Source: Sphingobacteriales bacterium 16-39-50 (GTDB taxonomy: Bacteria > Bacteroidota > Bacteroidia > Sphingobacteriales > Sphingobacteriaceae). From it: a stretch of 64,000 bases of DNA. Positions 1-64,000 of this stretch are shown here, one piece after another. Location of the stretch: the NCBI GenBank assembly GCA_002257025.1, contig NCHA01000014.1, positions 4,669 through 68,668 on the forward strand, in the 5' to 3' direction. The translations under genes and the position numbers were made by a program. Positions within the stretch are counted from its first letter, which is position 1. Each line of letters begins with the position of its first letter. Under the pieces are notes generated by a model. That model was given only the letters and a program-made list of their open reading frames with translations. It was not told the origin of the DNA and made no database searches.

Positions 1-1
1 T

Positions 2-490
2 ATCCGTTTTGTTTTGCTGATTGCCACTCAGGTTTTTCTGTTTAAGAATATTGGATATTATAATCTAAGCATACCCTATCTCTATATCCTGTTTATTCTC
101 TTGCTCCCATTCGGAATACCCAATGGGCTGCTATTCGTGCTGGCCTTCGTTACCGGCATTACAGTCGACGTTTTTTACGACACACTCGGTCTGAATGCTA
201 TTGCCTGTACCGTTATGGCTTTTGTACGAATTGTATTTATTTCTGTAACTGTTCAGCGGGATGGTTTTGACAATGAACCTGAACCCAGCCTCGGAATAAT
301 GGGATTCAGATGGTTTATCTTTTATGCGGTCATCCTAACCTTCTTTCACCATCTGATCTTGTTCAGTTTCGAAACCTTTAAATTCTCAGAACTTGGTTTC
401 ACTTTGATTCGGGTTGTTCTCAGTACTTTTTTTACAGTTTTCCTGATTCTGATAACTGAGTTTGCCTTCTTCCGAAAGAAAATCAGGTGA
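2..490 (+). CDS. mreD: Rod shape-determining protein MreD (5'-partial, frame open to the window edge)
   Basis: Hydrophobic multi-TM protein (PYLYILFILLLP, GITVDVFYDTLGLNA) directly upstream of PBP2 and RodA. The frame is open upstream of the TTG at 14 (IRFVLL...). Confidence 0.9.
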   Translation: MRFVLLIATQVFLFKNIGYYNLSIPYLYILFILLLPFGIPNGLLFVLAFVTGITVDVFYDTLGLNAIACTVMAFVRIVFISVTVQRDGFDNEPEPSLGIMGFRWFIFYAVILTFFHHLILFSFETFKFSELGFTLIRVVLSTFFTVFLILITEFAFFRKKIR

Positions 491-754
491 TTTTTCTGAA
501 TTGCCCTGGTTTCTACCTCTAAATAAGGCAAAATACAACTAAATTGAAATTACGAGGCAAATTCAAATCATATTTAAGATTTTTCAGGAAATGAGCATAA
601 ATAATTAGATGAGGCTTATGCATGCAGAATAAATTCTTTCTTACTTTTACGGTTTAACAGAAGATACTTAATTAGGTAGAACTCCGCAATTAGCTTTGTT
701 GAAAAAGGACATTTACCATTAGGAATAGATAAAAATCTAATTTGATCAGAATTA

Positions 755-2599
755 ATGAATAGTTTTTTCGCGAGAAAGTTTGTAGTTCAGGGAATCTTCA
801 TCGCCATAACCATAATTCTGCTCATGCGTCTGTTTTATATACAGGTGATCAGCGATGAGTACATTCTGTCTGCTGAAAATAATGTGATCAGAAGATTACC
901 AATTTATCCTGCACGCGGAGTTATTCTTGACAGGAATGAAAATATCCTGGTACAAAACGAGCCCGTTTATGATCTGATGGTTATTCCGAGGGAAGTAAAG
1001 CCTTTCGATACAATTGAATTCTGTAATTTGATCGGGATTGATAAAAAAGGGTTTGACAGGAGATTCAAAAAGGCCCGATCCTATTCCCCATACAAAGCCT
1101 CTATTTTTGAGAAGCAGCTTTCGGTACAGATTTATGCATCCTTTCAGGAGAAGCTGAGTAATTTTCCGGGATTTTTTGTTCAAAACAGAACAGTTAGAAG
1201 ATACCCGGATAGTATCGCAGCCCATTTTCTGGGTTATATCGGAGAGGTCAATCAAAGGGTGATTGAGAATTCCAAAGGCTTTTACAGTCAGGGGGATTAT
1301 CATGGAATTACTGGTGTTGAAAAGTCCTATGAGGAATTGTTAAGAGGGCAGCGGGGCGTACAAAACCTGATGGTTGATGCTTTAAACCGACCAAAAGGAA
1401 GTTATGCAGATGGGAAATATGATACTGTAGCAGTTGCTGGTGAGCATATGATCTCTTCATTAGACAAGGATCTTCAAAAACTGGGAGAGCAGTTGATGAA
1501 GAACAAGATTGGCAGTATAGTCGCAATAGAGCCTTCAACTGGAGAAATATTATCATTCGTCAGCAGTCCGGGTTATGATCCAAATCTAATGGTTGGACGT
1601 CAGCGAGGCAATAATTACATGGCCCTGCTCAACGATACCTACAAGCCAATGTTTGTCCGCCCGATTCAAGCAGAATATCCACCAGGCTCAATTTTTAAGG
1701 TAGTTAACGCTCTGGTTGCGCAACAGTTCGGATTAATTAATGAGAATACTTATTTCTTTTGTCCGGGTGGCTACCGTTATGGCCGTCAGGGTTTTATGGG
1801 CTGTACACACGTCCATGGATCAATTGGGCTGAAAGGATCAATTACAGAATCATGCAATACTTACTATGGTTATACCTACGCCAGAATGATTGACCAGGCA
1901 GGTATGCGGCCAGTAAATGCTTATAAAAAATGGCGGACAGCAGTTTCTGCTTTCGGGATTGGAACTGCATTAGGAATTGACCTGCCGGGAGAACGAAACG
2001 GGCTCCTCCCTACTTCTGATTTCTATACCAAACGCTTCAAAAACGACAGATGGGGCTCTGCTTTTACGATATCCTTATCAATTGGTCAGGGGGAGTTGGG
2101 AATAACTCCATTACAAATGGCAAATGTGATGGCCATCGTTGCCAACCGCGGATTTTTCTATAAGCCACACCTGATTAAGGCAATTGGTGATGAGAATGTA
2201 ATCAAAGAGGAATTTTTGAAAAAGAATAGTGCAGGTATTGATCCGGCGTATTTTGATGTAATTATAGATGGAATGAGTGCAGTAGTAAACCAGCCCAGCG
2301 GTACAGCCTGGTACTCACGAATTCCGGAAATTGAAATGTGCGGTAAAACTGGTACAGTACAAAATCCGCATGGAAAAGATCACTCAGTTTTTGTCGCATT
2401 TGCACCCAGAGAAAATCCCAAAATTGCAATTGCAGTAGTCGTAGAGAATGCAGGGTTCGGAGCAACCTGGTCGGCACCAATTGCCAGCCTAATGGTTGAG
2501 AAATATATAAATAAAAAAATCAGCAGACCAAAAGCCTATATGGATCGACTGATTGATGCGAATCTGCTCCCGGGCTCAGGTAAAGTGATCAGGAAGTAA
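755..2599 (+). CDS. mrdA: Penicillin-binding protein 2 (peptidoglycan D,D-transpeptidase)
   Basis: N-terminal TM anchor, PARG.I.DR dimerisation motif, SxxK (GSIFK), SxN (SCN) and KTG (GKTGT) motifs; located between mreD and rodA. Confidence 0.95.
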   Translation: MNSFFARKFVVQGIFIAITIILLMRLFYIQVISDEYILSAENNVIRRLPIYPARGVILDRNENILVQNEPVYDLMVIPREVKPFDTIEFCNLIGIDKKGFDRRFKKARSYSPYKASIFEKQLSVQIYASFQEKLSNFPGFFVQNRTVRRYPDSIAAHFLGYIGEVNQRVIENSKGFYSQGDYHGITGVEKSYEELLRGQRGVQNLMVDALNRPKGSYADGKYDTVAVAGEHMISSLDKDLQKLGEQLMKNKIGSIVAIEPSTGEILSFVSSPGYDPNLMVGRQRGNNYMALLNDTYKPMFVRPIQAEYPPGSIFKVVNALVAQQFGLINENTYFFCPGGYRYGRQGFMGCTHVHGSIGLKGSITESCNTYYGYTYARMIDQAGMRPVNAYKKWRTAVSAFGIGTALGIDLPGERNGLLPTSDFYTKRFKNDRWGSAFTISLSIGQGELGITPLQMANVMAIVANRGFFYKPHLIKAIGDENVIKEEFLKKNSAGIDPAYFDVIIDGMSAVVNQPSGTAWYSRIPEIEMCGKTGTVQNPHGKDHSVFVAFAPRENPKIAIAVVVENAGFGATWSAPIASLMVEKYINKKISRPKAYMDRLIDANLLPGSGKVIRK

Positions 2600-2654
2600 G
2601 ATTCAGACAGTACCAGGAATAAAATAGTTTTAACAGAAGCGAAGTTAAAATCCA

Positions 2655-3914
2655 ATGAATAATCAACGCAGCCTCTTTTTCAATGTAGACTGGTTTATCA
2701 TATTAACCTATTTAACCCTGTGCATTATTGGCTGGTTCAACATTCATGCTGCGGTTTATGATCCAATGAATCCGAGTATAATCGATCTGGATACCAATTA
2801 TGGTAAACAACTGATCTTCATTATATCAGCATTCATTATTGGCTTTGCTATTCTGCTGTTTGACAACAAATTTTTCAATACCTTTTCTCCGGTATTTTAT
2901 GGCATTACCATTTTACTTCTTATTCTTGTTTTGATTATCGGTCGTAATGTAGGAGGAAATCAGGCATGGATACCTATCGGCAGTTTCCGGCTTCAACCCT
3001 CAGAATTTGCTAAATTTGCTACCTGTTTATTACTTGCCAGATACCTTAGCTCGGGTACCATTAAAGTGCAGGAATTCCGAACCCAGATAACTGCAGCATT
3101 CATCATACTCCTTCCAACCGCTCTTATTTTATTGCAACCCGATGCTGGTTCCGCATTGACCTTCAGTTCTCTTATTCTGGTATTGTATCGTGAGGGACTA
3201 TCAGGTTATTTTCTGGTCATTGAAGGGCTTTCCATAGTACTCTTTGTGCTTACGGTTTTATACAATAAATACGTAGTTTTGGTTGGTGTTATTGCCTTGA
3301 CAGGTACCCTTATCTATTTTTATCGAAAAAGCAGAAAGTCATTAACTATCATCGGTTCAGGTTTTTTATTTTCTGTCTTATTTATATTTTCAGTTGATTT
3401 TGCCTACAACAAGATCCTGAAGCCTCATCAAAAAAACCGGATTGATGTTATTCTTGGAAAGGTAAATGATCCTCGTGGAATAGGATACAATTTAAATCAA
3501 TCTAAAATAGCCATCGGCTCAGGGGGGCTATGGGGTAAGGGATATCTCCAGGGCACACAAACCAAATATGATTTCGTACCTGAGCAAAGTACCGACTTTA
3601 TTTTCTGTACTGTAGGTGAAGAATGGGGCTTTGCCGGCTGTTTCCTTGTGATCAGCTTATATCTGTTCCTTTTGATACGGATAGTAAATATTGCAGAACG
3701 TCAGCGATCTTCCTTTGCGAGGATCTACGGCTATGGGGTAGCCTCAATATTGTTCTTTCACGTTTTTATCAATATTGGAATGACCATCGGATTAATTCCG
3801 GTGATAGGGATCCCTCTCCCATTTTTAAGCTATGGAGGATCTTCCCTATGGAGTTTTACGATCCTGCTGTTTATACTGCTTAAATTTGATTCTAACCGAA
3901 TGGGAATTATCTAG
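2655..3914 (+). CDS. rodA: Rod shape-determining protein RodA (SEDS family)
   Basis: SEDS motifs LQPSEFAK, QPDAGSAL, SKIAIGSGG, PEQSTDFIF, GIPLPFLSYGGSS; follows mrdA. Confidence 0.95.
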   Translation: MNNQRSLFFNVDWFIILTYLTLCIIGWFNIHAAVYDPMNPSIIDLDTNYGKQLIFIISAFIIGFAILLFDNKFFNTFSPVFYGITILLLILVLIIGRNVGGNQAWIPIGSFRLQPSEFAKFATCLLLARYLSSGTIKVQEFRTQITAAFIILLPTALILLQPDAGSALTFSSLILVLYREGLSGYFLVIEGLSIVLFVLTVLYNKYVVLVGVIALTGTLIYFYRKSRKSLTIIGSGFLFSVLFIFSVDFAYNKILKPHQKNRIDVILGKVNDPRGIGYNLNQSKIAIGSGGLWGKGYLQGTQTKYDFVPEQSTDFIFCTVGEEWGFAGCFLVISLYLFLLIRIVNIAERQRSSFARIYGYGVASILFFHVFINIGMTIGLIPVIGIPLPFLSYGGSSLWSFTILLFILLKFDSNRMGII

Positions 3915-4827
3915 AAAATCGCTGATTCAGAATTCCGTAAAACTTATCTGCAACATTTTGCTTCTCAGCCCAGTTATTCTTGGAAGAATAGTTTTGCTTA
4001 AGGAAATTATCAGCGGACTCAAAACTTTCAAAACGATTCAGTATCTCGATGGCTTCACTATAAGCCAGACTGTAGCCGTTGAACAGATCCCTAACAAATA
4101 CTAACTTGTCATTCAGATTGATCAGGCTTTTCAGGTCTTTCACCTGCCGTTTAGCAAACTGGCTCGAGACTGTCCTTTGAGAAGCCTGAGATGCAAGTAT
4201 CTCATTGATTGTAAGGGGCTGTTCTTCAGCATCAGACTCTTTATTAATGTTAGCCGATTCCTGTATATTATCTTCTTCAAATACTCCAAACACAGGATTT
4301 AAATCAGCTTGAGGTAGTGCTTCTTCAACTTTTTCTGAGTCTGAAGATTCTTCAATTTTCATTTCAGAATCATTCTCAGGCTGGACTTTCAATTGGGTTT
4401 TCTGATCAATTACTTCGATTTCCTCTTCTGTGAGCGGCCTGTCAAATAAATCATGTGCAGCCTTCTCTTCATAATCGAATGATTGAACAGCTTCATCCTT
4501 AATCTCAAATTTCCATTCAGGAATAGTCACTTCATTTTCCTCTTCAATTATGGGGTTTTCAGCAGGCTTCTCACGCACAAATGGCTCCGGCTTTAATATC
4601 TCAGCAGCGACAGCCGGTTCTGGCTCAGGACTATTTGATTTCGAATTATGATTAAGTTTCTGAAGAATTGTAATATGATCGGATAAAAAATCTGCATTGG
4701 CAGCAAAAAGCTCGAGTTCAAGTTCATTCAGATTTTCGGGATCCTGAGACAGATATTCATATTGCTCATTCAATTCTGCAATAATTCCGGCAACTTTCTT
4801 AAAGATTTCTTTCTTATTCATTCTCAT
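3907..4827 (-). CDS. Hypothetical protein (helical N-terminus, acidic linker, compact C-terminal domain); start may be 4821
   Basis: 306-aa ORF with a Bacteroidota-type C-terminus (DLKSLINLNDKLVFVRDLFNG...AIEILN); overlaps the rodA 3' end by 8 bp. Confidence 0.75.
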   Translation of the reverse strand: MRMNKKEIFKKVAGIIAELNEQYEYLSQDPENLNELELELFAANADFLSDHITILQKLNHNSKSNSPEPEPAVAAEILKPEPFVREKPAENPIIEEENEVTIPEWKFEIKDEAVQSFDYEEKAAHDLFDRPLTEEEIEVIDQKTQLKVQPENDSEMKIEESSDSEKVEEALPQADLNPVFGVFEEDNIQESANINKESDAEEQPLTINEILASQASQRTVSSQFAKRQVKDLKSLINLNDKLVFVRDLFNGYSLAYSEAIEILNRFESFESADNFLKQNYSSKNNWAEKQNVADKFYGILNQRFSR

Positions 4828-5015
4828 TCGAATATTGAGGCCGACCGGGTTGTATCAGCCTGAAAATAGTATCATGGCAAAAAAGCCACAATCAAATATA
4901 AGCACAATTATCAAATGTATTGACTAAAATTGAGCAGGGAATCCCTTTTATGTGCTCTTAAATCCATTAAAAATCGGATATTAGTGGCAGTAAAAAAGAG
5001 GGACAAGCAAGCAGA

Positions 5016-5594
5016 ATGTTATTCAGTGAACACAATTTTAAGCGGAGAAAAGAGCTCAGTGGAAGCATTGAAGTTATCTGCGGATCAATGTTTTCAGGCA
5101 AAACAGAAGAACTGATAAGAAGACTCCGACGTGCCCAGATCGCTAAACTGAACGTTGAAATATTCAAACCAAAAACAGATACCCGCTATGATGAAAACTC
5201 AGTGGTATCACATGACCTTAACTCTATTCAATCTACCCCGGTTGAAAATGCCGCTTCAATCCTTCTCCTGAGTTCAAATACTGAGGTTGTCGGAATAGAC
5301 GAAGCCCAATTCTTTGACGATCAATTACCTGATGTATGCAACACTTTAGCCAACAGAGGAATCCGGGTAATTATAGCCGGACTGGATATGGATTTTCAGG
5401 GTAAACCTTTTGGGCCTATGCCCGAACTGATGTCAATCGCCGAAGTGGTAAACAAAGTACATGCCGTTTGTTTGCAGTGTGGCGGACCTGCAACTTATTC
5501 ATACCGTACAGTACCCAGCGAATCGAAGATATTACTGGGCGAAAAGGAGAGTTATGAACCGCGCTGCAGAACCTGCTTCAATACTATTTCATAA
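5016..5594 (+). CDS. tdk: Thymidine kinase
   Basis: P-loop [21 protein letters not shown] and Zn-binding C-x2-C pairs (CLQC, CRTC). Confidence 0.95.
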
Positions 5595-5721
5595 TTAATA
5601 GTCTTTCCTGAATTACATTATTCTCAGGCATCAGGAATTACCCATTTAGGGTAAATGTATAGCCATTGTTGAATTTAACTCAGAATTACAAATCTTTCGT
5701 ATATGTCAATAAAGAGGACAC

Positions 5722-6924
5722 ATGAAAGCGATTCCTAAAATTTTAATTGCAATAAGTCTTTTCATAATCTTTGCGGTGGGATGCAGCAAAAAAGAAAGTG
5801 AGACCTTGGAAATGCAAATTACCTATGCAGCGATTAAAACCGCATTTGGAGATAATATTAATCTGAATAGTTTAGCAGAATATGCCGGCCAAGCCAAACC
5901 TATATATATCCAAAAGGACAATACAGGTGGCAATACGATATCAAATGCTAAAGCCACAATTGGACGTGTACTTTTCTACGATAAGAATCTGAGCATCAAC
6001 AATACCATATCCTGTGCCAGCTGCCATAAGCAGGAATTTGCCTTTAGTGATCCTGAAATAGTAAGTTCGGGTGTGGTGGGCGGACTTACACAAAGGCATT
6101 CTATGCGACTTGTTAATTCAAGATTTGCCGTTGAGCGTAAATTCTTCTGGGATGAACGGGCCGCCAGTTTAGAAATCCAAACTACACAACCGATTCAGGA
6201 TCATGCTGAACTGGGTTTCAGTGGCCAGAATGGAAGACCCGGGCTGAGTGTCCTGCTTACTAAATTACAGGCACTTGATTATTACAATGAACTATTTAAG
6301 TTTGCCTATAGTGATATTAATGTAACAGAGGCCAGAATTCAGGAATGCCTGGCTCAGTTTATCAGAAGCATTCAGTCTTTCGACTCAAAATACGATGCAG
6401 GCAGGGCATTAGTGGCAAACGATAATCAGAATTTTCCGAATTTTACCCAGGCAGAAAATGCCGGTAAAAATTTATTTATCGCCGCACCCGTTTTTGATGC
6501 AAATTCAAGCAGAATTGCGGGCGGACTAGGATGCAATGCCTGTCATAATGCACCTGAATTCGATATTGACCCCAACAGCAGGAATAATGGAATTATCGGT
6601 CAGGCCAACGGCACAAACAGAGATTTTACTAATACCAGAGCCCCTTCTTTACGCGATTTAACAAGGACAGACAAAAGAGTTAATAGTCCAATGATGCATA
6701 CAGGAGTTATAGTTGCACTAAGAGCAGCTATTAATCATTATAATACAATAAACATTGGTCCTGCCCAAAACCCAAATCTCGACCCCCGGCTGGCACCAAA
6801 TGGTATCGGGCAGAAATTAAATCTCACAGAAATTGAGATAAATGCTGTGGTTGCTTTCCTTGAGACACTTGCCGGGACGAATGTTTATACAGACAAAAAA
6901 TGGAGTGATCCTTTTATTAAATAG
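5722..6924 (+). CDS. Di-haem cytochrome c peroxidase (MauG/CcpA family) lipoprotein
   Basis: Lipobox (AVGC), two CxxCH motifs (CASCH, CNACH), GRVLFYDKNLS, FFWDERA, PMMHTG. Confidence 0.85.
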   Translation: MKAIPKILIAISLFIIFAVGCSKKESETLEMQITYAAIKTAFGDNINLNSLAEYAGQAKPIYIQKDNTGGNTISNAKATIGRVLFYDKNLSINNTISCASCHKQEFAFSDPEIVSSGVVGGLTQRHSMRLVNSRFAVERKFFWDERAASLEIQTTQPIQDHAELGFSGQNGRPGLSVLLTKLQALDYYNELFKFAYSDINVTEARIQECLAQFIRSIQSFDSKYDAGRALVANDNQNFPNFTQAENAGKNLFIAAPVFDANSSRIAGGLGCNACHNAPEFDIDPNSRNNGIIGQANGTNRDFTNTRAPSLRDLTRTDKRVNSPMMHTGVIVALRAAINHYNTINIGPAQNPNLDPRLAPNGIGQKLNLTEIEINAVVAFLETLAGTNVYTDKKWSDPFIK

Positions 6925-7007
6925 GGAATGGGGAATAGAAAATTGGGAATGGAAAAGCACTCCATAGATTAGATCGAAACCAGAATAGATCTGGTGATTC
7001 CGTGGAA

Positions 7008-9815
7008 CTATTTTGTTACCAGTAATTTTAAAGTTTTTTCCTTGCCTTCAAACTGTAATTTATAAAGGTATAAACCAGATTGAAGTTCAGAAAGGTCCAA
7101 ATTAACACGATAAGAACCTATTGCCAGATTATCCCTGATTAGTTCTCTGACCGGCTGACCCGCTGCATTATACAAGATCAGATTTGTAAGGCCGGGCCGG
7201 CTCAGGCTAAAATCAATTATCGTTTGATCGAGTCCAGGATTAGGAAAGTTTTGCCTCAGCACAAATCCGTCTTCGGCTTCAGCAATTTCAGAATTGTTTA
7301 ATTCATCATATTTTTTCTGTGCTGCTATAGCGCTGGCTTGAAGATCAGTCAGCGAATCTCCTCCTATTAATGCAAATGCCACCTTTACAATTCCATTTAC
7401 CGGAATTGTAAACGGGCCATAGCCGCTAACAAGTAAAACATCATAACCGTCAGGGACATTTTCGCCCAAACTTGTGCTTTTAATTCCGGCAGAAAGTGTC
7501 TGATATTTCTCGGCGATACTAAATTCACCATCGGCAAAAATCGGATCGGCGGGAACCTGATTAGCAAGAGGGTAATAAACAGCTTGTCCGGTAGTGCTGA
7601 GAAGTTTTACCCCTGCATAATATGTTCCGCCGTGCCTCCCGTAAACATAAGCCAGTCTGTTTGCGGCATCGTACTTTGTAACATCTCTTGCAATCTGGTC
7701 TACGTCCCAGTCCGAAAATAGACCAGCATAGATACCATTTAATACTTCTTGCCCGGCATTACGGATTTCATATTCTGAGATGATATACTTATCATCCGGT
7801 GCAGTTGCAAAGGCCGTCTGACTATGCCTGATATGCAAGTTCAATCGATTTGGACTTCCTGAATCATCAAACTCCGAATGTCCCAGAAATGCGGCTTTGG
7901 TATCATCATCTTTGAAAACCCTGAGTTTTTTAACAAAATGATCATCTGAAGTTCCGAAACCCGACCTGGTATTATTCGAAACCGCCGAAGCAGATTTTCC
8001 AATCATCAGAGAAGCCTCAACCAATAGAGGCTCAGACTTATAAATAAACCCCAAACCGTCTTCTCCATCGCTATCAGCATAGCCAATACGACCATTACTG
8101 CTAATGGTAGAACTGACCTGATTTACATTAATATTCATGAAATCCCGGGCCACACGAACCTGAAATTGCTCAGTGCTCTGATAATTACTACCTGAAGAAT
8201 AATTTAAACTAAAATTGACAAGTTCATTATCTGGTGTACCAGGCCTGATGTATATCCGAAAAGGCCCAATCATAGTCTTCAATTCTTTTGTCCCGATACT
8301 GCTAACCGTATATTGCTGATTTATTATCTGAACATTAGGATTAGTAGTAAGCAGCTTTATTGAAAGTGCGGCGGCCGGCGATAAAAAATTCTTGATATCC
8401 AGAAAAATAGATAAGGTATCACCAGCAGGTATTGACCCATTACCTTTATCATTAAGCGTAATTTTCTGATATTTTATTGAAGGTAAGGTCTCAGTAAGTG
8501 CCCTGAATACGTTTAACCGTCCATGTCCCAACTGCCCTGTATATCCCGGATTAAGCTGATCAATATTATCTGAACTCACTTTTAATTGCTCAGCTACCTG
8601 AAACATATCAAAAGCCGGAAATCGTGACCTGACTAATGCCGCTGCACTTGAAACCATTGGAGTTGAAAAAGAGGTTCCAGCAACCTGGCCATATTTATTG
8701 CCATTTTTGCTTGAATAAACTACTCCGGGTGCCGATATTGAAATATGGCTGCCATAACTTGAAAAATCATTCTTTTTATCATTCGGATCAACTGCCGACA
8801 CTCCGAGCACGCCTGCATAAGCTGCGGGATATTCTGGTGCAGAACTATTGGAATTCCCGGCACAAGCAATAATAAGGCTCCCCTTTGATATGGCATAGTT
8901 CACAATATCCTGGCCAAAGGAGGAGCCGTTTGGTCCGCTGAATGAACAATTAATTATGTGGGCGCCATTATCCGCAGCATATTTAATTCCCTCATAACCC
9001 TTGTAAATAACTGTGGCATTATTATCAGCGCATGCTTTTACAATCATTAATTTAGCATTGTAAGCGATACTTGCAATACCAAGTCCATTATCTGAAACAG
9101 CCGACGCGATACCACTAACACTTACTCCATGATCTGTTGAATCACTGCTCACATCAGGGTTGTTATCCACCTGCGGGTTAGACCCACTTAAGCCAACAAG
9201 GTCAATTCCCGGAAATATAATGTTTGCTTTCAGATCAATATGATCCATATCAGTCCCTGTATCTACAATAGCAATGATTGTGTTGGAAGAATTTCTAATC
9301 AGATCCCATGACTGCTCAGCCTTCACCTGCTTGAGCTGGCTTTGAAAACCTGAAAAAAGCGGATCATTAGGAGTATAAGAAACAAAGTGAACATAGCTCG
9401 GCTCAGCATATTCAATATTGGGATTCTTCAGTAATTCATTGATTACTTTCTCAATTCCCTGCTTTGAACTGAACCTTAATTCATAAATTCTGTCAAGCCC
9501 AACCGTATCTTTAATTGCCATTCGCTGAATTGCCTCGGCACTGATTGCTTTCACTGAGTTTTTAAAAAGCTGATTGATATTAAGCTCAGAAGCTTTGATA
9601 TTCAGATTTTTTAAACTTGAAGCTGAACTTGCAGAACGTACTTGAGCTGCATTAGTTCCCTTGCGAAATTTAACGATGATAACATCCGGTAAATAGTCCT
9701 TTTGACTTATTCCCTGAGGCAGCTTAAACGAAGTCCTTCGGCTAATTCCAGTACCACTCTGACCCAACGCTGTAAGAACGTGGATGCAACAAAACAGCAA
9801 TAACAGTCTCTTCAT
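7008..9815 (-). CDS. S8 (subtilisin-family) serine peptidase with T9SS type A C-terminal sorting domain
   Basis: Signal peptide, prodomain, catalytic D (IVDTG), H (DHGVSV), S (GTSFSTP); CTD LRQNFPNP...GLYLYKL...KLLVTK. Confidence 0.9.
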   Translation of the reverse strand: MKRLLLLFCCIHVLTALGQSGTGISRRTSFKLPQGISQKDYLPDVIIVKFRKGTNAAQVRSASSASSLKNLNIKASELNINQLFKNSVKAISAEAIQRMAIKDTVGLDRIYELRFSSKQGIEKVINELLKNPNIEYAEPSYVHFVSYTPNDPLFSGFQSQLKQVKAEQSWDLIRNSSNTIIAIVDTGTDMDHIDLKANIIFPGIDLVGLSGSNPQVDNNPDVSSDSTDHGVSVSGIASAVSDNGLGIASIAYNAKLMIVKACADNNATVIYKGYEGIKYAADNGAHIINCSFSGPNGSSFGQDIVNYAISKGSLIIACAGNSNSSAPEYPAAYAGVLGVSAVDPNDKKNDFSSYGSHISISAPGVVYSSKNGNKYGQVAGTSFSTPMVSSAAALVRSRFPAFDMFQVAEQLKVSSDNIDQLNPGYTGQLGHGRLNVFRALTETLPSIKYQKITLNDKGNGSIPAGDTLSIFLDIKNFLSPAAALSIKLLTTNPNVQIINQQYTVSSIGTKELKTMIGPFRIYIRPGTPDNELVNFSLNYSSGSNYQSTEQFQVRVARDFMNINVNQVSSTISSNGRIGYADSDGEDGLGFIYKSEPLLVEASLMIGKSASAVSNNTRSGFGTSDDHFVKKLRVFKDDDTKAAFLGHSEFDDSGSPNRLNLHIRHSQTAFATAPDDKYIISEYEIRNAGQEVLNGIYAGLFSDWDVDQIARDVTKYDAANRLAYVYGRHGGTYYAGVKLLSTTGQAVYYPLANQVPADPIFADGEFSIAEKYQTLSAGIKSTSLGENVPDGYDVLLVSGYGPFTIPVNGIVKVAFALIGGDSLTDLQASAIAAQKKYDELNNSEIAEAEDGFVLRQNFPNPGLDQTIIDFSLSRPGLTNLILYNAAGQPVRELIRDNLAIGSYRVNLDLSELQSGLYLYKLQFEGKEKTLKLLVTK

Positions 9816-9926
9816 TGGTAGGGTTTACCAAAAATAGCAAAATCAGCAAAGAATGAACACTCTGTTGTTAAATATAAAAAACGGAGAAATCAGAGATTCA
9901 ATAAGAGGAATAAGGCTTATCATTTA

Positions 9927-9953
9927 TGAAACTTTCACAGGTGCAATTCCGTA
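9927..9953 (+). promoter_or_regulatory. Candidate ECF-sigma promoter of the response regulator
   Basis: TGAAAC-N17-CGTA, 32 bp upstream of the ATG; resembles the B. subtilis SigW-type consensus TGAAAC-N16-CGTA. Confidence 0.35.
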
Positions 9954-9985
9954 TATAAGTGCAGGATTTGTTAATATTTTAGAAT

Positions 9986-10420
9986 ATGCCTTACGAACAA
10001 TTAAAAAAGGTGCTTTGTATCAATGACAATGAAGTTACATTGTGGATTCAAAAACAGATTCTCAATAAATCTAAATTTTCAGAGGAAGTAATAACCGCAT
10101 TTAATGGTTTGGAAGGTTTGGAATATTATAAAAATCTGATTAATGGGAATACTGAAAATCAGAACAACTTTCCGGGCCTGATCCTGCTTGATCTGCATAT
10201 GCCGGTTATGGACGGGTGGGAATTTCTTTATAGATTTTCTTCAGAAATCTATCCGCATTGTAAGAACACCAAAGTGATCATTACCTCCTATTCAATTGAT
10301 GAGGTAGATTCGGAGCGTGCAAAGAAATATCCCTTTGTAGTTGACTTCCTGACCAGCTCACTTAGTGTTGATTATCTTGAAAGTCTGCAGAGATCACTAT
10401 TATCGGATGAGTTGGTTTAA
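9986..10420 (+). CDS. Single-domain CheY-like response regulator (atypical)
   Basis: Receiver fold with LILLDLHMPVMDGWEFL; the conserved Lys-Pro is absent; no kinase gene nearby. Confidence 0.85.
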   Translation: MPYEQLKKVLCINDNEVTLWIQKQILNKSKFSEEVITAFNGLEGLEYYKNLINGNTENQNNFPGLILLDLHMPVMDGWEFLYRFSSEIYPHCKNTKVIITSYSIDEVDSERAKKYPFVVDFLTSSLSVDYLESLQRSLLSDELV

Positions 10421-10640
10421 AATTCTTAATTATAACACATAATCCCTGATTCTACATCCTGTATTTTCTTAATAATTTGAAGTGATTCATAGTGCACATA
10501 ATTTATTTAGCACTCAAAATCAGCCATCTACTAATCAAAAAAACGAATTATCGTAATATTTTTTTTCGAAAGACAATAGTCATTTAATTAAAATAAGAAG
10601 AATTTGCCATTATCGCAATAAATTACAAAAATGCATTTAA

Positions 10641-10666
10641 GGAAACATTAATGCTTATTTTTCGTA
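10641..10666 (+). promoter_or_regulatory. Candidate ECF-sigma promoter of the giant adhesin
   Basis: GGAAAC-N16-CGTA upstream of the 10721 ATG. Confidence 0.35.
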
Positions 10667-10720
10667 ATAGATAAATACATTAAACACTTATATATTGTTT
10701 GATGCAATTGCCATTGCAGA

Positions 10721-13700
10721 ATGATGGAAGTTTTACGAAAGCTATGTTTATCTCTTTTAATCACAGTTGCAGGGTATTCAAAACTATTCGGTCAGTGTAC
10801 ACCGAATGATATTGAATTTAAAGGAGTAGATAAAATATACAATACTGCTTGCGGAGATGTAAGTTATCAGGATATTCGTGCTACAACTCCAACTGGCTCC
10901 GGACTTAGTTATCAATGGGAAGTATCTTTTAAAGGAGAAAATTATACTGTAGTAAAAAATGGAATTAATCCCATTATCACACCAGAATTAGCAAAAAGTG
11001 ATATCACAAATCACATAATAGTTCCAAATTCAAATGCCTCCGGTGATTATAGAATACGAAGATTAGTTAACAGCACATCCGGATGTTCAAATTATTCTGA
11101 ACCTGTATTTTTGTATTATGCACAAAACTCTGCCAGTTTATCAGGAGGAACAATAAGCGGAAGTCTTGTAACCTGTACAAGTACCAGTGGTACTTTGACC
11201 TTAAGTGGTCATACAGGTCCAGTATTGAGATGGGAACGCGCGCCTGTTAGCACTGGAATATGGGAAAATATTGATAACACCACAAATACGTACACTTACA
11301 CAAATCTTTCAGAATCATATTGTTACAGAGCATATGTAGATAATATTTGTGATAAAAATGGAACAGATCTTTATTCAAATACCTTTTGCGTAACAGTAAA
11401 TTCTACTCCGATTGTTACATCTGCTCCTCAAAGTCAATCAGTCTGTTTAGGATCCTCTTTAAATCTGAGTGTTACAGCATCGAGCCCTCTGACACTTACT
11501 TACCAATGGCGGAAAGACGGCACAAATATTAACGGCCAGACAGCATCAACATTAACGCTTTCATCTGTAGGAACGACTGATGCCGGTTCTTACGATGTAA
11601 TCGTCAGTAATAGTTGCGGGTCTACAATATCAAATCCAGCAATAATTGCCGTTAATCCATTACCCGCGGTGATTGTACCAGCAAACTATTCTATTTGCCC
11701 GGGTACTTTAACCACTGCAACTGCCTTCAGCAGTAACCCTGCTGGAGCAACTTACACCTGGACAAATTCCAATACAGCAATCGGACTCCCTGCAAATGGC
11801 AATGGTGATATTCCTGCTTTTACAGCCTTGAATTCGGGAACTACAAATATTTCATCAACTATCACAGTGACACCCATACTAAATGGTTGTGCCGGACCAT
11901 CGTCCTCTTATATAATTACTGTGAAACCTATTCCTGTAGTGATAACTCCTGCCAGTTTTAGTGTATGTTCGGGTGCTACAGTTTCATCAACCAGTTTTAG
12001 TAGCCTTCCAACAGGGGCATCATACACCTGGACAAATTCCAATACCTCTATAGGACTAGCCGCAGCGGGCAGCAATAATGTACCCAGTTTTACTGCTGTT
12101 AACAATACTGCTTCTCCTGTATCTGCAACAATTACAGTTACACCGACTCTAGACGGATGTACCGGTACTCCCAGTACTTATACTATAACAGTTAACCCCC
12201 TGCCAGCAAATATATTAGCTTCTGCAGAAGGGGTAACAAACTGCGGAATCAGTGATGGAAAAATTACAATAAGTGCAACTGGCTCTGCACCCCTGCAATT
12301 CTCTATTGATGGAGGATCCACTTTTTTCCCGAATGGCGGGATATTTACAAATTTATCTGCTGGCAGTTATTCAGTAGCGGTACAAAATTCTACAGGATGT
12401 ATACTTGTTGGACCAACACTGTCAGTTGTCAGTCCTAACGCTCCACCAACACCAGATATTTTTCCCACTGGAGGCACGGTCTGCGAAGGCAGTAACCTTA
12501 TATTAACTATACAAAATCCACAACCTGGAGCGATATATACATGGAGAGGGCCTTCCGGTTATTCTTATTCTGGTCCGGAAACGAGCCGGACAATTGCAAA
12601 CATTTCCAGTTCCATGGCTGGCGAATATGGAGTAACGACTACTGTGAATTCATGTGTGAGTATTGCACGTACATTTTCAATAACTGTAAATCCTCTCCCA
12701 GTGGTGACGGTGCCAGCGAATCTGACTTATTGCGCTGGAGCACTTATTCCGGAAGGTGCCTTTATAAGTACTCCTGCCGGAGCAACATATAGCTGGACAA
12801 ATTCCAATCCGGCTATAGGATTAGCTGCCAGCGGAAACGGTAATATAACACCATTTTTTGCTGTTAATAATACCATATCTCCTATTACCGCAACAATTAC
12901 AGTAATACCAACTCTAAATAATTGTGCAGGTCCACCAGCCACTTTTACTATTACTGTTAATCCCAGGCCTACAGTAATATTACCGGCAGATTTTGCAATA
13001 TGTAGTGGAGCCTCCGTACCGGTTAGCACCTTCAGCAGTAATATTTCAGGAACTACCTATACATGGACTAACTCAAATTCTTCTATCGGCCTGGCATCAA
13101 ACGGAAGCGGAAATTTACCCGCATTCTCAGCAGTAAATAACAGCACTTCTCCTATTTCTGCAATTATTACAGTAACTCCTTATTTTAATGGTTGTGCCGG
13201 AACTGCCTCCAGCTTTACAATCACAGTCAATCCATTACCCAATGTTAATGTACCGGTTAATTCCACAGTCTGTTCTGGAACAAGCATTCCTGCGTCTGGT
13301 TTCAGCAGCAGCCAGCCCGGAACAACGTTTAGCTGGACAAACTCAAATACTGCCATTGGTTTAACTGGCAGTGGAAGTGGTACTGTACCGGCTTTCATAG
13401 CTACCAATACCAGCGCAGCAATGATTACAGCAAATATAACTGTGACTCCATTCCTCAATGGCTGTGCCGGCCCAAGCTCGGTTTATACAATCAGTGTGAA
13501 TCCATTACCTGCAGTCACGGTCCCTGCCAATATCATTGTTTGTTCGGGAACTACTGTCCCCGCCTCGGCATTTAGCAGCATCCCGGCTGGTGCCACTTAT
13601 ACCTGGACAAATTCCAATACCGCTATCGGACTTGCGGGAAGCGGGATTGGAAACGTTTCAGCTTTTACTGCGATAAATAATACCCTGTCTCCGATTACTT

Positions 13701-16700
13701 CTACCATCACTGTTACGCCTACAAACAATGGTTGTACCGGGCCCGTTTCGAGCTATACTATTACGGTCAATCCATTGCCTGCGATGAGTCAGCCGGCAAA
13801 TTTGGTGGTTTGTTCAGGAACAACGGTAACGGCAAGCAATTTTGCCAGCAACATTTCAGGTACAACCTATATCTGGACAAATTCAAATCCAGCGATCGGG
13901 CTTTCTGCCAGCGGAACAGGAAATATTCCAAGCTTTACCGCAATAAACTCTTCAATATCAGTCATTTCAGCTACAATTACAGTAAGTCCTGTTTCAAATG
14001 GATGCCCTGGTCAGCAACTAATCTATACTATAACGGTAAATCCTTTACCGGCGATTTCAACCGCCATAGCAACTCCCGAATCACAATGTAACATCAATGA
14101 TGGAACTATTACAATAACAGCCAGTGGTATCCAGCCATTAGAATACTCAATCAATGGAGGAAATACGTTTGTCCAGAATGGGGGCAACTTCACAGGCCTC
14201 GCTGCTGGCAGTTACTCAGTCGTAGTACGCAATGCAAACGGATGCATCATTAACGGTCCAACACTATCTGTCTCCAGTCCGGGGGCCCCGCCTCAACCTG
14301 AAATTAATGCCTATGTCAGCCCTGTATGCCAGGGAGAACCTTTAATTCTCTCAATAATGAACCCAGACCCATTAGCCACATATACATGGACGGGACCATT
14401 GGGATTTTCTGCTATAGGAGCTTCTATCATCCGTTCAAATTCAGATCCTTCGATGTCAGGAAACTATGCTGTAACTGCTACAATTAACGCATGTGTCAGC
14501 ACTTCTAAAATCTTTAATATTAAGGTAGACCCGAAGCCAACCTTAATTGTTCCCCAAAGTCAAAACTATTGTAAAGGTGCCCTTGTTCCGGCACATGTTT
14601 TTAACAGCACTCCTCCGGGAGCCACTATTAGCTGGACAAATTCAAATCCCGCAATCGGTCTTCCAGCCAGCGGAACAGGAAATATACCTTCATTTACAGC
14701 ATCCAATAATACAAATACTCCCATCACCGCAAGTATTAGTGTAACTCCAAGTCTGAATGGGTGTCCGGGTCAGACCTATACATTTACAATTACCATAAAT
14801 CCATTGCCAACTGTTACAGGACCCGGAAATTCTGTGGTATGCGCCGGTGAGACCGTTTCTGCAGGAAATTTAATAAATAATATACCTGCCACCACCTATA
14901 GCTGGACCAATTCAAATCCAGCGATCGGACTTCCAGCAAGTGGAATAGGAAATGTCCCGAGTTTTATCGCAGCGAATTCATCTGGTTCTGCTATTTCAGC
15001 TACAATTACCATAATACCATCATTAAATGGATGTGCTGGTAACCCAATAAGTTATACAATCACAGTTAATCCTTTGCCCGTAATTACAACAACTTTAGCA
15101 ACAAATGAAACTGCTTGTAATCTAAATGATGGTACAATAACGATTACTGCAAATGGCACACAGCCCCTTGAATATTCTATTGATGGGGGCAGCACCTTTA
15201 TTCAGAATGGGGGTAAGTTCACTAACCTAAGTGCCGGTAGTTACTCGGTTGTTGTTAAGAATGCCAGCGGTTGTTTATTAATTGGCCCTACACTTTCTAT
15301 AGCAAGCCCCGGCGCTCCGCCTAAACCAGCTATAAATCCTTATGTTAGTCCGGTATGTCAGGGCGAACCCTTAGTTCTTTCAATTCTTAATCCTGATCCT
15401 CTTGTTACTTACAAATGGACGGGGCCAATGGGTTTTACCGCTACTGGTGTTTCTGTCACACGTCCAAATTCAACTACTTCTATGTCTGGAACATATGCAG
15501 TAACAGGTACATTAAACTCCTGTGTCAGTGTTTCAAAAATCTTTGATATTAAAGTAAATCCCCTTCCCACCTTAGTAGTCCCTCAAAATCAGAACTATTG
15601 TAAAGGAGTTACGGTACCGGAAAGTATTTTTAACAGTACTCCACCCGGTGCCACCATAAGCTGGACGAATTCCAATCCTGCAATTGGACTAGCAGCCAGC
15701 GGGAGCGGCAATGTACCAGCATTTACTGCCACAAATAATTCCTTAGTACCTATAACTGCAACAATAACTGCAATACCAAGCTTAAATGGGTGTAATGGAC
15801 TACCCTATACCTACACTATAACCATTAATCCTGAGCCAACTGTAACTGTTCCATTAAGCTTTACAATATGCTCGGGAACAAAGGTTTCAGCATCTTCATT
15901 TGGAGCTAATATTGCAGGCGTAAATTATACCTGGACCAATTCAAATGCAACCATAGGACTAGCAGCCAGCGGAAATGGAAATGTTCCGGAATTTACCGCT
16001 GTTAATACTACAAGTTCAGCAATTCAGGCATTGATTACTGTAACTCCAACATTAAACGGTTGTTCAGGACCATCTTCAAGTTATATCATAACCGTGAAGC
16101 CGCTTCCCAGACTTAGCAATCCTTTTACCCAAATGCTTTGTACCCAATCCAGTTCAAAAGAGGTCGAACTTACTTCCAATATCCCCGGAACCACTTTCAC
16201 CTGGACTGCAAGTGCCCCGGCTACAGTTTCAGGATATACCCAAAGTGGTACTAATAAGATTCCCATTCAATTTTTAACAAACAGTGGATCAACTCCTGAG
16301 TTTGTAACTTATACGATTATTCCGGTCAATAATGGTTGTACCGGACCTGAAAGTAAATATACTATCTTGGTAAATCCACTTCCAACTGCTACCTTGAGTG
16401 GGGAGAAAAAAGCCTGTTACGGTGCAACAAGTACATTGAGTGTCAAATTGACCGGCAAAGCTCCATGGACAATAAGCTATACCGACGGGGAAAGCTCAAA
16501 CACCATTAGTGGAATAGGTACTAGTGATTATACATTCAATGTCAGTTCAGACTCAAGCAGAACTTATAGAATTACCTCAGTTAGTGATGGCAATTTCTGC
16601 TCTAATACGGGTAATGGCAGTACGGTAATTATTCAGCCACTGGCAGCTATAAAAGCCAGTGCTTCACATATTAACGTTGACTGTTATGGTTCGAATACGG

Positions 16701-18562
16701 GATCTATTCAGGTTGAATCTGTTTCCGGGGGATTCGGTACCTATGAATACAGTATAAATGGCGGAATAAACTGGCAAAGCGGCACAAAATTCAGCGGCCT
16801 GCTTGCAGGAACCTACCAATTATATGTCAGGGATGCTGCTAGTCCCGAGTGTATCACAGTTATATCTCCTGACTATATTATTACTCAGCCTGCAGCCCCT
16901 ATTAGGTTAAGCTATATCCGCACAGATGTTTCATGCTTTGGTGGAAATAACGGTTCTATTAAGATTACAGCAGCCGGAGGAACAGCTCCATACACCTATC
17001 GATGGCAAGGTGGACAAATCACAAAAGATATAAGTGGCCTTGTTGCAGGGACCTATTCCCTTACAATAATAGATTCAAAGGGGTGTGAATACAATGAGTC
17101 TATTGCCATCAGGCAACCACCCACCCCTCTAAGTATCGCCTTTACCAAAATGGATGCAAGTTGCTTTGGCGCCAGAGATGGCAGTATTGAAATTAACGTT
17201 TCTGGTGGTACCTCACCTTATACTTATAAATGGTCAAATAATGAAACCACAAAAAACATACAGAATTTAGCCCCAAATATCAACTATTCGCTCTCGGTGA
17301 TTGATGCAAATGGATGTTCTGAAACAATTAATATACCAATATCTGAACCTGAAATCCTTAAGGCAGCACTAACAGTAAAAAATACGGTCTGTAAAACATC
17401 AATCGATGGGATGATTACTGCCTCAATCACCGGAGGTACAAAGCCATATGATCTGACCTGGAAAGGAAGCCCAATTAAAACCGATTTCATTGATAATCTT
17501 GCACCGGGAACGTATGAACTGTTTATAAAAGATGCTAAAGGATGTTCCCTGATAGTTTCTGCAGAAGTTCTTCAGGGAAGCTGCCCACCTATAGCCATTA
17601 ATGATCGTTTCAAAACCGATGAAGAAATTCCTGTATCAGGCAGTGTTGCCCCGAATGATTATGACCGTCAGGGAGAAAATATCAGTTTTTCACTTACATC
17701 AAATGCAAAAAATGGGACAATAACCTTTAGTCCCGATGGCAACTTCAGTTATACCCCAAATGTTGGATTCTGGGGAATTGAAGTAATCTCTTACCAGGTG
17801 TGCAATACTTCCGGAATGTGTGCTACAGCCTCCCTGATTATTGAAGTTATCCCTTTTACCATAGTTAGTCTGACACCCTCAACAAGCAATGTTTCTGAAG
17901 GTAAAAAAACAGCTATATCTGCAAGATTAATGCGGCCCTTCAGGGATGATGTAACTATCAGGCTAAGCTATCAGGGCCGGGCAAGGAAAGACCTTGATTA
18001 TGTACTATTGGATCAATACGTAAACATTAAGATTCCAAAAGGCAAGATTTCAACCACACAAAAAGTCACCCTGGCTGCATTAACAGATGATGAACAGGAA
18101 GGTGATGAAGATATTAATCTAACTATCATATCAACATCCGACCCACTTGTAAGAATTGGTACTGGTGCTGTAGTGACAATTAATGATGTCTATCCACCCT
18201 TACCAACCATCCCAATTACCACTAAAAATGATCCTCCTTTGAATCCGGACATCCTTCCCGATCCTTTGGTGTCCCCCAATAATGATGGACTTGGCAATGA
18301 ATTTTTTAAAGTTGAGAATATAGTTTCATTTCCTGACAACCTGGTTTTGATCTTCAATCGATGGGGGAATGAAGTTTTCCGTATGCCAGGATATAATGAA
18401 AGTGACAAGGTGTTTTCCGGATATGCCAATACCGGATTGCTCTCAAATACCAATGCTCCTCTAAGTGATGGAGTATATTATTACCTCATCACTACAAACC
18501 GGACGATAAATGGCCAAAAGGTTTCGGCGCTTAATAAAGGGTATCTGATTCTTAAACGATAA
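10721..18562 (+). CDS. Giant T9SS type-B (gliding-motility CTD) surface protein with PKD-like, SprB-like, Ig, cadherin-like and Calx-beta-like repeats
   Basis: Signal peptide; 11 xTWTNSNxxIGL PKD-like repeats plus one variant; SprB-like repeats; PIAINDRFKTDEE cadherin-like unit; CTD SPNNDG...IFNRWGNEVF...GVYYYLI...KGYLILKR. Confidence 0.88.
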   Translation: MMEVLRKLCLSLLITVAGYSKLFGQCTPNDIEFKGVDKIYNTACGDVSYQDIRATTPTGSGLSYQWEVSFKGENYTVVKNGINPIITPELAKSDITNHIIVPNSNASGDYRIRRLVNSTSGCSNYSEPVFLYYAQNSASLSGGTISGSLVTCTSTSGTLTLSGHTGPVLRWERAPVSTGIWENIDNTTNTYTYTNLSESYCYRAYVDNICDKNGTDLYSNTFCVTVNSTPIVTSAPQSQSVCLGSSLNLSVTASSPLTLTYQWRKDGTNINGQTASTLTLSSVGTTDAGSYDVIVSNSCGSTISNPAIIAVNPLPAVIVPANYSICPGTLTTATAFSSNPAGATYTWTNSNTAIGLPANGNGDIPAFTALNSGTTNISSTITVTPILNGCAGPSSSYIITVKPIPVVITPASFSVCSGATVSSTSFSSLPTGASYTWTNSNTSIGLAAAGSNNVPSFTAVNNTASPVSATITVTPTLDGCTGTPSTYTITVNPLPANILASAEGVTNCGISDGKITISATGSAPLQFSIDGGSTFFPNGGIFTNLSAGSYSVAVQNSTGCILVGPTLSVVSPNAPPTPDIFPTGGTVCEGSNLILTIQNPQPGAIYTWRGPSGYSYSGPETSRTIANISSSMAGEYGVTTTVNSCVSIARTFSITVNPLPVVTVPANLTYCAGALIPEGAFISTPAGATYSWTNSNPAIGLAASGNGNITPFFAVNNTISPITATITVIPTLNNCAGPPATFTITVNPRPTVILPADFAICSGASVPVSTFSSNISGTTYTWTNSNSSIGLASNGSGNLPAFSAVNNSTSPISAIITVTPYFNGCAGTASSFTITVNPLPNVNVPVNSTVCSGTSIPASGFSSSQPGTTFSWTNSNTAIGLTGSGSGTVPAFIATNTSAAMITANITVTPFLNGCAGPSSVYTISVNPLPAVTVPANIIVCSGTTVPASAFSSIPAGATYTWTNSNTAIGLAGSGIGNVSAFTAINNTLSPITSTITVTPTNNGCTGPVSSYTITVNPLPAMSQPANLVVCSGTTVTASNFASNISGTTYIWTNSNPAIGLSASGTGNIPSFTAINSSISVISATITVSPVSNGCPGQQLIYTITVNPLPAISTAIATPESQCNINDGTITITASGIQPLEYSINGGNTFVQNGGNFTGLAAGSYSVVVRNANGCIINGPTLSVSSPGAPPQPEINAYVSPVCQGEPLILSIMNPDPLATYTWTGPLGFSAIGASIIRSNSDPSMSGNYAVTATINACVSTSKIFNIKVDPKPTLIVPQSQNYCKGALVPAHVFNSTPPGATISWTNSNPAIGLPASGTGNIPSFTASNNTNTPITASISVTPSLNGCPGQTYTFTITINPLPTVTGPGNSVVCAGETVSAGNLINNIPATTYSWTNSNPAIGLPASGIGNVPSFIAANSSGSAISATITIIPSLNGCAGNPISYTITVNPLPVITTTLATNETACNLNDGTITITANGTQPLEYSIDGGSTFIQNGGKFTNLSAGSYSVVVKNASGCLLIGPTLSIASPGAPPKPAINPYVSPVCQGEPLVLSILNPDPLVTYKWTGPMGFTATGVSVTRPNSTTSMSGTYAVTGTLNSCVSVSKIFDIKVNPLPTLVVPQNQNYCKGVTVPESIFNSTPPGATISWTNSNPAIGLAASGSGNVPAFTATNNSLVPITATITAIPSLNGCNGLPYTYTITINPEPTVTVPLSFTICSGTKVSASSFGANIAGVNYTWTNSNATIGLAASGNGNVPEFTAVNTTSSAIQALITVTPTLNGCSGPSSSYIITVKPLPRLSNPFTQMLCTQSSSKEVELTSNIPGTTFTWTASAPATVSGYTQSGTNKIPIQFLTNSGSTPEFVTYTIIPVNNGCTGPESKYTILVNPLPTATLSGEKKACYGATSTLSVKLTGKAPWTISYTDGESSNTISGIGTSDYTFNVSSDSSRTYRITSVSDGNFCSNTGNGSTVIIQPLAAIKASASHINVDCYGSNTGSIQVESVSGGFGTYEYSINGGINWQSGTKFSGLLAGTYQLYVRDAASPECITVISPDYIITQPAAPIRLSYIRTDVSCFGGNNGSIKITAAGGTAPYTYRWQGGQITKDISGLVAGTYSLTIIDSKGCEYNESIAIRQPPTPLSIAFTKMDASCFGARDGSIEINVSGGTSPYTYKWSNNETTKNIQNLAPNINYSLSVIDANGCSETINIPISEPEILKAALTVKNTVCKTSIDGMITASITGGTKPYDLTWKGSPIKTDFIDNLAPGTYELFIKDAKGCSLIVSAEVLQGSCPPIAINDRFKTDEEIPVSGSVAPNDYDRQGENISFSLTSNAKNGTITFSPDGNFSYTPNVGFWGIEVISYQVCNTSGMCATASLIIEVIPFTIVSLTPSTSNVSEGKKTAISARLMRPFRDDVTIRLSYQGRARKDLDYVLLDQYVNIKIPKGKISTTQKVTLAALTDDEQEGDEDINLTIISTSDPLVRIGTGAVVTINDVYPPLPTIPITTKNDPPLNPDILPDPLVSPNNDGLGNEFFKVENIVSFPDNLVLIFNRWGNEVFRMPGYNESDKVFSGYANTGLLSNTNAPLSDGVYYYLITTNRTINGQKVSALNKGYLILKR

Positions 18563-18563
18563 T

Positions 18564-19616
18564 TTATATTATCTTATACTTCAGCACTTTATCATCTTCC
18601 CAGAAACAAATAGCTTTCCCGTTGTCCAGAATATAAATTTTGGGAGAAACACCGGAACCTAAAAGTGTAATTTTCTTTGTGTTTAGATTAATAGCACTTA
18701 GTATCTTTTTATCTTGCCAGGCAACATAAATCTCTTTCTTCTTTTGGGCCATACTTACATCACGGCCTGTGCTAAGTTTCAACTCTGCTTGATTTTCTGA
18801 CCAGTAATATACATCCCCATTGCGTCGCCACGCCGCTGAAACTTTTCCTTCAGAATTAAAGCCTAAGCTACCCCCATCCATCGGGCAAGCATTTAACTGC
18901 CATGTACCATTCCCTGATTTTGCGGCCTCTGAAAAGGATTTGCCCTTGTCGTATGAAACTGAATAATAAATATCCCGTGAACCCATCAGCCAGTTACGAA
19001 AACCAATGACAAGCTTATTACCGTTAAGTACAATATTTGGTTTACAGCACTCACAAACATGCTTATCCGGTGATTTATAAACCAGCGAATTCGCTTTCCA
19101 TTTAGCTGATTTACCATTGATCGAAGAAAAATATATATTATTTTTCCCACCCTCCCTGATATCCAGCCATGTTGCGTAAAAATAATCCTCTTTATCCGCT
19201 ACAATTGCCATTAATCCTTCCGGAGCCGCCCCCTTTTTATCATTTATTTCTGCAACGCGGGTCCATCCTCCTTTTGAGTGATTCAATCTGTAGGAATGAA
19301 TATTCCCTCCTTTATCCATTGCACTGATAAAAGAAAAATTCCTGGAAGAGGCAATTTGCGGGCCTCTTGTATGCCCCAAATGCATGCCGGGCAGTTCAGC
19401 AACAAGCACTGCCGAAGAGAAACTAATTCCATTATTTGTTGAAGTCAAACAATAAATCTTTTCTCCATTCCCGTAGGCAACGCGAATGACTCCTTTAGGG
19501 TCAATTGACAGATTGGGTTGCTGCCCCTGAATTATTCTTTCAGATAAGGCTGAATGCCCCGTGACCGAAATGCAGAAAAATATAAATAAATAAAACACCT
19601 TCATATCCTGAATCAT
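18564..19616 (-). CDS. Secreted BNR-repeat / sialidase-like beta-propeller protein (start may be MKVFY, 19604)
   Basis: Signal peptide; BNR boxes STNNGISFS and SYDKGKSFS; CECC and ACPMDGG motifs. Confidence 0.7.
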   Translation of the reverse strand: MIQDMKVFYLFIFFCISVTGHSALSERIIQGQQPNLSIDPKGVIRVAYGNGEKIYCLTSTNNGISFSSAVLVAELPGMHLGHTRGPQIASSRNFSFISAMDKGGNIHSYRLNHSKGGWTRVAEINDKKGAAPEGLMAIVADKEDYFYATWLDIREGGKNNIYFSSINGKSAKWKANSLVYKSPDKHVCECCKPNIVLNGNKLVIGFRNWLMGSRDIYYSVSYDKGKSFSEAAKSGNGTWQLNACPMDGGSLGFNSEGKVSAAWRRNGDVYYWSENQAELKLSTGRDVSMAQKKKEIYVAWQDKKILSAINLNTKKITLLGSGVSPKIYILDNGKAICFWEDDKVLKYKII

Positions 19617-19677
19617 TTCTAATGAATCAACAAGATATGAAAGTGTTTAGTATAAACCTTTAAAGTCTATAAAGCTA

Positions 19678-20514
19678 TTACAATTGAACAATAATGTTCA
19701 CATCCGAATCAAGCTTATTACGGGTTAAATCTAATTGATTTTCCAGATCGCTTACATTATTCTGAAGATCCAGAATCAGACCTTCACGACGTTGAACTTC
19801 CTGAGCACTAAGGTTTACTCTGCTGGTGTTCAGATTTGTTTTTACACCTAATAGCTTTTCCATTGCGTACTTTAAAAGCGATTCGCTATAAGACATGGTT
19901 TCATAGGTTTGCTCATAGGTATTATAAACCGTCTCACGTGATTGTATATATTCCTGGGACCAGCGGTCAGAATAATTATTGGAACAATTCCCTATTATAT
20001 CACCATGGTTCAAATGAGCCTGCACTGCGTTTTCAGAGACGTTTATAGTCACAGAATTACCAGAATCATTCCCCGAAGGATTATGGCAAATGCTAACTTT
20101 CTTTTGATTCTTTGGACGTTTACGCTCTGCCCAATTATTAATGCCCCAGTCAATATCGATATCCCTTTTTCCATTCATCAACTTACTATTACCCTTTCCC
20201 TTTTTTAACTCCCAATTGTCTCCTTCATCTCTATCGTTATTTTTCCCGGAATTGCCCTTATTATCATATTTACTATTATAGTGCTCATCCTTATCGCTTT
20301 TATCATTCCGGTCATTATTATCCTTATCCTGCTTGTTATCCTGCCCCTGGTTTTTATCCCCCTGATTTTTAACTCTGCCTTTTCCAATCTCATCGTTTTC
20401 TTTACCTTCTGATTTACCCTGTCCATTCTTATCCTTTTGCGGATCTGCCAGAGCCAGAAGTGTTAATACTATTAATGGAAGGATACTTATCCTTAAAATG
20501 TTATTTCTTTTCAT
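19678..20514 (-). CDS. Secreted hypothetical protein with K/D/N-rich region, Cys/His micro-domain and C-terminal coiled coil
   Basis: 278-aa ORF with signal peptide; motif KVSICH...AHLNHGD..GNC. Confidence 0.75.
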   Translation of the reverse strand: MKRNNILRISILPLIVLTLLALADPQKDKNGQGKSEGKENDEIGKGRVKNQGDKNQGQDNKQDKDNNDRNDKSDKDEHYNSKYDNKGNSGKNNDRDEGDNWELKKGKGNSKLMNGKRDIDIDWGINNWAERKRPKNQKKVSICHNPSGNDSGNSVTINVSENAVQAHLNHGDIIGNCSNNYSDRWSQEYIQSRETVYNTYEQTYETMSYSESLLKYAMEKLLGVKTNLNTSRVNLSAQEVQRREGLILDLQNNVSDLENQLDLTRNKLDSDVNIIVQL

Positions 20515-20522
20515 GATATCTT

Positions 20523-20759
20523 TTATTTAGCAGTTTCAAATTCTTTGTCAACTTTTTCTAACGAAGCCTCAAGCTTTGCGTTTTTATCTTCAAGATCTTT
20601 TGTGGTTTGTTCAAGATCTTTTGAAACAGAATCCATTACAACAACCTGTGAATCATCAGATTTTGTAGCGTTATTAGTACAAGAGCCCATAAACAAAATC
20701 CCGATAGCGAGTAAAGGGATTGAAGCATAGTTAATTAATCTTTTCATATTGATTTTCAT
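20523..20759 (-). CDS. Small coiled-coil lipoprotein
   Basis: Lipobox MGSC followed by heptad-rich helix; 8 bp upstream of the next gene. Confidence 0.75.
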   Translation of the reverse strand: MKINMKRLINYASIPLLAIGILFMGSCTNNATKSDDSQVVVMDSVSKDLEQTTKDLEDKNAKLEASLEKVDKEFETAK

Positions 20760-20815
20760 TTAGTTACGACCTGTACAACATAAATCAAGCCAGTTTATTT
20801 CAAATCAAAAAATGA

Positions 20816-20832
20816 TTGGCACAGCAATTGAT
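20816..20832 (+). promoter_or_regulatory. Candidate sigma-54 (-24/-12) promoter
   Basis: TTGGCACAGCAATTGAT: GG-N10-GA, 41 bp upstream of the DUF4382 ATG. Confidence 0.45.
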
Positions 20833-20873
20833 TTATCAGTGTACATTTAGTACACACCTAAGAAAAAAATATT

Positions 20874-21635
20874 ATGAAAAAATTAATGATCATTGGCTGT
20901 ATTGGCCTTGCAATGGGATTTACAGCCTGTAAGAAGAACAGTGACGAGGGCATGACCAGGATGAACGTAAAGATCACCGATAGTCCCGGTTCTTATGATG
21001 CTATTTATTTAAGTGTTAAAGAAATCCAGGTTCTAACATCTGATGGAACAAGCACTCTTGCTGTTGGTTCTACCCCTTTTAATATTCTTAATTTCAGAAT
21101 GGGTAAGGATACGCTTATTGCTTCTCAGGATATTCCTTCAGGAAATATTCAGGAAGTACGGCTTGTATTAAACACTACAGGAAATCAGGTTAAGATTGAT
21201 GGAGTAATTTATCCTTTAACTACACCAAGCGGACAGAGTTCAGGAGTAAAATTAAAAGTACAGGAAAGCCTGGAAGCAGGTGTTGCCTATACCATGTTGC
21301 TTGACTTTGATGCTGCAAAATCTATTGTTCAGACAGGAAATGGCAAATACATCTTAAAACCTGTAATCAGAGCCATTCCGAATGCTGTATCAGGAGCTAT
21401 TACAGGCGTAATTACACCTTCAGCTTCAAATCCTAAGATTTATGCGATCGCAGGAACTGATACTCTTGGAACTGTTAGTGATGCAACCGGTAAATTTTGG
21501 TTCCCTGGTGTAGCTGCCGGAACTTATAAAGTTGAGATTCAACCAGTAAGTCCGTACGTCAACAAAACTATTGAGAATGTTGCTGTGGTTACCGGATCTG
21601 TAAAAGATCTTGGCACGATCACAATTTCTCAATAA
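20874..21635 (+). CDS. DUF4382 domain lipoprotein with carboxypeptidase-regulatory-like C-terminus
   Basis: Lipobox FTAC; ITDSPGSYDAIYLSV, LTTPSGQSSGVKLK, LLDFDAAKSIVQTGNGKYILKPVIR. Confidence 0.85.
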   Translation: MKKLMIIGCIGLAMGFTACKKNSDEGMTRMNVKITDSPGSYDAIYLSVKEIQVLTSDGTSTLAVGSTPFNILNFRMGKDTLIASQDIPSGNIQEVRLVLNTTGNQVKIDGVIYPLTTPSGQSSGVKLKVQESLEAGVAYTMLLDFDAAKSIVQTGNGKYILKPVIRAIPNAVSGAITGVITPSASNPKIYAIAGTDTLGTVSDATGKFWFPGVAAGTYKVEIQPVSPYVNKTIENVAVVTGSVKDLGTITISQ

Positions 21636-21651
21636 ATTCAAACTTGATAAT

Positions 21652-21683
21652 AAAAAAAGGGTACGCTGGCGTACCCTTTTTTT
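21652..21683. terminator. Bidirectional intrinsic terminator
   Basis: A7-GGGTACGC-TG-GCGTACCC-T7 between convergent DUF4382 and copZ genes. Confidence 0.9.
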
Positions 21684-21685
21684 AT

Positions 21686-21892
21686 TTAAATCCTTTCGGC
21701 TGTATATCCTGCCTTTTTTACAGCAGCAATTATTTCCGATTCTTTAAAATCTCCCTCAACAATCAGGGTTTTCTCGCTCGAATCAAGATCTACCTTCCAG
21801 TGATTCTCACCGGCAGTCTCGTTCAATGCCGGACCGACCTGAGCCAGACATCCGGTACATTTAATATTCGTTTTAAATTTAATTGTTTCCAT
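21686..21892 (-). CDS. copZ: Heavy-metal-associated (HMA) copper chaperone, CopZ-like
   Basis: 68 aa, NIKCTGC motif, AVKKAGY C-terminus; directly after the Cu ATPase. Confidence 0.8.
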   Translation of the reverse strand: METIKFKTNIKCTGCLAQVGPALNETAGENHWKVDLDSSEKTLIVEGDFKESEIIAAVKKAGYTAERI

Positions 21893-21919
21893 TATTTCTG
21901 AGTTTTTGATGTTATTAAT

Positions 21920-24184
21920 TTAATTAGACCTGAGTTTTAAAGCTTTTAATCTGAGACTATTACTGACCACAGAAACTGAGCTGAGTGCCATTGCTGCCCC
22001 GGCGATCATCGGATCAAGTAAAAAGCCATTGTAACTGTACAAGGCACCTGCCGCAAGCGGAATCCCAATAATATTGTAAATAAAGGCCCAGAACAGGTTT
22101 TGACGAATGGTTTGAACGGTTCTTTTTGAAAGTTTCAATGCCATGGGAATGGACTGCAGGTTAGAGGTAATCAGGGTGATCTTGGCAACATCCATGGCGA
22201 TATCTGAACCTTTTCCCATCGCAATACTCACATCTGCCTGCGCCAGGGCATGAGAATCATTGATCCCATCTCCTACCATTGCAACGACCTTCCCACCAGA
22301 CTGAAGCTGTTTAATGAAATCAGCCTTATCTGAGGGCATAACCTCAGCCCTGTAACTTTTGATACCCACTTCATTTGCTACAGCTGATGCTGTTTGTTTA
22401 TTATCTCCAGTAAGCATATGGACTTCAATACCCATTTCATGCAGTTGACGGATGGCTTCTTTTGAGGAATCCTTCACCTTATCTGCAACAGAAATAATAG
22501 CCAGTACTTTTTCCTGATCAGCAAAATAGATTACCGTATTGGCCTCATGTTGCTTTTTCTGTACATATTTTACCTGATCTGTAGTCAAAAATATATTTTG
22601 CTCTTCCATAAAATGGATATTCCCGGCGAAAAATCCAATCCCATTTTGTATTCCTCTCACTCCCCGGGCTGTGATACTTTCGAACGAATCAAGTGTAACA
22701 CCTGAAATTCCATCCTCTTTTAATTTCATAATTATTGCATCAGCAAGAGGATGCTCAGAATTTACTTCCAGGCTGAACAAAACCTTTAAATAATGATCCT
22801 GATTCTTAATTTCAGGAGCCCAATTCATCGAGGTAACCACTGGCTTGCCCTCAGTGATGGTACCAGTCTTATCAAGAATGACTGCATTAACCTTATAGCC
22901 CAATTCAAGACTTTCGGCATCCTTGATAAGGATATTATTTTCAGCACCCTTACCAACCCCAACCATAATGGCTGTTGGGGTTGCCAGCCCTAAAGCGCAT
23001 GGACAAGCAATGACAAGTACAGTTACCGAAGTAAGTAAAGCATGTGAAAATGCTTGTTCCCCACCTATTAACATCCAGACAGCAAATGTCAGAATCGAAA
23101 TACCTATTACTACCGGAACAAATATTCCCGCTATCTTATCCACCAGCTTTTGAACCGGAGCTTTACTTCCCTGGGCCAATTGGACCATTTTCACGATATG
23201 CGCCAGCAAGGTATCAGCTCCTACTTTTTCGGCTTTAAAATGGAGACTCCCCTTCTGATTAATCGTACCTGCAAATAATTTGTCATTCACTTCTTTCAAT
23301 ACTGCGATCGGTTCACCGCTGATCATGCTTTCATCCAGATAAGATGATCCTGAAACCACAACACCATCTACTGAGACTCTTTCCCCTGGTCTCAGGACAA
23401 TAATCTGACCGGGCATGACCTGTGAAACAGGGATCTCTTCTTCCTTATCATTCAGGAGAATCCGAACCGTTTTAGGCTGTAATCCCATTAATTTTTTAAT
23501 GGCTGTTGTCGTATTCGACTTAGCTTTCTCTTCCAGTAATTTCCCGAAGGATATAAATGCTATAATCACAGCAGCAGCCTCATAATATACATGCGGATGT
23601 ATCCCCCTGTTATGCCAGTATTCAGGGTAGATCGTATTAAATGCGCTGAAAACATAAGCGATTCCAGTGCTCAGAGCCACTAAAGTGTCCATATTCACCA
23701 TCCCATGCTTAGCCTGCTTCCAGGCATTAATAAAGAAGTTTCGGCCAAACCAGAACAGGACGGGAGCGCTCAGTATCATAGATATCCATGTACCATATGG
23801 CATTTCCATGAAAAACATCCCGATTATAAATACAGGTAAGGCAAGAATCGAAGCCCATATCGTCCGAATTCTTAGCTCCCGGTAGCTTTTTATCTGTAAA
23901 GTTTCCTGCAGCTCTGCTGAATTCTCAGTATCGATAATAATATCATATCCAATTGATTGAATACTTTTTTGTAAAGCTGGCGGATTGGTTTTCAGAGTAT
24001 CATACTCTGCCCATGCTGTATTATTCGCAAAATTTACTCCTGCATCAATTACTCCTACTGTAGCTTTAAGCATAGATTCTACACTGATTGCACATCCGGC
24101 ACAGGTCATGCCTGTTACAGGAAACACTGCTCTGATTGTTGTGTTAGAAGCTTCTTTTAATTGAGATTCTGGTTCTTCGTTCAT
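21920..24184 (-). CDS. copA: Cu(I)-translocating P1B-1 ATPase
   Basis: N-terminal GMTCAGC, TM CPC, DKTGT, GDGIND, and YN / MALSS TM signatures. Confidence 0.93.
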   Translation of the reverse strand: MNEEPESQLKEASNTTIRAVFPVTGMTCAGCAISVESMLKATVGVIDAGVNFANNTAWAEYDTLKTNPPALQKSIQSIGYDIIIDTENSAELQETLQIKSYRELRIRTIWASILALPVFIIGMFFMEMPYGTWISMILSAPVLFWFGRNFFINAWKQAKHGMVNMDTLVALSTGIAYVFSAFNTIYPEYWHNRGIHPHVYYEAAAVIIAFISFGKLLEEKAKSNTTTAIKKLMGLQPKTVRILLNDKEEEIPVSQVMPGQIIVLRPGERVSVDGVVVSGSSYLDESMISGEPIAVLKEVNDKLFAGTINQKGSLHFKAEKVGADTLLAHIVKMVQLAQGSKAPVQKLVDKIAGIFVPVVIGISILTFAVWMLIGGEQAFSHALLTSVTVLVIACPCALGLATPTAIMVGVGKGAENNILIKDAESLELGYKVNAVILDKTGTITEGKPVVTSMNWAPEIKNQDHYLKVLFSLEVNSEHPLADAIIMKLKEDGISGVTLDSFESITARGVRGIQNGIGFFAGNIHFMEEQNIFLTTDQVKYVQKKQHEANTVIYFADQEKVLAIISVADKVKDSSKEAIRQLHEMGIEVHMLTGDNKQTASAVANEVGIKSYRAEVMPSDKADFIKQLQSGGKVVAMVGDGINDSHALAQADVSIAMGKGSDIAMDVAKITLITSNLQSIPMALKLSKRTVQTIRQNLFWAFIYNIIGIPLAAGALYSYNGFLLDPMIAGAAMALSSVSVVSNSLRLKALKLRSN

Positions 24185-24201
24185 AATCTTGATTTACAAT
24201 A

Positions 24202-24261
24202 CAAAATTATGATATACAGGCGATTAGGCTTTACAGAATTACGGGGAAGAGTTATACAATT
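24202..24261 (-). promoter_or_regulatory. copA promoter with paired direct-repeat operator
   Basis: -7 element TAATTTTG (24202-24209); minus-strand repeats AATTCTGTAA (24231-24240) and AATTGTATAA (24252-24261), 21-bp period. Confidence 0.65.
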
Positions 24262-24276
24262 ATGTGTTTATTTTGG

Positions 24277-24849
24277 TTAAACCTTGTCAATTGATTTTCT
24301 CTGCCCCTCTGAAGCTCTGGTACTTTTAAATTGAGATGGGGTTTGGCCAGTTACTTTCTTGAACTGGGCAGATAGATGGGCAATACTGCTGTAACCTAAT
24401 TTATTTGCAATTTCACTGAGATTCAATTCATCATAAAACAAGAGCTCTTTAACCCGCTCAATTTTCTGGCGAATAATGTATTGCTCAATAGTAACACCCT
24501 CAACAGAAGAAAATAAGGAGCTTAAATAACCATACTCATGAAATATCTTATCAGAAATAAGCCCTGACCAGTTTACTTTTTGTTCCAGAAACTCTGTATG
24601 GAAGATCTTTTCAATGATTAGATTTTTGATCTGTTCAATTACCCTGCTCTTACCCTTATCCAGTAACTCAAATCCGAGAGCATTCAAATGATTGTTCAGG
24701 ATCAGAAGTTTTTCATCATCAAGTTTCTCCTCCTCCAACTTCACAATACCCATTTGTACATCTATGGGATGCAAATCAAGTTTTAACAGCTCATTTTGAA
24801 CTGCGGTTATGCATCTGTTGCATACCATGTTTTTGATATATAATTCCAT
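24277..24849 (-). CDS. AraC-family regulator with N-terminal HMA-like metal-binding domain
   Basis: N-terminal KNMVCNRC; C-terminal double HTH (YLSSLFSSVEGVTIEQY, LSEIANKLGYSSIAHLSAQFKKVTG). Confidence 0.88.
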   Translation of the reverse strand: MELYIKNMVCNRCITAVQNELLKLDLHPIDVQMGIVKLEEEKLDDEKLLILNNHLNALGFELLDKGKSRVIEQIKNLIIEKIFHTEFLEQKVNWSGLISDKIFHEYGYLSSLFSSVEGVTIEQYIIRQKIERVKELLFYDELNLSEIANKLGYSSIAHLSAQFKKVTGQTPSQFKSTRASEGQRKSIDKV

Positions 24850-24853
24850 AATT

Positions 24854-26056
24854 CTACATTTTGTTCATATCATGTCCCGCCATCGGATCTGTACCCTTTT
24901 TCAAAATAAATTCACTCGATAACAAATATGCACCGCTCACTACTACCTCTTTCACATTTTCAAGGCCTGAAAGGATAATGATCTGTTCGGCATCCTCCTC
25001 ACCCGTACGTACCATCCTCGGGGAGTAGGTATTCTCCGCCGTTTTGATCCAAACATGTGCCCCCTGTTCATCACGCACCACTGCATCCAATGGTAAACTC
25101 AAAGCATCTGATATCTCGGCAAGCGGTAAAAACACAGTAGCATGCATACCTGCCTGTAAATTCCCAGGATTTTTAATCGGGGCTCTTACTTTCAGAATCT
25201 GCGAAGTTGGGTCCATCTGTGGAGAAATGAAATCTATAGTTAGAGTCTGCTCTTTATCACTGATCCCATTAATAGAAGCCTGTACCTTTGTACCCAGACG
25301 GATATTTCCCAATTCATTCGGATAGACATCCATTTCCAGCCAGAGTTGTGTGAAATTTTCAAGTTTTAAAATCTGACTGCCTTCGGATAAATATTGCCCT
25401 TCCGAAACATTCAGTTCGGTGACAATTCCTGATGCTGATGAATAGACAGTGAGCAATGGAGCTGTTTTTCCTGCGGTAGTCAACGCACGGATCTGAGCAT
25501 CAGAATAGCCAAACAAGCGAAGTTTATTTTTTGCTGCCTCCCGCATCGACTGATATATCTTCTCCTCCGGAAATGCCGCAACCTGTTTCAGTTGCAATAA
25601 ATAGTCCTGCTGCAGGGTCTGAAGTTCCTCGCTGTAGATCTGGAAAATCGGCTGGCCTTTACTAACAGACCGGCCCATTTCTTTCACAAACAACTTCTCA
25701 ATTCTTCCGGCATATCGGCTGGAAATAACTTCTGTCTGCTCCGGATTTATAATCAACCGGCCATTCAACACTTTTGAGGTACTGAAGTCAGTACGATTGA
25801 TTACCATAGTATGAATATTAGCCAACTGAATCTGACTTTCACTCAGGGATAGCTCATTTTTCCCGCCTGCAGAATTTACCGGTACCAAATCCATTTTACA
25901 TATCGGACAGGTCCCAGGACCATTATTAACTATCTGAGGATGCATTGGGCAGGTATATTTCCCTGCCTCAGCATGCTTTTCATGCTCCTCAGTACAGGCA
26001 GAGAAAATAAATCCTGAACAAAGAATGATCAGCCCTAAAATTATTTTTGTTCTCAT
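24854..26056 (-). CDS. CusB-like RND membrane fusion protein with heavy-metal-binding domain (copy 2)
   Basis: Lipobox FSAC, YTCPMHP...CPICKMDL, MFP hairpin, C-terminal DPMAGHDM. Confidence 0.88.
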   Translation of the reverse strand: MRTKIILGLIILCSGFIFSACTEEHEKHAEAGKYTCPMHPQIVNNGPGTCPICKMDLVPVNSAGGKNELSLSESQIQLANIHTMVINRTDFSTSKVLNGRLIINPEQTEVISSRYAGRIEKLFVKEMGRSVSKGQPIFQIYSEELQTLQQDYLLQLKQVAAFPEEKIYQSMREAAKNKLRLFGYSDAQIRALTTAGKTAPLLTVYSSASGIVTELNVSEGQYLSEGSQILKLENFTQLWLEMDVYPNELGNIRLGTKVQASINGISDKEQTLTIDFISPQMDPTSQILKVRAPIKNPGNLQAGMHATVFLPLAEISDALSLPLDAVVRDEQGAHVWIKTAENTYSPRMVRTGEEDAEQIIILSGLENVKEVVVSGAYLLSSEFILKKGTDPMAGHDMNKM

Positions 26057-27390
26057 TATAAACGCTTTGCTTTTATAAAACTTTCACTATCTATCAGAAA
26101 CCAGGCGTTAAGTGCCAGTTCCGCATCCGCTTCAAGGCTATCACCAATATCGATCCACTGATCTGCCTGATGCTTCAGCTTCACAAAAACCGGTACAAAT
26201 GCATTATCTTTCTTAACGAATGCCACATATTGTGTTCCAACCTGAACAAGCGCTGTAGCGGGTAGCCAGTAACCTTCAACTGCAGCCTCCCGGCTTACTG
26301 AAATCAGTTGACCAACCTTCCAGATTTTAATACTATTGGGAACATTGGCCCTGATTAGAGAATAATTGGTGCCGTCCTTAAAATAGGGCTGAACCAAGCT
26401 CACTGTTACTTCTGAACGCTGATCTGCAAGATCAATAGACTGAACCATGACACTTTTCCCCTGATTAAACTCCTGCAATTGATCCGGGCGGGCAAAGAAC
26501 TCGGCCCAAACCTGGTCTGTATTGATCAGATCAAATATTTTCTGGCCTGCATTGATATATTGTCCTTCCCTGATTTGCAAAGCCCCACCAGTAGGGATAT
26601 CCGGTATTTCCGGAACTATTGCTGATGAAGCAGAAGCATTCATTGAATTCATACCAACTCCGCTTCCTGAACTGATCTTTGTTCCACTTGCCTGGCTTAC
26701 CGAACCCTGAGAAGCCGGGGTACTTAAACCCAATTCAGCCACATAACCTGAATAAGGACTATAAACAGCAATTCTATCCTCGATTCTGCCTGTACTCAGA
26801 ACCCTGTTTATCTGAGCCATGCTCAATCCAAGAAGTACCAATTTCTTCTTAGCTGATTCAAGAAGCATGGGTTCGTTATTGTTTTTCAGAAAGAGCAATT
26901 CCTGCTGGGCATTTGCCAGATCCGGACTGTAAATCTCCATTATCTTTTGTCCTTTACTAACAGGCTCATAATTGTATTTCACAAACAGCTTTTCAATGCG
27001 ACCGCTTACCCTTGCCGATACTGCCCTCCAGTTATTCGTATTATAGTTTATGATTCCTTTCAGAACGATTTCAGATTTTTTAAGACCCTTCTCAACCCTG
27101 ATCGTTTTTATTCCCGATATAACCAGCTCATTGCTGGGCTTTACTAAGGAATTTAAACTTGTATCCACGGCGCCATGTGTATCTGCATTATGCTGTGGCA
27201 CAAGATCCATTTTACAGATTGGACAGGTACCTGGTGCATCCTTCACTATCTGAGGGTGCATTGGGCAGGTGTATTTCTGAACCTGTCCTCCGGAACCTGC
27301 CTTTTTATCGAAATTACAAGCCAAAATTGATAATCCGATGATCAGGAATAATGCAATTCTAGCGTTCAATAGTCTTCTCATATTCCACAA
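26056..27390 (-). CDS. CusB-like RND membrane fusion protein with heavy-metal-binding domain (copy 1; start probably 27381)
   Basis: Lipobox ILAC, YTCPMHP...CPICKMDL, GRIEKLFVK, YSPDLANAQQELL. Confidence 0.88.
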   Translation of the reverse strand: MWNMRRLLNARIALFLIIGLSILACNFDKKAGSGGQVQKYTCPMHPQIVKDAPGTCPICKMDLVPQHNADTHGAVDTSLNSLVKPSNELVISGIKTIRVEKGLKKSEIVLKGIINYNTNNWRAVSARVSGRIEKLFVKYNYEPVSKGQKIMEIYSPDLANAQQELLFLKNNNEPMLLESAKKKLVLLGLSMAQINRVLSTGRIEDRIAVYSPYSGYVAELGLSTPASQGSVSQASGTKISSGSGVGMNSMNASASSAIVPEIPDIPTGGALQIREGQYINAGQKIFDLINTDQVWAEFFARPDQLQEFNQGKSVMVQSIDLADQRSEVTVSLVQPYFKDGTNYSLIRANVPNSIKIWKVGQLISVSREAAVEGYWLPATALVQVGTQYVAFVKKDNAFVPVFVKLKHQADQWIDIGDSLEADAELALNAWFLIDSESFIKAKRL

Positions 27391-28606
27391 TCATTTGATA
27401 ATATTTCTGTAACTGATCCAGGTAATTCATCTGCGACATATTGATCGATTCCCAACCATCGATGACCGTATTCAAATCTGTTTTGTTTTCCTGATAGGAT
27501 AACATCGAAACCTTGAGGTATTTCTCCAATGAAGGCAAAATCTTAGTCTCATAATTAGTTAACTGCTCCTGCATGTTGAGCAGATCATTTTCCATAGACT
27601 TACTCATCCCCAAAACCTCGGTAAGCATTGCCGCTTTTTCCTGCCTCATAGCCTCCTTCTCAAAATTCATTGATTTGATCTCCGATTTATACATTTTCGA
27701 GGACCAGGGAGCAATTGGAATGGAAAGCATACCCATCACTGTAAATTGCCTTGGCATCATTGCAGAATAATTAGACATATGGTCAAAACGAATTTTAAAA
27801 TCGGGTTTTGACTCCTGCCGCATCAGATCAATATTCCTTTCCATCGCATGAATATCATGCTCCATGTGCAAAATATCGCTCCGGGCACCGGCCAGATAAG
27901 CAGTATCAAGATCTGCTTTAGGACTAAACTTAACCTTATATTCGGTTTCAATTTCAAATTCTGCTGTTGCTGCTCTGTTCATCAATGCATTCAAAGCAAT
28001 CTTTTTTGAACGAATATCTGCCTCAGTCATCAGGATCATATTCTCTGACTCATAGGCCCTTCCCTCAGCTTTAAAAACCTGATTCAATCCACCCTGATTA
28101 AAGGGATAACGAATCTCTGCAAGCTTTTTCATTGTATGCATGATCTGCTGATTTTCCTTCTGGAAGACGATACGCTTTTGAGCTACTAAAAGTCCGAAGT
28201 ACAAATACTTGGCAGCAGCTCTCAATTGGTTAAAACGCTCTGCTCTACCCAACTCATAGGTCTGCGACTGAGTTTTAAGGTATTCTTTTTTAGCCCTGAC
28301 CTTTGCGGGATTGGGAATATCCTGTTCGGCAGAGATCATAAATGCCCCGCGGTCGCCATCAGCGATCATCCCCTGTGCGGGATAAGGACTCATAAAAGTT
28401 CCTGCTCCTACCATTGGAGCCATCCATGAGCCGGCACCTTCCACTTTAGAATCCTTGCTTTGAATCCTGCTCGAATAAGACTTCAAAGAGGGATTATTTG
28501 CGTTAATTTCGGCTAATATTTGCTCCAGATTCATAATCTCCTGTCCGTAGACAGTGAAAGAACTCAGGAATACAAACAATAAAAATATCTTCTTAATGCT
28601 GAACAT
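27359..28606 (-). CDS. TolC/CusC-family outer-membrane channel, Met-rich
   Basis: Signal peptide from MFSIKK (ATG at 28606 overlaps the upstream stop); OEP repeats (NNPSLK, SMLSYQENKTDL). Confidence 0.85.
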   Translation of the reverse strand: MFSIKKIFLLFVFLSSFTVYGQEIMNLEQILAEINANNPSLKSYSSRIQSKDSKVEGAGSWMAPMVGAGTFMSPYPAQGMIADGDRGAFMISAEQDIPNPAKVRAKKEYLKTQSQTYELGRAERFNQLRAAAKYLYFGLLVAQKRIVFQKENQQIMHTMKKLAEIRYPFNQGGLNQVFKAEGRAYESENMILMTEADIRSKKIALNALMNRAATAEFEIETEYKVKFSPKADLDTAYLAGARSDILHMEHDIHAMERNIDLMRQESKPDFKIRFDHMSNYSAMMPRQFTVMGMLSIPIAPWSSKMYKSEIKSMNFEKEAMRQEKAAMLTEVLGMSKSMENDLLNMQEQLTNYETKILPSLEKYLKVSMLSYQENKTDLNTVIDGWESINMSQMNYLDQLQKYYQMIVEYEKTIER

Positions 28607-30533
28607 CGTGTACCTCCAGTTTTCCAAATTTTCTCAATTCATATTCTTTTGTCATCAGAAAGATCAGCGGCGTAACCAGTAAAATATGGGTGGAGGAAGT
28701 AAGTACTCCCCCAATCATAGGCAGAACAATTGGCTGCATCACATCGCTTCCAACCCCACCCGACCATAAAACTGGTATCAAACCAAACAATGCTACACAA
28801 ACCGTCATGATCTTGGGCCGTAAACGCTTGGCAGCTCCATTGATCACATATTCTCTCAGATCTTCCTTTGTAATCGTTTCACTGGAATTGCCTTTCAAAG
28901 CAACTAACTGCCTCATTGCATCATTCAAATAAATCACCATCACAACACCTGTTTCAACGGCAATTCCGAAAAGGGCAATAAAACCAACCGCTACTGCAAC
29001 TGAGAGATTCACACCCCAGAAATAAACCAGGAAAGCACCTCCGATAAGGGCGAAAGGAATGGTCACCAGACTTAAAAATGCCTCTCTGATCGATTTAAAA
29101 GCAAGATAAAGTGCCAGAAAGATGATAAAAATCACTACAGGCAGAATATAGATCAGGGTTTGCTGTCCGCGGATCAGATTTTCATACTGACCGCTCCATT
29201 CTACAAAATATCCATTTGGCAGTTTCAGATCCTTATTCAACTTATCAATAGCCTCCTGAACTGTATGTCCCAGATCGCGCTCACGCACATTGAACATTAC
29301 AGCACCCCGTAAAATTGCATTTTCAGAACTGATCATCGGCGGTCCATCCACAAAACGGATGGCGGTAACGGCTGATAGTGGTATAGTTCCCGCATCAGGA
29401 GAAGTCAATGGAATTCGTTTCAAACGGTCGATACTGTTTCGGTATTCCTGACCTAAGCGCAAATGAATATTAAACCGTTGCCGGCCTTCTACTGTTGATG
29501 CAAAAGGCGCACCCCCAATTGCCGATTCAACTGTCGCATTAATATCATCCACAGTTAATCCATAACGCTCCAACTGGTCGCGTCTGATGTCAATCTCCAG
29601 GTATTTTCCACCACTAACAGGCTCTACATACAGATCCTTCACTCCTTCAATATTCTTCAGCATAGTATGCACATCTTCAGAAATATGGCTGATCTGTTTA
29701 AGATCTTGACCATAAACCTTGACACCAACATCAGTACGGATACCTGTTGAAAGCATATTGATACGGTTGATGATAGGCTGTGTCCAGCCATTCACCACAC
29801 CGGGTATCTGAAGTTTGGCATCTAACTCATCAATGATATCTTTTTTGCTGATTCCGGGTCTCCACTCACTTTTTGGTTTCAGCGAAATGATGGTTTCGAT
29901 CATGCTGATTGGCGAATTATCAGTTGCTGAACTTGCCCGGCCAGCCTTGCCCAAAACATGGTCGACCTCCGGCACTGATTTGATGATCTTATCCTGAACC
30001 TGCAGAATTCGCTTGACCTCTGAATTGGAAACATCAGGCAATGTAACCGGCATAAACAAAATCGATTGCTCATCCAGGGGTGGCATAAATTCCCGTCCAA
30101 GGCTCATCAGCATCGGAACAGAGATTAGCAATGCCAGAATATTAACCCCAAGTGTAGTTTTTCTATTTCTGATACAGGCCCGGATCACCGGAAGGTAAAC
30201 CTTCTCCAAACCTCGGTTGATCGGGTTCTCATGCTCCTGACGGAAACGCCCTTTCATGAAAAATGAAATAATTACGGGAGCCAGTGTAAGCACCAGTACC
30301 GCATCGATTATCAGAATAAAGGTTTTGGTATAGGCCAGCGGATGAAATAACTTCCCTTCCTGCCCGGTAAGTAAAAATACTGGCAGAAATGAGGTGATAA
30401 TAATGATTGTTGAATAAAATACACCTCTTGATACCTGTTGACAGGCTTTTTCGATGATACTTAGTCTTTCCTCGTTAGAAAGTTTAACGTATTCATCATT
30501 CTTTTTTAGTTTCGACTTATTCCACATCTGCAT
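28593..30533 (-). CDS. cusA: CusA/SilA-type RND permease, C-terminal part (TM5-TM12)
   Basis: TSFLPVFLLTGQEGKLF, RLRPKIMT; Met triad equivalents in ILFMP, ISMIET, INMLSTG. Confidence 0.85.
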   Translation of the reverse strand: MQMWNKSKLKKNDEYVKLSNEERLSIIEKACQQVSRGVFYSTIIIITSFLPVFLLTGQEGKLFHPLAYTKTFILIIDAVLVLTLAPVIISFFMKGRFRQEHENPINRGLEKVYLPVIRACIRNRKTTLGVNILALLISVPMLMSLGREFMPPLDEQSILFMPVTLPDVSNSEVKRILQVQDKIIKSVPEVDHVLGKAGRASSATDNSPISMIETIISLKPKSEWRPGISKKDIIDELDAKLQIPGVVNGWTQPIINRINMLSTGIRTDVGVKVYGQDLKQISHISEDVHTMLKNIEGVKDLYVEPVSGGKYLEIDIRRDQLERYGLTVDDINATVESAIGGAPFASTVEGRQRFNIHLRLGQEYRNSIDRLKRIPLTSPDAGTIPLSAVTAIRFVDGPPMISSENAILRGAVMFNVRERDLGHTVQEAIDKLNKDLKLPNGYFVEWSGQYENLIRGQQTLIYILPVVIFIIFLALYLAFKSIREAFLSLVTIPFALIGGAFLVYFWGVNLSVAVAVGFIALFGIAVETGVVMVIYLNDAMRQLVALKGNSSETITKEDLREYVINGAAKRLRPKIMTVCVALFGLIPVLWSGGVGSDVMQPIVLPMIGGVLTSSTHILLVTPLIFLMTKEYELRKFGKLEVHDVQH

Positions 30534-31821
30534 TTCCTCCTTTTCTTTGTTCGTTTAATTCTGCCTGCCTGACTGCAAGGTTTTTGTAAGAATTCTCTGC
30601 CATGATGATTCCGTTATCGACAATCACACCAATCGCCAGTGCGATACCGGTTAATGACATGATATTCGATGAAATATCAAATGCATTCAGCAAAATGAAA
30701 CTGGCAGCAATGGTGATTGGGATCTGAATGATGATGCTGATGGCACTTCTCCAGTGAAAGAGGAAAATGATAACGATCAGAGATACCACGATCATCTCTT
30801 CGATCAGGGTAGTTTTAATGGAAGATATTGATTCTGCAATCAATTCACCCCGGTCGTAAACAATATTGAACTTCATCCCCTGGGGTAAACCCTTAGCTAC
30901 TTCAGTCATTTTTGTCTTCACTTTGCGGATCACTTCATCGGCATTCTCACCATAACGTAATACCACAATCCCTCCAACCGCTTCTCCTTCACCATTATAA
31001 TCGAAGATGCCGAGACGGCTTTCTCCGGCCATCTGAACGGTTCCGATATCCCTGATCTTCACAGGAATAGAGTTTTGAGTTCTTACCGCAAGATTTTCGA
31101 TCTCTTCAATAGATTTAAGGTAACCACTGGTTTTAATAATATAACCGATGCCACTCATCTCAAACTTCCTTCCTCCGGCCTCATTATTATTACTCTTTAC
31201 TGCCCGCATTACATCCTGAATACTAAGCTTATAGTAAGTCAGACGGTTCGGGTCAATACTGATCTGATACTGTTTCTGGAAACCACCAAATGAAGCGATC
31301 TCACTCACTCCTGCTACATTCTGAAGGGCAAATTTGATGTACCAGTCCTGAACAGCCCGCTGCTCTCCAAGATCCATTCCCGGAGCTTCGAGGGTGTACC
31401 ATAGTACATGACCGACTCCGGTTCCATCGGGGCCAAGCGTCGGACTAACACCTTCGGGCAAAACATTGCCGATTGAATTGAGGCGCTCCAATACCCTGGA
31501 CCGTGCCCAGTAAACATCCACATCATCTTCAAAAATGATGTAGATAAAACTCATTCCGAACATGGAATTGGCACGCACATAATTCACTTTGGGCAATCCC
31601 TGAAGATTAGTAACCAAAGGGTAAGTGATCTGATCTTCAATGATCTGCGGACTACGTCCCATCCATTCAGTGAAAACGATGACCTGATTTTCCGAAAGGT
31701 CCGGAATAGCATCAATCTTACTCGTCTTGACCGAATAGAGTCCCCATCCAAAAAATCCGGCTGCAAAAAGCAAGACAATGAAACGGTTCCTTAAAGAAAA
31801 GGAAATGATCTTTTCAACCAT
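30517..31821 (-). CDS. cusA: CusA/SilA-type RND permease, N-terminal part (TM1-TM4)
   Basis: MVEKIISFSLRNRF, DAIPDLSENQVIV, GPDGTGVG, GIALAIGVIVDNGIIMAEN; ends shortly after TM4. Confidence 0.85.
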   Translation of the reverse strand: MVEKIISFSLRNRFIVLLFAAGFFGWGLYSVKTSKIDAIPDLSENQVIVFTEWMGRSPQIIEDQITYPLVTNLQGLPKVNYVRANSMFGMSFIYIIFEDDVDVYWARSRVLERLNSIGNVLPEGVSPTLGPDGTGVGHVLWYTLEAPGMDLGEQRAVQDWYIKFALQNVAGVSEIASFGGFQKQYQISIDPNRLTYYKLSIQDVMRAVKSNNNEAGGRKFEMSGIGYIIKTSGYLKSIEEIENLAVRTQNSIPVKIRDIGTVQMAGESRLGIFDYNGEGEAVGGIVVLRYGENADEVIRKVKTKMTEVAKGLPQGMKFNIVYDRGELIAESISSIKTTLIEEMIVVSLIVIIFLFHWRSAISIIIQIPITIAASFILLNAFDISSNIMSLTGIALAIGVIVDNGIIMAENSYKNLAVRQAELNEQRKGGNADVE

Positions 31822-31826
31822 TTTGC

Positions 31827-32090
31827 TTAGTGCTTATGATCGTGACTGCTGCTATCAGTCATCATGCTGTCTGACTTGATATCCGAATCTTTAACAAGAT
31901 CCATTTTGCAGATTGAACAAGTACCCGGTTTGTCGCTTGTTATTTCAGGGTGCATCGGACATGTATATCCTACTCCTGCAGTTTGGCTGGTTAATGAATC
32001 AGTTTTTGCTTCTGCTGGTTTTTCTGAGCTATTGCATGCAGCGCTGAATAAAAGAACCATAATTGCGATTGAATAAATTAATTTTCTCAT
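31827..32090 (-). CDS. Small heavy-metal-binding-domain (HMBD) lipoprotein with His-rich tail
   Basis: Start moved to MRKLI (32090); lipobox SAAC; YTCPMHPEITSDKPGTCSICKMDLV; tail SHDHKH. Confidence 0.85.
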   Translation of the reverse strand: MRKLIYSIAIMVLLFSAACNSSEKPAEAKTDSLTSQTAGVGYTCPMHPEITSDKPGTCSICKMDLVKDSDIKSDSMMTDSSSHDHKH

Positions 32091-32227
32091 GACGATAATA
32101 TTTATTGTTAATAATAAAATGAATAGATGCGATAATTCATCGAATGAATAATACTCCGATGAGTCTATCAGAATAAAAAGCATACGAAATCAGTCCGAAA
32201 GGAAATCAGACCAGAAGGAAATAAAAA

Positions 32228-32623
32228 TCAGATACGGAAATTACAGTTTCGAATGAAAACAGCAGTTTTCAATGTTCGTGGAGGAGCATTACTCTCAGGA
32301 ATCAGATCCGCAGGAGTGTTTGGCAGTATTTTGGTAAAGTCAGGATAAGTGACAGGTGCTAAAGAAAAAACTATAGGTTGAAAGGTACTTAGCGGAGCTT
32401 TTTGAGATTCCTTTAGCTTATATTCCTGTTTCTGATCTTTACAACAGTCCTCAGAAAGGCCCTTCTTCATGCCGCAATTGCTGCAATTGGCTGCTTTTTC
32501 TGACTTGTCACCAGAAAGCCCCCACTCGATCAGCTCTCCCATACAATAATGGAAATGCACAGTCGCCCCGGATGAAACACCCAGGTAGAATACAGCTAAA
32601 ACGGTGATTAAAAGCCTTTTCAT
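32228..32623 (-). CDS. HYC_CC_PP family protein
   Basis: HFHYC, CSNCGM, CCKD and NAPP motifs; first gene of the metal-efflux operon. Confidence 0.8.
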   Translation of the reverse strand: MKRLLITVLAVFYLGVSSGATVHFHYCMGELIEWGLSGDKSEKAANCSNCGMKKGLSEDCCKDQKQEYKLKESQKAPLSTFQPIVFSLAPVTYPDFTKILPNTPADLIPESNAPPRTLKTAVFIRNCNFRI

Positions 32624-32634
32624 GTAATTGATTA

Positions 32635-32694
32635 CAAAGATTGGTATAAAATTCTGATATATTTTATATAATTTTTTGAAATGTTTATAGAATT
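32635..32694 (-). promoter_or_regulatory. Promoter of the efflux operon with direct-repeat operator
   Basis: -7-like AATCTTTG (32635-32642); repeats AATTATATAA (32664-32673) and AATTCTATAA (32685-32694) at 21-bp period; third copy AATTTTATAC at 32644-32653. Confidence 0.6.
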
Positions 32695-32775
32695 TGGTTT
32701 TTGTCTTTACTGTCCATATAGCTAGCGCAGCCCCTCCAACGGATTGTCGAATGTTGAAGAGCCCCTCCTAAGCTG

Positions 32776-32860
32776 TTGTCTAAACCATGATTCAGATGAT
32801 TTATTTGATAATTATGAATCTTTACAATCAAGCTAATCAAATAAATCATAGTTCAGACAA
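32776..32860. repeat. Palindromic extragenic repeat
   Basis: Arms TTGTCTAAACCATGATT and AATCATAGTTCAGACAA; the right arm recurs at 45375-45401 with 2 mismatches in 27 nt. Confidence 0.6.
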
Positions 32861-32897
32861 AATACTATATTTAATCAGCTGTAAATAACTTTAAAAA

Positions 32898-34286
32898 ATG
32901 AAAAAACTGATCTCATTCACCATCATTCTTTCAATTATAATCCTGTTTAGTTTTGCTTCTGATGCTGCAGATAAGCAAATTCAAACAAGTACTGCATGGA
33001 AAGCGGGAGTAGCTAAAGTTAAGATTACACCTGAAGAGCATATGTGGATGGCAGGATATGCTTTTCGCAACAAACCTTCGGAAGGAAAACTGACAGATTT
33101 ATGGGCAAAAGCACTAATTCTGGAAGATGCAAGCGGAAAACGGGCGGTTATGATCTCACTCGATCTGGTTGCCATCCGTAAAGTAATCTCTGAACCCGTG
33201 AGGGACAGAATTGAAAAACAATTCGGATTAACGAGGTCACAGATTCTGATCAATGCTTCGCACACCCATACCGGACCTGAGACTCAATCTGCACCACATA
33301 TTTTCACACTGGAGAAAAAGGAATTAGACAAGATTGACCGTTATGCAAAAAAACTGGAAGATCAACTGGTTAATTTAGTAGGCGATGCTTTGAAAAACCT
33401 GCAGCCTGCAACACTTTACTCAGAAAATGGAGTCAGCCGCTTTCAGGTGAACAGAAGAAACAATAATGAAAACAACCTTGATCTTCAAACCGAATTAAAG
33501 GGGCCGAATGACTTTGCAGTACCTGTTATCAAGGTAGTAAATGCAAAGGGGAAGATCATGGCCATTGCCTTCGGCTATGCCTGCCATAATACTGTTCTCG
33601 GCACCTATGAGTGGTCGGGAGATTATGCCGGTTTTGCGCAGATAGCACTCGAAAAAAGGTATCCCGGAGCAATGGCATTATTCTTTCAGGGAGCAGGCGC
33701 GGATCAGAATCCGCTGCCACGAAGGACAGTGGCACTGGCGATGCAATATGGTGAAACACTGGCAGCCTCAGTCGACCGGGTTTTAAAAGAAGAAATGAAG
33801 GCTCTTTCATCTGAACTGACTCTTTCCTATTCAGAGATTGACCTTAAGTTTGAGAAGACGAGTCCGACAAAAGAAGAACTGAAAGGACTGATGAGTGATA
33901 CCTCAAAAACACCCGATTATCTGAAAGCCAGTGCAAAAGTGCTGCTTGCAAAGCTGGATAAAGGGGAAAAACTGATGACTTCATATCCCTATCCACTGCA
34001 GGTATGGAAGCTGGGGGAACAGCCTCTTATTACAATGGGAGGTGAAGTACTGGTAGGATATGCAAATGAGCTGAAGAAAATTTACGGACAGAATATATTT
34101 GTTTTTGGGTATAGCAATGATGTTATGGCTTACATTCCAACCAGCACCGTATGGAAAGAAGGTGGATATGAAGCAAGCCGTTCACCAATATTTACTACGC
34201 CATGGGCTTCGGATATTGAGGAAGTGATTATCAGGGAAGTGAAAAGACTGGCGGAAGAGGCTGGAGTTAAAAAATTGGTTAACTGA
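32898..34286 (+). CDS. Neutral/alkaline ceramidase-like secreted hydrolase
   Basis: Signal peptide; MAGYAFR, LINASHTHTGP, YACHNT, SGDYAG, GYSNDVMAYIPT, GGYE. Confidence 0.8.
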   Translation: MKKLISFTIILSIIILFSFASDAADKQIQTSTAWKAGVAKVKITPEEHMWMAGYAFRNKPSEGKLTDLWAKALILEDASGKRAVMISLDLVAIRKVISEPVRDRIEKQFGLTRSQILINASHTHTGPETQSAPHIFTLEKKELDKIDRYAKKLEDQLVNLVGDALKNLQPATLYSENGVSRFQVNRRNNNENNLDLQTELKGPNDFAVPVIKVVNAKGKIMAIAFGYACHNTVLGTYEWSGDYAGFAQIALEKRYPGAMALFFQGAGADQNPLPRRTVALAMQYGETLAASVDRVLKEEMKALSSELTLSYSEIDLKFEKTSPTKEELKGLMSDTSKTPDYLKASAKVLLAKLDKGEKLMTSYPYPLQVWKLGEQPLITMGGEVLVGYANELKKIYGQNIFVFGYSNDVMAYIPTSTVWKEGGYEASRSPIFTTPWASDIEEVIIREVKRLAEEAGVKKLVN

Positions 34287-34315
34287 TGCTTACAAACATA
34301 CCTGTACACCATGTA

Positions 34316-34461
34316 GTAAAATTCGTCAGTCTTTTTTGGAATGTGACTTACGAATTTACTGAGGCGATATGCAAGATAAATTCGTCAGTCGCATCTTGAT
34401 TGAGCGACCCGATTGCTATCTGGTGACGAAATCTACTTTCCGCTTGGTCAGGTAATTTCGT
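34316..34461. repeat. Cluster of short hairpin (REP-like) repeats
   Basis: AAATTCGTCAGTC occurs twice with inverted partners (ACGAATTTAC, TGACGAAAT) between convergent genes. Confidence 0.5.
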
Positions 34462-34469
34462 CTATCGAA

Positions 34470-35711
34470 TTAATTCGCAGGCATCCGCTTCGGTGTGAGG
34501 ATAACGGTGATGATACCAACAATTGCTAAAACAATCAGAACAGAGAATCCGTTAGCATAGCTTCCGCTGATATCCCTGATCCATCCAACCATCCAAGGCA
34601 TGATTGCTTCGGCAAGACCATCACCGGTTAAGACAATACCCATTACCCGCCCCATAACTTTAACGCCAAACAATTCGGCTGCCATTAATGGGATGATCAT
34701 ATAATCTCCCCCCAGGCCTATTCCGAAAACGATCGCGAAGACATAGATCACCCCTGGTGTTGTTGCAAAATAAAGCAGTGGGATCGCTGATGCAACCAGG
34801 CAATAGATCAGTAGCATGACATATTTCTTTTCAATTTTATCGGCAAGCCAGCCCATAAATAAGCGACCGAAAATACTGGCAGCAAGTATTAATGAGAGCA
34901 CGTTTGCAGCCTGAGTTTGTGAATATTTAAGGTCCAGACTAAAGAATAGTTTCAAATTCTGACTGGTTGCACTTACTGCTCCTATGGAACACATACTTCC
35001 AATCAGCAATAAATAAAAGGCTCTTGTTTTTAAGATGGCTTTAATATCCCGTTTAGGTTCTTCAGGCTTATCGGTTGAGGCAGAATCTCCGGTATGAGGG
35101 GGATTATCCTTAACAAACCAGGCCATAGGAAATGACAAAACGATCATTGTCACACCCAGAATGACCAGGGCATGGCGGTATCCGAATTCCACATTCAAAG
35201 CTTTTGCGATCTGAGGTGCCAGCATCCCTCCGATTCCGATTCCTAAATAAGCAAAGCCCATTGCCTTACCGCGGGCCTTATCAAACCAGCGTGAGGTTAA
35301 TACCTGATTAGGTAATGGTCCGCCGCACATATAACCCAAAGCACTGAATATATAAAACACATAAAACTGCCAGAGTGAAGTCATCAATCCCAAACCGATA
35401 ACAGCACCGCCTGCCATTAGGATACCGGCCAGCATCATTTTCCTCGGCCCGAAACGATCGATGAGGTAACCCACCACAAATCCAAACAATCCTACCAGAA
35501 TCTTAGCAAATGCATTTCCTGAGGTTACTGTTGCGCGTGTCCATCCAAACTCCTGAACCCAGAAATCATAAAAGAAGGTCAGTCCGTAAAACATGATCCC
35601 GATCAGGGAGAACAGACTTAAAAAGCCAGTGGCTGCTACACGTGCCTGACCTGATTTTAATGTACTTTGATTTTCTGAGTATTCTTTCATCCGGAGTATT
35701 GCTCCGGACAT
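34470..35711 (-). CDS. MFS transporter
   Basis: 12 predicted TM segments; motif A GYLIDRFGPRK and GWLADKIEKK. Confidence 0.88.
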   Translation of the reverse strand: MSGAILRMKEYSENQSTLKSGQARVAATGFLSLFSLIGIMFYGLTFFYDFWVQEFGWTRATVTSGNAFAKILVGLFGFVVGYLIDRFGPRKMMLAGILMAGGAVIGLGLMTSLWQFYVFYIFSALGYMCGGPLPNQVLTSRWFDKARGKAMGFAYLGIGIGGMLAPQIAKALNVEFGYRHALVILGVTMIVLSFPMAWFVKDNPPHTGDSASTDKPEEPKRDIKAILKTRAFYLLLIGSMCSIGAVSATSQNLKLFFSLDLKYSQTQAANVLSLILAASIFGRLFMGWLADKIEKKYVMLLIYCLVASAIPLLYFATTPGVIYVFAIVFGIGLGGDYMIIPLMAAELFGVKVMGRVMGIVLTGDGLAEAIMPWMVGWIRDISGSYANGFSVLIVLAIVGIITVILTPKRMPAN

Positions 35712-35839
35712 GACCGGATACTGAGTCTAAATATAACAACACAAAACACTCTATCAATAAGAATTGATAAAAAATTGTGTTTAGATTGATCGTGTAGGTA
35801 AACGGATGTATGTAACAGGTTGAATAAAGGCTTGTGTCA

Positions 35840-35922
35840 GCTCTCGCAAAGACGCTAAGACGCAAAAAATTACAGATTACAGGATGATTAATTTATACCA
35901 TATCCTTAGCGTCTCTGCGAGA
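35840..35922. repeat. CGCAAAGACGC-type palindromic repeat
   Basis: 18-bp arms TCTCGCAAAGACGCTAAG / CTTAGCGTCTCTGCGAGA (1 mismatch); related arm at 62894-62917. Confidence 0.7.
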
Positions 35923-36008
35923 CAATATAAAATGCTCAGCATGACATCCCCTTAATTATACTGATAAATTATGGCCTGCTAAAGACAGGAGTAACGACCA
36001 GACAAATA

Positions 36009-36425
36009 TCAATTCCTCTCAGTATACTTTTTGAAATTATCAAGTATTGCCTGCCAGCCCTGCCTTTGGAGCTCAATGGAATTTTCTGTTTCAGCATCAA
36101 AGCTTATGCTGACTTCTGTTTTACCATCAGCATCCTTAAAAGTTACCCGGACTTCCCTCCCATCGGGCATGGTGAAGTTAAATCTTTTACCAACAATTAT
36201 CTGATCATAAACAGCTTCAAAGTCAAAGCCAAAGCTTCCATCTTTAGCCTCCATTCTTGCGATGTATTTTCCACCTACCCGCATATCATTCGAAGCATGA
36301 GGGCATTGCCAGTCCTCGCTTGCAAAGTTCCATTTTGTAATATGTTCAGGCCGGGTGTAATAGTCCCAAACTTTTTCAATATCTGCCGAAACAATTGCCT
36401 GAATTATGATTTTATCCCTTTTCAT
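36009..36425 (-). CDS. SRPBCC / AHSA1-like protein
   Basis: KVWDYYTRPEHITKWNFASEDW, DMRVGGKYIARMEAKDGSFGFDF, QRQGWQAILDNFKKY. Confidence 0.85.
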   Translation of the reverse strand: MKRDKIIIQAIVSADIEKVWDYYTRPEHITKWNFASEDWQCPHASNDMRVGGKYIARMEAKDGSFGFDFEAVYDQIIVGKRFNFTMPDGREVRVTFKDADGKTEVSISFDAETENSIELQRQGWQAILDNFKKYTERN

Positions 36426-36436
36426 AATGCATGGAT

Positions 36437-36829
36437 TTAAATTAATCGTTCCAAATGTCCTTTACGTTTGACTATGTTTTTATAATCCCATTGAATTCCC
36501 CTTGATTTCTGCAGCCAACGCTTCAAATCATTAATTGAAATGTCGGAAACATGGTTATAGAATACAGAAGCATCTTTGAATTTTTTACCTGGGAGGTTTA
36601 GTCCCTCCTCATCAAAACCGGCTCCACTCCAGAACATTAACCGAACCCCCGGTTTTTGTTTACTGTAACCAACAATTGGATTTCCCTCTAAAAACCATAC
36701 CGGATGGGCATGCCAGATTTTACTTTCAGCACCAGACAGTTCTTTGTCGATTGTCAAGGCTAGAAAATCACAAATATCCTTATATTCAGGATTTAGATTT
36801 TCATTGAAGGTTTTTATTTCAAGGTTCAT
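36437..36829 (-). CDS. DUF1801 domain protein
   Basis: KIWHAHPVWFLEGNPIVGYSK...RLMFWSG...QWDYKNIVKRKG. Confidence 0.8.
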   Translation of the reverse strand: MNLEIKTFNENLNPEYKDICDFLALTIDKELSGAESKIWHAHPVWFLEGNPIVGYSKQKPGVRLMFWSGAGFDEEGLNLPGKKFKDASVFYNHVSDISINDLKRWLQKSRGIQWDYKNIVKRKGHLERLI

Positions 36830-36869
36830 ACCTTTTGAATGGAGTGATTTTCCCGCTAATCAGAGGGTT

Positions 36870-37268
36870 TTAATTCATTGAATGCAATCCAATAGTATTT
36901 CCTTCCGTATCCATCAGAATTGAGCAAAATCCATGCTCGCCAAGTGACATTTTAGGCTGTAAAACTTTCCCCCCGGCTGCTTCTGCCCTTCCTTCTTCTA
37001 TTGAACAATCTTCTGAAGCAAAATAAACCAGGGTACCACCTGCACCCGGTCCCATATTTTCCATTTTAACCAATGCTCCACTAGTGTTCATTCCATTCTC
37101 TTCAAAAGGGAAACAAAGCATTTGCATCTCACCCAAGCCTTCCGGCATTGGCATCTCACTTAATTTAATCTGTAATAGTGTTTCGTAAAACTTCTGAGCC
37201 CTGCTCATATCATCTACATAAATCTCTACCCAGGTAAACGGGTTTTTAGCTTGTGCTGCCATAGCCAT
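36870..37268 (-). CDS. VOC / glyoxalase-family protein
   Basis: WVEIYVDDMSRAQKFYE, LVYF, AGGKVL, DTEGNTIGLHS. Confidence 0.85.
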   Translation of the reverse strand: MAMAAQAKNPFTWVEIYVDDMSRAQKFYETLLQIKLSEMPMPEGLGEMQMLCFPFEENGMNTSGALVKMENMGPGAGGTLVYFASEDCSIEEGRAEAAGGKVLQPKMSLGEHGFCSILMDTEGNTIGLHSMN

Positions 37269-37325
37269 AATAATTTGATTGTTAAATATTATATACCCGA
37301 TATTTTGTTTTAACTCTGATATCTC

Positions 37326-37535
37326 CTATTTGACTAAAGTATAAGTCAAGGCTCCTGATGGACACCTGCTAACCTGGGCTTTCAATTCTTCGGTTGTTGC
37401 ATTTTCGATAGTGATCCAGGGAGATTCTTTAGGTTTGTATACCTGTGGCAATGTTTTCACACAAATACCAACATGCTGACAAAGTTTAGGTTGCCATTTG
37501 ATGATGATTTCACCATTAGAATATTCTTTGTTCAT
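37326..37535 (-). CDS. Small (4Fe-4S)-binding protein (YjdI-like)
   Basis: WQPKLCQHVGICVK...PWI...CPSGAL. Confidence 0.8.
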   Translation of the reverse strand: MNKEYSNGEIIIKWQPKLCQHVGICVKTLPQVYKPKESPWITIENATTEELKAQVSRCPSGALTYTLVK

Positions 37536-37621
37536 AAGATCTGAAATTTAATAACAAAATACAGAATTTAATTTTTACCGGCTTTAACTGATTCAAAAAT
37601 CAGGCTTTATACTTTAAAAAA

Positions 37622-37969
37622 TCATTTTGCCTGAATACAATAAGAAATAATTTTCTGAATCTGATCAGAATCGTTGAACTCATATAAATCACAAGCTGAT
37701 ATAAAAGAAATCCGCTTCCCATCTCGTATAAACTCGGCTGTCCCAGTTACAACAACCTTATTAGCCTCCGAAATCACATTCAGTGTTTTAAAGTTTGTTG
37801 TAACAGATTTAAAGTATTGTCCCACCTGAATGCAATTTTCAATAATCGCATTTTTCCCTATGAATTTATCTTCTTCAACTACTTCCCAAATGGCATTAGC
37901 TGCAATGAAATTTTTTGTTTTGTCAAACTCTCCGTTTGAAAATGCTGTGGCTATTTCTGGTTTTGTCAT
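37622..37969 (-). CDS. NTF2/SnoaL-like protein
   Basis: AFSNGEF, AIWEVV, KVVVTGTAEF, ACDLYEF pattern. Confidence 0.7.
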   Translation of the reverse strand: MTKPEIATAFSNGEFDKTKNFIAANAIWEVVEEDKFIGKNAIIENCIQVGQYFKSVTTNFKTLNVISEANKVVVTGTAEFIRDGKRISFISACDLYEFNDSDQIQKIISYCIQAK

Positions 37970-38145
37970 GTTCTAAATAGATGATTTAGATACTCATATA
38001 TCGGTTTTCGACTTGGCGAAGGCATGGAATATTCATAGGAAGGAAGTGCATGTTTCAGAACAAAATATTCATAAAATGCACCTCATCCCTGCTTTTGCGA
38101 ATCGATTTTATACCTATGTTGTTTCTCAGGCTATACTTTTCCTTT

Positions 38146-38568
38146 TTATTTGGGGTCAAAGTCCACCATCCATTCTATTCCATATTTGTCTCTGAACATT
38201 CCAAAATATGAACCCCAAGGACTGTCAGTAATCGGCATTTCAATATTTCCACCTACTGAAAGTCCGTTAAATAATCTGTCGGCTTCTTCACGACTTTCTG
38301 CACTAATTGAAATTTTAGATCTGTTTTCATTTTCGTTTACCGGTCCCATACTTTCTGGAACGTCATTACCCATTAAAATATTTTTTCCAATAGGTAAAGC
38401 AATGTGCAGAATTTTATTTGCATCATTTTCAGCTACGGGGAATTCAGGGCTTGAAAGATCTTTAAGACGCATAATTTTTACGAATTCTCCACCAAATACT
38501 GATTTGTAAAATATGAAAGCGTCTTCGGCATTTCCATTAAAATTGATATGTGGATTGATAAGTGCCAT
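38146..38568 (-). CDS. VOC family protein, PhnB-like
   Basis: INPHINFNGNAEDAFIFYKSVFGG, SPWGSYFGMFRDKYGIEWMV. Confidence 0.85.
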   Translation of the reverse strand: MALINPHINFNGNAEDAFIFYKSVFGGEFVKIMRLKDLSSPEFPVAENDANKILHIALPIGKNILMGNDVPESMGPVNENENRSKISISAESREEADRLFNGLSVGGNIEMPITDSPWGSYFGMFRDKYGIEWMVDFDPK

Positions 38569-39006
38569 AATTTTTAATTTTTTTTTGACTGTATGTTAGT
38601 TGTATTAGTGTCGCTTGGCAATTAGGCATAACTTATTTATACGAACCTTAAAACTTTATTAAATATGCTCATTGCCAATAAGATATCCAAAGAAATTCCA
38701 CAAGTTATCGTGATATTCTCCATAGGAAAACTTATAGTGTCAGCGCTCCCATCCAAAAATCAAAACACAGTTTTATATCAGCAATGAATAACTTATTAGC
38801 AGGCATAACTTTCTATTCATTCAATCCGCCGGAGGATATTTTACCAGCTGCAGGAGTCAATTATAAACCAATTTATTTTCTGTTAAAATTTCGCATTCAG
38901 ACAGGGGAATTTGTTCGGGATTTCTCCGGAATTGCAACACATTTCAAAGAGAATGCATTAAAGCGATAACAGCGAGCATAGGAAAATTACAATTTATAAC
39001 TGTTTC

Positions 39007-39441
39007 TCAGTCAAGAATTATGTTCAGTCCCTGTTCTCTGAGTTTTTCCAATCCGTCCTTAATTGCTTTAATTTGTTCGGGGCTGCGTCCCTGCCAGACA
39101 GTTACTTCGCCGATTACTTTAAACGGATGTTTCGAACGGTAAGACATAGTAGGATTACCGGGAAACTTTTTATCTGTTACATTTGGATCATCTTCTATAT
39201 CGCCTGTTGCCTCTACCAAAAAAATTCCTTCCCTACCGTTGCCTGAAGCAAGTTCTGCTCCCAAAACAGCCGTATTCAATGTAGATGAGACATAAACATG
39301 CTTAAGCTCTCTGTCCTCATAGTTGGATTTAAAGCCAACTGTTATCAAATCCCCAATCTTCAGCTCAGCCTTTGTCCCGTGAAAATATGTTTGGGCAAAA
39401 GGAGTTGCGATATGAGAGTTGTTCTTATCTTCTTTGCTCAT
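39007..39441 (-). CDS. arr: NAD(+)-rifampin ADP-ribosyltransferase
   Basis: YFHGTKA, SNY, GAELA, EDDPNVTDKKFPGNPTMSYRS; His, Tyr and Asp catalytic positions retained. Confidence 0.88.
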   Translation of the reverse strand: MSKEDKNNSHIATPFAQTYFHGTKAELKIGDLITVGFKSNYEDRELKHVYVSSTLNTAVLGAELASGNGREGIFLVEATGDIEDDPNVTDKKFPGNPTMSYRSKHPFKVIGEVTVWQGRSPEQIKAIKDGLEKLREQGLNIILD

Positions 39442-39455
39442 TGTAGTTATTAGGT

Positions 39456-39914
39456 TTATTTTTTGTTTACATTTTCAATTTCCCTGTCCATTATTTCCAG
39501 GGCACTTTCAAAGTATTTTCCTAAGATGTTTAATTCTGAAATACTGAATGAGGAGAAAAGTTCGTCAGTACTATCCTGAAAATCCTTGTAAACTGGTGTA
39601 ATCAGTTTCGTTATTTTTTCAATGTTGGGGATTATGATTATTTTCCTTCTGTCCGTTTTATCGGATTGCCTTTTCACAAGTTTTTTGCTCTCAAACCTAT
39701 CTATTAAACCTGTAACAGCACCTGTCGACAATCCTGTAAGTACAGCAAGTTCCCCCGCAGTCATTTGTCCTTTTTGGATTAAGAAGCCCAGGTATTTATG
39801 ATCCGTTCCAATAAGTCCAATTTTTCTCCCGATGCTTTCATGAAGTTGTATAGAGGTATAAGCATATCGCTGGCTCAATTTCCTCATCCTGATAATTTCT
39901 TCTGCCGGATTCAT
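39456..39914 (-). CDS. MarR-family transcriptional regulator
   Basis: MTAGELAVLTGLSTGAVTGLIDRFE...DRR winged HTH; 14 bp upstream of arr. Confidence 0.88.
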   Translation of the reverse strand: MNPAEEIIRMRKLSQRYAYTSIQLHESIGRKIGLIGTDHKYLGFLIQKGQMTAGELAVLTGLSTGAVTGLIDRFESKKLVKRQSDKTDRRKIIIIPNIEKITKLITPVYKDFQDSTDELFSSFSISELNILGKYFESALEIMDREIENVNKK

Positions 39915-39931
39915 ATTACTTAGTTATTAAA

Positions 39932-39974
39932 TATCTTAGTCACAAAGATAATTGAAATTTCAATAGCTACCAAA
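39932..39974 (-). promoter_or_regulatory. Bacteroidota housekeeping promoter of marR-arr with two palindromic operators
   Basis: TTTG-N20-TATCTTTG; palindromes TATCTT-N7-AAGATA (39932-39950) and ATTGAAATTTCAAT (39951-39964). Confidence 0.7.
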
Positions 39975-40109
39975 AATTAGCTTTAGAAGCTATGTAACTT
40001 TGAATATGGTTTTCACCTCTGCTGAGTCCGTTTTAACATGATCGCTAACTTACTTATAGAAGAAATAAACCATATAGAGGATACTCTACAGAAATAAGGC
40101 TGAGCACAG

Positions 40110-40145
40110 AAAAAAACCCCTCAGAAATTAATCTGAAGGGTTTTT
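40110..40145. terminator. Intrinsic terminator downstream of tRNA-Val
   Basis: A7-CCCCTCAGA-AATTAA-TCTGAAGGG-T5. Confidence 0.8.
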
Positions 40146-40182
40146 GCCGATGACCTCCTTCGCTGAAGCTCCGGCGGTCGCG

Positions 40183-40257
40183 TGGGAAATACTGGGTTCG
40201 AACCAGCGACCCCTACCTTGTCGAGGTAGTGCTCTAAACCAGCTGAGCTAATTTCCC
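40183..40257 (-). tRNA. tRNA-Val(GAC)
   Basis: GGGAAATTAGCTCAGCTGG...CTACC-TCGACAA-GGTAG...GGTTCGAACCC...TTTCCCA; TAGATTTG promoter element at 40269-40276. Confidence 0.95.
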
Positions 40258-40312
40258 GGTTCAGGCCTCAAATCTATAAAAATTGAAGGATTTCATTCCG
40301 AAATAAATATTT

Positions 40313-41365
40313 CTATCTCAAATCATCATTGATTTCAGCCAAAACTGCCGCTCCAGGACAGAGATCTGCTTCTTCAAGGGTATTTAATGGCCGGTCGGTT
40401 GAGTTTATCGTATGATGCAAATCTTCGGTTTCAGTTTCGATGTACAATAAACCGGTCAGGATCTCATTCCTGTTCCGGGCATTCCGCAGCGCATTCATCG
40501 CTTCCATTCTGTTAAAAGGATCGCGGTTAGCTGCCAGTTTTTCCAGTTTGATAAAGGTGCCGTCATGTAGCATCACTTCGGTACCGGTACCTGATTCATA
40601 ACTAGCCAATATCTCAGATTTCTCAGGAACAAGGTCGGTTTTGCCTGTCGCTTCGATATGCTCACGTACGTAATCATATGATTTTGTTGAGCCGGGATTA
40701 TTATTGAACGTTACGCACGGTGAAATTACATTGATAAATGCAAATCCCGGGTGACTTACCGCCGCTTTAATCAGCGGAACCAATTGTTCCTTATCTCCCG
40801 AAAAACTTTGTGCAACGAAACTTGCACCAAGTTCAAGCGCCAGTCCGGCAAGATCAATTGGCTGGAATGGGTTCACAGAGCCTGCTTTGCTCTTTGAACC
40901 TGCATCAGCAGTAGCCGAATCCTGGCCTTTGGTCAATCCGTAGCAGCCATTGTTCATCACAATATAAACCATGTTCAGATTACGGCGGATCACATGAACA
41001 AACTGCCCCATACCAATCGAAGCCGTATCCCCATCACCTGAAACACCCATATAAATCAGGTCACGGTTTGCCATATTGGCGCCGGTAGCGACCGAAGGCA
41101 TTCTGCCGTGTACTGAGTTAAACCCATGCGAATTCCCGAGGAAGTAGTTTGGCGTCTTTGAAGAGCAGCCTATACCTGATAATTTGGCAATCCGATGAGG
41201 CGGAATCGACAACTCAAAACAAGCCTGAAGAATACTTCCACTGATCGAGTCATGTCCGCAGCCGGCACATAAAGTTGAAAGCGAACCTTCATATTCCCTG
41301 GTAGTATATCCAAGATCATTTTTAGGCAGATCGGGATGGCGGAATTTAGGGCGTATATATGTCAT
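40313..41365 (-). CDS. korB: 2-oxoacid:ferredoxin oxidoreductase beta subunit
   Basis: CAGCGH, SGIGCSSK, SGDGD TPP-binding motif, NNGCYGLTKGQ, SPCVTFN. Confidence 0.88.
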   Translation of the reverse strand: MTYIRPKFRHPDLPKNDLGYTTREYEGSLSTLCAGCGHDSISGSILQACFELSIPPHRIAKLSGIGCSSKTPNYFLGNSHGFNSVHGRMPSVATGANMANRDLIYMGVSGDGDTASIGMGQFVHVIRRNLNMVYIVMNNGCYGLTKGQDSATADAGSKSKAGSVNPFQPIDLAGLALELGASFVAQSFSGDKEQLVPLIKAAVSHPGFAFINVISPCVTFNNNPGSTKSYDYVREHIEATGKTDLVPEKSEILASYESGTGTEVMLHDGTFIKLEKLAANRDPFNRMEAMNALRNARNRNEILTGLLYIETETEDLHHTINSTDRPLNTLEEADLCPGAAVLAEINDDLR

Positions 41366-43197
41366 GACAGTATTTTACTGGTTGCACCATTCAGTGCAGG
41401 TGATAAATTTTTATTAATTAGCGTCATGATCGCATGCGCTGTGATTGGCATCCCATCATAATTGAGAATCGGGATCATTTTCTGAGGATCAACATTGAGC
41501 TCATTGATCAGCAGACTACGCATTTGTCCGTCGCGGTTTTGCTCAATAATAAATACCTTTTCGTGTGTATGAATAAAGTCTTCTACCATTTGGTTGAACG
41601 GAAATGCCCTCAGCCTCATCGCATCAAAATTAATTCCGGTCGCTGCCATGGTTTCCATTGCCTCTTCTGCTGAGTACGTCGAAGTCCCAAAGAAAATCAA
41701 ACCAAAGGCACTCTTATTTTCCTTTTGATAGAGATATGGAGCAGGTACCATATCTTTTGCTGTATTCCATTTCTTCAGCAGGCGATCCATATTTCGTGCA
41801 TAAACACGCCCATCCTCGGTATAAGCCGCGTATTCATCCCTCGAAGTACCTCGTGTAAAGAAGGAGCCTTTGGTTGGATGTGTTCCCGGAATTGTGCGGT
41901 ACGTAATTCCGTCACCGTCCACATCGAGATAACGTCCAAAACGCGGCAAATCTTCTAACTGACTCGCATTAAGGATTTTACCACGATTGTATTTCCGGGT
42001 ATCATCCCAATGAAAAGGTTCAGACATATGATCGTTCATTCCCAGATCGAGGTCGGTCATCATAATGATTGGTGTTTGTAAAGACTCTGCCAGATCAAGA
42101 GCTTCAGCAGTCATTTCGAAACATTCTTTCGGGGTTGAAGGGAATACCAAAACCTGTTTTGTATCGCCATGCGAAGCATAAGCCGCCAATAAAATATCCG
42201 ATTGCTGGGTTCTAGTTGGCATCCCGGTCGAGGGGCCGGTACGCTGTACATCAATCAGTACGGTTGGAATTTCTGCGAAATAAGCAAGTCCGAGGAATTC
42301 ATTCATCAAAGAAAGACCCGGGCCACTGGTAGCCGTGAATGAACGTGCGCCATTCCAGTTTGCACCTATTACCATCCCGATTGCGGCAAGTTCGTCTTCA
42401 GCCTGCACGATCGCATAATTGCGTTTTCCTGTTTCCTTATCAACCCTTAATTTTTTTGCATAGATCTCGAATGCCTCAACCACAGAGGTTGATGGCGTAA
42501 TTGGATACCAGGCCACGACTGTTGCACCGCCATAGACAGCACCAAGTCCGCAGGCTGAATTACCATCGATCAGAATCTTATCACCAACCAGATCGCGTCT
42601 TTCCAGGCGAATATCAAGAGGATAGGCATAATTGCTGTGAATGTAGGAAATACCCAAATTCAGAGCTTTGATATTCATCGCAACCAGCTTCTCCTTACCT
42701 ACAAACTGCTCGGCAAGTAATTGTTCCAGAACCGAAAATTCGATATCAAGCAAAGCCGACAGTGCTCCAACGTAGATGATGTTTTTAAACAATTGACGCT
42801 GCCGCGGATCAGTGAATTCACGCAGACACATTTCCATCAGCGGAAGTCCGATATAAGTCACATCGGGCCGGATTAATGCAGGATTCAGTGCCTTGGTACA
42901 ATCATAGATGAAATATCCACCGCTTTTCACTGAAAGTACATCATCAGGCATACTTTGAGGGTTCACACAAACCATTAGGTCTACCCCTTCCCTACGACCG
43001 AGATAACCCTTTTCACTCACCCTGACATCATACCAGGTTGGTAGTCCCTGTATATTTGACGGAAATATATTTTTAGGAGTAACGGGGATTCCCATCCGAA
43101 AAATAGCTTTTGCAAACAAATAATTTGCGCTCGCAGACCCTGTACCATTGACATTCGCAAAACGAATGACAAAATCATTAACTTTTGAATTAGGCAT
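41362..43197 (-). CDS. korA: 2-oxoacid:acceptor oxidoreductase alpha subunit (with fused gamma domain)
   Basis: NGTGSAS, WYPITPS, QAEDELAA, TATSGPG, QRTGPSTGMPT. Confidence 0.88.
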   Translation of the reverse strand: MPNSKVNDFVIRFANVNGTGSASANYLFAKAIFRMGIPVTPKNIFPSNIQGLPTWYDVRVSEKGYLGRREGVDLMVCVNPQSMPDDVLSVKSGGYFIYDCTKALNPALIRPDVTYIGLPLMEMCLREFTDPRQRQLFKNIIYVGALSALLDIEFSVLEQLLAEQFVGKEKLVAMNIKALNLGISYIHSNYAYPLDIRLERRDLVGDKILIDGNSACGLGAVYGGATVVAWYPITPSTSVVEAFEIYAKKLRVDKETGKRNYAIVQAEDELAAIGMVIGANWNGARSFTATSGPGLSLMNEFLGLAYFAEIPTVLIDVQRTGPSTGMPTRTQQSDILLAAYASHGDTKQVLVFPSTPKECFEMTAEALDLAESLQTPIIMMTDLDLGMNDHMSEPFHWDDTRKYNRGKILNASQLEDLPRFGRYLDVDGDGITYRTIPGTHPTKGSFFTRGTSRDEYAAYTEDGRVYARNMDRLLKKWNTAKDMVPAPYLYQKENKSAFGLIFFGTSTYSAEEAMETMAATGINFDAMRLRAFPFNQMVEDFIHTHEKVFIIEQNRDGQMRSLLINELNVDPQKMIPILNYDGMPITAHAIMTLINKNLSPALNGATSKILS

Positions 43198-43200
43198 TTC

Positions 43201-44970
43201 TTAACCTGCTTTGGTAACTTTATATAAATATTGCTGCATATCCCATGCAGATGTCGGGCAACGCTCAGCACACAAGCCGCAGTGCAGGCAAACGTCTTCA
43301 TCTTTTACCATCACCCTTTGGGTAGGGAGTGTATCAGATACATAGAGGTCCTGAGTTATATTTAAAGCCGGAGCTTTGAGTCGTGTCCGTAAATCATTTT
43401 CTTCCCCATTTAAAGTAAATGTGATACAGGAAGTCGGACAAATATCAACGCATGCATCGCACTCGATACATTTATCTTTTTCAAATACGGTTTGTACATC
43501 GCAATTCAGACAGCGGTGAGCTTCCTTAATTGCAGTTTGAATATCAAAACCCAGCTCAACTTCCAGTTTGCGATCAGAAAGAGCAGCTTTCTTTTCAGCC
43601 TGAGGAACAATAAAACGCTGGTCATTAACCACATCATTATCATAGCTCCACTCATGGATTCCCATTTTCTTGGATACCAGATTTGTAAATGGTGCCGGGC
43701 GATCAGTCAAAGCCTCCCCCCTGCAATGCAAATCTATGGAGATCGCTGCCTGATGCCCGTGAGCAACAGCCGTGATCACATTTTTAGGTCCGAAAGCCGC
43801 ATCACCACCAAAGAAAACGCGCTGATTAGTCGACTGATGAGTTAATGCATCAACAAGCGGCATTCCCCACTGATCAAAATCAATACCCGTATTCTTTTCA
43901 ATCCATGGGAAACTGTTTTGCTGACCAACAGCGACAAGCACATCATCGGCTTCAATAAATACCTCTGGCTCGCCTGATGGAACAAGACTGCGTTTGCCCT
44001 GATCATCATAAACTGCTTTTACTTTTTCAAAGGTCATCCCGACCAGTTTGCCATTTTCGATCACATACGTTTTTGGCACATGATTCTCAAAAATCGGAAT
44101 ATCTTCATGCATTGCATCCTCAATCTCCCATGGGGAGGCTTTCATCTCTGCAAAGGGACTCCTAACAACTACCTTCACCTCTTCACCACCAAGACGGCGG
44201 GAAGTACGGCAGCAATCCATGGCAGTATTTCCACCTCCCAATACGATCACTTTCTTACCGATTTTATGGGTATGCTCGAAAGCTACGCTTGCAAGCCATT
44301 CTATTCCGACATGCACGTTTTTACCGGCTTCTTCGCGTCCGGGTAATATTAAATCGCGACCTCTCGGAGCACCTGTACCAACAAATACCGCGTCGTATCC
44401 TTTTTCAAGAATTTCGTTCATGCTGGATACATAAGTATTAAAATGGGTATGGATTCCCATTTCGAGAATATATCCTACTTCTTCGTTCAATACATCATCG
44501 GGTAACCTGAAGGAAGGGATCTGACTGCGCATCATTCCCCCACCTGCAGCATGTTCATCATAGAGATGAATCTCGTATCCCAATGGGGCAAGATCGCGGG
44601 CAACGGTTAGGGATGCTGGTCCGCCACCGATCAAAGCAATGCGTTTTCCATTCATTTCTGAAGGAATACCGGGCATGAATGACCTGACATCGTCCTTATT
44701 ATCAGCAGCTACCCGCTTTAGCCGGCAAATTGCAACAGGCTCTTCTTCAATTCTACCACGTCGGCATGCTGGTTCACAGGGACGATCACAGGTTCGCCCG
44801 AGTACCCCGGGGAAAACATTCGATTCCCAATTGATCATATATGCCTCAGTATATTTTCCTGCTGAGATCAACCTGATGTATTCAGGTACCGGAGTATGTG
44901 CGGGGCAGGCATATTGACAGTCCACAACTTTGTGGAAGTATTCCGGATTTTTGGTATCTGTTGGTTTCAA
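43201..44970 (-). CDS. GltD-like FAD/NAD(P) oxidoreductase with C-terminal 2x[4Fe-4S] ferredoxin domain (KorC-like)
   Basis: CQYACP, GRTCDRPCEPAC, GGGPAS, GGGNTAMD, then RCLNC, CIECDACVDICP, CLHCGLCAERCP. Confidence 0.85.
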   Translation of the reverse strand: MKPTDTKNPEYFHKVVDCQYACPAHTPVPEYIRLISAGKYTEAYMINWESNVFPGVLGRTCDRPCEPACRRGRIEEEPVAICRLKRVAADNKDDVRSFMPGIPSEMNGKRIALIGGGPASLTVARDLAPLGYEIHLYDEHAAGGGMMRSQIPSFRLPDDVLNEEVGYILEMGIHTHFNTYVSSMNEILEKGYDAVFVGTGAPRGRDLILPGREEAGKNVHVGIEWLASVAFEHTHKIGKKVIVLGGGNTAMDCCRTSRRLGGEEVKVVVRSPFAEMKASPWEIEDAMHEDIPIFENHVPKTYVIENGKLVGMTFEKVKAVYDDQGKRSLVPSGEPEVFIEADDVLVAVGQQNSFPWIEKNTGIDFDQWGMPLVDALTHQSTNQRVFFGGDAAFGPKNVITAVAHGHQAAISIDLHCRGEALTDRPAPFTNLVSKKMGIHEWSYDNDVVNDQRFIVPQAEKKAALSDRKLEVELGFDIQTAIKEAHRCLNCDVQTVFEKDKCIECDACVDICPTSCITFTLNGEENDLRTRLKAPALNITQDLYVSDTLPTQRVMVKDEDVCLHCGLCAERCPTSAWDMQQYLYKVTKAG

Positions 44971-45248
44971 CTAGCTATACAGTTCTTAAAGGATAAAAAT
45001 AATTTAAAATGAAACATCAATCTAATGGAAATTTACACTATTTTAATAGTATTTAATCTTTAATTTAACATATAATCTTTTTCAATTTCCCGCTGATTCC
45101 GTCAAAATTCATTGGAATCAATTATAAATTCCAACATCTTCAGGCAATCATAAAGTACCTGAATACCAAACTGATTGGTATGATCAATATCAGAAATAAA
45201 TAGAATGAAACAAATTTTATTGAATAGATAATTTTGGGCGCAAATTAA

Positions 45249-45721
45249 GTCCTCCCCCTGCTACCACACAAGGCCATATGCACACTCTCCAAAGGGGGAC
45301 AGCATGGTGCCCAGGAATTTGAGTTCAATGAAAATGATTATCTTAATAAGTATTCCAAATCATTAGAATCACCTTAATCACAAAAATCATAGTTCAGACA
45401 ATTTACGGGCCTCCTCACAACCCCTCTATCTCAGAAAGAGTGCTTTGGACCAAAAGAAAAGCTAAAAGCTGAAAGCGGGATTATTAATAATTGGAAAATA
45501 TTCAGCTTGGGTAAAATTTCTGGACGTCCAGTATCCGCCGCCGGCGGGGGAATAAAAGGGGGTGGTGGAAAAGATTTTTTTTCTGTAAAACTATTTTAGA
45601 ACAGCTATCGAATAAAACCTCCCCCAACCCCATCTCCCAAAGAGTCCTTTTGACCAAAAGAGGGTGGCATGGTTCCTATGAATTTGAGTTCAATGCAAAT
45701 TTTACTCTTGAATACTATTCC
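45249..45721. repeat. Nested direct and inverted extragenic repeats
   Basis: GCATGGT.CC.A.GAATTTGAGTTCAATG at 45302 and 45667; CCTC...CAACCCC...AGAGT.CTTT.GACCAAAAGA at 45410 and 45618; C-rich/G-rich hairpin arms. Confidence 0.65.
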
Positions 45722-45773
45722 CATACCAATTATAAATTTTATATTCAGTCCTGTTTGAAACTATAAAAACACC

Positions 45774-47234
45774 ATGATCAGAAAAATAAAAATTGGATTA
45801 ATCGCATTGTTAATATTCACTCTTAATCAATCCAGCACCCCTGTCAAAACTGTAGCACCTGTCGGTCCAAATATCATTCTGATCTTCATGGACGACATGG
45901 GTTATGGTGATCTTTCCTGTTATGGTGCGCTTGATATAAACACCCCGAATATTGACCGATTAGCCTCAGAAGGCATTCGTTTCACTAATTTCCTGTCTGC
46001 CCAAGCCGTTTGCAGCGCATCGCGTGCCGCAATTCTTACCGGTTGCTATCCTAACCGTGTAGGTATCTCAGGCGCATTATTTCCGGCTTCAGCCATTGGT
46101 TTAGCCAAAGAGGAGATGACTATTGCAGACCTCCTTAAACAGAAAAAATATGCCACAGGAATATTCGGCAAATGGCATCTTGGTGATTCCCCGGAGTTTC
46201 TGCCTCTGAATCAGGGCTTTGATGAATACCTGGGCATTCCCTACTCCAATGATATGTGGCCGGTTAATTTTGACGGTCAGCCTGCAAAACCCGGAACCAA
46301 TAAATACCGTTTCCCTCCTCTTCCATTGATTCGAAATTCTGCCCCTGTCGACACCATCAGTACCCTCGAAGATCAGGCTATGCTGACCAGTAAGCTGACA
46401 GACGAAGCCATCAGTTTCATCCGCAGGAATAAAAAGAGATCATTCTTTGCTTACATTCCGCATCCTATGCCCCATGTTCCGATCAATGCTTCTGCAGCAT
46501 TCAGGGGTAAAAGCAAGCAGGGATTGTATGGAGACATGATTCAGGAGGTTGACCATAACGTTGGAAGGATCATGGATGCACTCAAAAAAGAAGGTCTCGA
46601 AAAAAACACTATGGTAATTTTCACAAGCGATAATGGCCCTTGGTTAAATTTCGGAAACCATGCCGGAAATACTGCCGGTTTGAGAGAAGGTAAGGGTACT
46701 TCATTCGAAGGCGGGCAAAGAGTTCCATGTATAATGAGGTGGAAGGGTACCATTCCCGCTGGATTAGTATCCAACCAGTTAGCTTCCAGCATTGATCTTC
46801 TTCCTACAATTTCCAAACTAGCAGGGGTATCCCTCCCCGACAAAAAGATCGATGGCATTGACCTTGGAGAAATCTTAAAAGGCGACCTTCTGGCAAGTCC
46901 CAGAAGGAATTTTCTATATTATTACCGCAAAAATTCATTGGAGGCTGTCCGTCGTGATAACTGGAAACTTGTATTCGAACATCCTTCCCGTTCCTATATC
47001 GGTCAGGCACCCGGTGTTGATGGCTTTCCTGGTGCAGCACCCGAAAATGTGATCATGAAAGAGGCTCTTTACGACCTACGCAGAGATCCCGGTGAGCGTT
47101 ATGATGTGCAGGCCTATTTTCCGGAAATCGTAAAAGAATTAAAGACCCTTGCTGATCAGGCTAGAGAAGATCTGGGTGATGACCTGCAAAAGAAAGAGGG
47201 GACTAATAATCGCCTACCGGGAAAAGTTTTATAA
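45774..47234 (+). CDS. Secreted S1 sulfatase (arylsulfatase A-like)
   Basis: PNIILIFMDDMGYGD, CSASRAAILTG, GKWHLG, TSDNG. Confidence 0.9.
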   Translation: MIRKIKIGLIALLIFTLNQSSTPVKTVAPVGPNIILIFMDDMGYGDLSCYGALDINTPNIDRLASEGIRFTNFLSAQAVCSASRAAILTGCYPNRVGISGALFPASAIGLAKEEMTIADLLKQKKYATGIFGKWHLGDSPEFLPLNQGFDEYLGIPYSNDMWPVNFDGQPAKPGTNKYRFPPLPLIRNSAPVDTISTLEDQAMLTSKLTDEAISFIRRNKKRSFFAYIPHPMPHVPINASAAFRGKSKQGLYGDMIQEVDHNVGRIMDALKKEGLEKNTMVIFTSDNGPWLNFGNHAGNTAGLREGKGTSFEGGQRVPCIMRWKGTIPAGLVSNQLASSIDLLPTISKLAGVSLPDKKIDGIDLGEILKGDLLASPRRNFLYYYRKNSLEAVRRDNWKLVFEHPSRSYIGQAPGVDGFPGAAPENVIMKEALYDLRRDPGERYDVQAYFPEIVKELKTLADQAREDLGDDLQKKEGTNNRLPGKVL

Positions 47235-47268
47235 GTCTGATTTTTGCTGTGTAATGAAAAGCTATTTG

Positions 47269-47553
47269 GGGGGCCTCACCCTGAGTAAAGAACTACTAGT
47301 TTTGAATTAGTGCTGCCCTCCGCCCGAGGCGGAGAGGGTTTAAAGATTCAGTAACATCTCTTACTGTCATCCAGAGGAGCCAACGGGTATTCTTAATTTA
47401 ATGATGAGGCGAGGCGACGAAGGATCTCATGGCCAGGAGGATGATTTTGCTTCAATAGGACAGCTTGTTAGGGGGCCTCACCCTTTGTAAAGAAAGCTGG
47501 TTTCAAGTTTTGTGCTGCCCTCCGCCAAAGGCGGAGAGGGTTTAAAGATTCAG
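47269..47553. repeat. 83-bp direct repeat pair with hairpin, separated by a different REP-like unit
   Basis: Copies 47269-47351 and 47471-47553 (GGGGGCCTCACCCT...GCTGCCCTCCGCC-N4-GCGGAGAGGGTTTAAAGATTCAG); TGTCATCC...GCGACGAAGGATCTC at 47365-47428. Confidence 0.8.
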
Positions 47554-47561
47554 GCACACCA

Positions 47562-49130
47562 TCACCATGTCCCCTTATAAATATGGTCAAACTTTTTATC
47601 ACCAATCGGTTTTAAGGGAATATATAGACCCTGTGTATCCGAAAGCCAGTCCCAGAGCTTTTTGTTCAGATCCTTTGCCAGGTCCTGTAATTCAGGTCTG
47701 CGAATCAGATTATTCAATTCATAGGGATCCTGCTGAATGTCATACAACTGATCTATATCCCAAACTCCCTGGCTGCGAATGAATTTATATCGATCAGTTC
47801 GAACAGCATATTGTGTTGGTGTTTGGGGAAAAGGATTCTCCCAGTAATATTCATAAAACACTTCCTTCCTCCAGTTCTGCAAGGCATTTCCTTTCATCAA
47901 AGGCAAAAATGAAGTCCCCTGCATTTGTTTTGGCTTTTTAACTCCTGCCATTTCCAAAATACTTGGTGCAATGTCCACATTCAGCACCATTTCCTTCACC
48001 TTGGTTCCTGCTTTGATCAGTGCCGGCGAACGGGCGAGCAAAGGCACCCGCATCGACTCTTCATAGGCATGTCGCTTATCGATCAGACCATGTTCTCCAA
48101 ATGAAAAACCATTATCTCCCATGTAAATCACGAGGGTTTCCTTATCGAGACCATTAGCCTTTAGGTAATCAAGCACCCTGCCCACACTGTTATCCACCCC
48201 CATTAAAGTTTCGAGATAATCCACGTAAAATTTATCGAAATCGGTTTGACCATGATACATATAATCCACGCCATGCCAGCTGTAGCGCTGTGCTCTCACC
48301 CATTGTGGGATATCCTTATAATTAAAGATATATGCACTTGAATCCGCCTGGTCGCCACGATTAAATCGCTTACTATCCTTGCCGGCAGTTGAGAACATAG
48401 AAACCGGATATTGAATGCGGATATCCTTATACTTTCCCTTATCCCTTTTTGCCGGATAAAAATCAGCATGCACCGCTTTGTGCGACAGATAAACGAAAAA
48501 AGGCTTGCTTTTATCGCGTTTATCCAGCCATTCGAGCGTATAATTTGTAAGCACATCAGTAACATAGCTACTATCAGAATAATTAATCATCTTTCCATCG
48601 ACATTGATTTTGGGATTATAATAATCCCCCTGCCCGGCAAAACTCACCCAGCGGTTGAAACCCGGACGCGGATCGGCTCCACCCCCACCCATATGCCATT
48701 TCCCAAAAAAGGAAGTCTGGTAGCCTGCCTTCTGAAGGTATTGAGGAAAATAAATGAGTGAAGAAGGGGCTGATGCCTGATTATCAACTACCGTATGGGT
48801 ATGCGCATACTGTCCGGTTAAAATAGAAGCTCTGCTTGGAGAACAAAGTGCAGTGCTGACAAAAGCATTTTGAAAATGGGCACCTTCATTCGCAATCCGA
48901 TCCAGATTTGGAGTTTTTAAGCCCGGGACTTTGCCGGTAAAACCCATAAAATCATAGCGGTGATCATCAGAAAGAATGAAAATGATGTTACGAGCTTTTG
49001 TACCTGGAATGGCTTCATAACTTATGTTTTGGGGCTTTTGCGCGTAAACGGAAAAGGACAGGGAGTAAAATAATATGCCTGTCAAAATATTTTTATTGAT
49101 CATGCTGATGATTTTATATGCTGATTGCAA
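47562..49130 (-). CDS. Secreted S1 sulfatase (N-acetylglucosamine-6-sulfatase-like)
   Basis: ILSDDHRYD, CSPSRASILTG, GKWHMG, MGDNG, YEESMRVPL. Confidence 0.9.
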   Translation of the reverse strand: MQSAYKIISMINKNILTGILFYSLSFSVYAQKPQNISYEAIPGTKARNIIFILSDDHRYDFMGFTGKVPGLKTPNLDRIANEGAHFQNAFVSTALCSPSRASILTGQYAHTHTVVDNQASAPSSLIYFPQYLQKAGYQTSFFGKWHMGGGGADPRPGFNRWVSFAGQGDYYNPKINVDGKMINYSDSSYVTDVLTNYTLEWLDKRDKSKPFFVYLSHKAVHADFYPAKRDKGKYKDIRIQYPVSMFSTAGKDSKRFNRGDQADSSAYIFNYKDIPQWVRAQRYSWHGVDYMYHGQTDFDKFYVDYLETLMGVDNSVGRVLDYLKANGLDKETLVIYMGDNGFSFGEHGLIDKRHAYEESMRVPLLARSPALIKAGTKVKEMVLNVDIAPSILEMAGVKKPKQMQGTSFLPLMKGNALQNWRKEVFYEYYWENPFPQTPTQYAVRTDRYKFIRSQGVWDIDQLYDIQQDPYELNNLIRRPELQDLAKDLNKKLWDWLSDTQGLYIPLKPIGDKKFDHIYKGTW

Positions 49131-49287
49131 GAGATAAATATAATTAGCTGATTTCGATATTAATATAAACTAAAGATATGATTTAAGATGATTTTCCTCA
49201 CCTGGATCAAGGTCTCTGTATTTTGAAAACTTGTTGTTATGCACTTTTTAAATGGATTCTCTTTTTGAGCTAATACTACAGACATAC

Positions 49288-50313
49288 CTATTCAAACACT
49301 ACAGCATCTTTATCTTCAATGATCCGATCGACTATGGAATCCAATTGACCGGAATAGTCCTGTGCAGTTTTAATGCCCAATTCGATTAGTGCCTGCATAT
49401 TCTGTTGACTCGCATTGTCCATTTCTGGAACTGCATTCCGGAGATGTTCTGGTTGAATCCGGCAGTAATTGGCTTCACTTCCACTGACCTCAAACATTTT
49501 GACCAGATGATAATTGGTAGTTTCTGCCGCTCCCGACATCATAATGTCAATGGAAGGTTTGATCCAGCCCAAAGCACCCCATGCCCTTGCTTTTTGATAA
49601 GGATATGACTTATTTTCGCCACCGGTTCCTAGAGAGAGAATCAGCATATCCTTTGCACTCGGATCCCCATTCGAATTCCTTACTTCGGAATAGGCGCAAA
49701 GGGATGGATTATTAGCAAATATGCCTCCATCAATCATCGGATAGCTCACCCCACTTAGTGATTTAACCAATGCAGCCTCAAAATAAGTTGGAGCTGCAGA
49801 AGTAGCCCGGCAAACGTCCTTCAGATAAAAATCACCCCCATCACCTTTCCTGGGATAATCATGACTGGCAAAAAAATGTGTTTTCCTTTCCTGAATGTCA
49901 TAGGAAGTAATCAGACATGGCTTTAATAATTCACTCAGCCGTTTATCTCTAAAATATGTGAGTAAAACTTCCTCCAGATTGTTTGCAGGATACTTTTCAC
50001 TAAACATTGATTTATAATTCATGAGTTTACTCAAAAAAGAAACCCTGAATATTTTATCTCCGTATCGTTTGTAAAGGTCAACTGCTTCCTCTGCACTAAA
50101 CTTGGGTTTTTGAGGATCATTTTCATCCGGACAAAGCAACAGGCAGGTCAATATTCCACCTGTACTGGTTCCGGCAAAAAAATCAAAATAAGTAGCGATA
50201 CGAGCCTGAGGATCTTTACTTTTTTCCTGCAGTTTCCTCTCCAGTGCGACCAGAATCTGACCGGGAATGAGCCCGCGGATACCACCCCCATCAATTGATA
50301 AAATTTTCTTCAT
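49288..50313 (-). CDS. Patatin-like phospholipase
   Basis: DGGGIRG, GTSTG nucleophile elbow, SAAPTYF, DGGIFANNP. Confidence 0.9.
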   Translation of the reverse strand: MKKILSIDGGGIRGLIPGQILVALERKLQEKSKDPQARIATYFDFFAGTSTGGILTCLLLCPDENDPQKPKFSAEEAVDLYKRYGDKIFRVSFLSKLMNYKSMFSEKYPANNLEEVLLTYFRDKRLSELLKPCLITSYDIQERKTHFFASHDYPRKGDGGDFYLKDVCRATSAAPTYFEAALVKSLSGVSYPMIDGGIFANNPSLCAYSEVRNSNGDPSAKDMLILSLGTGGENKSYPYQKARAWGALGWIKPSIDIMMSGAAETTNYHLVKMFEVSGSEANYCRIQPEHLRNAVPEMDNASQQNMQALIELGIKTAQDYSGQLDSIVDRIIEDKDAVVFE

Positions 50314-50400
50314 TAATATAAGATATTAATAATCAATTAATTACAAGCAATTTTAATTGTTAATATTTATCAGATTCCGGCAGTTCAAAAGTTACTGATT

Positions 50401-51000
50401 CTAAACCGGATGTTCATGAAGCCGGGCGGAAACCAGAGGCAAAAAATTATCTATGCAATCATGAACCTTATTTCCTCCAAAAAAATTGGTTCCGGGGCAT
50501 GATTTATGATTTTCTGAACCATTATTCCGTTGACCTGTGTCAGGGTCAAACCAATGGTGATAAACAATGCTTTCAGTATTTACCGGCAGTTCAAATCGGC
50601 TGCATAACATGGCAGTCAAACGGATGATGGTTTCGCGATGCTCATCGGTCATTTCATCCCTGCCCGTATCAAAATTACCCAGATGCTCAATACAGATAGC
50701 GTTCGCATTTTTGCGGCGAATACAGGCGGGTGATCTTCCAAGTGATCCTCCGGTTAGAATAATTCCATCAGGGAAAGTGGTAAAATGCTGCCCGATATCC
50801 CTCCAGCCATTCCTAAGAATATGAAAGCTTTTCATTCGCTCTTGCAGTTCAAAGTGGTTGTTTCCATCAAAATGCGCATAATTTGGGCTTTGGGTATGGT
50901 GTTGCTGGATGATTAATACTTTACGTTCAATTTTTATTGAAGTGATCCATTCCTCAAATTGTTGAATTTTGAGCTTTGTGAATCCCGATCTTTTAATCAT
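50401..51000 (-). CDS. N-acetylmuramoyl-L-alanine amidase (Amidase_2/PGRP-like)
   Basis: QQHHT, DIGQHF, ICIEHLGNFD, YHHW, KSCPG (His/His/Cys Zn ligands); no signal peptide. Confidence 0.82.
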   Translation of the reverse strand: MIKRSGFTKLKIQQFEEWITSIKIERKVLIIQQHHTQSPNYAHFDGNNHFELQERMKSFHILRNGWRDIGQHFTTFPDGIILTGGSLGRSPACIRRKNANAICIEHLGNFDTGRDEMTDEHRETIIRLTAMLCSRFELPVNTESIVYHHWFDPDTGQRNNGSENHKSCPGTNFFGGNKVHDCIDNFLPLVSARLHEHPV

Positions 51001-51178
51001 GGCAGATGATTTTTAGATATATATTAAAAATAAGTGTTTTAATATGAATTACAAATAAGCCTCCTGCTTTATCCCATCCATGTCAAATTTCCAATCCATG
51101 ATATTTGCCTGACCAATATATTAAGTGCTAAACCTAAATTTGCCAATCGATTAATTCAATTATAATGAATCATTAAAA

Positions 51179-51886
51179 ATGAAGGTAGAAATCTGGAGTG
51201 ATGTTATGTGTCCGTTCTGTTATATCGGAAAACGGAGGTTTGAAAAAGCGCTTGATCAGTTGCCCGGAAAAGAAAATATAGAAGTGATCTGGAAAAGCTT
51301 TCAGCTGAATCCCGACCTGAAGACAGATCCCACAAAAAATGTAAATCAGTATCTTTCAGAGGTCAAAGGCATGAGTATGGAACGAGCAGAACAACTTAAC
51401 CAGCAGGTTACAGAGATGGCTGCTGGCGAGGGACTGCATTATGAGTTGGATAAGGCCATTATTGCAAATTCAATGAATGCACATCGTTTCTCTCATTTTG
51501 CACTGAGCAAAAATAAGCAGGACGAGGCCGAGGAACAACTGTTCAAGGCTTATTTTACTGAAGGGAAAAATACAGATGATATCAATATTTTAATCAATCT
51601 GGGCAAAAGCATCGGCCTGGATGAAACTGAACTCAGGAAAGTTCTGGAGAGTGACCGGTATATAGAAGATGTACGAATGGACATTTATGAAAGTCAGCAG
51701 CTTGGGGTTCGTGGTGTTCCGTTTTTTGTATTCAACCGTAAATATGCTGTATCGGGTGCTCAGGAAACGCCTGTTTTCCTGCAAAATCTGGAGAAATCCT
51801 TTGGAGAGTGGAAGCAGGAACATCCGGCAGCGGGTTTACAGGTTCAGGAAGGAGCTGTTTGCCGGCCTGATGGGGAATGTGATTAG
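51179..51886 (+). CDS. DsbA-family oxidoreductase, FrnE-like
   Basis: KVEIWSDVMCPFCYIGKRRF, GVRGVPFFVF, VSGAQ. Confidence 0.9.
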   Translation: MKVEIWSDVMCPFCYIGKRRFEKALDQLPGKENIEVIWKSFQLNPDLKTDPTKNVNQYLSEVKGMSMERAEQLNQQVTEMAAGEGLHYELDKAIIANSMNAHRFSHFALSKNKQDEAEEQLFKAYFTEGKNTDDINILINLGKSIGLDETELRKVLESDRYIEDVRMDIYESQQLGVRGVPFFVFNRKYAVSGAQETPVFLQNLEKSFGEWKQEHPAAGLQVQEGAVCRPDGECD

Positions 51887-52098
51887 GTAGCTGTATTTTC
51901 TGATTAAGCTTGGCAAATAATTTGAAAGGGGATGGAAGCGTATTTGATAAAGGATGGACCTTGTTTGCAGGTTTTAAGGAAGGGTAAGTTATTTAATTGT
52001 GCTGATTGTGTGATTGTGGATTAATTATAAACAAGAATAGTTAGGATTAAGGTTTAATATGGATTTGAAAAGCAGGGTCTGTACCTGTTGCTTGCTTC

Positions 52099-52346
52099 AG
52101 CCGGGCTCTACGCTAAAGTTTTTGCCTCTGATACATGCGTTTTAAGATGAAATTCACTTAGGCAAAAAGCTGCCGCTTCGATCCCGTTTAGCTTGCCAGG
52201 AATCTGCTACTATGAAAGAAGGCCGAACCAGATTTGAAAACCCTACCTCCTTTTACTAAACCAGATTGAAGCGGCAGCCTTTGCCGAAACAATTGTTCTG
52301 GCAAGAAATAATATTCTATGGCAAAGCTACAGCGTAAAGCTGGACT
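52099..52346. repeat. Large nested-palindrome repeat (MITE/REP-like), copy 1
   Basis: Terminal IR AGCCGGGCTCTACGCT / AGCGTAAAGCTGGACT; internal IR GGCAAAAAGCTGCCGCTTCGATCC / GATTGAAGCGGCAGCCTTTGCC. Confidence 0.8.
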
Positions 52347-52427
52347 GCATCTCCCAAAAGCATCTGTCTTACATTTTCAAAAACTTAGACAAACTCTAAA
52401 AAAAATACTCTGACCTACTGAATTCCA

Positions 52428-53564
52428 CTAAACCCCGGCCACCTTTCTTTCTTTTTTTCTTCGTCCATACCAGATCATGAAACCGGTAACCGGCAGTATT
52501 GCAATAATCAGACTGGCGATGAAAGCAATAATCTTGCCCGGAAGTCCGATAATTGCACCGGTATGCAGATCATAATTCATCCTGATCGCCTTATCTGCAA
52601 ATTTCTGATCTTTGAGTCGCCCGAAAACATGATTTACATTCATTTCTTTCAGACTGTACTGATCGAAGTAACGATAATCCGTTTTCCAGTAAGTCCCCTG
52701 TTCAAAATTTGCATTGGCGGCAATTGGTGCCAATGAGGTTTCGGGCGGATGTACTTCAATGCTGACTGCATTCGGGTAATCTTTCATCATTTTCTCCCAA
52801 ACCAAATTTAAGGGTCTTTTAGCAGGATCAATAGATAAACCAGGCTGAGATTCGGGTTCGGTGTACAGCAACTCCTGCTTCCCCCCAAGCATTTTATAAT
52901 ATGCTTCCGCAAAAACCGGGACCCCCCAGTTCAGTCCGGTAATCGCAAAGAAAAGTCCGAAAATCATGGCATAAATCCCACTGATATTATGCAAATCATA
53001 GTTCTTTCTTCGCCATCGTGTTCTGTTACTCCATTTAAACCAAAGTCTCGATTTTAACTGCCTGATTTTAGCAGGTAACCAGAGGATTAGTCCACTAATC
53101 AACATAATAATAAAAATCACTGTAACCGTCGCAACCACCGGCTGCCCGATTTCGGGGGGTAGCCAGAGGTAAAAATGGCCATCGAGTATGAAGTGAAAAA
53201 AGCCTTCCTCCATATTATTCACTTTCAATACTTCCCCGGTATATGGATTCAGATAGGCGATGTAGTAATATAAAGGTTCATAATTATAGTAGATAGCCTC
53301 TACCGATCGAGATTTTCCATTATACTTAATTGCATGAAGATTCTTACCGGGTAAAGTTTTGGTTGCAATTTCCTGAAAATCAGATGGTTTTAAATAGGGC
53401 TTATTCTCAGGCTTAACATGCCGATAGGTTTGGGTATAATCCTGAATCTCCTCCTGAAAAGCATAAATACATCCTGTAATTGCCAATATGAATACCAATA
53501 GCCCGATCAAAAGACCGAGCCAAAGGTGTATTTTTCCAAAAAATCGTTTAGTTGTTTTCTTCAC
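52428..53564 (-). CDS. PepSY-associated TM helix protein (iron utilisation)
   Basis: IHLWLGL..G, DGHFYLWLP, YDLHNISG, YDLHTGAIIGLPGKII. Confidence 0.88.
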   Translation of the reverse strand: MKKTTKRFFGKIHLWLGLLIGLLVFILAITGCIYAFQEEIQDYTQTYRHVKPENKPYLKPSDFQEIATKTLPGKNLHAIKYNGKSRSVEAIYYNYEPLYYYIAYLNPYTGEVLKVNNMEEGFFHFILDGHFYLWLPPEIGQPVVATVTVIFIIMLISGLILWLPAKIRQLKSRLWFKWSNRTRWRRKNYDLHNISGIYAMIFGLFFAITGLNWGVPVFAEAYYKMLGGKQELLYTEPESQPGLSIDPAKRPLNLVWEKMMKDYPNAVSIEVHPPETSLAPIAANANFEQGTYWKTDYRYFDQYSLKEMNVNHVFGRLKDQKFADKAIRMNYDLHTGAIIGLPGKIIAFIASLIIAILPVTGFMIWYGRRKKERKVAGV

Positions 53565-53565
53565 T

Positions 53566-55722
53566 TTAGAACATATAATTTAAGCCCAGAGCAATAGACC
53601 GTAAACGCTGTGGCGTAATGGTTGACCAGCCCGTGTAATACTTCTCATTCCCGATATTATCCAGTTTCAGATTTAAACTAAAATTGGCGCGGCTATAGCT
53701 CATTACTGCATTGTAAACCAGATAACTTGGCAAACTAAATGTGCCTATATTCGAGCGATTCAGTGTTTTGTGTTCGCTGGCATAGTTCGCGCCTAAGCCG
53801 ATACCAACATATTTAAATACTCCTTCTGTAAACTTATAATTAGCCCAGAAATTCGCCAGTCTGGCCGGGCCTGCCTCTTCAGGACGCAAGCCAATGTATC
53901 CCGCATCGGGAGCATCTTTAGTTACTTCACTCTTGTTAAAACTGTAGCCTGCGATAATATTCAGTCCCTTGATCGGATTAGTCACAATGCTTGCTTCAAA
54001 GCCTTTGGAACTCACTTCGCCACCCTGAATCGAATTATTGATATTTGTAGGATCTGTCATCACCTTATTGTCAACCAGAATCGAATAATAACTTAGTGTT
54101 AGTGATATATTATCCTGATAAAGATTCGCCTTAGTACCTGCCTCCCACTGATTAGCATGCTCAGGATCAAATATTTTAACCCGTGGATTACTTCCATCCA
54201 CATTGGCTACCTGTGCCGGATCCAGATTTGTAAAACCATTCATATAATTGGAGAAAAGAGACAATTTTTCGGGAATGGCCTGATAAACCAGGCCAAACTT
54301 AGGCGAGAGATTAAACTGACTCTTGATTTTTTCTGTAGAATAGTAATTGGGCTGCCCTTCAAAATGATCAAGTCTTAAGCTTAACATAGCTGACAAATTC
54401 TTTGAAAGATTAATTACATCAGAAGCATAAACACTGCTGATTTTGGTTTTAACTGATGAAACCCCTTCAAATACATTTAATAAAGACTGATCCACAGCCT
54501 GCGGAGTCAATTTTCCATCATCTTTCTGATTTTTCAGAGACACCAGACCATGTGCTACCCAGCCTGAGCTGCTGTTATCAATGGTTTTTTCAAGGTAATC
54601 CAATCCAATAACCAGCCTGTTCCTGAGCTTTCCTAAAAGAAAATCACCATTAAAGTTCTGCTGAATTCCGCTCGCCCTGGTCTTCCCATCGCGTTTTGAA
54701 ATAAATCGGGTAAAATCAGATCCATTAGCACTATCCCATAAATAATGGTAATATCCATCACTTGTTGTATTGCTTGAGGATAAAATAGTCTGCGATTTCC
54801 ATTGCTTGCTCAAAGTATAAAGCATTTGTCCCTGGAAACCAAAGGAAGGGTTTGAGATTGACAAACTGTTAGCGGTAAACGACTTGCGGTAACTCTTCTC
54901 AAACAAATCCATAGTCTGGAAGGATAAAGGTGAATACCTGCTCAGAAAGATCATCGGTGCATTGGCTGATTCTGCAAAACGCATCTCCGAATTAATCAGG
55001 AATTGAAGCTTATCAGAAGCTTTGAACAATAAAGACGGAGCGATATAGGTAGATTTGCTAAAACCGGCATCCTGAAAACTATCTTCGGAACTATTTGCAG
55101 CATTTACCCGAATTGCTAGTTGTTTACTTAATGGTAAATTATAATCGGCTGTAATTCGTCTTAAGCCAAATCCGCCATTAGTGAAATTAATTTCTCCTCT
55201 CGATTGATTGTGAGGTTTTTTGGTAACCACATTGATCAATCCGCCATAGGAAATCACATTCCCGCCAAACAAGGTTCCCGAAGGCCCCTTAACAATTTCA
55301 ATAGTCTCAATATTCGCCGGGTCGAGTCCGGCATTCGTGATACTTGCCATTCCATTCACCATTGTGGGTTGCACAGCAAAACCACGCATGGAATAAAATT
55401 CAGCACCATCGCCTCCTCTGCCTGTCGATTCCCATAAACGGGTAATACCGGTTGCATTTTTCAATGCATTGTTCAAATTTGTAACTACCTGATCCTTAAA
55501 AAGATTTTTCGAGATTGACTGGTAAACCTGCGGATTCTCAATATATTTTAAAGGTAATTTAGAAACCGTGCTGCTGCTGTCAACTTTATAGCGGTTTTTA
55601 AAATCTTTGATGATCACTTCTTCCAAAACTCTTCGGTTTAAAGAATCCTGACTTCTAACTTCCTGTGTGTAGGCATTAAAGCCCAGTAAAACACCCATTA
55701 AGGAGAGGGTAATTGTTTTCAT
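53566..55722 (-). CDS. TonB-dependent siderophore receptor
   Basis: Signal peptide, plug (IEIVKGPSGTLFG...GGLINVVTKKP), C-terminal LGLNYMF. Confidence 0.9.
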   Translation of the reverse strand: MKTITLSLMGVLLGFNAYTQEVRSQDSLNRRVLEEVIIKDFKNRYKVDSSSTVSKLPLKYIENPQVYQSISKNLFKDQVVTNLNNALKNATGITRLWESTGRGGDGAEFYSMRGFAVQPTMVNGMASITNAGLDPANIETIEIVKGPSGTLFGGNVISYGGLINVVTKKPHNQSRGEINFTNGGFGLRRITADYNLPLSKQLAIRVNAANSSEDSFQDAGFSKSTYIAPSLLFKASDKLQFLINSEMRFAESANAPMIFLSRYSPLSFQTMDLFEKSYRKSFTANSLSISNPSFGFQGQMLYTLSKQWKSQTILSSSNTTSDGYYHYLWDSANGSDFTRFISKRDGKTRASGIQQNFNGDFLLGKLRNRLVIGLDYLEKTIDNSSSGWVAHGLVSLKNQKDDGKLTPQAVDQSLLNVFEGVSSVKTKISSVYASDVINLSKNLSAMLSLRLDHFEGQPNYYSTEKIKSQFNLSPKFGLVYQAIPEKLSLFSNYMNGFTNLDPAQVANVDGSNPRVKIFDPEHANQWEAGTKANLYQDNISLTLSYYSILVDNKVMTDPTNINNSIQGGEVSSKGFEASIVTNPIKGLNIIAGYSFNKSEVTKDAPDAGYIGLRPEEAGPARLANFWANYKFTEGVFKYVGIGLGANYASEHKTLNRSNIGTFSLPSYLVYNAVMSYSRANFSLNLKLDNIGNEKYYTGWSTITPQRLRSIALGLNYMF

Positions 55723-55733
55723 ATTTATTATTT

Positions 55734-55816
55734 TTATTTAGACTGATTATAATTAAGCCCCAAAGGTAAGAAGTCATTTTAGAAAAGCAAATATTATTTA
55801 GAATTATTTTAAATAA
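55734..55816 (-). promoter_or_regulatory. Promoter of the TonB receptor flanked by two putative Fur boxes
   Basis: TTTG-N19-TACCTTTG (55761-55791); TTATTTAGACTGATTATAATTAA (55734-55756) and TTATTTAGAATTATTTTAAATAA (55794-55816). Confidence 0.65.
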
Positions 55817-56003
55817 GCTATCAAAAGGAAAGTTAGTATGGGTATTGAAGATTTGAGCATAGTTCTGAATGGAAAGCAGGGTGGGTTGTCTGATTAAGAA
55901 TGGATAAATAAAGTGATATAGGATGGATGGGGAATGCGGTTAAGGTTGGATGAAGACTGTAATCAGGAGATGAAAAGCAGGAACTGTACTTGTCGGTTAC
56001 AGT

Positions 56004-56296
56004 AGCCGGGCTCTCAGCTAAAGTTTTTGCCACTGATACATTAGTTTAAAGATGAAATTCAGTTAGGCAAAAAGCTGCCGCTTCGATCCCGTTTAGCTTG
56101 CCCTGAGACTGCAACTATCTTAAGGAATCTGAGTTTTGAATTAGAAGAAATTAATTTAGAATTCGGAAATTCCTGAACCAGGTTTATAACCTCAACCCTA
56201 GGTTCATAAACCGGATTGAAGCGGCAGCCTTTGCCCGTACAATTATTCTGCTTAGAAATAATATCCAAAGGCAAAGCTATAGCGTAAAGCCGGGCT
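56004..56296. repeat. Large nested-palindrome repeat (MITE/REP-like), copy 2
   Basis: Same terminal and internal IRs and same orientation as 52099-52346, with a longer central loop. Confidence 0.8.
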
Positions 56297-56425
56297 GGCC
56301 CTGCCAAATGAGCCTGGTGTCCATTTCCAAAACTAAAACACAGTTAATTAACAGGACTAATATTGGGGCGATACTATTGAAATAAATGCCGGATAGCTTA
56401 TATTTAAGGTAAAAGCAGCCAGAAA

Positions 56426-57403
56426 ATGAAAGCAGCCATCCATACTAAATATGGTCCGCCTGAAGTGGTTCATATCCGGGAAATCAGCAAGCCAACTCCT
56501 GCTGCGAACGAAGTTTTGGTCAGGGTTCATGCCAGCACGGTAAACCGTACCGATTGCGGCTTCAGAAGTGCGGAATATTTTGTCAGCAGGTTTTTTAGCG
56601 GACTATTTAAGCCCAAACAACAAATATTGGGTTGTGAATTTTCGGGAACAGTTGAGTCTGTCGGGGAATCGGTACTTACTTATCAAGCCGGGGACCGGAT
56701 TTTCGGGTACAATGATATCCGTTTCGGCGGGCATGCCGAGTACCTGCTCCGTGATGAACAGGATACCATGACTCTGATGCCTCAAAATCTGAATTTTGCA
56801 GAAGCTGCGGCACTAACAGAAGGTGCGCATTATGCTTTATGTAATATCCGGGCAGCTAAAGTGGAGGCCGGACAACAAGTCATGGTTTACGGAGCTACGG
56901 GTGCTATCGGCTCGGCGGCAGTGCAGTTATTGAAATATTTCGATACTGAAGTAACAGCGGTATGCAATACTCCAAATATAGACCTGATTCGTTCATTAGG
57001 TGCAGATTATGTAATTGATTATACTATGGAAGATTTTACAAAAACCGCTAAGCGGTATGATTTTATCTTCGATGCAGTCGGAAAAAGCTCATTCGGAGCC
57101 TGTAAAAAACTACTCAAAGAAAATGGAGTATACATTTCTACTGAATTGGGTAAAAACGCCGAAAATATCTGGTTGGCATTGTACGGTCTCTTATCAGGAG
57201 GCAAAAGAATTCTCTTCCCTATTCCCTATATTAAAAAAGAGGATATAATCTTTTTGAAAGAGCTTGCCGAAAGAGGCAAATTCAAACCTCTTATCGACCG
57301 GATTTATCCTTTGGACAAGATAAGAGAGGCTTATCAATACGTTGAAAGCCGGCAAAAGATTGGGAATGTGGTTTTGAAAATTAACTCTGAAGAAACAAAT
57401 TAA
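56426..57403 (+). CDS. MDR-family NAD(P)-dependent oxidoreductase
   Basis: YGPPEV, VHASTVNRTD, GATGAIGSAAVQL, AYQYVESRQKIGNVVL. Confidence 0.85.
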   Translation: MKAAIHTKYGPPEVVHIREISKPTPAANEVLVRVHASTVNRTDCGFRSAEYFVSRFFSGLFKPKQQILGCEFSGTVESVGESVLTYQAGDRIFGYNDIRFGGHAEYLLRDEQDTMTLMPQNLNFAEAAALTEGAHYALCNIRAAKVEAGQQVMVYGATGAIGSAAVQLLKYFDTEVTAVCNTPNIDLIRSLGADYVIDYTMEDFTKTAKRYDFIFDAVGKSSFGACKKLLKENGVYISTELGKNAENIWLALYGLLSGGKRILFPIPYIKKEDIIFLKELAERGKFKPLIDRIYPLDKIREAYQYVESRQKIGNVVLKINSEETN

Positions 57404-57424
57404 TTCATTGGTTAATAAAATCTA

Positions 57425-58408
57425 TTAAGAGCGATTAAAATAAATCCCTTCCGCTGTTTTACCTAAAATCCAGACCTTATCTTCTTCAGTAAAGAATGGT
57501 ATAATATCCTTCATGATCAGGTATTCAAAAAAGTTGGCGAATAGCATTCGCTGAGGTCCGAAAGTATCATAAATCCGTTTTAGGTAAGGCCAGACATCGC
57601 GGTATGGCGGTTTTTGTTTCGAAGGATTGTGCATCGAGGTACGGATATATACATTAGGAAATTTCACAAGATTACATAATGGAATAATGCCTTCTGAATC
57701 AGGTTTAGTAATATCCATCATCGCTAGATGGTCAATCACGATTTTCACTCCCGGATAACGCTCTGCCATATCGGCCACCTGACTAATTTGCTGAGGCGCA
57801 AGGAAGATATTGAAGGTTGCCCCAATTTCCTCGGCTTTCTTCCACCAGGGGTATGAGCCTGGATCATTCATCCAAACCCGTTGCGGATCCTGGATCGGAC
57901 TCAGACGTAAACCGGTAAGTCCATCCTCTTTGACCAGCTTTTCAAGCCGTTCCGGATTTTTAGGATCATTAGGTGCAAACAAACGATTCCCGAACAGCAG
58001 GCCGAATCCGGCAAAACGATCAGGCCAGGTTTTTACACAGTGGATAGTATAATCATTGTTTCTGCCGTAATAACATACATGAGAAATGACTGTTTTATCT
58101 ATGCCATAGGTATTCATCTCTTCAATCAGATGCTCGCCTGAATAATCGCGGGGAGGTTTACTCCCCGGACAGGTAGAGATCTCCGGATCGATCGGAAAAC
58201 GCGGATCATTCATTAACCAAACGTGCTCAGAAGCATTGATGATCGGTGATTTTTGAGCTGAACTACTTAGAGTCCTGCCTGAAAGATCAGTTAAACCCTT
58301 AACCGGATTGGCTGAATCTTTAGAGTTCATCGCTGCAAGTCCCTGAGGTAACATACCCGCCACCGGAAGTGCGGACAGCATTTTTAACATCCTTCTTCTG
58401 TGCATCAT
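57425..58408 (-). CDS. Amidohydrolase_2-family protein with twin-arginine signal
   Basis: RRRMLK Tat motif; GLRLSP, VIDHLA, FGPQRMLF. Confidence 0.8.
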   Translation of the reverse strand: MMHRRRMLKMLSALPVAGMLPQGLAAMNSKDSANPVKGLTDLSGRTLSSSAQKSPIINASEHVWLMNDPRFPIDPEISTCPGSKPPRDYSGEHLIEEMNTYGIDKTVISHVCYYGRNNDYTIHCVKTWPDRFAGFGLLFGNRLFAPNDPKNPERLEKLVKEDGLTGLRLSPIQDPQRVWMNDPGSYPWWKKAEEIGATFNIFLAPQQISQVADMAERYPGVKIVIDHLAMMDITKPDSEGIIPLCNLVKFPNVYIRTSMHNPSKQKPPYRDVWPYLKRIYDTFGPQRMLFANFFEYLIMKDIIPFFTEEDKVWILGKTAEGIYFNRS

Positions 58409-58624
58409 ATTTAATTTTGGCTTTTAAAAATTGTCAATATCCTTATGATCAAAATCTTAGGTTCAAATTAAGGATATTATTTGATGAGGCAAAAGTTTTT
58501 GGGAATTGTGCGTTTGTTAATTATAGACAGAGATGATGTGCTAAACTCTAACGTGGGCTGGTCTTTCATCATAAGCCAATAAATTTTATACTTTTGATCA
58601 ATAAAATCCATTTAGTATAGATCA

Positions 58625-59443
58625 ATGCTCAATCTGTCTCAAAGACTACAAAAAATATCGCATATTATTGGCAGAAACATACTTTCGGAATCATTTCTGC
58701 CCTTCAGATTAATTTACAAATTGGTCAGGAAGGTTAATTTTAAATGGACTGTAAACAGGAATGGGAACAGGTTTAAAATTTTAATTAAAGACGGAATGGG
58801 AATTATGAATTTCGTCTCTGATTATGAACCCTGGTTAGATGAAATCCTGCCAAAGCTACTTGATAAAAAAGACGCTGTATTTTTGGATATAGGTGCCAAT
58901 ACCGGGCAAACAATGATTAAAATCCTTCCCCAATTTCCTGAGGTGCGTTATTTTGGTGTAGAGCCAAATGAATATTGCGTAAGGTACCTGCAAGCTCTAT
59001 CAGAAGTCAATAAATTTAAGTCTGTAAAAATTCTCCCTTATGCAGTATCCGATATGACTGGAGAGATTGAGCTGCTTACACGTTATCAGGATGATATTCT
59101 TGCTACTACTACTCATTCGTTCAGAAAATTCACTAAATACGCGATAAAAAAACAAGTCCGGATGATTAGCGGAGATGCTTTAATTGAGCAAGAGAATATT
59201 ACAGAACTGTCACTCATTAAGATGGATATTGAGGGAGGGGAATCCATGGCAATTCAAGGTCTGCTTAATACAATTAAAAAGTTTCAGCCTTATATTATCT
59301 GTGAGATAGCACCTTTACCCACTGAGGACAAAGACGTTACTGTATTTCGAACAATTGCTGCTAATAACATCTTATCTCACATGCGTGATTTAAACTATAG
59401 CGTACTGAATATTGTCACCGGAAATTCCATAAATCAGGTTTAA
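58625..59443 (+). CDS. FkbM-family SAM-dependent methyltransferase, probably truncated by a premature stop
   Basis: FLDIGANTG, GVEPN, IKMDIEGGE; an in-frame 24-codon extension with NYLFVP follows the TAA, to 59518. Confidence 0.82.
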   Translation: MLNLSQRLQKISHIIGRNILSESFLPFRLIYKLVRKVNFKWTVNRNGNRFKILIKDGMGIMNFVSDYEPWLDEILPKLLDKKDAVFLDIGANTGQTMIKILPQFPEVRYFGVEPNEYCVRYLQALSEVNKFKSVKILPYAVSDMTGEIELLTRYQDDILATTTHSFRKFTKYAIKKQVRMISGDALIEQENITELSLIKMDIEGGESMAIQGLLNTIKKFQPYIICEIAPLPTEDKDVTVFRTIAANNILSHMRDLNYSVLNIVTGNSINQV

Positions 59444-59630
59444 GAGCTGTCTGATTCTCTTGACTCATGTAATTATCTGTTCGTGCCAAACTCTAAACTG
59501 ACTTTATTGAAATTATAATATTTTCAAGTCTTTCAGTCTAATCTGCCTTTAGTTAAGCATGGCAATGTGAGGTTTATTCAATGTAATACGGCACATTTCC
59601 GACAGTTAAATATCATTAATGCCTTAAAAC

Positions 59631-59664
59631 AAAAAACCCCCAGATTTCTCTGAGGGTTTCTTTT
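59631..59664. terminator. Intrinsic terminator behind the tRNA-Phe 3' remnant
   Basis: A6-CCCCCAGATTTCTCTGAGGGTTTCTTTT hairpin. Confidence 0.65.
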
Positions 59665-59692
59665 GACCTCCTTCGCTAAAGCTACGGTCGCT

Positions 59693-59728
59693 GTGGTACT
59701 AGATCCCGATAGCTATCGTGACGAACCA
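59693..59728 (-). pseudogene. Short tRNA-Phe 3'-end remnant carrying a palindromic insertion
   Basis: GTGGTACT-AG-ATCCCGATAGCTATCGTGAC-GAACCA versus GTGGTACC-AGCTGGAATC-GAACCA in the intact tRNA. Confidence 0.55.
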
Positions 59729-59760
59729 TGCATAATTACATTAACAACAGGTATAAAATC

Positions 59761-59791
59761 AAAAAAGCCTCAGATTTCTCTGAGGCTTTTT
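59761..59791. terminator. Intrinsic terminator of tRNA-Phe
   Basis: A6-GCCTCAGA-TTTC-TCTGAGGC-T5. Confidence 0.85.
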
Positions 59792-59866
59792 GGTGGTACC
59801 AGCTGGAATCGAACCAGCGACACAAGGATTTTCAGTCCTTTGCTCTACCAACTGAGCTATGGTACC
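59791..59866 (-). tRNA. tRNA-Phe(GAA), CCA encoded
   Basis: GGTACCATAGCTCAGTTGGTAGAGC-AAGGA-CTGAAAA-TCCTT...GGTTCGATTCC...GGTACCACCA; TACATTTG promoter element at 59894-59901. Confidence 0.96.
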
Positions 59867-60070
59867 AGACCATACCCGTTTTGTTCGGGACTGCAAATGT
59901 AGTGTCTTTTTTGGTTTAAGAAAATAATATTTGAAAATTTCTGATATGATTTAAGTCCAATATTTAATAATCGTTTTCATGAACAGAGGTAGCAAGATTG
60001 CAATTATCTGAACACCAGCGTTAAACATTGAGTTGAATTTAACTTTGAGGAGTTCTATCAAAACTGAATT

Positions 60071-61090
60071 TTAGTCAAAATATTGAAGTGCGCTTTCAGT
60101 TAAATCCTTTTTAAGTGCAAGTACACTATCTATATTGTCAAGCTCAAACTCCTTTGCCCCAATTAACATTTTCCTCTTTTTACCATTAAAAATCAGAGTG
60201 CAAACATTCTTCCTAATATTACTGTCTACAACGATTATAAAACTGTTCTTTTGATCTTTATAAGAAAGTCTGTCAGAGTGTATCTTTTTATGATGAAGTA
60301 AAATGGTTTTGATAATGTGATAATATTTAAGCTCATCTTCTGTAGTTACAATTCCATTATTCCCACCCTTCCTTGTTTCTTCAATTGTTAACTTATCTAA
60401 TGCTGACTTTAAAGAAAATGAATTAATTAAATCTTTGATTTTAGTTTTTACACTATCATTTGCCCGAATAATTCCCATCCTTGAAGAAATTGCTTTAATT
60501 AAATCATCTGAAGGAGCCATTAATTCCTTAAATAGCGCTTCATCAAATTTGCTTAAAAAATGAGTCTCGTTGGCTTCGTCAATTAATTCCTTTATTTCAA
60601 TTGCACTTCTATGAAACTTAGATAACATTTCATAGTCAGAATCATCATAATTATTTAAGTTGAAAATATAAAAGGGGCTTTTATTAAGAATAGAATCCTT
60701 CTTTTCGGAAGCATAGAATCTATATTCAATTCCGTTCGTAAGAATTCCAACCTTGGCGGAAGATGTATTAACAAAATAATTATTTAATTGTCCAGCATCT
60801 TTATCATTCAGCTTTTTCCCAAATCTCTTACATTCAACTACCATAACTGGCTGTTTTGAATTAATACATATTGCGTAATCAACACGATTGATATCCCTAT
60901 CGCCAAAATCAGCTGAATGCTCAGTGACTAAATCCTTCAATCTGTTATAACCCAGTATTTCCAAAAATGGCTCAATTAAATAACTCCGGGTCTGAGCTTC
61001 ATTTGAACACTTTTGTTCTCCAATAGTTAGCGCTTCAAATTTGCTTAATTCCTTCTTGATATAAGAGACGAGTTGTTTTTTGTTAACCAT
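60071..61090 (-). CDS. Stand-alone type I restriction enzyme HsdR N-terminal (PD-(D/E)xK nuclease) domain protein
   Basis: NEAQTRSYLIEPFLEILGY, RVDYAI, VVECK, QLNNYF, GILTNGIEYRFY; no helicase part; visibly AT-rich. Confidence 0.82.
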   Translation of the reverse strand: MVNKKQLVSYIKKELSKFEALTIGEQKCSNEAQTRSYLIEPFLEILGYNRLKDLVTEHSADFGDRDINRVDYAICINSKQPVMVVECKRFGKKLNDKDAGQLNNYFVNTSSAKVGILTNGIEYRFYASEKKDSILNKSPFYIFNLNNYDDSDYEMLSKFHRSAIEIKELIDEANETHFLSKFDEALFKELMAPSDDLIKAISSRMGIIRANDSVKTKIKDLINSFSLKSALDKLTIEETRKGGNNGIVTTEDELKYYHIIKTILLHHKKIHSDRLSYKDQKNSFIIVVDSNIRKNVCTLIFNGKKRKMLIGAKEFELDNIDSVLALKKDLTESALQYFD

Positions 61091-61161
61091 ATTGAAATAG
61101 GTTTAATTGTAGCTTAATTAAATATAGTAATTTAAATTAAGTAAGGACTTCAATTTCAAGA

Positions 61162-61241
61162 TGGTACCAACTGGTCCCGATAGCTATCGCAACAAACCAG
61201 CGACACAAGGATTTTCTTCCTTTACTCTGTCGAAGAGCTAT
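61162..61241 (-). pseudogene. Decayed tRNA-Phe copy lacking the 5' acceptor strand, with palindromic insertion in the T-arm
   Basis: TGGTACCAACTG-[GTCCCGATAGCTATCGCAAC]-AAACCAGCGACACAAGGATTTTCTTCCTTTACTCT...GAGCTAT aligns with 59794-59860. Confidence 0.75.
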
Positions 61242-61669
61242 TATTCAAGCCCCTCCTCGAACATATCGATGATCACTTTTATTAATTTGTCAGGCTTGTC
61301 TTCCATTTCAAATAAAAGAAATAATTGTCCATCGATACCCTGAATAGTAAGTACTACATTTTTAAGCTCCCCATCTTTGGTATTTAGTGTTGCTTCAATC
61401 AGTGTTTTACCATCTCTGAACGGAATATCCCAGTTACATTCGATTGATTTTATATTACATTCTGTTTTAGATTCATCCCTGACGTTAATTGTAATCAACA
61501 ATTGGTTGATCTCAACCACCGATTTTTCAACTTCTGTGTGGGTTATATTCCCATTCCTATCCATGTGAATGGTCTTTGAAGAAGCCAGGCGTATATTTTT
61601 GCCGCATTGTGCATAGCCTTCATCAACTGCTGAAAACAGGAAATGGATGATTAAGATTAATAATTTCAT
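61241..61669 (-). CDS. Hypothetical secreted protein
   Basis: 142-aa ORF with signal-peptide-like N-terminus; no family recognised. Confidence 0.6.
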   Translation of the reverse strand: MKLLILIIHFLFSAVDEGYAQCGKNIRLASSKTIHMDRNGNITHTEVEKSVVEINQLLITINVRDESKTECNIKSIECNWDIPFRDGKTLIEATLNTKDGELKNVVLTIQGIDGQLFLLFEMEDKPDKLIKVIIDMFEEGLE

Positions 61670-61982
61670 AATTCATTGAGTTTAATTGTGATTAAGTTTA
61701 GAGTCTAAATTTGCCAGCTGTTCTACCAGGAGATATCTGCATATCTGCTGTAGTTGAAGATTTTTTCATTGTTTTTATTTGAATATTGCACTATTGCGAT
61801 TCAACTGAGAACAATGTTAGCCGCTTCTTGTTTTATCTTATATTAAATGTGACGGAATGATATAAAAATGTGATAGGTTGGCTCCTGTACAAGTTCAGGA
61901 GTCTCTGGCGTCCCTGTTTTTTTAATTTTTGAAGCTTTGTGATCTTTTAATATTTTCACAATAAATTTGTTTAGCATTACAA

Positions 61983-62795
61983 ATGAATATCAGCTGGTTA
62001 CTCGACTATAACCCCATATTTTTAGCCTTTATGGCCACGCTTTTTACCTGGGGAGTTACTGCCCTGGGAGCATCATTAGTCTTTTTCTTCAAAACAATAA
62101 ACAGGAGAGTGTTGAACTTAATGCTGGGCTTTGCTGCTGGTGTTATGATTGCGGCCAGTTACTGGTCGCTCCTGGCTCCTGCAATAGAAATGGAGAAGGA
62201 TTCAGAATATCCCTGGCTGCCTGCTGTTACCGGCTTTTTAGCAGGTGGTGCATTTATCCTCCTGATCGATAAAATATTGCCGCACTTGCATTCCAGATTG
62301 TCCATTGATAAATCAGAAGGAATTAAAACCTCCTGGGACAGGAGTATTTTATTAGTGCTGGCAATTACACTACATAATATCCCCGAGGGACTAGCCATAG
62401 GAGTAGCTTTTGGAGCCTTAACCAATAACCCGGACTTGGGTGTACTGTCGGGCGCTGTGGTTCTGGCTATTGGAATTGGCTTGCAAAACTTTCCGGAAGG
62501 CACTGCTGTTTCGGTTCCGTTACGGCGGGAAGGTTTGTCGAGAAGAAAAGCATTTTTCTACGGACAATCATCAGGAATGGTAGAACCACTGGCAGGTGTA
62601 CTCGGAGCTTATCTGGTAGTTACAATCAGTCCATTACTTCCTTACGCCTTATCATTTGCAGCCGGTGCGATGATATTTGTGGTTGTAGAGGAATTGATAC
62701 CTGAGTCCCAATCAGGTCATGAGACTGATCTTTCAACCATTGGAGTTATGATTGGATTTGCATTAATGATGATGCTGGATGTAGCTTTGGGATAG
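61983..62795 (+). CDS. zupT: ZIP-family divalent metal transporter (GufA/ZupT-like)
   Basis: [46 protein letters not shown]. Confidence 0.85.
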
Positions 62796-62893
62796 ATTTC
62801 CTTATTTATCCTTTAGATTTTCAGATTTTAACCTAACTAAAGCGCAAAGTGCTACAGACTGCATAAAATCATACTTTTTATATGACATATTTC

Positions 62894-62917
62894 GCGTCTT
62901 TGCGTCTTTGCGAGAGC
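62894..62917. repeat. CGCAAAGACGC-type repeat arm
   Basis: GCGTCTTTGCGTCTTTGCGAGAGC is the reverse complement (1 mismatch) of the 35840-35863 arm. Confidence 0.65.
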
Positions 62918-62921
62918 TTTT

Positions 62922-63905
62922 TTACATCTTCAAAAGCTCTTCCCAATACTTCTCATCCACCGGAATACCATGCTTTTCATTAAATCGCCGTGTTGCCAGG
63001 GTATTTTCTCCGGGATAGCTGATCCGTCCGCCGGGTTCTGCCGGAGCGCTTGATTTTGTATACCGAATGACTTCTTCAATTAGCATTTGATTGTAATCAC
63101 TCTTGTACAAACAGAGAAAAAACTGGGATACCCCTGATTCCTTAACCGTAGAATTAATTGCCGCTGTGGACTTCCCCCCGCCGATTGCAGTAAGTAAAAC
63201 ATCCAGAATAAAAGCCAACCCTGATCCTTTCCAATAACCAATTGGCAAAGCTCTTCTGGATTTGATTATTGCCAATGGATCATTAGTTAAATTCCCTTCT
63301 TCATCATAACCACCGTAAACCTGCAGTTCCTCATTTTTTAAACTGCTTTGCTGCAATTTACCATAGGAGAATTGAGACATTGCCATATCAAGCACAATAT
63401 GTCCCTCAGCACGAGGAACGGCAATAATCAACGGATTGTTCCCCAAACGGGGCTCTTTTCCTCCCCAGGGTGGCATATTTGCCATTGTATTCGTAAAACA
63501 AATGCCGATACATCCCGCATCAGCAGCCTGCCAGCCATAAGTCCCTCCCCGCATCCAATGATTCGTGTTCCGCATTACAAGACAGCCGATCCCATTGCTT
63601 TTAGCCAGTTCAATTGCCCTGTCCATCGCTTTGCTTGCATTGTACATACCTGCACCCGAATTGCCATCCCAGATCTCAATCAAACCATGGGACTCAGCAA
63701 AGCCAGGCTCCGCGTGAACATCAACTGCCCCTTCTTTTACTGTACTCACAAACGCAGAAAATCGGTTTAAACCATGGGAATATACTCCATCCCTGCTATT
63801 TCCAGCAAAGATATCCGCACATAATTCGGCCTTCCCCTCAGTAAATGACAGGCTGAGTAAGACTCGTTTGAACTCCTTTTTCAGATCTGCAAATGGAACT
63901 TTCAT
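62922..63905 (-). CDS. yiaK: 3-dehydro-L-gulonate 2-dehydrogenase (Ldh_2 family)
   Basis: GVYSHGLNRF, RNTNHWMRGGTYGWQAA, NPLIIAVP, GYWKGSGL. Confidence 0.88.
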   Translation of the reverse strand: MKVPFADLKKEFKRVLLSLSFTEGKAELCADIFAGNSRDGVYSHGLNRFSAFVSTVKEGAVDVHAEPGFAESHGLIEIWDGNSGAGMYNASKAMDRAIELAKSNGIGCLVMRNTNHWMRGGTYGWQAADAGCIGICFTNTMANMPPWGGKEPRLGNNPLIIAVPRAEGHIVLDMAMSQFSYGKLQQSSLKNEELQVYGGYDEEGNLTNDPLAIIKSRRALPIGYWKGSGLAFILDVLLTAIGGGKSTAAINSTVKESGVSQFFLCLYKSDYNQMLIEEVIRYTKSSAPAEPGGRISYPGENTLATRRFNEKHGIPVDEKYWEELLKM

Positions 63906-64000
63906 AATTTCTTTATTTGAACCACTGTTCCCTCAAATTTGCAGGTTTTTTGTGAATAATTGGTGGTTTGTTGGTCGGCAATACTTGCAATTCCTGTTCC

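Follow-up and report, generated by a model that had tools for sequence, protein, structure and literature searches.

A conserved tandem-repeat operator and a candidate HMA-AraC copper regulator in Bacteroidota

Transcription factors of the AraC/XylS family bind tandem half-sites of about 17-20 bp, the proximal one adjoining or overlapping the -35 region. In the AraC I1-I2 and XylS Om sites these are direct repeats with a period of 21, and the proximal copy overlaps -35. HMA domains with an MxCxxC motif bind Cu(I), and M-x-C-x-x-C with methionine at -2 is the signature of Cu(I) chaperones. The DNA stretch analysed here (the window, 64 kb) encodes a protein which appears to join both modules. 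The original prediction knew of no characterised example, and we likewise found no prior characterisation of an HMA-AraC protein in the open-access literature, NCBIfam, source names or solved structures.

The regulator gene (24277..24849, minus strand, 190 aa) starts 4 nt past cusB and is the last gene of an efflux operon with the order HYC_CC_PP-HMBD-cusA(split)-cusC-cusB-cusB, all on the minus strand. The first gene (32228..32623) codes for a signal peptide-bearing member of the HYC_CC_PP family (NCBIfam NF047658, E 1.7e-11), the orthologues of which carry Pfam DUF8199. It is followed by a small lipoprotein gene (31827..32183) with the metal-binding HMBD domain (YTCPMHP...CSICKM; Pfam PF19335, E 9.5e-15). 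Translation of this gene probably begins at the internal MRKL, which makes the product 87 aa long, as in the gene calls of two related loci, L202 and L204. The CusA-type RND pump is split into two genes, as it also is in relatives: an N-terminal part (30517..31821; ACR_tran 1-419, Pfam E 1.2e-105) and a C-terminal part (28593..30533; ACR_tran 415-1019, Pfam E 5.5e-127). A CusC-like outer-membrane factor (27359..28627; Pfam OEP, E 7.6e-20) and two CusB-like periplasmic adaptors with N-terminal HMBD come next (26056..27390 and 24854..26056; both match Pfam HlyD_D23 and HMBD, the second also TIGR01730 at E 1.1e-37).

Downstream of the regulator on the same strand lies copA (21920..24184), coding for a Cu(I) exporter of the P1B-type ATPases; Pfam finds E1-E2_ATPase, Hydrolase and HMA in it, and its translation contains an N-terminal HMA domain (GMTCAGC) and the motifs CPC, YN-x4-P and M-x2-SS. 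A minus-strand gene for a CopZ-like HMA protein of 68 aa (21686..21892; KFKTNIKCTGC in the translation) starts 27 nt past copA and is probably co-transcribed with it; the same gene is located 3' of copA in L202, L204 and a third locus, L205, and an orthologous 68-aa protein matches Pfam HMA at E 4.7e-8. The copA-copZ unit is closed by an intrinsic terminator-like hairpin (21652..21676, minus strand; GGGTACGC..GCGTACCC followed by T7). With the copZ-like gene and the terminator, the copA unit reaches past the stretch covered by the original prediction.

The regulator begins with an HMA-like beta-alpha-beta-beta-alpha-beta domain (residues 2-63) that contains NMVCNRC at positions 7-13 (Cys10 and Cys13). 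A helix (66-84) leads into a two-HTH AraC DNA-binding domain (about 78-178), which matches Pfam HTH_18 (E 1.6e-16) and HTH_AraC (E 2.1e-11) (PF12833/PF00165). The AlphaFold2 model (pLDDT 86) has a seven-helix DNA-binding domain, similar according to Foldseek to YesN, AraC, GadX, AdpA and MarA (target-normalised TM 0.75-0.87). The N-terminal domain (E2-6, H11-23, E28-32, E35-38, H45-57, E61-63; pLDDT 86-93) has a ferredoxin-like fold, and its Foldseek matches are Atx1 (2xmv, target-normalised TM 0.69), NmerA and CsoZ. In a profile search against PDB sequences, residues 2-63 hit the HMA domains of ATP7B, ATP7A, CopZ, CopA and ZntA at E 0.003-0.7, and NCBIfam CopZ matches the regulator at E 0.015. 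Pfam HMA (PF00403) stays below its gathering threshold, with no match at E up to 1e-3, and it matches only 3 of 18 homologues, at E 0.016 or worse. Across the 18 aligned homologues IKNMVCxRC is invariant, including C10 and C13, and of 40 sampled representatives (36-57% identity), the roughly 37 that belong to the regulator family keep M-x-C-x-R-C. The conserved arginine of this motif is atypical for copper chaperones. We take the N-terminal domain to be a very divergent HMA domain; since the Pfam model misses its threshold, the proposed metal binding rests on the predicted fold and the motif.

The original prediction described an AraC protein with a CxxC HMA domain as the only regulator of the module. 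This is the sole DNA-binding protein there and the predicted HMA fold agrees, while the domain falls short of the Pfam HMA threshold. The contrast drawn with CueR, CsoR and CusRS held: no MerR, CsoR/RcnR or BlaI/CopY domain and no histidine kinase with response regulator pair occur among the genes at 18.5-40 kb.

Read directly on the minus strand, the repeat pairs and -7 elements are exactly where they had been predicted. The copA promoter carries AATTGTATAA at 24261..24252 and AATTCTGTAA at 24240..24231, and the efflux promoter AATTCTATAA at 32694..32685 and AATTATATAA at 32673..32664. The repeats are 10 bp long with a start-to-start spacing of 21 bp in both promoters, and in both the low coordinates of the proximal repeat and of the -7 element differ by 29, again as predicted. 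The copA -7 element, TAATTTTG (24202..24209, minus strand), is 17 nt before the copA ATG, and its TTTG is invariant in the copA promoter footprint. The efflux element, AATCTTTG (32635..32642, minus strand), is of the Bacteroidota TAnnTTTG type, although its first base departs from this consensus; it lies 11 nt before the ATG, and the aligned HYC promoters all keep its TTTG.

Each repeat pair is part of a 34-bp operator on the minus strand: TAATTGTATAA-N10-GTAATTCTGTAAAG in front of copA (24229..24262) and AAATTCTATAA-N10-AAATTATATAAAA, two direct-repeat half-sites with a period of 21, in front of the efflux operon (32662..32695). Both end 19 nt from the -7 element. L202 has the efflux operator unchanged and L204 retains it, the copA operator stands out as a phylogenetic footprint, and both are kept in close relatives, where the spacers diverge. 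The composite pattern (10-mer, N11, 10-mer) has two exact matches in the window, these operators, against 0.00 expected from 100 shuffles; with up to two mismatches allowed, where 0.13 matches are expected, these two remain the only sites. By itself the 10-mer shows no enrichment in the window (7 matches, 4.3 expected).

The same motif and spacing were recovered independently of the window by de novo Gibbs sampling of the regions 5' of copA in 38 other genomes of Bacteroidota. All 38 regions contain a 34-bp motif, AAATCTTAYAA-N10-nAATnnYRTAAcA, composed of two direct repeats with a period of 21. The position weight matrix trained on these genomes, applied to both strands of the 64-kb window at a threshold of at least 8 bits, finds solely the two operators, with scores of 24.3 bits (copA) and 24.6 bits (efflux). 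Scanning 80 loci (1.41 Mb) at a threshold of at least 14 bits gave 104 matches and a single one in shuffled DNA. The regulator's strand carries 100 of the 104. A site lies within 150 nt past the regulator stop codon in 56 of the 80 loci, overlapping the stop codon in 23 of these, and 13 loci have no site at this threshold. A reverse test in metagenomes agrees: where the -7 spacing is right, the regulator is directly 5' of the match in 20 of 42 cases and metal genes are 3' in 26 of 42, whereas pattern matches without this spacing have the regulator in 2 of 79. In silico, the analysis shows the motif with its specificity and fixed geometry, its phylum-wide linkage to the regulator and to metal genes, the domain folds and the conservation of the Cys pair. 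This comparison indicates that the repeats are a conserved candidate binding site of the adjacent HMA-AraC regulator, and the predicted control of both promoters through 21-bp repeats placed over -33 thus gains strong comparative support throughout the phylum. The family is found in gut Bacteroides, Prevotella and Dysgonomonas, in fish pathogens such as Tenacibaculum and in environmental Sphingobacteriia, Chitinophagia and Cytophagia.

We infer that the regulator binds this DNA, that Cu(I) is its signal and that its action is activation rather than repression. In this reading, to which we assign a probability of roughly 0.75, the 190-aa HMA-AraC protein is a one-component metal sensor acting through the 34-bp operator as a Cu(I)-triggered class II activator. 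Its copper-chaperone-like HMA domain with the M-x-C-x-R-C site would be joined via one helix to the AraC/XylS two-HTH domain, and two molecules would sit head to tail on the operator, each on a 10-11-bp half-site (AATnnYRYAA), 21 bp apart. The promoter-proximal half-site would take the place of the Bacteroidota -33 element, 19-20 nt 5' of the TAnnTTTG -7 box. Binding of Cu(I), probably also Ag(I), to CxxC would then activate transcription in the manner of class II activators. Copper may reach the regulator directly or from the CopZ-like chaperone, and may switch it either by joining two HMA domains as a dimer or by lifting autoinhibition. There are two copies of the operator in this genome, one before copA-copZ and one before the efflux operon that ends in the regulator gene.

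The promoter geometry bears on the direction of control. Among the approximately 80 sites scoring at least 20 bits, the distance from the end of the motif to the start of the -7 box is exactly 20 nt in 59 cases and 19 nt in 6, the latter being the spacing of both window sites; the TTTG of the box was found in 66-73 of 75 sites. No conserved -33 TTTG appears among these approximately 80 sites. Conservation of the -33 element among Bacteroidota promoters is only moderate, and its absence is therefore weak evidence for activation. The same regulator and operator might instead serve repression or dual control, the apo form blocking RNA polymerase at -33 and Cu(I) releasing it, as with CopY and CsoR. 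Some AraC-family members do repress, operator and core promoter overlap at -33, and merely having to cover this position would also fix its distance to the -7 box. We nevertheless regard repression as unlikely: with no -33 TTTG inside or beside the proximal half-site, the regulated promoters would be weak unless a factor helps them, a length of exactly 20 nt for a non-conserved spacer, seen in 59 of about 80 sites, is typically a trait of activators which must contact RNA polymerase, and the layout of direct repeats 21 bp apart overlapping -35 is that of the activators AraC, XylS and MelR.

The genes next to the sites bear on the signal. Immediately 3' of the 104 sites are 51 CopA-like ATPases, four HYC_CC_PP genes, four regulator paralogues, one CusA and one CusB; the other 43 genes have no match among the window proteins, and those checked code for CopZ-like HMA proteins, HMA-MauE, an ArsP-HMA permease and CDF. 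A multicopper oxidase cluster in L205 also bears a site; MerT-HMA is encoded nearby. As judged by sequence comparison, the motif is the mark of a metal regulon. The CDF, ArsP-type permease and HMA-MauE targets, together with the tandem paralogues, suggest that family members are not all copper-specific. The regulator could thus control these promoters in response to another thiophilic metal (Hg, Cd, Zn or Pb) or to thiol oxidation of CxxC, as HMA CxxC sites can take several soft metals, and the unusual arginine of C-x-R-C and the MerT-HMA of L205 would fit as well. For the regulator discussed here this is less probable still than repression: the commonest target is CopA with the Cu(I)-type motifs, joined by HMBD-containing Cus-type pumps, CopZ-like proteins and the multicopper oxidase cluster, and the methionine at -2 belongs to the Cu(I) chaperone signature. 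Finally, that the repeats reflect an AT-rich feature common to promoters, or serve another, unlinked factor, is very improbable, for although the region is AT-rich, the lone 10-mer unenriched and 79 of 121 matches to the IUPAC pattern alone in a very large metagenome collection due to chance, the excess over shuffled loci, the strand bias, the position directly past or over the regulator stop codon in 56 of 80 loci from all Bacteroidota classes, the nearly exclusive presence of metal genes 3' of the sites and a repeat geometry proper to AraC-family dimers all speak against it.

The positive feedback loop proposed in the original prediction fared less evenly. The regulator is indeed the last gene of an operon which it would activate, but a site is located 5' of the regulator in just 1 of 80 loci, and no exact TAnnTTTG was found upstream of the regulator gene. 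We infer autoregulation from the gene order of this lineage; it is not a feature conserved across genomes.

If Cu(I)-triggered activation is correct, HMA-AraC proteins would be a previously uncharacterised metalloregulator family and probably a main cytoplasmic copper sensor of Bacteroidota. The odds seem evenly balanced for this wider proposal, in which the family serves throughout the phylum as the principal Cu(I) sensor of the cytoplasm, activates copA, copZ and Cus-type pumps from the 34-bp tandem-repeat operator in class II fashion, and might be switched by Cu(I) bridging two HMA CxxC sites into an active dimer.

The closest counterparts are the AraC/XylS class II activators, such as AraC at araBAD I1-I2, XylS at Pm, MelR and RhaS. 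They share with the regulator and its candidate operator the C-terminal two-HTH domain, the period-21 direct-repeat half-sites with the proximal one over the upstream promoter element, and a sensing domain placed N-terminally to the DNA-binding one. Their sensing domain is a cupin or a sugar- or effector-binding domain, whereas here it is an HMA-like domain of 65 aa in a protein of just about 190 aa. The promoter here follows the -33/-7 pattern of Bacteroidota, and a metal ion would serve as ligand.

In function the proposed sensor resembles CueR, the MerR-family activator of copA in Proteobacteria: both would be cytoplasmic one-component regulators of copA and export genes responding to Cu(I) through two cysteines. 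The folds are unrelated. CueR binds a palindrome within an overlong -35/-10 spacer (19-20 bp) and acts by DNA untwisting, whereas the repeats described here are tandem, lie 5' of and overlap -33, and no MerR domain is present in the module. CopY/CopZ of Enterococcus hirae and CsoR control similar copA-copZ-type operons, and here too a CopZ-like HMA chaperone is part of the regulon and could hand Cu(I) to the regulator. In contrast, CopY and CsoR are repressors with a winged-helix or four-helix-bundle fold, while the HMA-AraC protein has the HMA module built in.

The archaeal CopR/CopT-type proteins also fuse a small cysteine-based metal module to a DNA-binding domain and are encoded beside copA and a metallochaperone gene, but they combine an Lrp/wHTH-like domain with TRASH and belong to another domain of life. 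Ada, with its Cys4-Zn and AraC domains, is a precedent for an AraC-family domain switched by cysteine chemistry in a small N-terminal metal-containing domain. Its zinc is structural, its signal is cysteine methylation and it lacks the HMA fold, so that Ada is not a metal sensor, as the HMA-AraC protein is proposed to be.

The regulator gene (24849..24277, minus strand) and copA (24184..21920, minus strand) are separated by a 92 bp gap which carries a candidate operator and promoter. Read on the minus strand, the gap holds three elements: a distal repeat AATTGTATAA (24261..24252), a proximal repeat AATTCTGTAA (24240..24231) and a -7 element TAATTTTG (24209..24202). A matching set lies upstream of HYC_CC_PP (32623..32228, minus strand; NCBIfam NF047658), the first gene of the Cus-type efflux operon, and consists of the distal repeat AATTCTATAA (32694..32685), the proximal repeat AATTATATAA (32673..32664) and the -7 element AATCTTTG (32642..32635), again on the minus strand. 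The original prediction had described paired repeats with a 21 bp spacing and a fixed offset to the -7 element, and this description is accurate: the spacing is 21 bp and the repeat-to-(-7) offset is the same in both promoters. Taken alone, the 10-mer shows no enrichment in the window (7 matches vs 4.3 expected), and the other AATTNTRTAA matches, at 1017, 11908 and 16564, were rejected as operators, being isolated half-sites occurring at chance frequency. The composite repeat pattern has exactly two matches in the window against 0.00 expected; when up to two mismatches are allowed, the same two sites only are found, against 0.13 expected.

Pfam recognises only the AraC domain in the regulator (HTH_18, E 1.6e-16), and Foldseek relates the DNA-binding domain to those of YesN, AraC, GadX, AdpA and MarA (target-normalised TM 0.75-0.87). 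The N-terminal domain, which had been predicted to be an HMA domain, falls under every curated threshold, Pfam HMA and NCBIfam included, so the fold assignment is drawn from a profile search, a structure model and Foldseek, all of which uphold it. When 18 homologues are combined into a profile, residues 2-63 can be aligned end to end with HMA domains from ATP7B, ATP7A, CopZ, CopA and ZntA (E 0.003-0.7). The AlphaFold2 model (pLDDT 86, pTM 0.72) has an N-terminal beta-alpha-beta-beta-alpha-beta domain followed by a helix (residues 66-84) and a seven-helix DNA-binding domain, and the closest structures to the N-terminal domain found by Foldseek are Atx1 (0.69), NmerA and CsoZ; none of the solved structures it searched spans both domains of the regulator. 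The IKNMVCxRC motif is invariant in the 18-sequence alignment, and M-x-C-x-R-C is kept in all regulator-family members among the 40 sampled representatives of the N-terminal domain (36-57% identity). Searching with this domain alone gives 940 clusters at 50% identity, nearly all of them proteins of about 190 aa or fragments, while the whole-protein search gives more than 7,800 related proteins. In the sources they carry only generic names ("AraC family" or "helix-turn-helix domain-containing"), and NCBIfam has no model for the family.

Scanning one genome per species has yielded 80 loci with relatives of the regulator. These loci span all Bacteroidota classes (Sphingobacteriia, Chitinophagia, Cytophagia, Flavobacteriia and Bacteroidia), Bacteroides ovatus, Prevotella and Dysgonomonas being among the hosts. 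At 38 of the 80, the same strand carries a CopA gene (at least 50% identity) that begins no more than 1.5 kb downstream. Motif discovery on orthologous copA upstream regions was a check named in the original prediction, and a Gibbs sampler run on these 38 regions, with the window left out, recovered the same motif and spacing: a single 34 bp motif, AAATCTTAYAA-N10-nAATnnYRTAAcA, present in 38/38 regions and amounting to AATnnYRYAA repeated in direct orientation with a period of 21. Scanned on both strands with the resulting matrix, the window contains exactly two matches of at least 8 bits, at 32662-32695 (24.6 bits) and 24229-24262 (24.3 bits). Across the 80 loci (1.41 Mb) the matrix finds 104 matches of at least 14 bits vs 1 in shuffled sequence, 100 of them on the strand of the regulator. 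The site starts no more than 150 nt past the regulator stop codon at 56 of the 80 loci and overlaps this codon at 23 of those 56.

The position of the motif relative to the promoter was evaluated for about 80 sites scoring at least 20 bits by locating the best nAnnTTTG element. This element starts 20 nt past the motif end in 59 of them and 19 nt past it in 6; both window sites have the 19 nt spacing. A occupies +22 in 66 of 75 sites, and T, T, T and G occupy +25 to +28 in 72, 73, 66 and 66 of 75, respectively, while the intervening 20 nt show no conservation and no TTTG. Most sites lie 44-64 nt from the ATG. By this geometry the proximal half-site takes the position of the -33 element of Bacteroidota, and the spacer, fixed in length but not conserved in sequence, argues for a protein positioned relative to RNA polymerase. 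The same layout is found in the I1-I2 sites of AraC and the XylS sites at Pm. A repressor released by copper could also be accommodated, as the -33 element is not obligatory in Bacteroidota and any protein covering it would likewise keep a constant distance to the -7 box; we regard this as unlikely. The best supported reading, judged from sequence and its conservation, is that the regulator acts as a one-component Cu(I)/Ag(I)-responsive activator.

Of the 104 sites, 51 are followed first by a gene for a CopA-like ATPase, 4 by one for HYC_CC_PP, 4 by one for the regulator or a paralogue of it, 1 by one for CusA and 1 by one for CusB; at the remaining 43, the product of the first gene has no match among the window proteins. 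Pfam analysis of eight representatives of these 43 revealed CopZ-like HMA proteins of 68-81 aa, an HMA-MauE membrane protein, an ArsP-type permease carrying HMA at its C-terminus and a CDF transporter. The HYC/efflux promoter site is present in comparison loci L019, L041, L068, L074, L202 and L204 and, in a weaker form, in L001 and L062. Two Daejeonella relatives, L202 (regulator 87% identical) and L204 (80%), keep both operators while their spacers have diverged, and in the promoter alignments A2 and A3 the footprint consists of the distal half-site, the proximal half-site and TTTG.

In a third Daejeonella relative, L205, an operator-like site (15.1 bits) with correct -7 spacing precedes a gene cluster (3600-9306) encoding DUF3347 proteins, a haem-binding protein, a 950-aa multicopper oxidase with HMBD and DUF305. 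This site widens the putative regulon to periplasmic copper oxidation. The regulator-copA cluster of L205 (18028-19754) adjoins conjugative-transposon genes (TraM, DUF4138) and a MerT-HMA gene, and an identical copy of the Empedobacter brevis regulator (L031) occurs on 65 contigs with assignments to at least three Bacteroidota taxa; parts of the regulon seem to travel on mobile elements. Tandem HMA-AraC paralogues, 37-49% identical to the window protein, were found in L002 (10001-11134), L004 (10001-11199) and L006 (5356-6540), with the operator located after or between the two genes. They may reflect divergence of metal specificity or formation of heterodimers. These paralogues, together with the CDF and ArsP-like targets, suggest that subfamilies may differ. 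Other soft metals or thiol oxidation are less likely than copper as the signal, given that copper genes strongly dominate the regulon.

For a reverse test, metagenome contigs were searched for exact occurrences of the IUPAC operator pattern, with 121 matches. The 42 matches with TTTG at the right distance (mean 31.6 bits) include 38 intergenic ones, 20 with the regulator directly upstream and 26 with a metal gene downstream. The other 79 (mean 19.7 bits) have no such TTTG; 44 lie inside long ORFs, 2 have the regulator directly upstream and 6 a metal gene downstream. The bare pattern is therefore not a specific marker at metagenome scale, as these 79 of 121 matches without a -7 box are mostly in ORFs and low-scoring, whereas combining it with the geometry gives a clean separation of true sites. 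Chance or an unrelated factor behind the motif is effectively excluded by the linkage statistics. Among RNA runs, in which signs of start sites or induction were sought, none contains the window or the B. ovatus locus, and the two that matched a Bacteroides locus yielded nothing but contig fragments belonging to related organisms.

For the Cu(I)-responsive activator we propose that two regulator molecules would sit on the tandem repeats and stand in for the missing -33 contact, with Cu(I) held by Cys10 and Cys13. Three ways of switching are consistent with the known behaviour of HMA domains. Two HMA domains may be joined by Cu(I) bridging their CxxC sites, as in the dimers of Atx1 or Hah1, producing a dimer that fills both half-sites; copper may relieve a contact between the HMA and DNA-binding domains; or it may be handed to the regulator by the CopZ-like protein of the same regulon. 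A positive feedback loop had also been predicted. In this genome the efflux operon has the regulator as its last gene, and no exact TAnnTTTG was found in the 250 nt upstream of the regulator, which makes the loop plausible here and, by gene order, in L204, a close relative. The operon of L202 ends with the regulator as well, following an extra P-type ATPase gene. Autoregulation is not a family-wide feature, since only one of the 80 loci (L007) has a site upstream of the regulator.

The efflux operon, all on the minus strand, continues from HYC_CC_PP with a small HMBD lipoprotein gene (31827-32183; YTCPMHP-type metal domain), cusA coding for a CusA-type RND pump in two ORFs (28593-31821), cusC (outer-membrane factor), two cusB genes with an HMBD domain in each, and the regulator, whose start lies 4 nt beyond the second cusB. 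All genes in the stretch running from the HMBD gene to the regulator overlap their neighbours or are at most 5 nt away from them. The 118-aa HMBD ORF probably has its true start at an internal Met (MRKL...), which would shorten it to 87 aa, the length in the L202 and L204 gene calls; with this start assumed, the gap of about 137 bp after HYC_CC_PP contains no operator-like site. The two cusA ORFs are in different frames with a 17 nt overlap and code for 434 aa (ACR_tran 1-419) and 646 aa (ACR_tran 415-1019). An assembly error was ruled out as the cause, because five other genera (L002, L007, L015, L062, L064), two isolate genomes included, show the same interruption, a stop and restart within the cytoplasmic loop; the split is natural and conserved. 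More distant CusA genes (up to 44% identity) are single ORFs.

No terminator-like site was found between the regulator and copA. The copA product has the HMA, CPC, YN-x4-P and M-x2-SS motifs of Cu(I) pumps. A gene for a copZ-like 68-aa HMA protein (KFKTNIKCTGC; 21892..21686, minus strand) begins 27 nt after copA; beyond this gene lies a terminator with a strong hairpin and T-run (about 21676..21652, minus strand). The copZ-like gene was outside the originally predicted coordinates but belongs to the copA unit; L202, L204 and L205 have the same gene 3' of copA. CxxC/HMBD-type metal motifs within the 64 kb are confined to the copper module, and none of the neighbouring genes is metal-related. 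Among the other genes, a 2613-aa ORF (10721-18562, plus strand) likely codes for a gliding-motility or cell-surface adhesin, as its L202 orthologue has SprB, PKD, Ig-like and CHU_C domains. A rifampin ADP-ribosyltransferase gene (Arr-ms, E 7e-43; 39007-39914, minus strand) lies directly 3' of a MarR-family regulator gene and is unrelated to the copper module. All sampled words (100%) of 24100-24900 are present in mine-drainage and aquatic metagenome runs; a metal-rich habitat fits a large copper-export module.

Bacterial copper sensing is explained by a few families: MerR/CueR, CsoR, CopY, two-component systems, ComR and CorE. In a 2023 survey of marine bacteria, the copper signalling homologues of Bacteroidota were two-component systems and ECF sigma factors only (PMC10141476), which leaves cytoplasmic copper sensing in this phylum to be explained. 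As the original prediction had stated, no characterised HMA-AraC copper regulator was found in open-access literature (a B. thetaiotaomicron fitness paper included), databases or PDB. The comparative data give good support to the regulator as a putative AraC-type activator whose sensor domain would be new and metal-binding, and which would in effect represent a new metalloregulator family. If true, a chaperone-like HMA domain would be wired to an AraC domain in a new sensor family with a defined operator and a predictable regulon, which could be annotated at once across a very large protein family. It would also offer a simple system for studying how metal binding by an HMA fold becomes transcription activation, and suggests a compact copper-inducible promoter/regulator pair for Bacteroidota genetic tools.

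The likeness to the archaeal TRASH-HTH regulators and to Ada is limited to one trait, the joining of a small Cys-based module to a DNA-binding domain. With CueR the regulator would share its job but has no relationship. By its DNA-binding domain it is a member of the AraC/XylS family, and its proposed way of working is that of the AraC/XylS class II activators.

Follow-up and report, generated by a model that had tools for sequence, protein, structure and literature searches.

Two overlapping open reading frames on the minus strand of the window (the whole stretch of 64,000 nucleotides from Sphingobacteriales bacterium 16-39-50 that was analysed) together span E. coli CusA from end to end, which raises the question of whether this heavy-metal RND pump is naturally made as two chains or whether its gene has merely been interrupted. 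A sequence-only reading had favoured a natural 4+8 two-chain pump, while leaving a frameshift mutation and an assembly error open. The features at the interruption are as follows.

30517..31821, minus strand: cusA N-part, ORF of 434 aa; TIGR00914 positions 1–430, 455 bits
28593..30527, minus strand: cusA C-part, 644 aa when counted from ATG 30527, the conserved start
30517..30527, minus strand: N/C overlap of 11 nt, ATGTGGAATAA, from the C-part start codon to the N-part stop codon
30536..30541, minus strand: AGGAGG, Shine-Dalgarno (SD)-like; part of the N-part tail (Lys-Gly-Gly) and 8 nt ahead of ATG 30527

The minus-strand junction reads ...CAA AGA AAA GGA GGA AAT GCA GAT GTG GAA TAA, with the C-part in the N-part frame +1 and the C frame open upstream only to position 30554. 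Candidate ATG codons for the C-part are located at 30533, from which the ORF (28593-30533, minus strand) encodes 646 aa and overlaps the N-part by 17 nt, and at 30527, from which the overlap is 11 nt. Because the first ATG is absent from relatives L013-L017, and because in L014 a stop follows it, ATG 30527 corresponds to the start conserved among relatives. The sequence-only reading had placed both ORFs, the 17-bp overlap, the +1 frame and the AGGAGG element exactly where we found them, and its choice of the second ATG proves right, as the Sphingobacteriales subclade keeps both that ATG and the GGAG(G) core at synonymous positions. It was also correct in proposing that loss of one A from the A4 run at 30544-30541 would merge both ORFs, since the C frame is open upstream to 30554.

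For both halves the closest PDB match was E. coli CusA (E-values of 1e-117 and 5e-156), with N-part residues 1–417 aligning to CusA 1–420 and C-part residues 17–626 to CusA 429–1036 (native numbering). The Pfam ACR_tran domain was likewise divided, with positions 1–419 in the N-part and 415–1019 in the C-part, and the C-part covered TIGR00914 model positions 428–1036 at 622 bits. The halves (455 and 622 bits) each score below the curated TIGR00914 cut-off of 701 bits and their sum lies above it. Taken together, both show homology to the CusA/CzcA-type heavy-metal efflux RND proteins (HME-RND) over the full model. A hydropathy scan revealed four TM segments in the N-part and eight in the C-part. 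The former comprises TM1 to TM4, with the periplasmic N-half (by homology, PN1/PN2/DN) between TM1 and TM2; the latter comprises TM5 to TM12, with the periplasmic C-half and its Met triad between TM7 and TM8. The twelve-TM RND protomer fold with its large periplasmic loops TM1-2 and TM7-8 is therefore completed only by the two chains jointly, and in place of the single polypeptide of ca. 1000–1100 aa that is a feature of HME-RND proteins there are two ORFs in different frames.

When read from the alignment, the Met triad of CusA (M573/M623/M672) corresponds to C-part M161/M211/M260 (646-aa numbering), in agreement with the earlier claim that three Cu(I)-binding Met equivalents are intact. The proton-relay Asp of TM4 (CusA D405) is matched by D402 of the N-part, while the other relay residues have their equivalents on the C-part, with E527 matching E939 (TM10) and the K of RLRPK matching K984 (TM11). 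The catalytic residues are thus intact, with the Cu(I)/Ag(I) Met triad entirely on the C-part and the relay divided between the N-part (D405 equivalent) and the C-part (E939 and K984 equivalents). By homology, Cu(I)/Ag(I) is the presumed substrate of the split pump.

An AlphaFold2 model of the two halves joined as an artificial single chain reached a pLDDT of 91.9 and a pTM of 0.88, the sole segment with a pLDDT below 50 being residues 434–442 at the junction. Foldseek superposed this joined model on E. coli CusA with TM-scores of 0.93/0.97 and an rmsd of 1.9 Å. In the model the two halves are structurally complementary as one CusA protomer, the joined chain speaking to complementarity and not to assembly.

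The split gene lies within a larger cluster, the other members of which are listed below.

32228..32623, minus strand: 131-aa protein of the DUF8199 / HYC_CC_PP family, with which the cluster begins
31827..32090, minus strand: small protein with an HMBD (PF19335), next to the N-part on its upstream side; gene calls on identical contigs give 87 aa
28613..28617, minus strand: second GGAGG, 6 nt upstream of the ATG of the outer-membrane factor (OMF), within the C-part coding sequence
27359..28606, minus strand: OMF (OEP/CusC-like), 415 aa; its start overlaps the C-part end by 14 nt
26056..27381, minus strand: membrane-fusion protein 1 (MFP1, CusB-like), 441 aa, bearing a heavy-metal-binding domain at its N-terminus; 23-nt overlap with the OMF gene
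24854..26056, minus strand: membrane-fusion protein 2 (CusB-like), 400 aa, bearing a heavy-metal-binding domain at its N-terminus; 1-nt overlap with MFP1
24277-24849, minus strand: AraC-type regulator, downstream in the same orientation
21920-24184, minus strand: P1B-type heavy-metal ATPase, downstream in the same orientation

The overlaps of 14, 23 and 1 bp reported previously agree with the gene calls on an identical contig and with the window coordinates. The components of a tripartite RND efflux operon are present, as the OEP gene and two adaptor genes (both of the HlyD_D23/CusB type with an HMBD) adjoin the split gene downstream, and no cusF gene was identified in the operon. The ORF of the small HMBD protein is open to 32183, which would yield 118 aa. 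The gene order N-C-OMF-MFP is kept across the split clade, and the DUF8199 / HYC_CC_PP gene is syntenic in many relatives.

The AGGAGG element upstream of the C-part start needs separate consideration, since Bacteroidia ribosomes have been reported to largely ignore SD sequences (PMC7797042, PMC9976891). As a general rule in Bacteroidia, the earlier argument from this element fails, given that report (PMC7797042) and the rarity of SD-like motifs in the window, where 40 other ORF starts yielded just one. Within the subclade of the window, however, the element is conserved: the GGAG core of the 30536-30541 element is kept at synonymous sites in all 19 loci, the Gly codon of the core is GGA in 17/17 loci, and the embedded ATG is invariant. 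Among the other invariant four-fold-degenerate columns, none of 77 reached a third-position conservation of 0.9. A conserved GGAGG at a start is unusual for a phylum in which SD sequences are hardly used. The second GGAGG (28613-28617) is kept only in the subclade that has the C-part/OMF overlap. We tentatively entertain, as a possibility short of a probable one, that the 4+8 split is an ancient and selectively maintained RND design rather than a tolerated accident, and that expression in Sphingobacteriales depends on GGAGG at the overlapping internal starts (N/C and C/OMF).

How widely the split occurs was scored in 79 species-level representative loci (75–99% identity) from five orders of Bacteroidota, and the TM4-TM5 loop was cut in 73 of them. 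The C-part of these 73 split loci was in frame +1 in 37, in frame +2 in 20, and in the same frame with at least one stop codon in 16. Junctions could be scored by script in 59 loci and comprised 30 overlaps (usually 8, 11 or 14 nt, with 3 outliers), 18 gaps of 0–30 nt, 7 of 31–150 nt and 4 of more than 150 nt. The longest spacer between the halves measured 686 nt, several stops were present in some spacers, and four species carried a whole gene between the halves, namely a 23S_rRNA_IVP gene in two Pontibacter species and SAM-methyltransferase genes in Chitinophaga japonensis and Spirosoma sordidisoli. The halves were nonetheless adjacent and in constant order in every split locus long enough to show both, and the new N-terminus of the C-part carried a net positive charge in 55 of the 59 script-scored loci, averaging +2.6. 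The sequence-only reading had asked whether relatives split at the same point or whether all close homologues are full-length single genes; clearly the former applies, with diverse junction sequences. Comparison of these loci makes it very probable that split CusA is an old working two-chain form, found in most relatives across Bacteroidota. We found no published description of a split CusA.

In neighbour-joining trees (50 bootstraps) the clade was rooted by unsplit outgroups: loci of at most 57% identity (Ignavibacteria, Geobacterales and others) were all single ORFs of 1039–1139 aa. The Bacteroidota clade was recovered in 100% of bootstraps, and L170, its basal member, was split. Fused forms occurred at four separate places inside this clade, with split sisters at 84–100% support. 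In L138, L044 and L051 the fused linker is a translated palindromic hairpin element read in frame (folding energies –56, –40 and –23 kcal/mol, respectively), and the re-fused loci are ordinary full-length genes. On these trees the pattern fits one old fission followed by re-fusions. There may instead have been two fissions, because in these neighbour-joining trees the position of the near-basal fused locus L149 is poorly resolved (38% support).

The short A run that adjoins the junction could in principle point to an assembly or sequencing error, in which a homopolymer was miscalled. However, an identical N-part, each time followed by the C-part, occurs on 13 independent contigs that differ in project and assembler (assemblies of NCBI, ENA and Logan); no junction indels were found in contigs from 4 DNA studies/runs, and metatranscriptome contigs crossing the junction (4 RNA runs; 191, 905 and 1097 nt) showed no gaps, as judged on contigs. 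The split is also carried by isolate genomes, including complete chromosomes (e.g. NZ_CP196710.1, L068), and by cultured strains such as Sphingobacterium spiritivorum ATCC 33861, Flavobacterium hibernum DSM 12611 and Daejeonella rubra DSM 24536, and more than 120 distinct 434-aa homologues (some called as 418 aa) share 90–100% identity, leaving the probability of an error close to negligible. The same A4 run, in which a single deletion would give one ORF, might suggest that a recent frameshift mutation turned the cusA of this genome into a pseudogene, yet this is extremely improbable with the same loop cut in 73 of 79 relatives by junctions of differing sequence and frame, and with the start codon and SD core kept at synonymous sites. 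Moreover, dN/dS was 0.011–0.048 in both halves (pairs with measurable dS, out of 17 pairs), so that the selection check proposed earlier revealed strong purifying selection on each. Relaxed selection, sporadic distribution and further decay, as expected of a pseudogene, were not seen: the distribution is clade-wide and an additional break was present in one contig only (L006). Comparative data thus decide against both alternatives left open by the sequence-only reading and back the natural two-chain pump that it favoured.

A different question is what the split gene produces. The main product might be one full-length chain (~119 kDa) made by recoding, i.e. by programmed +1 ribosomal frameshifting in the overlap or by stop-codon readthrough in same-frame relatives, as in a prfB-like regulatory device. 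The subclade of the window is always +1 with GGAGG conserved just upstream, and Sphingobacteriales have retained the SD inside prfB at its frameshift site (PMC10798248). The conserved slippery codon beside a stop or slow codon, SD ca. 3 nt upstream and constant frame of prfB-type programmed +1 frameshifting were nevertheless not found: the codon before GGA is AAA, ACT, ATG, ATT, AAG, GAA, AAT or AAC by locus; the distance of the SD is 16 nt to the stop but 5–8 nt to the strictly conserved ATG, the latter being initiation spacing, versus 3 nt in prfB; and clade-wide the frames are +1, +2 and 0, with multi-stop spacers or whole genes that a single recoding event could not bridge. The conserved Met with its basic head can only be understood as a true N-terminus. 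Recoding as the main route seems very improbable, although a minor frameshifted full-length product may exist in the window's subclade because this is always +1 with the SD-like element always present. It is similarly unlikely that the products no longer form one transporter, with only one half being functional or with both having separate roles. Against this stand the adjacency and fixed order of the halves, their equally low dN/dS, the incomplete helix bundle (4 or 8 TM) and divided relay residues of each half alone, the complete CusA fold modelled for the joined halves, and the ordinary full-length genes that result from re-fusions.

We therefore consider it very likely that a CusA-type heavy-metal RND protomer is built here from two separately translated chains, its gene having been cut by a single ancient event, within the cytoplasmic loop between TM4 and TM5, in an ancestor of the Bacteroidota clade and kept as two genes since then, with a few secondary re-fusions. 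Both genes are transcribed together with the outer-membrane factor and the CusB-like adaptors. The N chain (434 aa) would provide TM1-4 and the N-terminal periplasmic half, and the C chain (644 aa), TM5-12 and the C-terminal periplasmic half. Translation of the latter would start at ATG 30527, probably by translational coupling helped by the conserved GGAGG, and its new Lys/Arg-rich N-terminus may keep that end cytoplasmic and so orient TM5. The chains would then join in the membrane as a CusA-like protomer, with the proton relay running across both.

Compared with known systems, the split pump most resembles CusA, the HME-RND component of CusCFBA, by which E. coli exports Cu(I)/Ag(I) (PDB 3K07, 3NE5, 4DNT), and with this CusA it shares ca. 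40% identity over the whole length, the same predicted fold, and the Met triad and D405/E939/K984 relay equivalents. CusB-like adaptors and an outer-membrane factor are encoded here as well. However, E. coli CusA is one chain of 1047 aa, whereas here there are chains of 434 and 644 aa, the C chain with a new basic N-terminus, and the operon differs from CusCFBA in having two HMBD-bearing adaptor genes and a small HMBD protein. The second-best solved relative, CzcA-like ZneA (PDB 4K0E), has the same HME-RND fold but is single-chain and of the divalent-cation type, and is not known to have the Met triad. SecD/SecF and the half-size RND proteins of transporter classifications belong to the RND superfamily; some lineages have them fused and others as two polypeptides, and they are divided at the internal repeat boundary, between TM6 and TM7 (6+6 TM). 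Since such proteins exist split or fused, an RND fold can be built from two chains. The present division differs in being asymmetric (4+8), located between TM4 and TM5 inside the first repeat, and in parting TM4 from its relay partners TM10/TM11. MdtB and MdtC are two full-length 12-TM paralogues that form a heterotrimeric pump (PMC7015380); as in the split CusA, neighbouring genes encode the RND component and one pump requires the two of them, but here the two are fragments of a single protomer.

An RND pump is usually regarded as one chain of 12 helices, and the familiar two-chain forms are all 6+6. A phylum-wide natural 4+8 form would put the aspartate of TM4, which is essential, on a different polypeptide from its partners in TM10/TM11. 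The split pump would offer a ready system for studying insertion, folding and assembly of an RND protomer, and might guide the choice of cut sites in engineering. As the halves score below the family cut-off and at least one large RND survey dropped hits of less than 852 aa (PMC10872679), Cu/Ag efflux in Bacteroidota has likely been under-counted or generically labelled. The re-fusions via intergenic palindromic elements and the inserted genes give an unusually detailed view of the dynamics of gene fission and fusion. If the proposed dependence on GGAGG were true, a phylum regarded as SD-blind would use SD pairing for termination-reinitiation coupling inside operons. The SD-like elements at overlapping starts, kept as they are at synonymous sites, bear on the purpose of the anti-SD in Bacteroidia.

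The window's pump gene occurred as two minus-strand open reading frames that jointly match CusA and are divided between transmembrane segments 4 and 5 (the N-part and the C-part), within the following cluster.

30517..31821, minus strand: N-part ORF, 434 aa
28593..30533, minus strand: C-part ORF, 646 aa
Upstream of the split cusA: a DUF8199/HYC_CC_PP protein and a small heavy-metal-binding domain (HMBD) protein, the latter a separate gene at 31827-32090
Downstream of the split cusA: an outer-membrane factor (OMF), two CusB-like membrane-fusion adaptors (MFP) with HMBD domains, an AraC regulator and a P1B ATPase

E. coli CusA was the best match of both halves (1e-117 for the N-part, 5e-156 for the C-part), which together covered its residues 1-420 and 429-1036, while Pfam ACR_tran was matched at positions 1-419 by the N-part ORF and 415-1019 by the C-part ORF. 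A hydropathy scan placed four TM segments in the N-part and eight in the C-part. The equivalents of CusA M573, M623 and M672 were found in the C-part as M161, M211 and M260, confirming the three intact methionine sites described in the sequence-only reading, and the proton relay was divided, with the D405 equivalent at D402 of the N-part and those of E939 and K984 on the C-part. Every tested defining feature of a CusA-type HME-RND pump was present except the single polypeptide, and in structure and in function, as read from homology, the product is predicted to be such a pump.

The overlaps of 14, 23 and 1 bp previously noted at the downstream gene junctions were confirmed. The two CusB-like adaptor genes form a tandem pair (24854-27381), each with an N-terminal HMBD (PF19335), and no recognisable CusF was found alongside them and the small HMBD protein. 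Two-adaptor RND pumps are rare, TriABC being an example. Upstream of the metal-resistance cluster lies a very large plus-strand ORF of 2613 aa (10721-18562).

The minus-strand sequence of the junction is ...CAA AGA AAA GGA GGA AAT GCA GAT GTG GAA TAA, with an A4 run at 30544-30541, +1-frame ATG codons beginning at 30533 and 30527, and AGGAGG at 30541-30536, 8 nt ahead of the second ATG. Since the +1 frame was open upstream of the C-part no further than 30554, removal of one A would fuse both ORFs, in agreement with what had been proposed from the sequence. Nevertheless, NCBI, ENA and Logan assemblies yielded the exact 434-aa protein on 13 contigs, with a 644/646-aa partner following it on each, and over 120 distinct homologues (90-100% identity) were present in the protein database, most of them 434 aa long and some annotated at 418 aa. 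The junction was checked on Logan contigs: DNA contigs from four runs of four studies spanned it with substitutions only, and metatranscriptome contigs of 191, 905 and 1097 nt spanned it without gaps, indicating co-transcription of the halves and an RNA free of indels. In one contig that was identical in all other respects (L006:1544-3555, GCA_035429285.1) the C-part was broken again into 434 + 232 aa; in contrast to the conserved N/C split, this extra break is probably a local frameshift or assembly error.

Scanning a single genome for each species gave 80 loci (75-99% identity) in Sphingobacteriales, Cytophagales, Chitinophagales and Flavobacterium, among them loci of type strains, on complete chromosomes and on a plasmid. 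The sequence-only reading had asked whether relatives split at the same point, and the cut indeed fell in the same loop in all 73 split loci. The distance from N-part stop to C-part start was scored by script in 59 loci.

Arrangement of the N-part and C-part among relatives
Split, C frame +1: 37 loci
Split, C frame +2: 20 loci
Split, same frame with one or several stops between: 16 loci
Single ORF (fused): 6 loci
Not scorable, contig end before the junction: 1 locus
Junction distance, overlap (typically 8, 11 or 14 nt, with 3 outliers): 30 loci
Junction distance, 0-30 nt: 18 loci
Junction distance, 31-150 nt: 7 loci
Junction distance, >150 nt: 4 loci

The four longest spacers each contained a complete gene: a 121-aa 23S_rRNA_IVP (PF05635) gene in Pontibacter oryzae (L039:5288-5742) and P. 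chitinilyticus (L060:5276-5703), and class I SAM-dependent methyltransferase genes, apparently unrelated to each other, in Chitinophaga japonensis (L076:5295-5954, ~219 aa) and Spirosoma sordidisoli (L081:5376-6005, ~209 aa). A TTTTGAATAACTGAAT-like motif flanked the 23S_rRNA_IVP gene in inverted copies, and in other Hymenobacteraceae (L049, L055, L057, L064, L068, L070) related ATTCAAAA(TTGAA) motifs immediately preceded the C-part ATG. Gene order (N, C, OMF, MFP) was constant throughout the clade, and dN/dS, also suggested earlier as a check, was 0.011-0.048, with equally strong purifying selection on both halves. Apparent N-parts of 506-511 aa (L067, L073) and 436 aa (L035) proved to be tblastn alignments that had overrun a stop codon.

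The fusion that one lost A would produce could point to an assembly error or a recent frameshift, but both are excluded by the 13 contigs, the indel-free DNA and RNA contigs, the same-loop split in 73 species-level loci and the constraint on both halves. A single chain could also arise through programmed +1 frameshifting, for which the constant +1 frame of the C-part in the window's subclade would be suitable. However, no slippery codon was conserved, the Shine-Dalgarno (SD) sequence is spaced as for initiation and not as in a prfB-type site, and the C-part occurs in each of the three frames. The mechanism is inapplicable to most of the clade and was rejected as a general one, though a minor frameshifted product might still be made in the window's subclade. 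Stop-codon readthrough in the same-frame relatives was likewise dismissed: many of their spacers hold at least two stops and, while TAA, TAG and TGA all terminate N-parts among split loci, TAA predominates. Moreover, neither frameshifting nor readthrough could bridge junctions that contain whole genes. Independent functions of the N-part and C-part are unlikely given their constant linkage, equal constraint and divided relay residues.

In Bacteroidia the anti-SD is kept sequestered on the ribosome and the genes are without SD sequences (PMC7797042, PMC9976891); of 40 ORF starts in the window, only 1 followed an SD-like motif. GGAG(G) was nevertheless found 5-8 nt before the C-part ATG in 19/19 loci of the Sphingobacteriales subclade (L011-L028, L038). 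The peptide encoded there varied (KGG, TGG, IGG, KGE, KGA), but its Gly codon was GGA in 17/17 loci. Elsewhere, the third-position majority averaged 0.42 over 28 invariant Gly columns, and it reached 0.9 in none of 77 invariant columns with four-fold degeneracy. A second GGAGG (28613-28617, minus strand), 6 nt before the overlapping OMF start, was conserved within this subclade alone; in the other subclades cttgaagta codes for these residues (K-L-E-V), and the OMF gene there is free of overlap. The two elements, both preserved through the choice of synonymous codons, are therefore under nucleotide-level selection exactly where starts overlap an upstream gene. SD pairing may thus assist translational coupling in a phylum regarded as "SD-blind". 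Sphingobacteriales have also retained the SD inside prfB (PMC10798248).

Because only the second ATG was always present among close relatives (the first is absent in L013-L017 and followed by a stop in L014), 30527 is the most likely start of the C chain, which would then have 644 aa and overlap the N-part by 11 nt. Its head consists, throughout the clade, of Met and a Lys/Arg-rich stretch (types MWNKSKLKK, MVKKLFSRNYNKI and MKRIKNIFRKKPQW), with a net positive charge in 55/59 loci, and is missing from CusA and most fused forms. We infer that this basic head serves the positive-inside rule, which would allow TM5 to insert on its own. AlphaFold2 modelling of the joined halves, with an alignment of 52 diverse full-length relatives (cluster representatives), gave a pLDDT of 91.9 and a pTM of 0.88, and superposition on CusA gave TM-scores of 0.93/0.97 and an rmsd of 1.9 Å. 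The TM4 helix extended to residue 426 and the following helix began at 452, with pLDDT below 50 at residues 434-442 only. The model, which is of a joined chain and not an assembly of separate chains, shows that the halves are complementary in the predicted fold, with the cut in the sole disordered loop.

In a protein library reduced to a single entry for each cluster at 50% identity, one 427-aa representative stood for all of the split group, and its next relatives (at most 50% identity) were full-length or fragments. Two ~450-aa representatives (P0172, P0173) considered as a second independent split clade were contig-end fragments running into TM5. Outgroup loci at no more than 57% identity (Ignavibacteria, Melioribacter, Geobacterales and others) were all single ORFs of 1039-1139 aa through the junction. 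A neighbour-joining tree of the concatenated halves recovered the Bacteroidota clade with 100% bootstrap; its most basal member, a Bacteroidales MAG, was split, and fused genes stood beside split sisters at four separate places (84-100% support), the near-basal L149 being placed with poor support. Parsimony favours a single fission and three or four later re-fusions, with two fissions as a conceivable alternative.

The linkers of three fused forms (L138, L044, L051) were GC-rich palindromic hairpins that are read in frame and fold with energies of -56, -40 and -23 kcal/mol. These hairpins (of the type CCTCACCC..CCCTCTCC..GGAGAGGG..GGGTGAGG, aa 418-462 of the fused ORF in L138) encode PLS(S/F)GEG(F/P)(R/G)V-like peptides and look like a REP/MITE-like intergenic repeat absorbed into coding sequence, as expected if such a repeat entered the spacer and joined two genes.

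Near-identical operon copies (97-100% protein identity) were labelled Daejeonella and Sphingobacterium (L001-L012), an IS110 transposase adjoined the cluster on one contig (L003:19-1026), one relative (L047) lay on plasmid pFLIM01 of Fibrisoma limi (NC_019017.1), and the gene tree departed from taxonomy in places, with Dyadobacter falling among Chitinophaga and Flavobacterium. Horizontal transfer of the operon is probable.

A literature search found no description of a split CusA/CzcA or an asymmetrically split RND protein, and one of its hits, PMC2448597, contained none of the relevant terms in the text searched; this absence is no proof of novelty. A recent RND survey removed matches below 852 aa (PMC10872679). 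Each half falls below the TIGR00914 cut-off, and the homologues therefore bear merely generic database names (CzcA-family or efflux RND permease subunit, in Daejeonella and Sphingobacterium). The familiar two-chain RND protein SecD/SecF is cut 6+6 where its repeats meet, and MdtBC combines two paralogues of full length, whereas the two chains predicted for the split CusA would assemble into a 4+8 protomer, an arrangement distinct from both.

Follow-up and report, generated by a model that had tools for sequence, protein, structure and literature searches.

Two dead copies of tRNA-Phe flank the live gene in a Sphingobacteriales genome and carry the same palindrome in their T-loops. The reading we favor, with a probability of roughly 0.6, is that these redundant copies were colonised by P, a small propagating palindrome of Bacteroidota genomes and phages. 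P (TCCCGATAGCTATCGGGA) is a perfect 18-bp palindrome that consists of a 7-bp stem and an AGCT loop, and is apparently a mobile mini-element. The stretch of DNA analysed, referred to below as the window, comprises 64,000 nt of Sphingobacteriales bacterium 16-39-50 (GCA_002257025.1, NCHA01000014.1, positions 4,669-68,668, forward strand).

The first-pass annotation had described an intact tRNA-Phe accompanied by a long remnant and a short 3′ remnant, and all three were borne out, the intact gene by ARAGORN and Rfam and the remnants by alignment (Table 1). The three copies were compared by pairwise local alignment, as MAFFT misplaced the short remnant. The long copy has lost one anticodon-loop base and its 5′ acceptor strand, the latter replaced by the end of an ORF, and its D-loop and anticodon loop are damaged. 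The short remnant, which starts at the T-stem and ends at the acceptor 3′ strand, retains TGGTTCG, P, and TAGTACCAC, and has a 25-nt block in common with the long remnant (88% identity). Neither remnant was called a tRNA by ARAGORN, or by the Rfam tRNA model at E ≤ 10. The short remnant and the second terminator lie downstream of the intact tRNA-Phe on the same strand, with the short remnant 35 nt from the terminator of the intact gene; the spacer between remnant and second terminator has a weak likeness to the 5′ half of tRNA-Phe that may be chance (local alignment score 12 over 39 nt). Both the intact gene and the short remnant had been credited with terminators of their own, and both terminators were found, the first by scan and fold and the second by its fold. 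The promoter claimed for the intact gene is a candidate suggested by a TAnnTTTG box, and a sigma-70 scan was uninformative; in relatives, the TACATTTG box and a leader hairpin precede both the intact gene and the P-bearing copies. The locus is not an assembly artefact, as it is base-for-base the same in two MAGs and two run assemblies. The runs that contain its sequence are DNA metagenomes only.

Table 1. Features of the tRNA-Phe locus and copies of P, by position in the window.
Feature	Position	Strand	Evidence or remark
Third P copy, decayed, 4 mismatches	34407..34424	.	Centre of another local motif's inverted repeat; not tRNA-related
Second terminator, diverged duplicate of the first	59626..59662	-	88% identity over 34 nt; RNA fold -19.8 kcal/mol, z -4.0
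Spacer, 30 nt, between short remnant and second terminator	59663..59692	-	
Short 3′ tRNA-Phe remnant: T-stem 5′ strand, TTCG, P, decayed T-stem 3′ strand, acceptor 3′ strand	59693..59728	-	
P copy in short remnant, TCCCGATAGCTATCGTGA, in place of T-loop nt 58-60	59704..59721	.	1 mismatch to 18-mer
Intrinsic terminator of intact tRNA-Phe: 13-bp stem, GAAA loop, U-run	59762..59791	-	Terminator scan; RNA fold -19.2 kcal/mol, z -5.9
Intact tRNA-Phe (anticodon GAA), sole functional copy at the locus	59791..59866	-	ARAGORN; Rfam tRNA 76 bits, E 5e-16
TACATTTG, candidate Bacteroidetes-type -7 promoter box (TAnnTTTG), 27 nt 5′ of tRNA-Phe	59894..59901	-	Putative, read from sequence
Lineage-specific segment with 339-aa HSDR_N / PD-(D/E)xK nuclease-like gene (60071-61090)	59984..61167	-	Pfam HSDR_N_2 6.8e-12
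Long dead tRNA-Phe copy, tRNA positions ~7-73	61162..61241	-	Pairwise alignment; 22-nt exact block with intact gene
P copy in long remnant, TCCCGATAGCTATCGCAA (+ strand), in place of T-loop nt 58-60	61175..61192	.	2 mismatches to 18-mer
142-aa ORF, signal-peptide-like N-terminus, no Pfam match	61241..61669	-	Stop codon immediately adjacent to tRNA position 8 of long remnant

In both remnants, TCCCGATAGCTATCG occupies the same spot, directly 3′ of the T-loop TT(C/T)G and in place of ATT. Alignment agreed with the earlier observation that each remnant carries a 20-mer with two mismatches at the same T-loop position. At up to three mismatches, the 64 kb yielded six matches from three sites against 0.83 expected, and six matches were reached in none of 100 shuffles; chance is excluded as their source. 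The window holds two to three copies of P in its 64 kb, all of them decayed. When folded, the T-stem and a perfect P form one coaxial hairpin (-8.8 kcal/mol, z -2.9).

Relatives of the locus carry a neighbor gene 80-90% identical to that of the 142-aa protein. Their junction between this ORF and the first dead copy is the same as in the window, and P sits at the same T-loop position. The order in relatives is first dead copy, full-length P-bearing copies in tandem units of ~274 bp with their own promoter, intact gene, and 3′ remnant. The remnants had been read as scars of repeated integration or duplication, and this held up, with relatives carrying the same dead copies as a tandem whole-gene array plus a 3′ remnant. 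The upstream position of the long remnant, described as opposite to the attL/attR layout, is likewise real, but it arises because whole gene units were duplicated and not from an inverted attL/attR pair. An orthologue of the long dead copy was found in all sampled relatives, with P perfect at the orthologous site in L016-L018, and the orthologue of the short remnant carries a perfect P in L013 (L013:2850-2895). Contigs of relatives often end right after the first dead copy. Because all P copies at the tRNA-Phe locus have the same position, one insertion is probably ancestral to them all, and the locus alone therefore does not demonstrate targeting. This insertion is old, as judged from its shared position in all sampled relatives and the decay of both window copies.

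The lineage-specific segment that carries the HSDR_N gene has no blastn counterpart in L012-L020. Relatives have extra P-bearing tRNA units where the window has this segment, and related populations include contigs that skip from 59942/59980 to 61163. A link between the HSDR_N gene and P was considered and rejected, as its homologues are found in different surroundings and have no P-like 12-mer core (≤2 mismatches) nearby. One orthologous intergenic site is P-free in the window genome (L001) and has P in the relative L016. An IS110 element targeting P near Ldh_2 was unsupported, P being simply absent from the site in the window genome.

Beyond this locus, P is spread phylum-wide. A genome scan with CCCGATAGCTATCGGG returned at least 120 records, and 118 of the 120 listed are named Bacteroidota, with unrelated flanks; among the matches listed, identity is 18/18 across many orders. 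The palindrome is extended by a T...A pair at 81% of the listed genome sites, and positions beyond this pair are neither conserved nor complementary (19-21% at positions 2-3). Sampled P sites fall outside long ORFs in 114 of 135 cases and are frequent at terminator apexes and between operon genes. Most are single, with up to five copies per 8 kb in some genomes. P is also carried by 46 viral contigs, where its sites include terminator apexes. The first-pass annotation had proposed a genome-wide search for a tRNA bias, and the outcome was mixed: the palindrome is common with unrelated flanks and most listed copies are not in tRNA-derived DNA, yet about 10 of the 135 unbiased listed sites lie in dead tRNA copies, in which P is strongly over-represented.

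In tRNA-derived DNA of the listed genome records, P replaces 3-5 loop nucleotides in partial copies beside an intact gene; these are D-loop nucleotides in Val, Gly, Pro, and Ser copies, anticodon-loop nucleotides in Met copies, and T-loop nucleotides in Ala copies. A metagenome scan returned at least 143 T-loop P sites. In about 50 listed cases, covering more than 12 anticodon types, P stands in place of nt 58-60, almost always with 3-5 nt replaced, and an intact gene lies 13-540 nt upstream of the P-bearing copy. As in the short remnant of the window, the remnants at these roughly 50 loci start at a tRNA stem-loop and run to the tRNA 3′ end, and the short remnant matches an ORF-less ‘short class’ seen elsewhere (L144, L153, L171, L178, L186, L215, L223). 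Throughout tRNA-derived DNA, P was seen only in non-functional copies adjoining a live gene. The idea of a mini-palindrome that targets tRNA T-arms was therefore right in spirit but drawn too narrowly, since sampled copies are mostly outside tRNA DNA, and P is also seen in D-loops and anticodon loops, at the apexes of terminators, and at the apex of P itself.

The surroundings of unbiased P sites point to stem-loop DNA as a favored target. Stems of ≥5 bp flank 20% of these sites versus 4.7% of controls, and stems of ≥6 bp flank 12% versus 1.5%. As ~80% of unbiased sites are without a flanking stem of 5 bp or more, the hairpin apex is preferred but not obligatory. P is also found nested in P, and nesting depth is polymorphic between near-identical strains: L268 and L265, whose GIY-YIG proteins are identical, differ by an extra level. 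As the nested structure departs from a perfect palindrome, insertion is favored over palindrome growth. Direct repeats flank 15% of P sites versus 3% of controls, but a simple target-site duplication model was dropped because P replaces nucleotides in tRNA contexts and does not duplicate them. Two phage hairpins were searched for alleles without P, and none turned up. No transposase was found between the paired P copies of the multi-copy loci L069 and L083 or beside these loci.

Taken as colonisation by P, the history of the locus would begin with local duplication or insertion such as is frequent at Bacteroidota tRNA genes, which would have made the two non-functional copies. Because only one tRNA-Phe copy is needed, the redundant copies would have been free to accept P. 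In stem-loop DNA, P would take the place of about three loop nucleotides next to one stem strand, so that the T-arm would be lengthened into a coaxial hairpin and the tRNA fold lost; its restriction to dead copies would follow from lethality in a live tRNA gene. In a later, lineage-specific event, the HSDR_N nuclease-like gene would have landed precisely where the first dead copy ends on its 3′ side. We infer that P depends for its movement on a structure-recognising enzyme acting in trans, for which small SLX1-like GIY-YIG nucleases are the obvious candidate, and that P is without host function at the tRNA-Phe locus.

The candidacy of these nucleases comes from other loci. In 43 of 120 T-loop loci, the P-bearing remnant is immediately preceded by the end of a 94-aa GIY-YIG ORF (PF01541). 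In a protein-first sample (4 clusters, 12 loci), which was seeded from a P context and is not fully independent, a dead copy with P starts at the stop codon of the GIY-YIG ORF in 12/12 loci and an intact tRNA lies just upstream in 9/12; most of these loci have P in both D- and T-loops. ORF and remnant together form arrays, with a 374-bp period in L181 and L237 and in tandem in L263 (Pseudochryseolinea flava), L268, and L272. On a bolder and less probable reading, P and the 94-aa SLX1-like nucleases may be one system, in which the nuclease would recognise stem-loop or palindromic DNA and move P in trans, and a homing-like cycle at tRNA genes would regenerate the tRNA and displace the old copy, to be disarmed subsequently by P in its loops.

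The same associations could instead mean that P, far from being an independent invader, belongs intrinsically to small cassettes with a nuclease gene (of GIY-YIG type at other loci) and that these home into tRNA genes. Such a cassette would regenerate the tRNA and displace the old copy, P in the displaced loops would break both the nuclease target and the homology that could delete the cassette, and the window would be an old cassette site from which the GIY-YIG gene was lost. The arrays do look like serial invasions, and the window has a like geometry in that the stop codon of an ORF abuts tRNA position 8. We nevertheless regard this alternative as unlikely. The abutting ORF resembles a secreted protein and not a nuclease, and an HMM built from 22 of the GIY-YIG ORFs detected none in the window or in L001-L020. 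A GIY-YIG ORF lies within 8 kb of just 3 of 120 unbiased P loci and in none of the 46 viral contigs, and P is also seen in terminators, within P itself, and in 5′ partial copies situated ahead of tRNAs.

Perfect conservation of the 18-mer across orders could also reflect a selected host function, with P serving as a Bacteroidota protein-binding site or, as an RNA hairpin, in transcript stability or termination, and with the P-bearing copies acting as functional tRNA-like RNAs. The frequency of P at terminator apexes and between operon genes is consistent with such a module, as are the promoter-like box and intact acceptor stem retained by some P-bearing tRNA-Phe copies of relatives and the central changes in L013 (CGATGGTTATCG), which retain G-U pairing on the tRNA strand. 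We judge it distinctly improbable. Some means of copying is required under any reading, since point mutation cannot generate the same 18-mer over and over; copies also decay freely, both in the window and in L013, L014, and L020. In addition, the orientation of P shows no link to gene direction, albeit in small numbers, the dead copies, which lack A14 or the 5′ acceptor strand, escape recognition as tRNA, and no Rfam family covers P, with no match on it in 18 loci.

Hardly credible, finally, is an origin as ordinary attL/attR scars of tyrosine-integrase elements that use the tRNA-Phe T-arm, with P as part of one element's attachment core passed to both scars: the short remnant does run from T-stem to tRNA 3′ end like T-loop att remnants, an integrase insertion of exactly this type occurs in tRNA-Asp of an HSDR_N-locus relative (L005 versus L006-L008), and in L012 an island interrupts a P-type copy in its anticodon arm, but the tRNA-Asp scar in L006-L008 is without P, no integrase was found by Pfam among the ORFs of 52-64 kb at the tRNA-Phe locus, where the tRNA-segment repeats enclose just the HSDR_N gene and the tRNA itself, the long copy is upstream and nearly full length, relatives have tandem whole gene units with promoters, and across the phylum the same 18-mer turns up outside tRNA contexts as well as in the D-loop and anticodon loop of numerous other tRNA types.

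P is undescribed in Rfam or the searchable literature. The sole paper found to contain CGATAGCTATCG is an unrelated glioma paper, and literature on Bacteroidetes palindromes, on GIY-YIG proteins with tRNA, and on tRNA pseudogenes gave analogues only. Remnants of tRNA att sites resemble the window in having a partial 3′ tRNA copy beside a regenerated gene, a start in the T-arm, and an old terminator carried along, whereas the window has no integrase, an upstream and nearly full-length dead copy, and a foreign palindrome in the loop, and its relatives have tandem whole-gene units. HIP1, the highly iterated palindrome of cyanobacteria, is 8-10 nt long and present in thousands of copies, including inside genes. 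Like P, it is a palindrome conserved at phylum level, but it is not known to be tied to hairpin loops or dead tRNA copies.

REP/REPIN sequences, which are mobilised by RAYT transposases and include GTAG- and CGTC-tagged superfamilies (PMC3733652), share with P the character of short, extragenic hairpin palindromes that are dispersed with unrelated flanks, sometimes lie in terminators, and decay by point mutation. They are species- or genus-specific, however, whereas P is a perfect 18-mer with the same sequence phylum-wide; they have an unpaired GTAG/CGTC tag where P has no conserved tag, and typically form inverted doublets where P is mostly single. REPs are 20-40 nt long and abundant within one genome, and a cognate RAYT is a Y1 HUH transposase. 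P also differs in replacing loop nucleotides of existing hairpins and in nesting in itself. The motifs of the REP paper (PMC3733652) and of the Bacteroidetes LexA paper differ from P. Organelle mini-elements, such as yeast mitochondrial GC clusters, sponge repetitive hairpin elements (PMC2800124), and Volvox palindromic repeats (PMC2670323), and the Rickettsia palindromic elements are, like P, small selfish palindromes that spread within a genome, occupy intergenic DNA and RNA-gene loops, and can insert into each other. They are limited to organelles or single genera, are longer or vary more, and have unrelated sequences, whereas P is bacterial and phylum-wide and, within tRNA-derived DNA, was seen in non-functional copies only. 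SegB of phages T4/T6, a free-standing GIY-YIG homing endonuclease of tRNA gene clusters, is reported to drive segmental amplification (PMC13096335) and recalls the other Bacteroidota loci in its small gene beside tRNA genes and in local tandem amplification. The Bacteroidota proteins differ in being ~94 aa with the catalytic domain only, the window has no GIY-YIG gene, and SegB is not known to be linked to any palindrome.

Taken by itself, the window is only modestly affected, since its live gene is untouched and the additional tRNA-Phe sequences are both old and dead. If colonisation by P is the correct reading, one 18-bp sequence would have been copied into DNA stem-loops across a whole phylum and its phages, an unusually small mobile DNA whose target is chosen by structure. 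P would then account for the dead copies that litter Bacteroidota tRNA loci and for assembly breaks there, and would provide a simple annotation marker for dead tRNA copies; many unexplained small Bacteroidota GIY-YIG genes would gain a testable role. Should P and the GIY-YIG nucleases indeed be one system, P would be among the smallest mobile DNAs described, and the pair would represent a new class of tRNA-gene parasite across Bacteroidota and their phages.

ARAGORN called two tRNAs in the 64 kb, one of them a live tRNA-Phe(GAA) that lies between two dead copies. The first bases of the long fragment are the last of a 142-aa ORF, stop codon included. Over 22 nt, from anticodon arm to T-stem, the fragment is identical to the live gene; its D-loop is altered, its anticodon loop is one base short, and neither ARAGORN nor Rfam calls it as a tRNA. 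The short remnant begins 35 bases 3′ of the live gene's terminator; 30 nt beyond it comes a second terminator with 88% identity to the first. The T-loop of either fragment runs TT(C/T)G, decayed TCCCGATAGCTATCGGGA, T-stem 3′ strand, and alignment places 18 nt where the live gene has ATT. These are decayed copies of P, an 18-bp perfect palindrome. With ≤3 mismatches allowed, three sites in the 64 kb gave 6 matches to its core 15-mer where 0.83 were expected, a count reached by none of 100 shuffles, and the locus is identical across two MAGs and two run assemblies. The observation in the first-pass annotation, tRNA-Phe three times with a palindrome in both extra copies, was therefore correct in every checkable detail.

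Features of the tRNA-Phe locus (window coordinates)
Feature	Position	Strand	Basis
tRNA-Phe(GAA), live	59791-59866	minus	ARAGORN; Rfam 76 bits
Strong terminator closing live tRNA-Phe	59762-59791	minus	terminator scan and RNA fold
Long fragment (first dead copy)	61241 to 61162	tRNA sense	alignment to positions 7-73 of live tRNA-Phe
Short 3′ remnant	59728 to 59693	tRNA sense	TGGTTCG (T-arm) and TAGTACCAC (acceptor 3′ strand) retained
339-aa gene, HSDR_N_2 domain (PD-(D/E)xK nuclease-like)	between long fragment and live tRNA-Phe		Pfam

At 59663-59700, the 30-nt spacer behind the short remnant has a weak resemblance to the 5′ half of tRNA-Phe and thus may be a further, very decayed copy. The acceptor stem of tRNA-Phe is itself palindromic (GGTACC). 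Elsewhere in the window, at 34340-34460, a decayed P (ACCCGATTGCTATCTGGT) is flanked on both sides by a different repeat in inverted orientation, GCGGAAAG.AGATTTCGTCA(G/C), which also precedes the relatives' intergenic P (L016:3615-3670).

We fetched the contigs of eight homologues of the 142-aa neighbour (80-90% identity). In all of these relatives the first dead copy abuts the ORF at the same junction and has a palindrome at the same T-loop position, perfect in loci L016-L018, so the palindrome insertion is older than these species. Further on, L013 and L014 have full-length tRNA-Phe-like copies with a period of ~274 bp, each with its own promoter-like box, altered D-loop and palindrome; an intact tRNA-Phe follows the array, and beyond that gene L013 has a 3′ remnant whose palindrome is perfect. 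Several contigs stop right after the first dead copy, the pattern expected of an unresolved repeat. At window 59630-59760, one related-population contig (run X8) goes back 130 nt, consistent with an extra 130-nt remnant-plus-terminator unit and hence with copy-number variation of this repeat. Together these comparisons indicate an array that changes through gain and loss of units. At L012:6690-9416, an island with DndE-like/AAA genes interrupts the anticodon arm of the second P-type tRNA-Phe copy.

Two stretches of the window, 62000 to 61168 and 59983 to 59693, show synteny with the relatives in blastn, the HSDR_N segment (61167 to 59984) has no counterpart there, and related-population contigs join 59942/59980 directly to 61163; the segment was thus inserted later, precisely where the first dead copy ends on its 3′ side. 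HSDR_N homologues have other neighbours elsewhere; one relative has the gene after tRNA-Lys and tRNA-Asp. At that locus, sister strains carry a conventional integrase element in the T-loop of tRNA-Asp, and the scar lacks the palindrome. Loci L005 (4660-5000) and L006-L008, which share an identical homologue, differ by this integrase and HTH_17 element, a textbook att scar without palindrome.

P is spread phylum-wide. Scanning one genome per species for CCCGATAGCTATCGGG returned at least 120 records, and 118 of the 120 among the matches listed are named as Bacteroidota (Flavobacteriales, Chitinophagales, Saprospiraceae, Bacteroidales, Cytophagales, Sphingobacteriales). Among these matches the flanks are unrelated, and the T...A extension to P is present at 81% of sites with no conservation outward of it. 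Exact P also occurs in 46 viral contigs. No Rfam family covers P, and an open-access text search turned up no description of it; judged by these two sources, P is apparently undescribed. A record labelled Variovorax paradoxus MAG (L128), with a Bacteroidota-type tRNA-Met/GIY-YIG/P arrangement, is probably mis-binned. Palindromes with P's ends (TCCCGA...TCGGGA) and a different centre lie in the anticodon-arm region of dead tRNA copies at L143, L184 and L187, which suggests a family of related mini-palindromes. Relatives also carry P in ordinary intergenic DNA, as between BrkB and Ldh_2, where this genome has no palindrome; an IS110-family transposase gene occupies that region just past the window's high end (L001:1847-2854).

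P prefers a loop beside a stem. Among the matches listed, a flanking stem of ≥5 bp was found at 20% of 135 unbiased sites (those from the genome scan) versus 4.7% in the control, and one of ≥6 bp at 12% versus 1.5%. Phage contigs often have P at the tip of a terminator, and a recurrent context, cctcacccc[P]ctctcc....ggagagggg (L275, L285, L301, L316), hints at a larger P-containing repeat unit in some phages. Direct repeats are enriched in the flanks (15% versus 3% in the control); P often sits inside runs of 7-8 nt short direct repeats, such as TACGAATG, GTTCATTA and CACGACTCAC, that differ between genomes (L118:5310-5400, L131, L098, L148, L156, L039). In tRNA-derived DNA, P was seen only in dead copies. 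About 10 of the 135 unbiased sites listed fall within partial tRNA copies adjoining an intact gene: in D-loops (Val, Gly, Pro, Ser), in the anticodon loop (two Met copies), and at D- and T-arm positions (Ala copies in the rRNA spacer). In Neolewinella aquimaris (L101:500-700), tandem dead tRNA-Ala copies in the spacer from tRNA-Ala to 23S rRNA carry P-type palindromes in both D-arm and T-loop.

Scanning metagenomes for P preceded by GGTTC and 0-2 bases gave at least 143 sites. Among the matches listed these are mostly tRNA 3′ remnants with an intact gene for that tRNA type upstream, cover more than a dozen anticodon types, and are sometimes arrayed with a period of 84, 85, 114 or 374 nt. About 50 cases, in which an intact neighbour shows the state before P, define the footprint: P replaces nucleotides 58-60, the replacement being 3-5 nt in nearly all, and remnant homology starts 5-15 nt before P and continues until the tRNA ends. 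The short remnant in the window is exactly of this short class. There are also signs of activity. P occurs within P, as in ggttcg-TCCCGA[P]CTATCGGGA, with more nested copies in phage contigs. Strains sharing an identical neighbouring protein differ in nesting, two levels in L268 versus three in L265. The nucleotides replaced at each level are TAG, or its complement CTA, next to the dyad centre, and the nested structure as a whole is no perfect palindrome, which argues against simple palindrome growth. In fold prediction, a T-stem with perfect P forms a single coaxial hairpin (−8.8 kcal/mol, z −2.9); the window's decayed copies fold weakly. A search for P-free alleles of two phage hairpins recovered no empty/filled pair for a non-tRNA hairpin.

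The weightiest alternative is that P is a component of a nuclease cassette, acting as target or homology breaker. Among the matches listed, 43 of 120 T-loop loci have a small ORF ending just 5′ of the P-bearing remnant, a GIY-YIG catalytic domain of ~94 aa (PF01541; annotated at source as 'GIY-YIG nuclease family protein'). Starting instead from the protein (four clusters, twelve loci), we found that in 12/12 a P-bearing dead copy starts at the stop codon of the ORF and that 9/12 have an intact tRNA-Leu-CAA or tRNA-Thr-TGT just upstream; P usually lies in both D- and T-loops, and the unit of ORF and dead copy is sometimes tandemly repeated. However, the ORF is present at only 3 of 120 unbiased P loci listed and is absent from P-bearing viral contigs, the window and its relatives. 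The cassettes thus frequently give rise to dead tRNA copies, as one source of them, and may supply the mobilising activity, but P also occurs outside them.

Second in weight, P might be a module selected at the protein or RNA level. The last in weight, that the tRNA-Phe copies are plain integrase scars, is contradicted, because the ORFs between 52 and 64 kb of the window include no integrase (or transposase), full-length copies lie upstream, and the same 18-mer occurs in other loops and other tRNAs.

The best-supported account is an old colonisation of redundant tRNA-Phe copies by a propagating palindrome. Duplication or insertion at the locus would have made the redundant copies, which the small palindrome P would have entered long ago. 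The sequences themselves show the anatomy of the locus, its conservation in relatives, and the phylum-wide spread, footprint, nesting and strain polymorphism of P. From these we infer that a structure-recognising enzyme mobilises P in trans and that, at the tRNA-Phe locus, P serves no host function.
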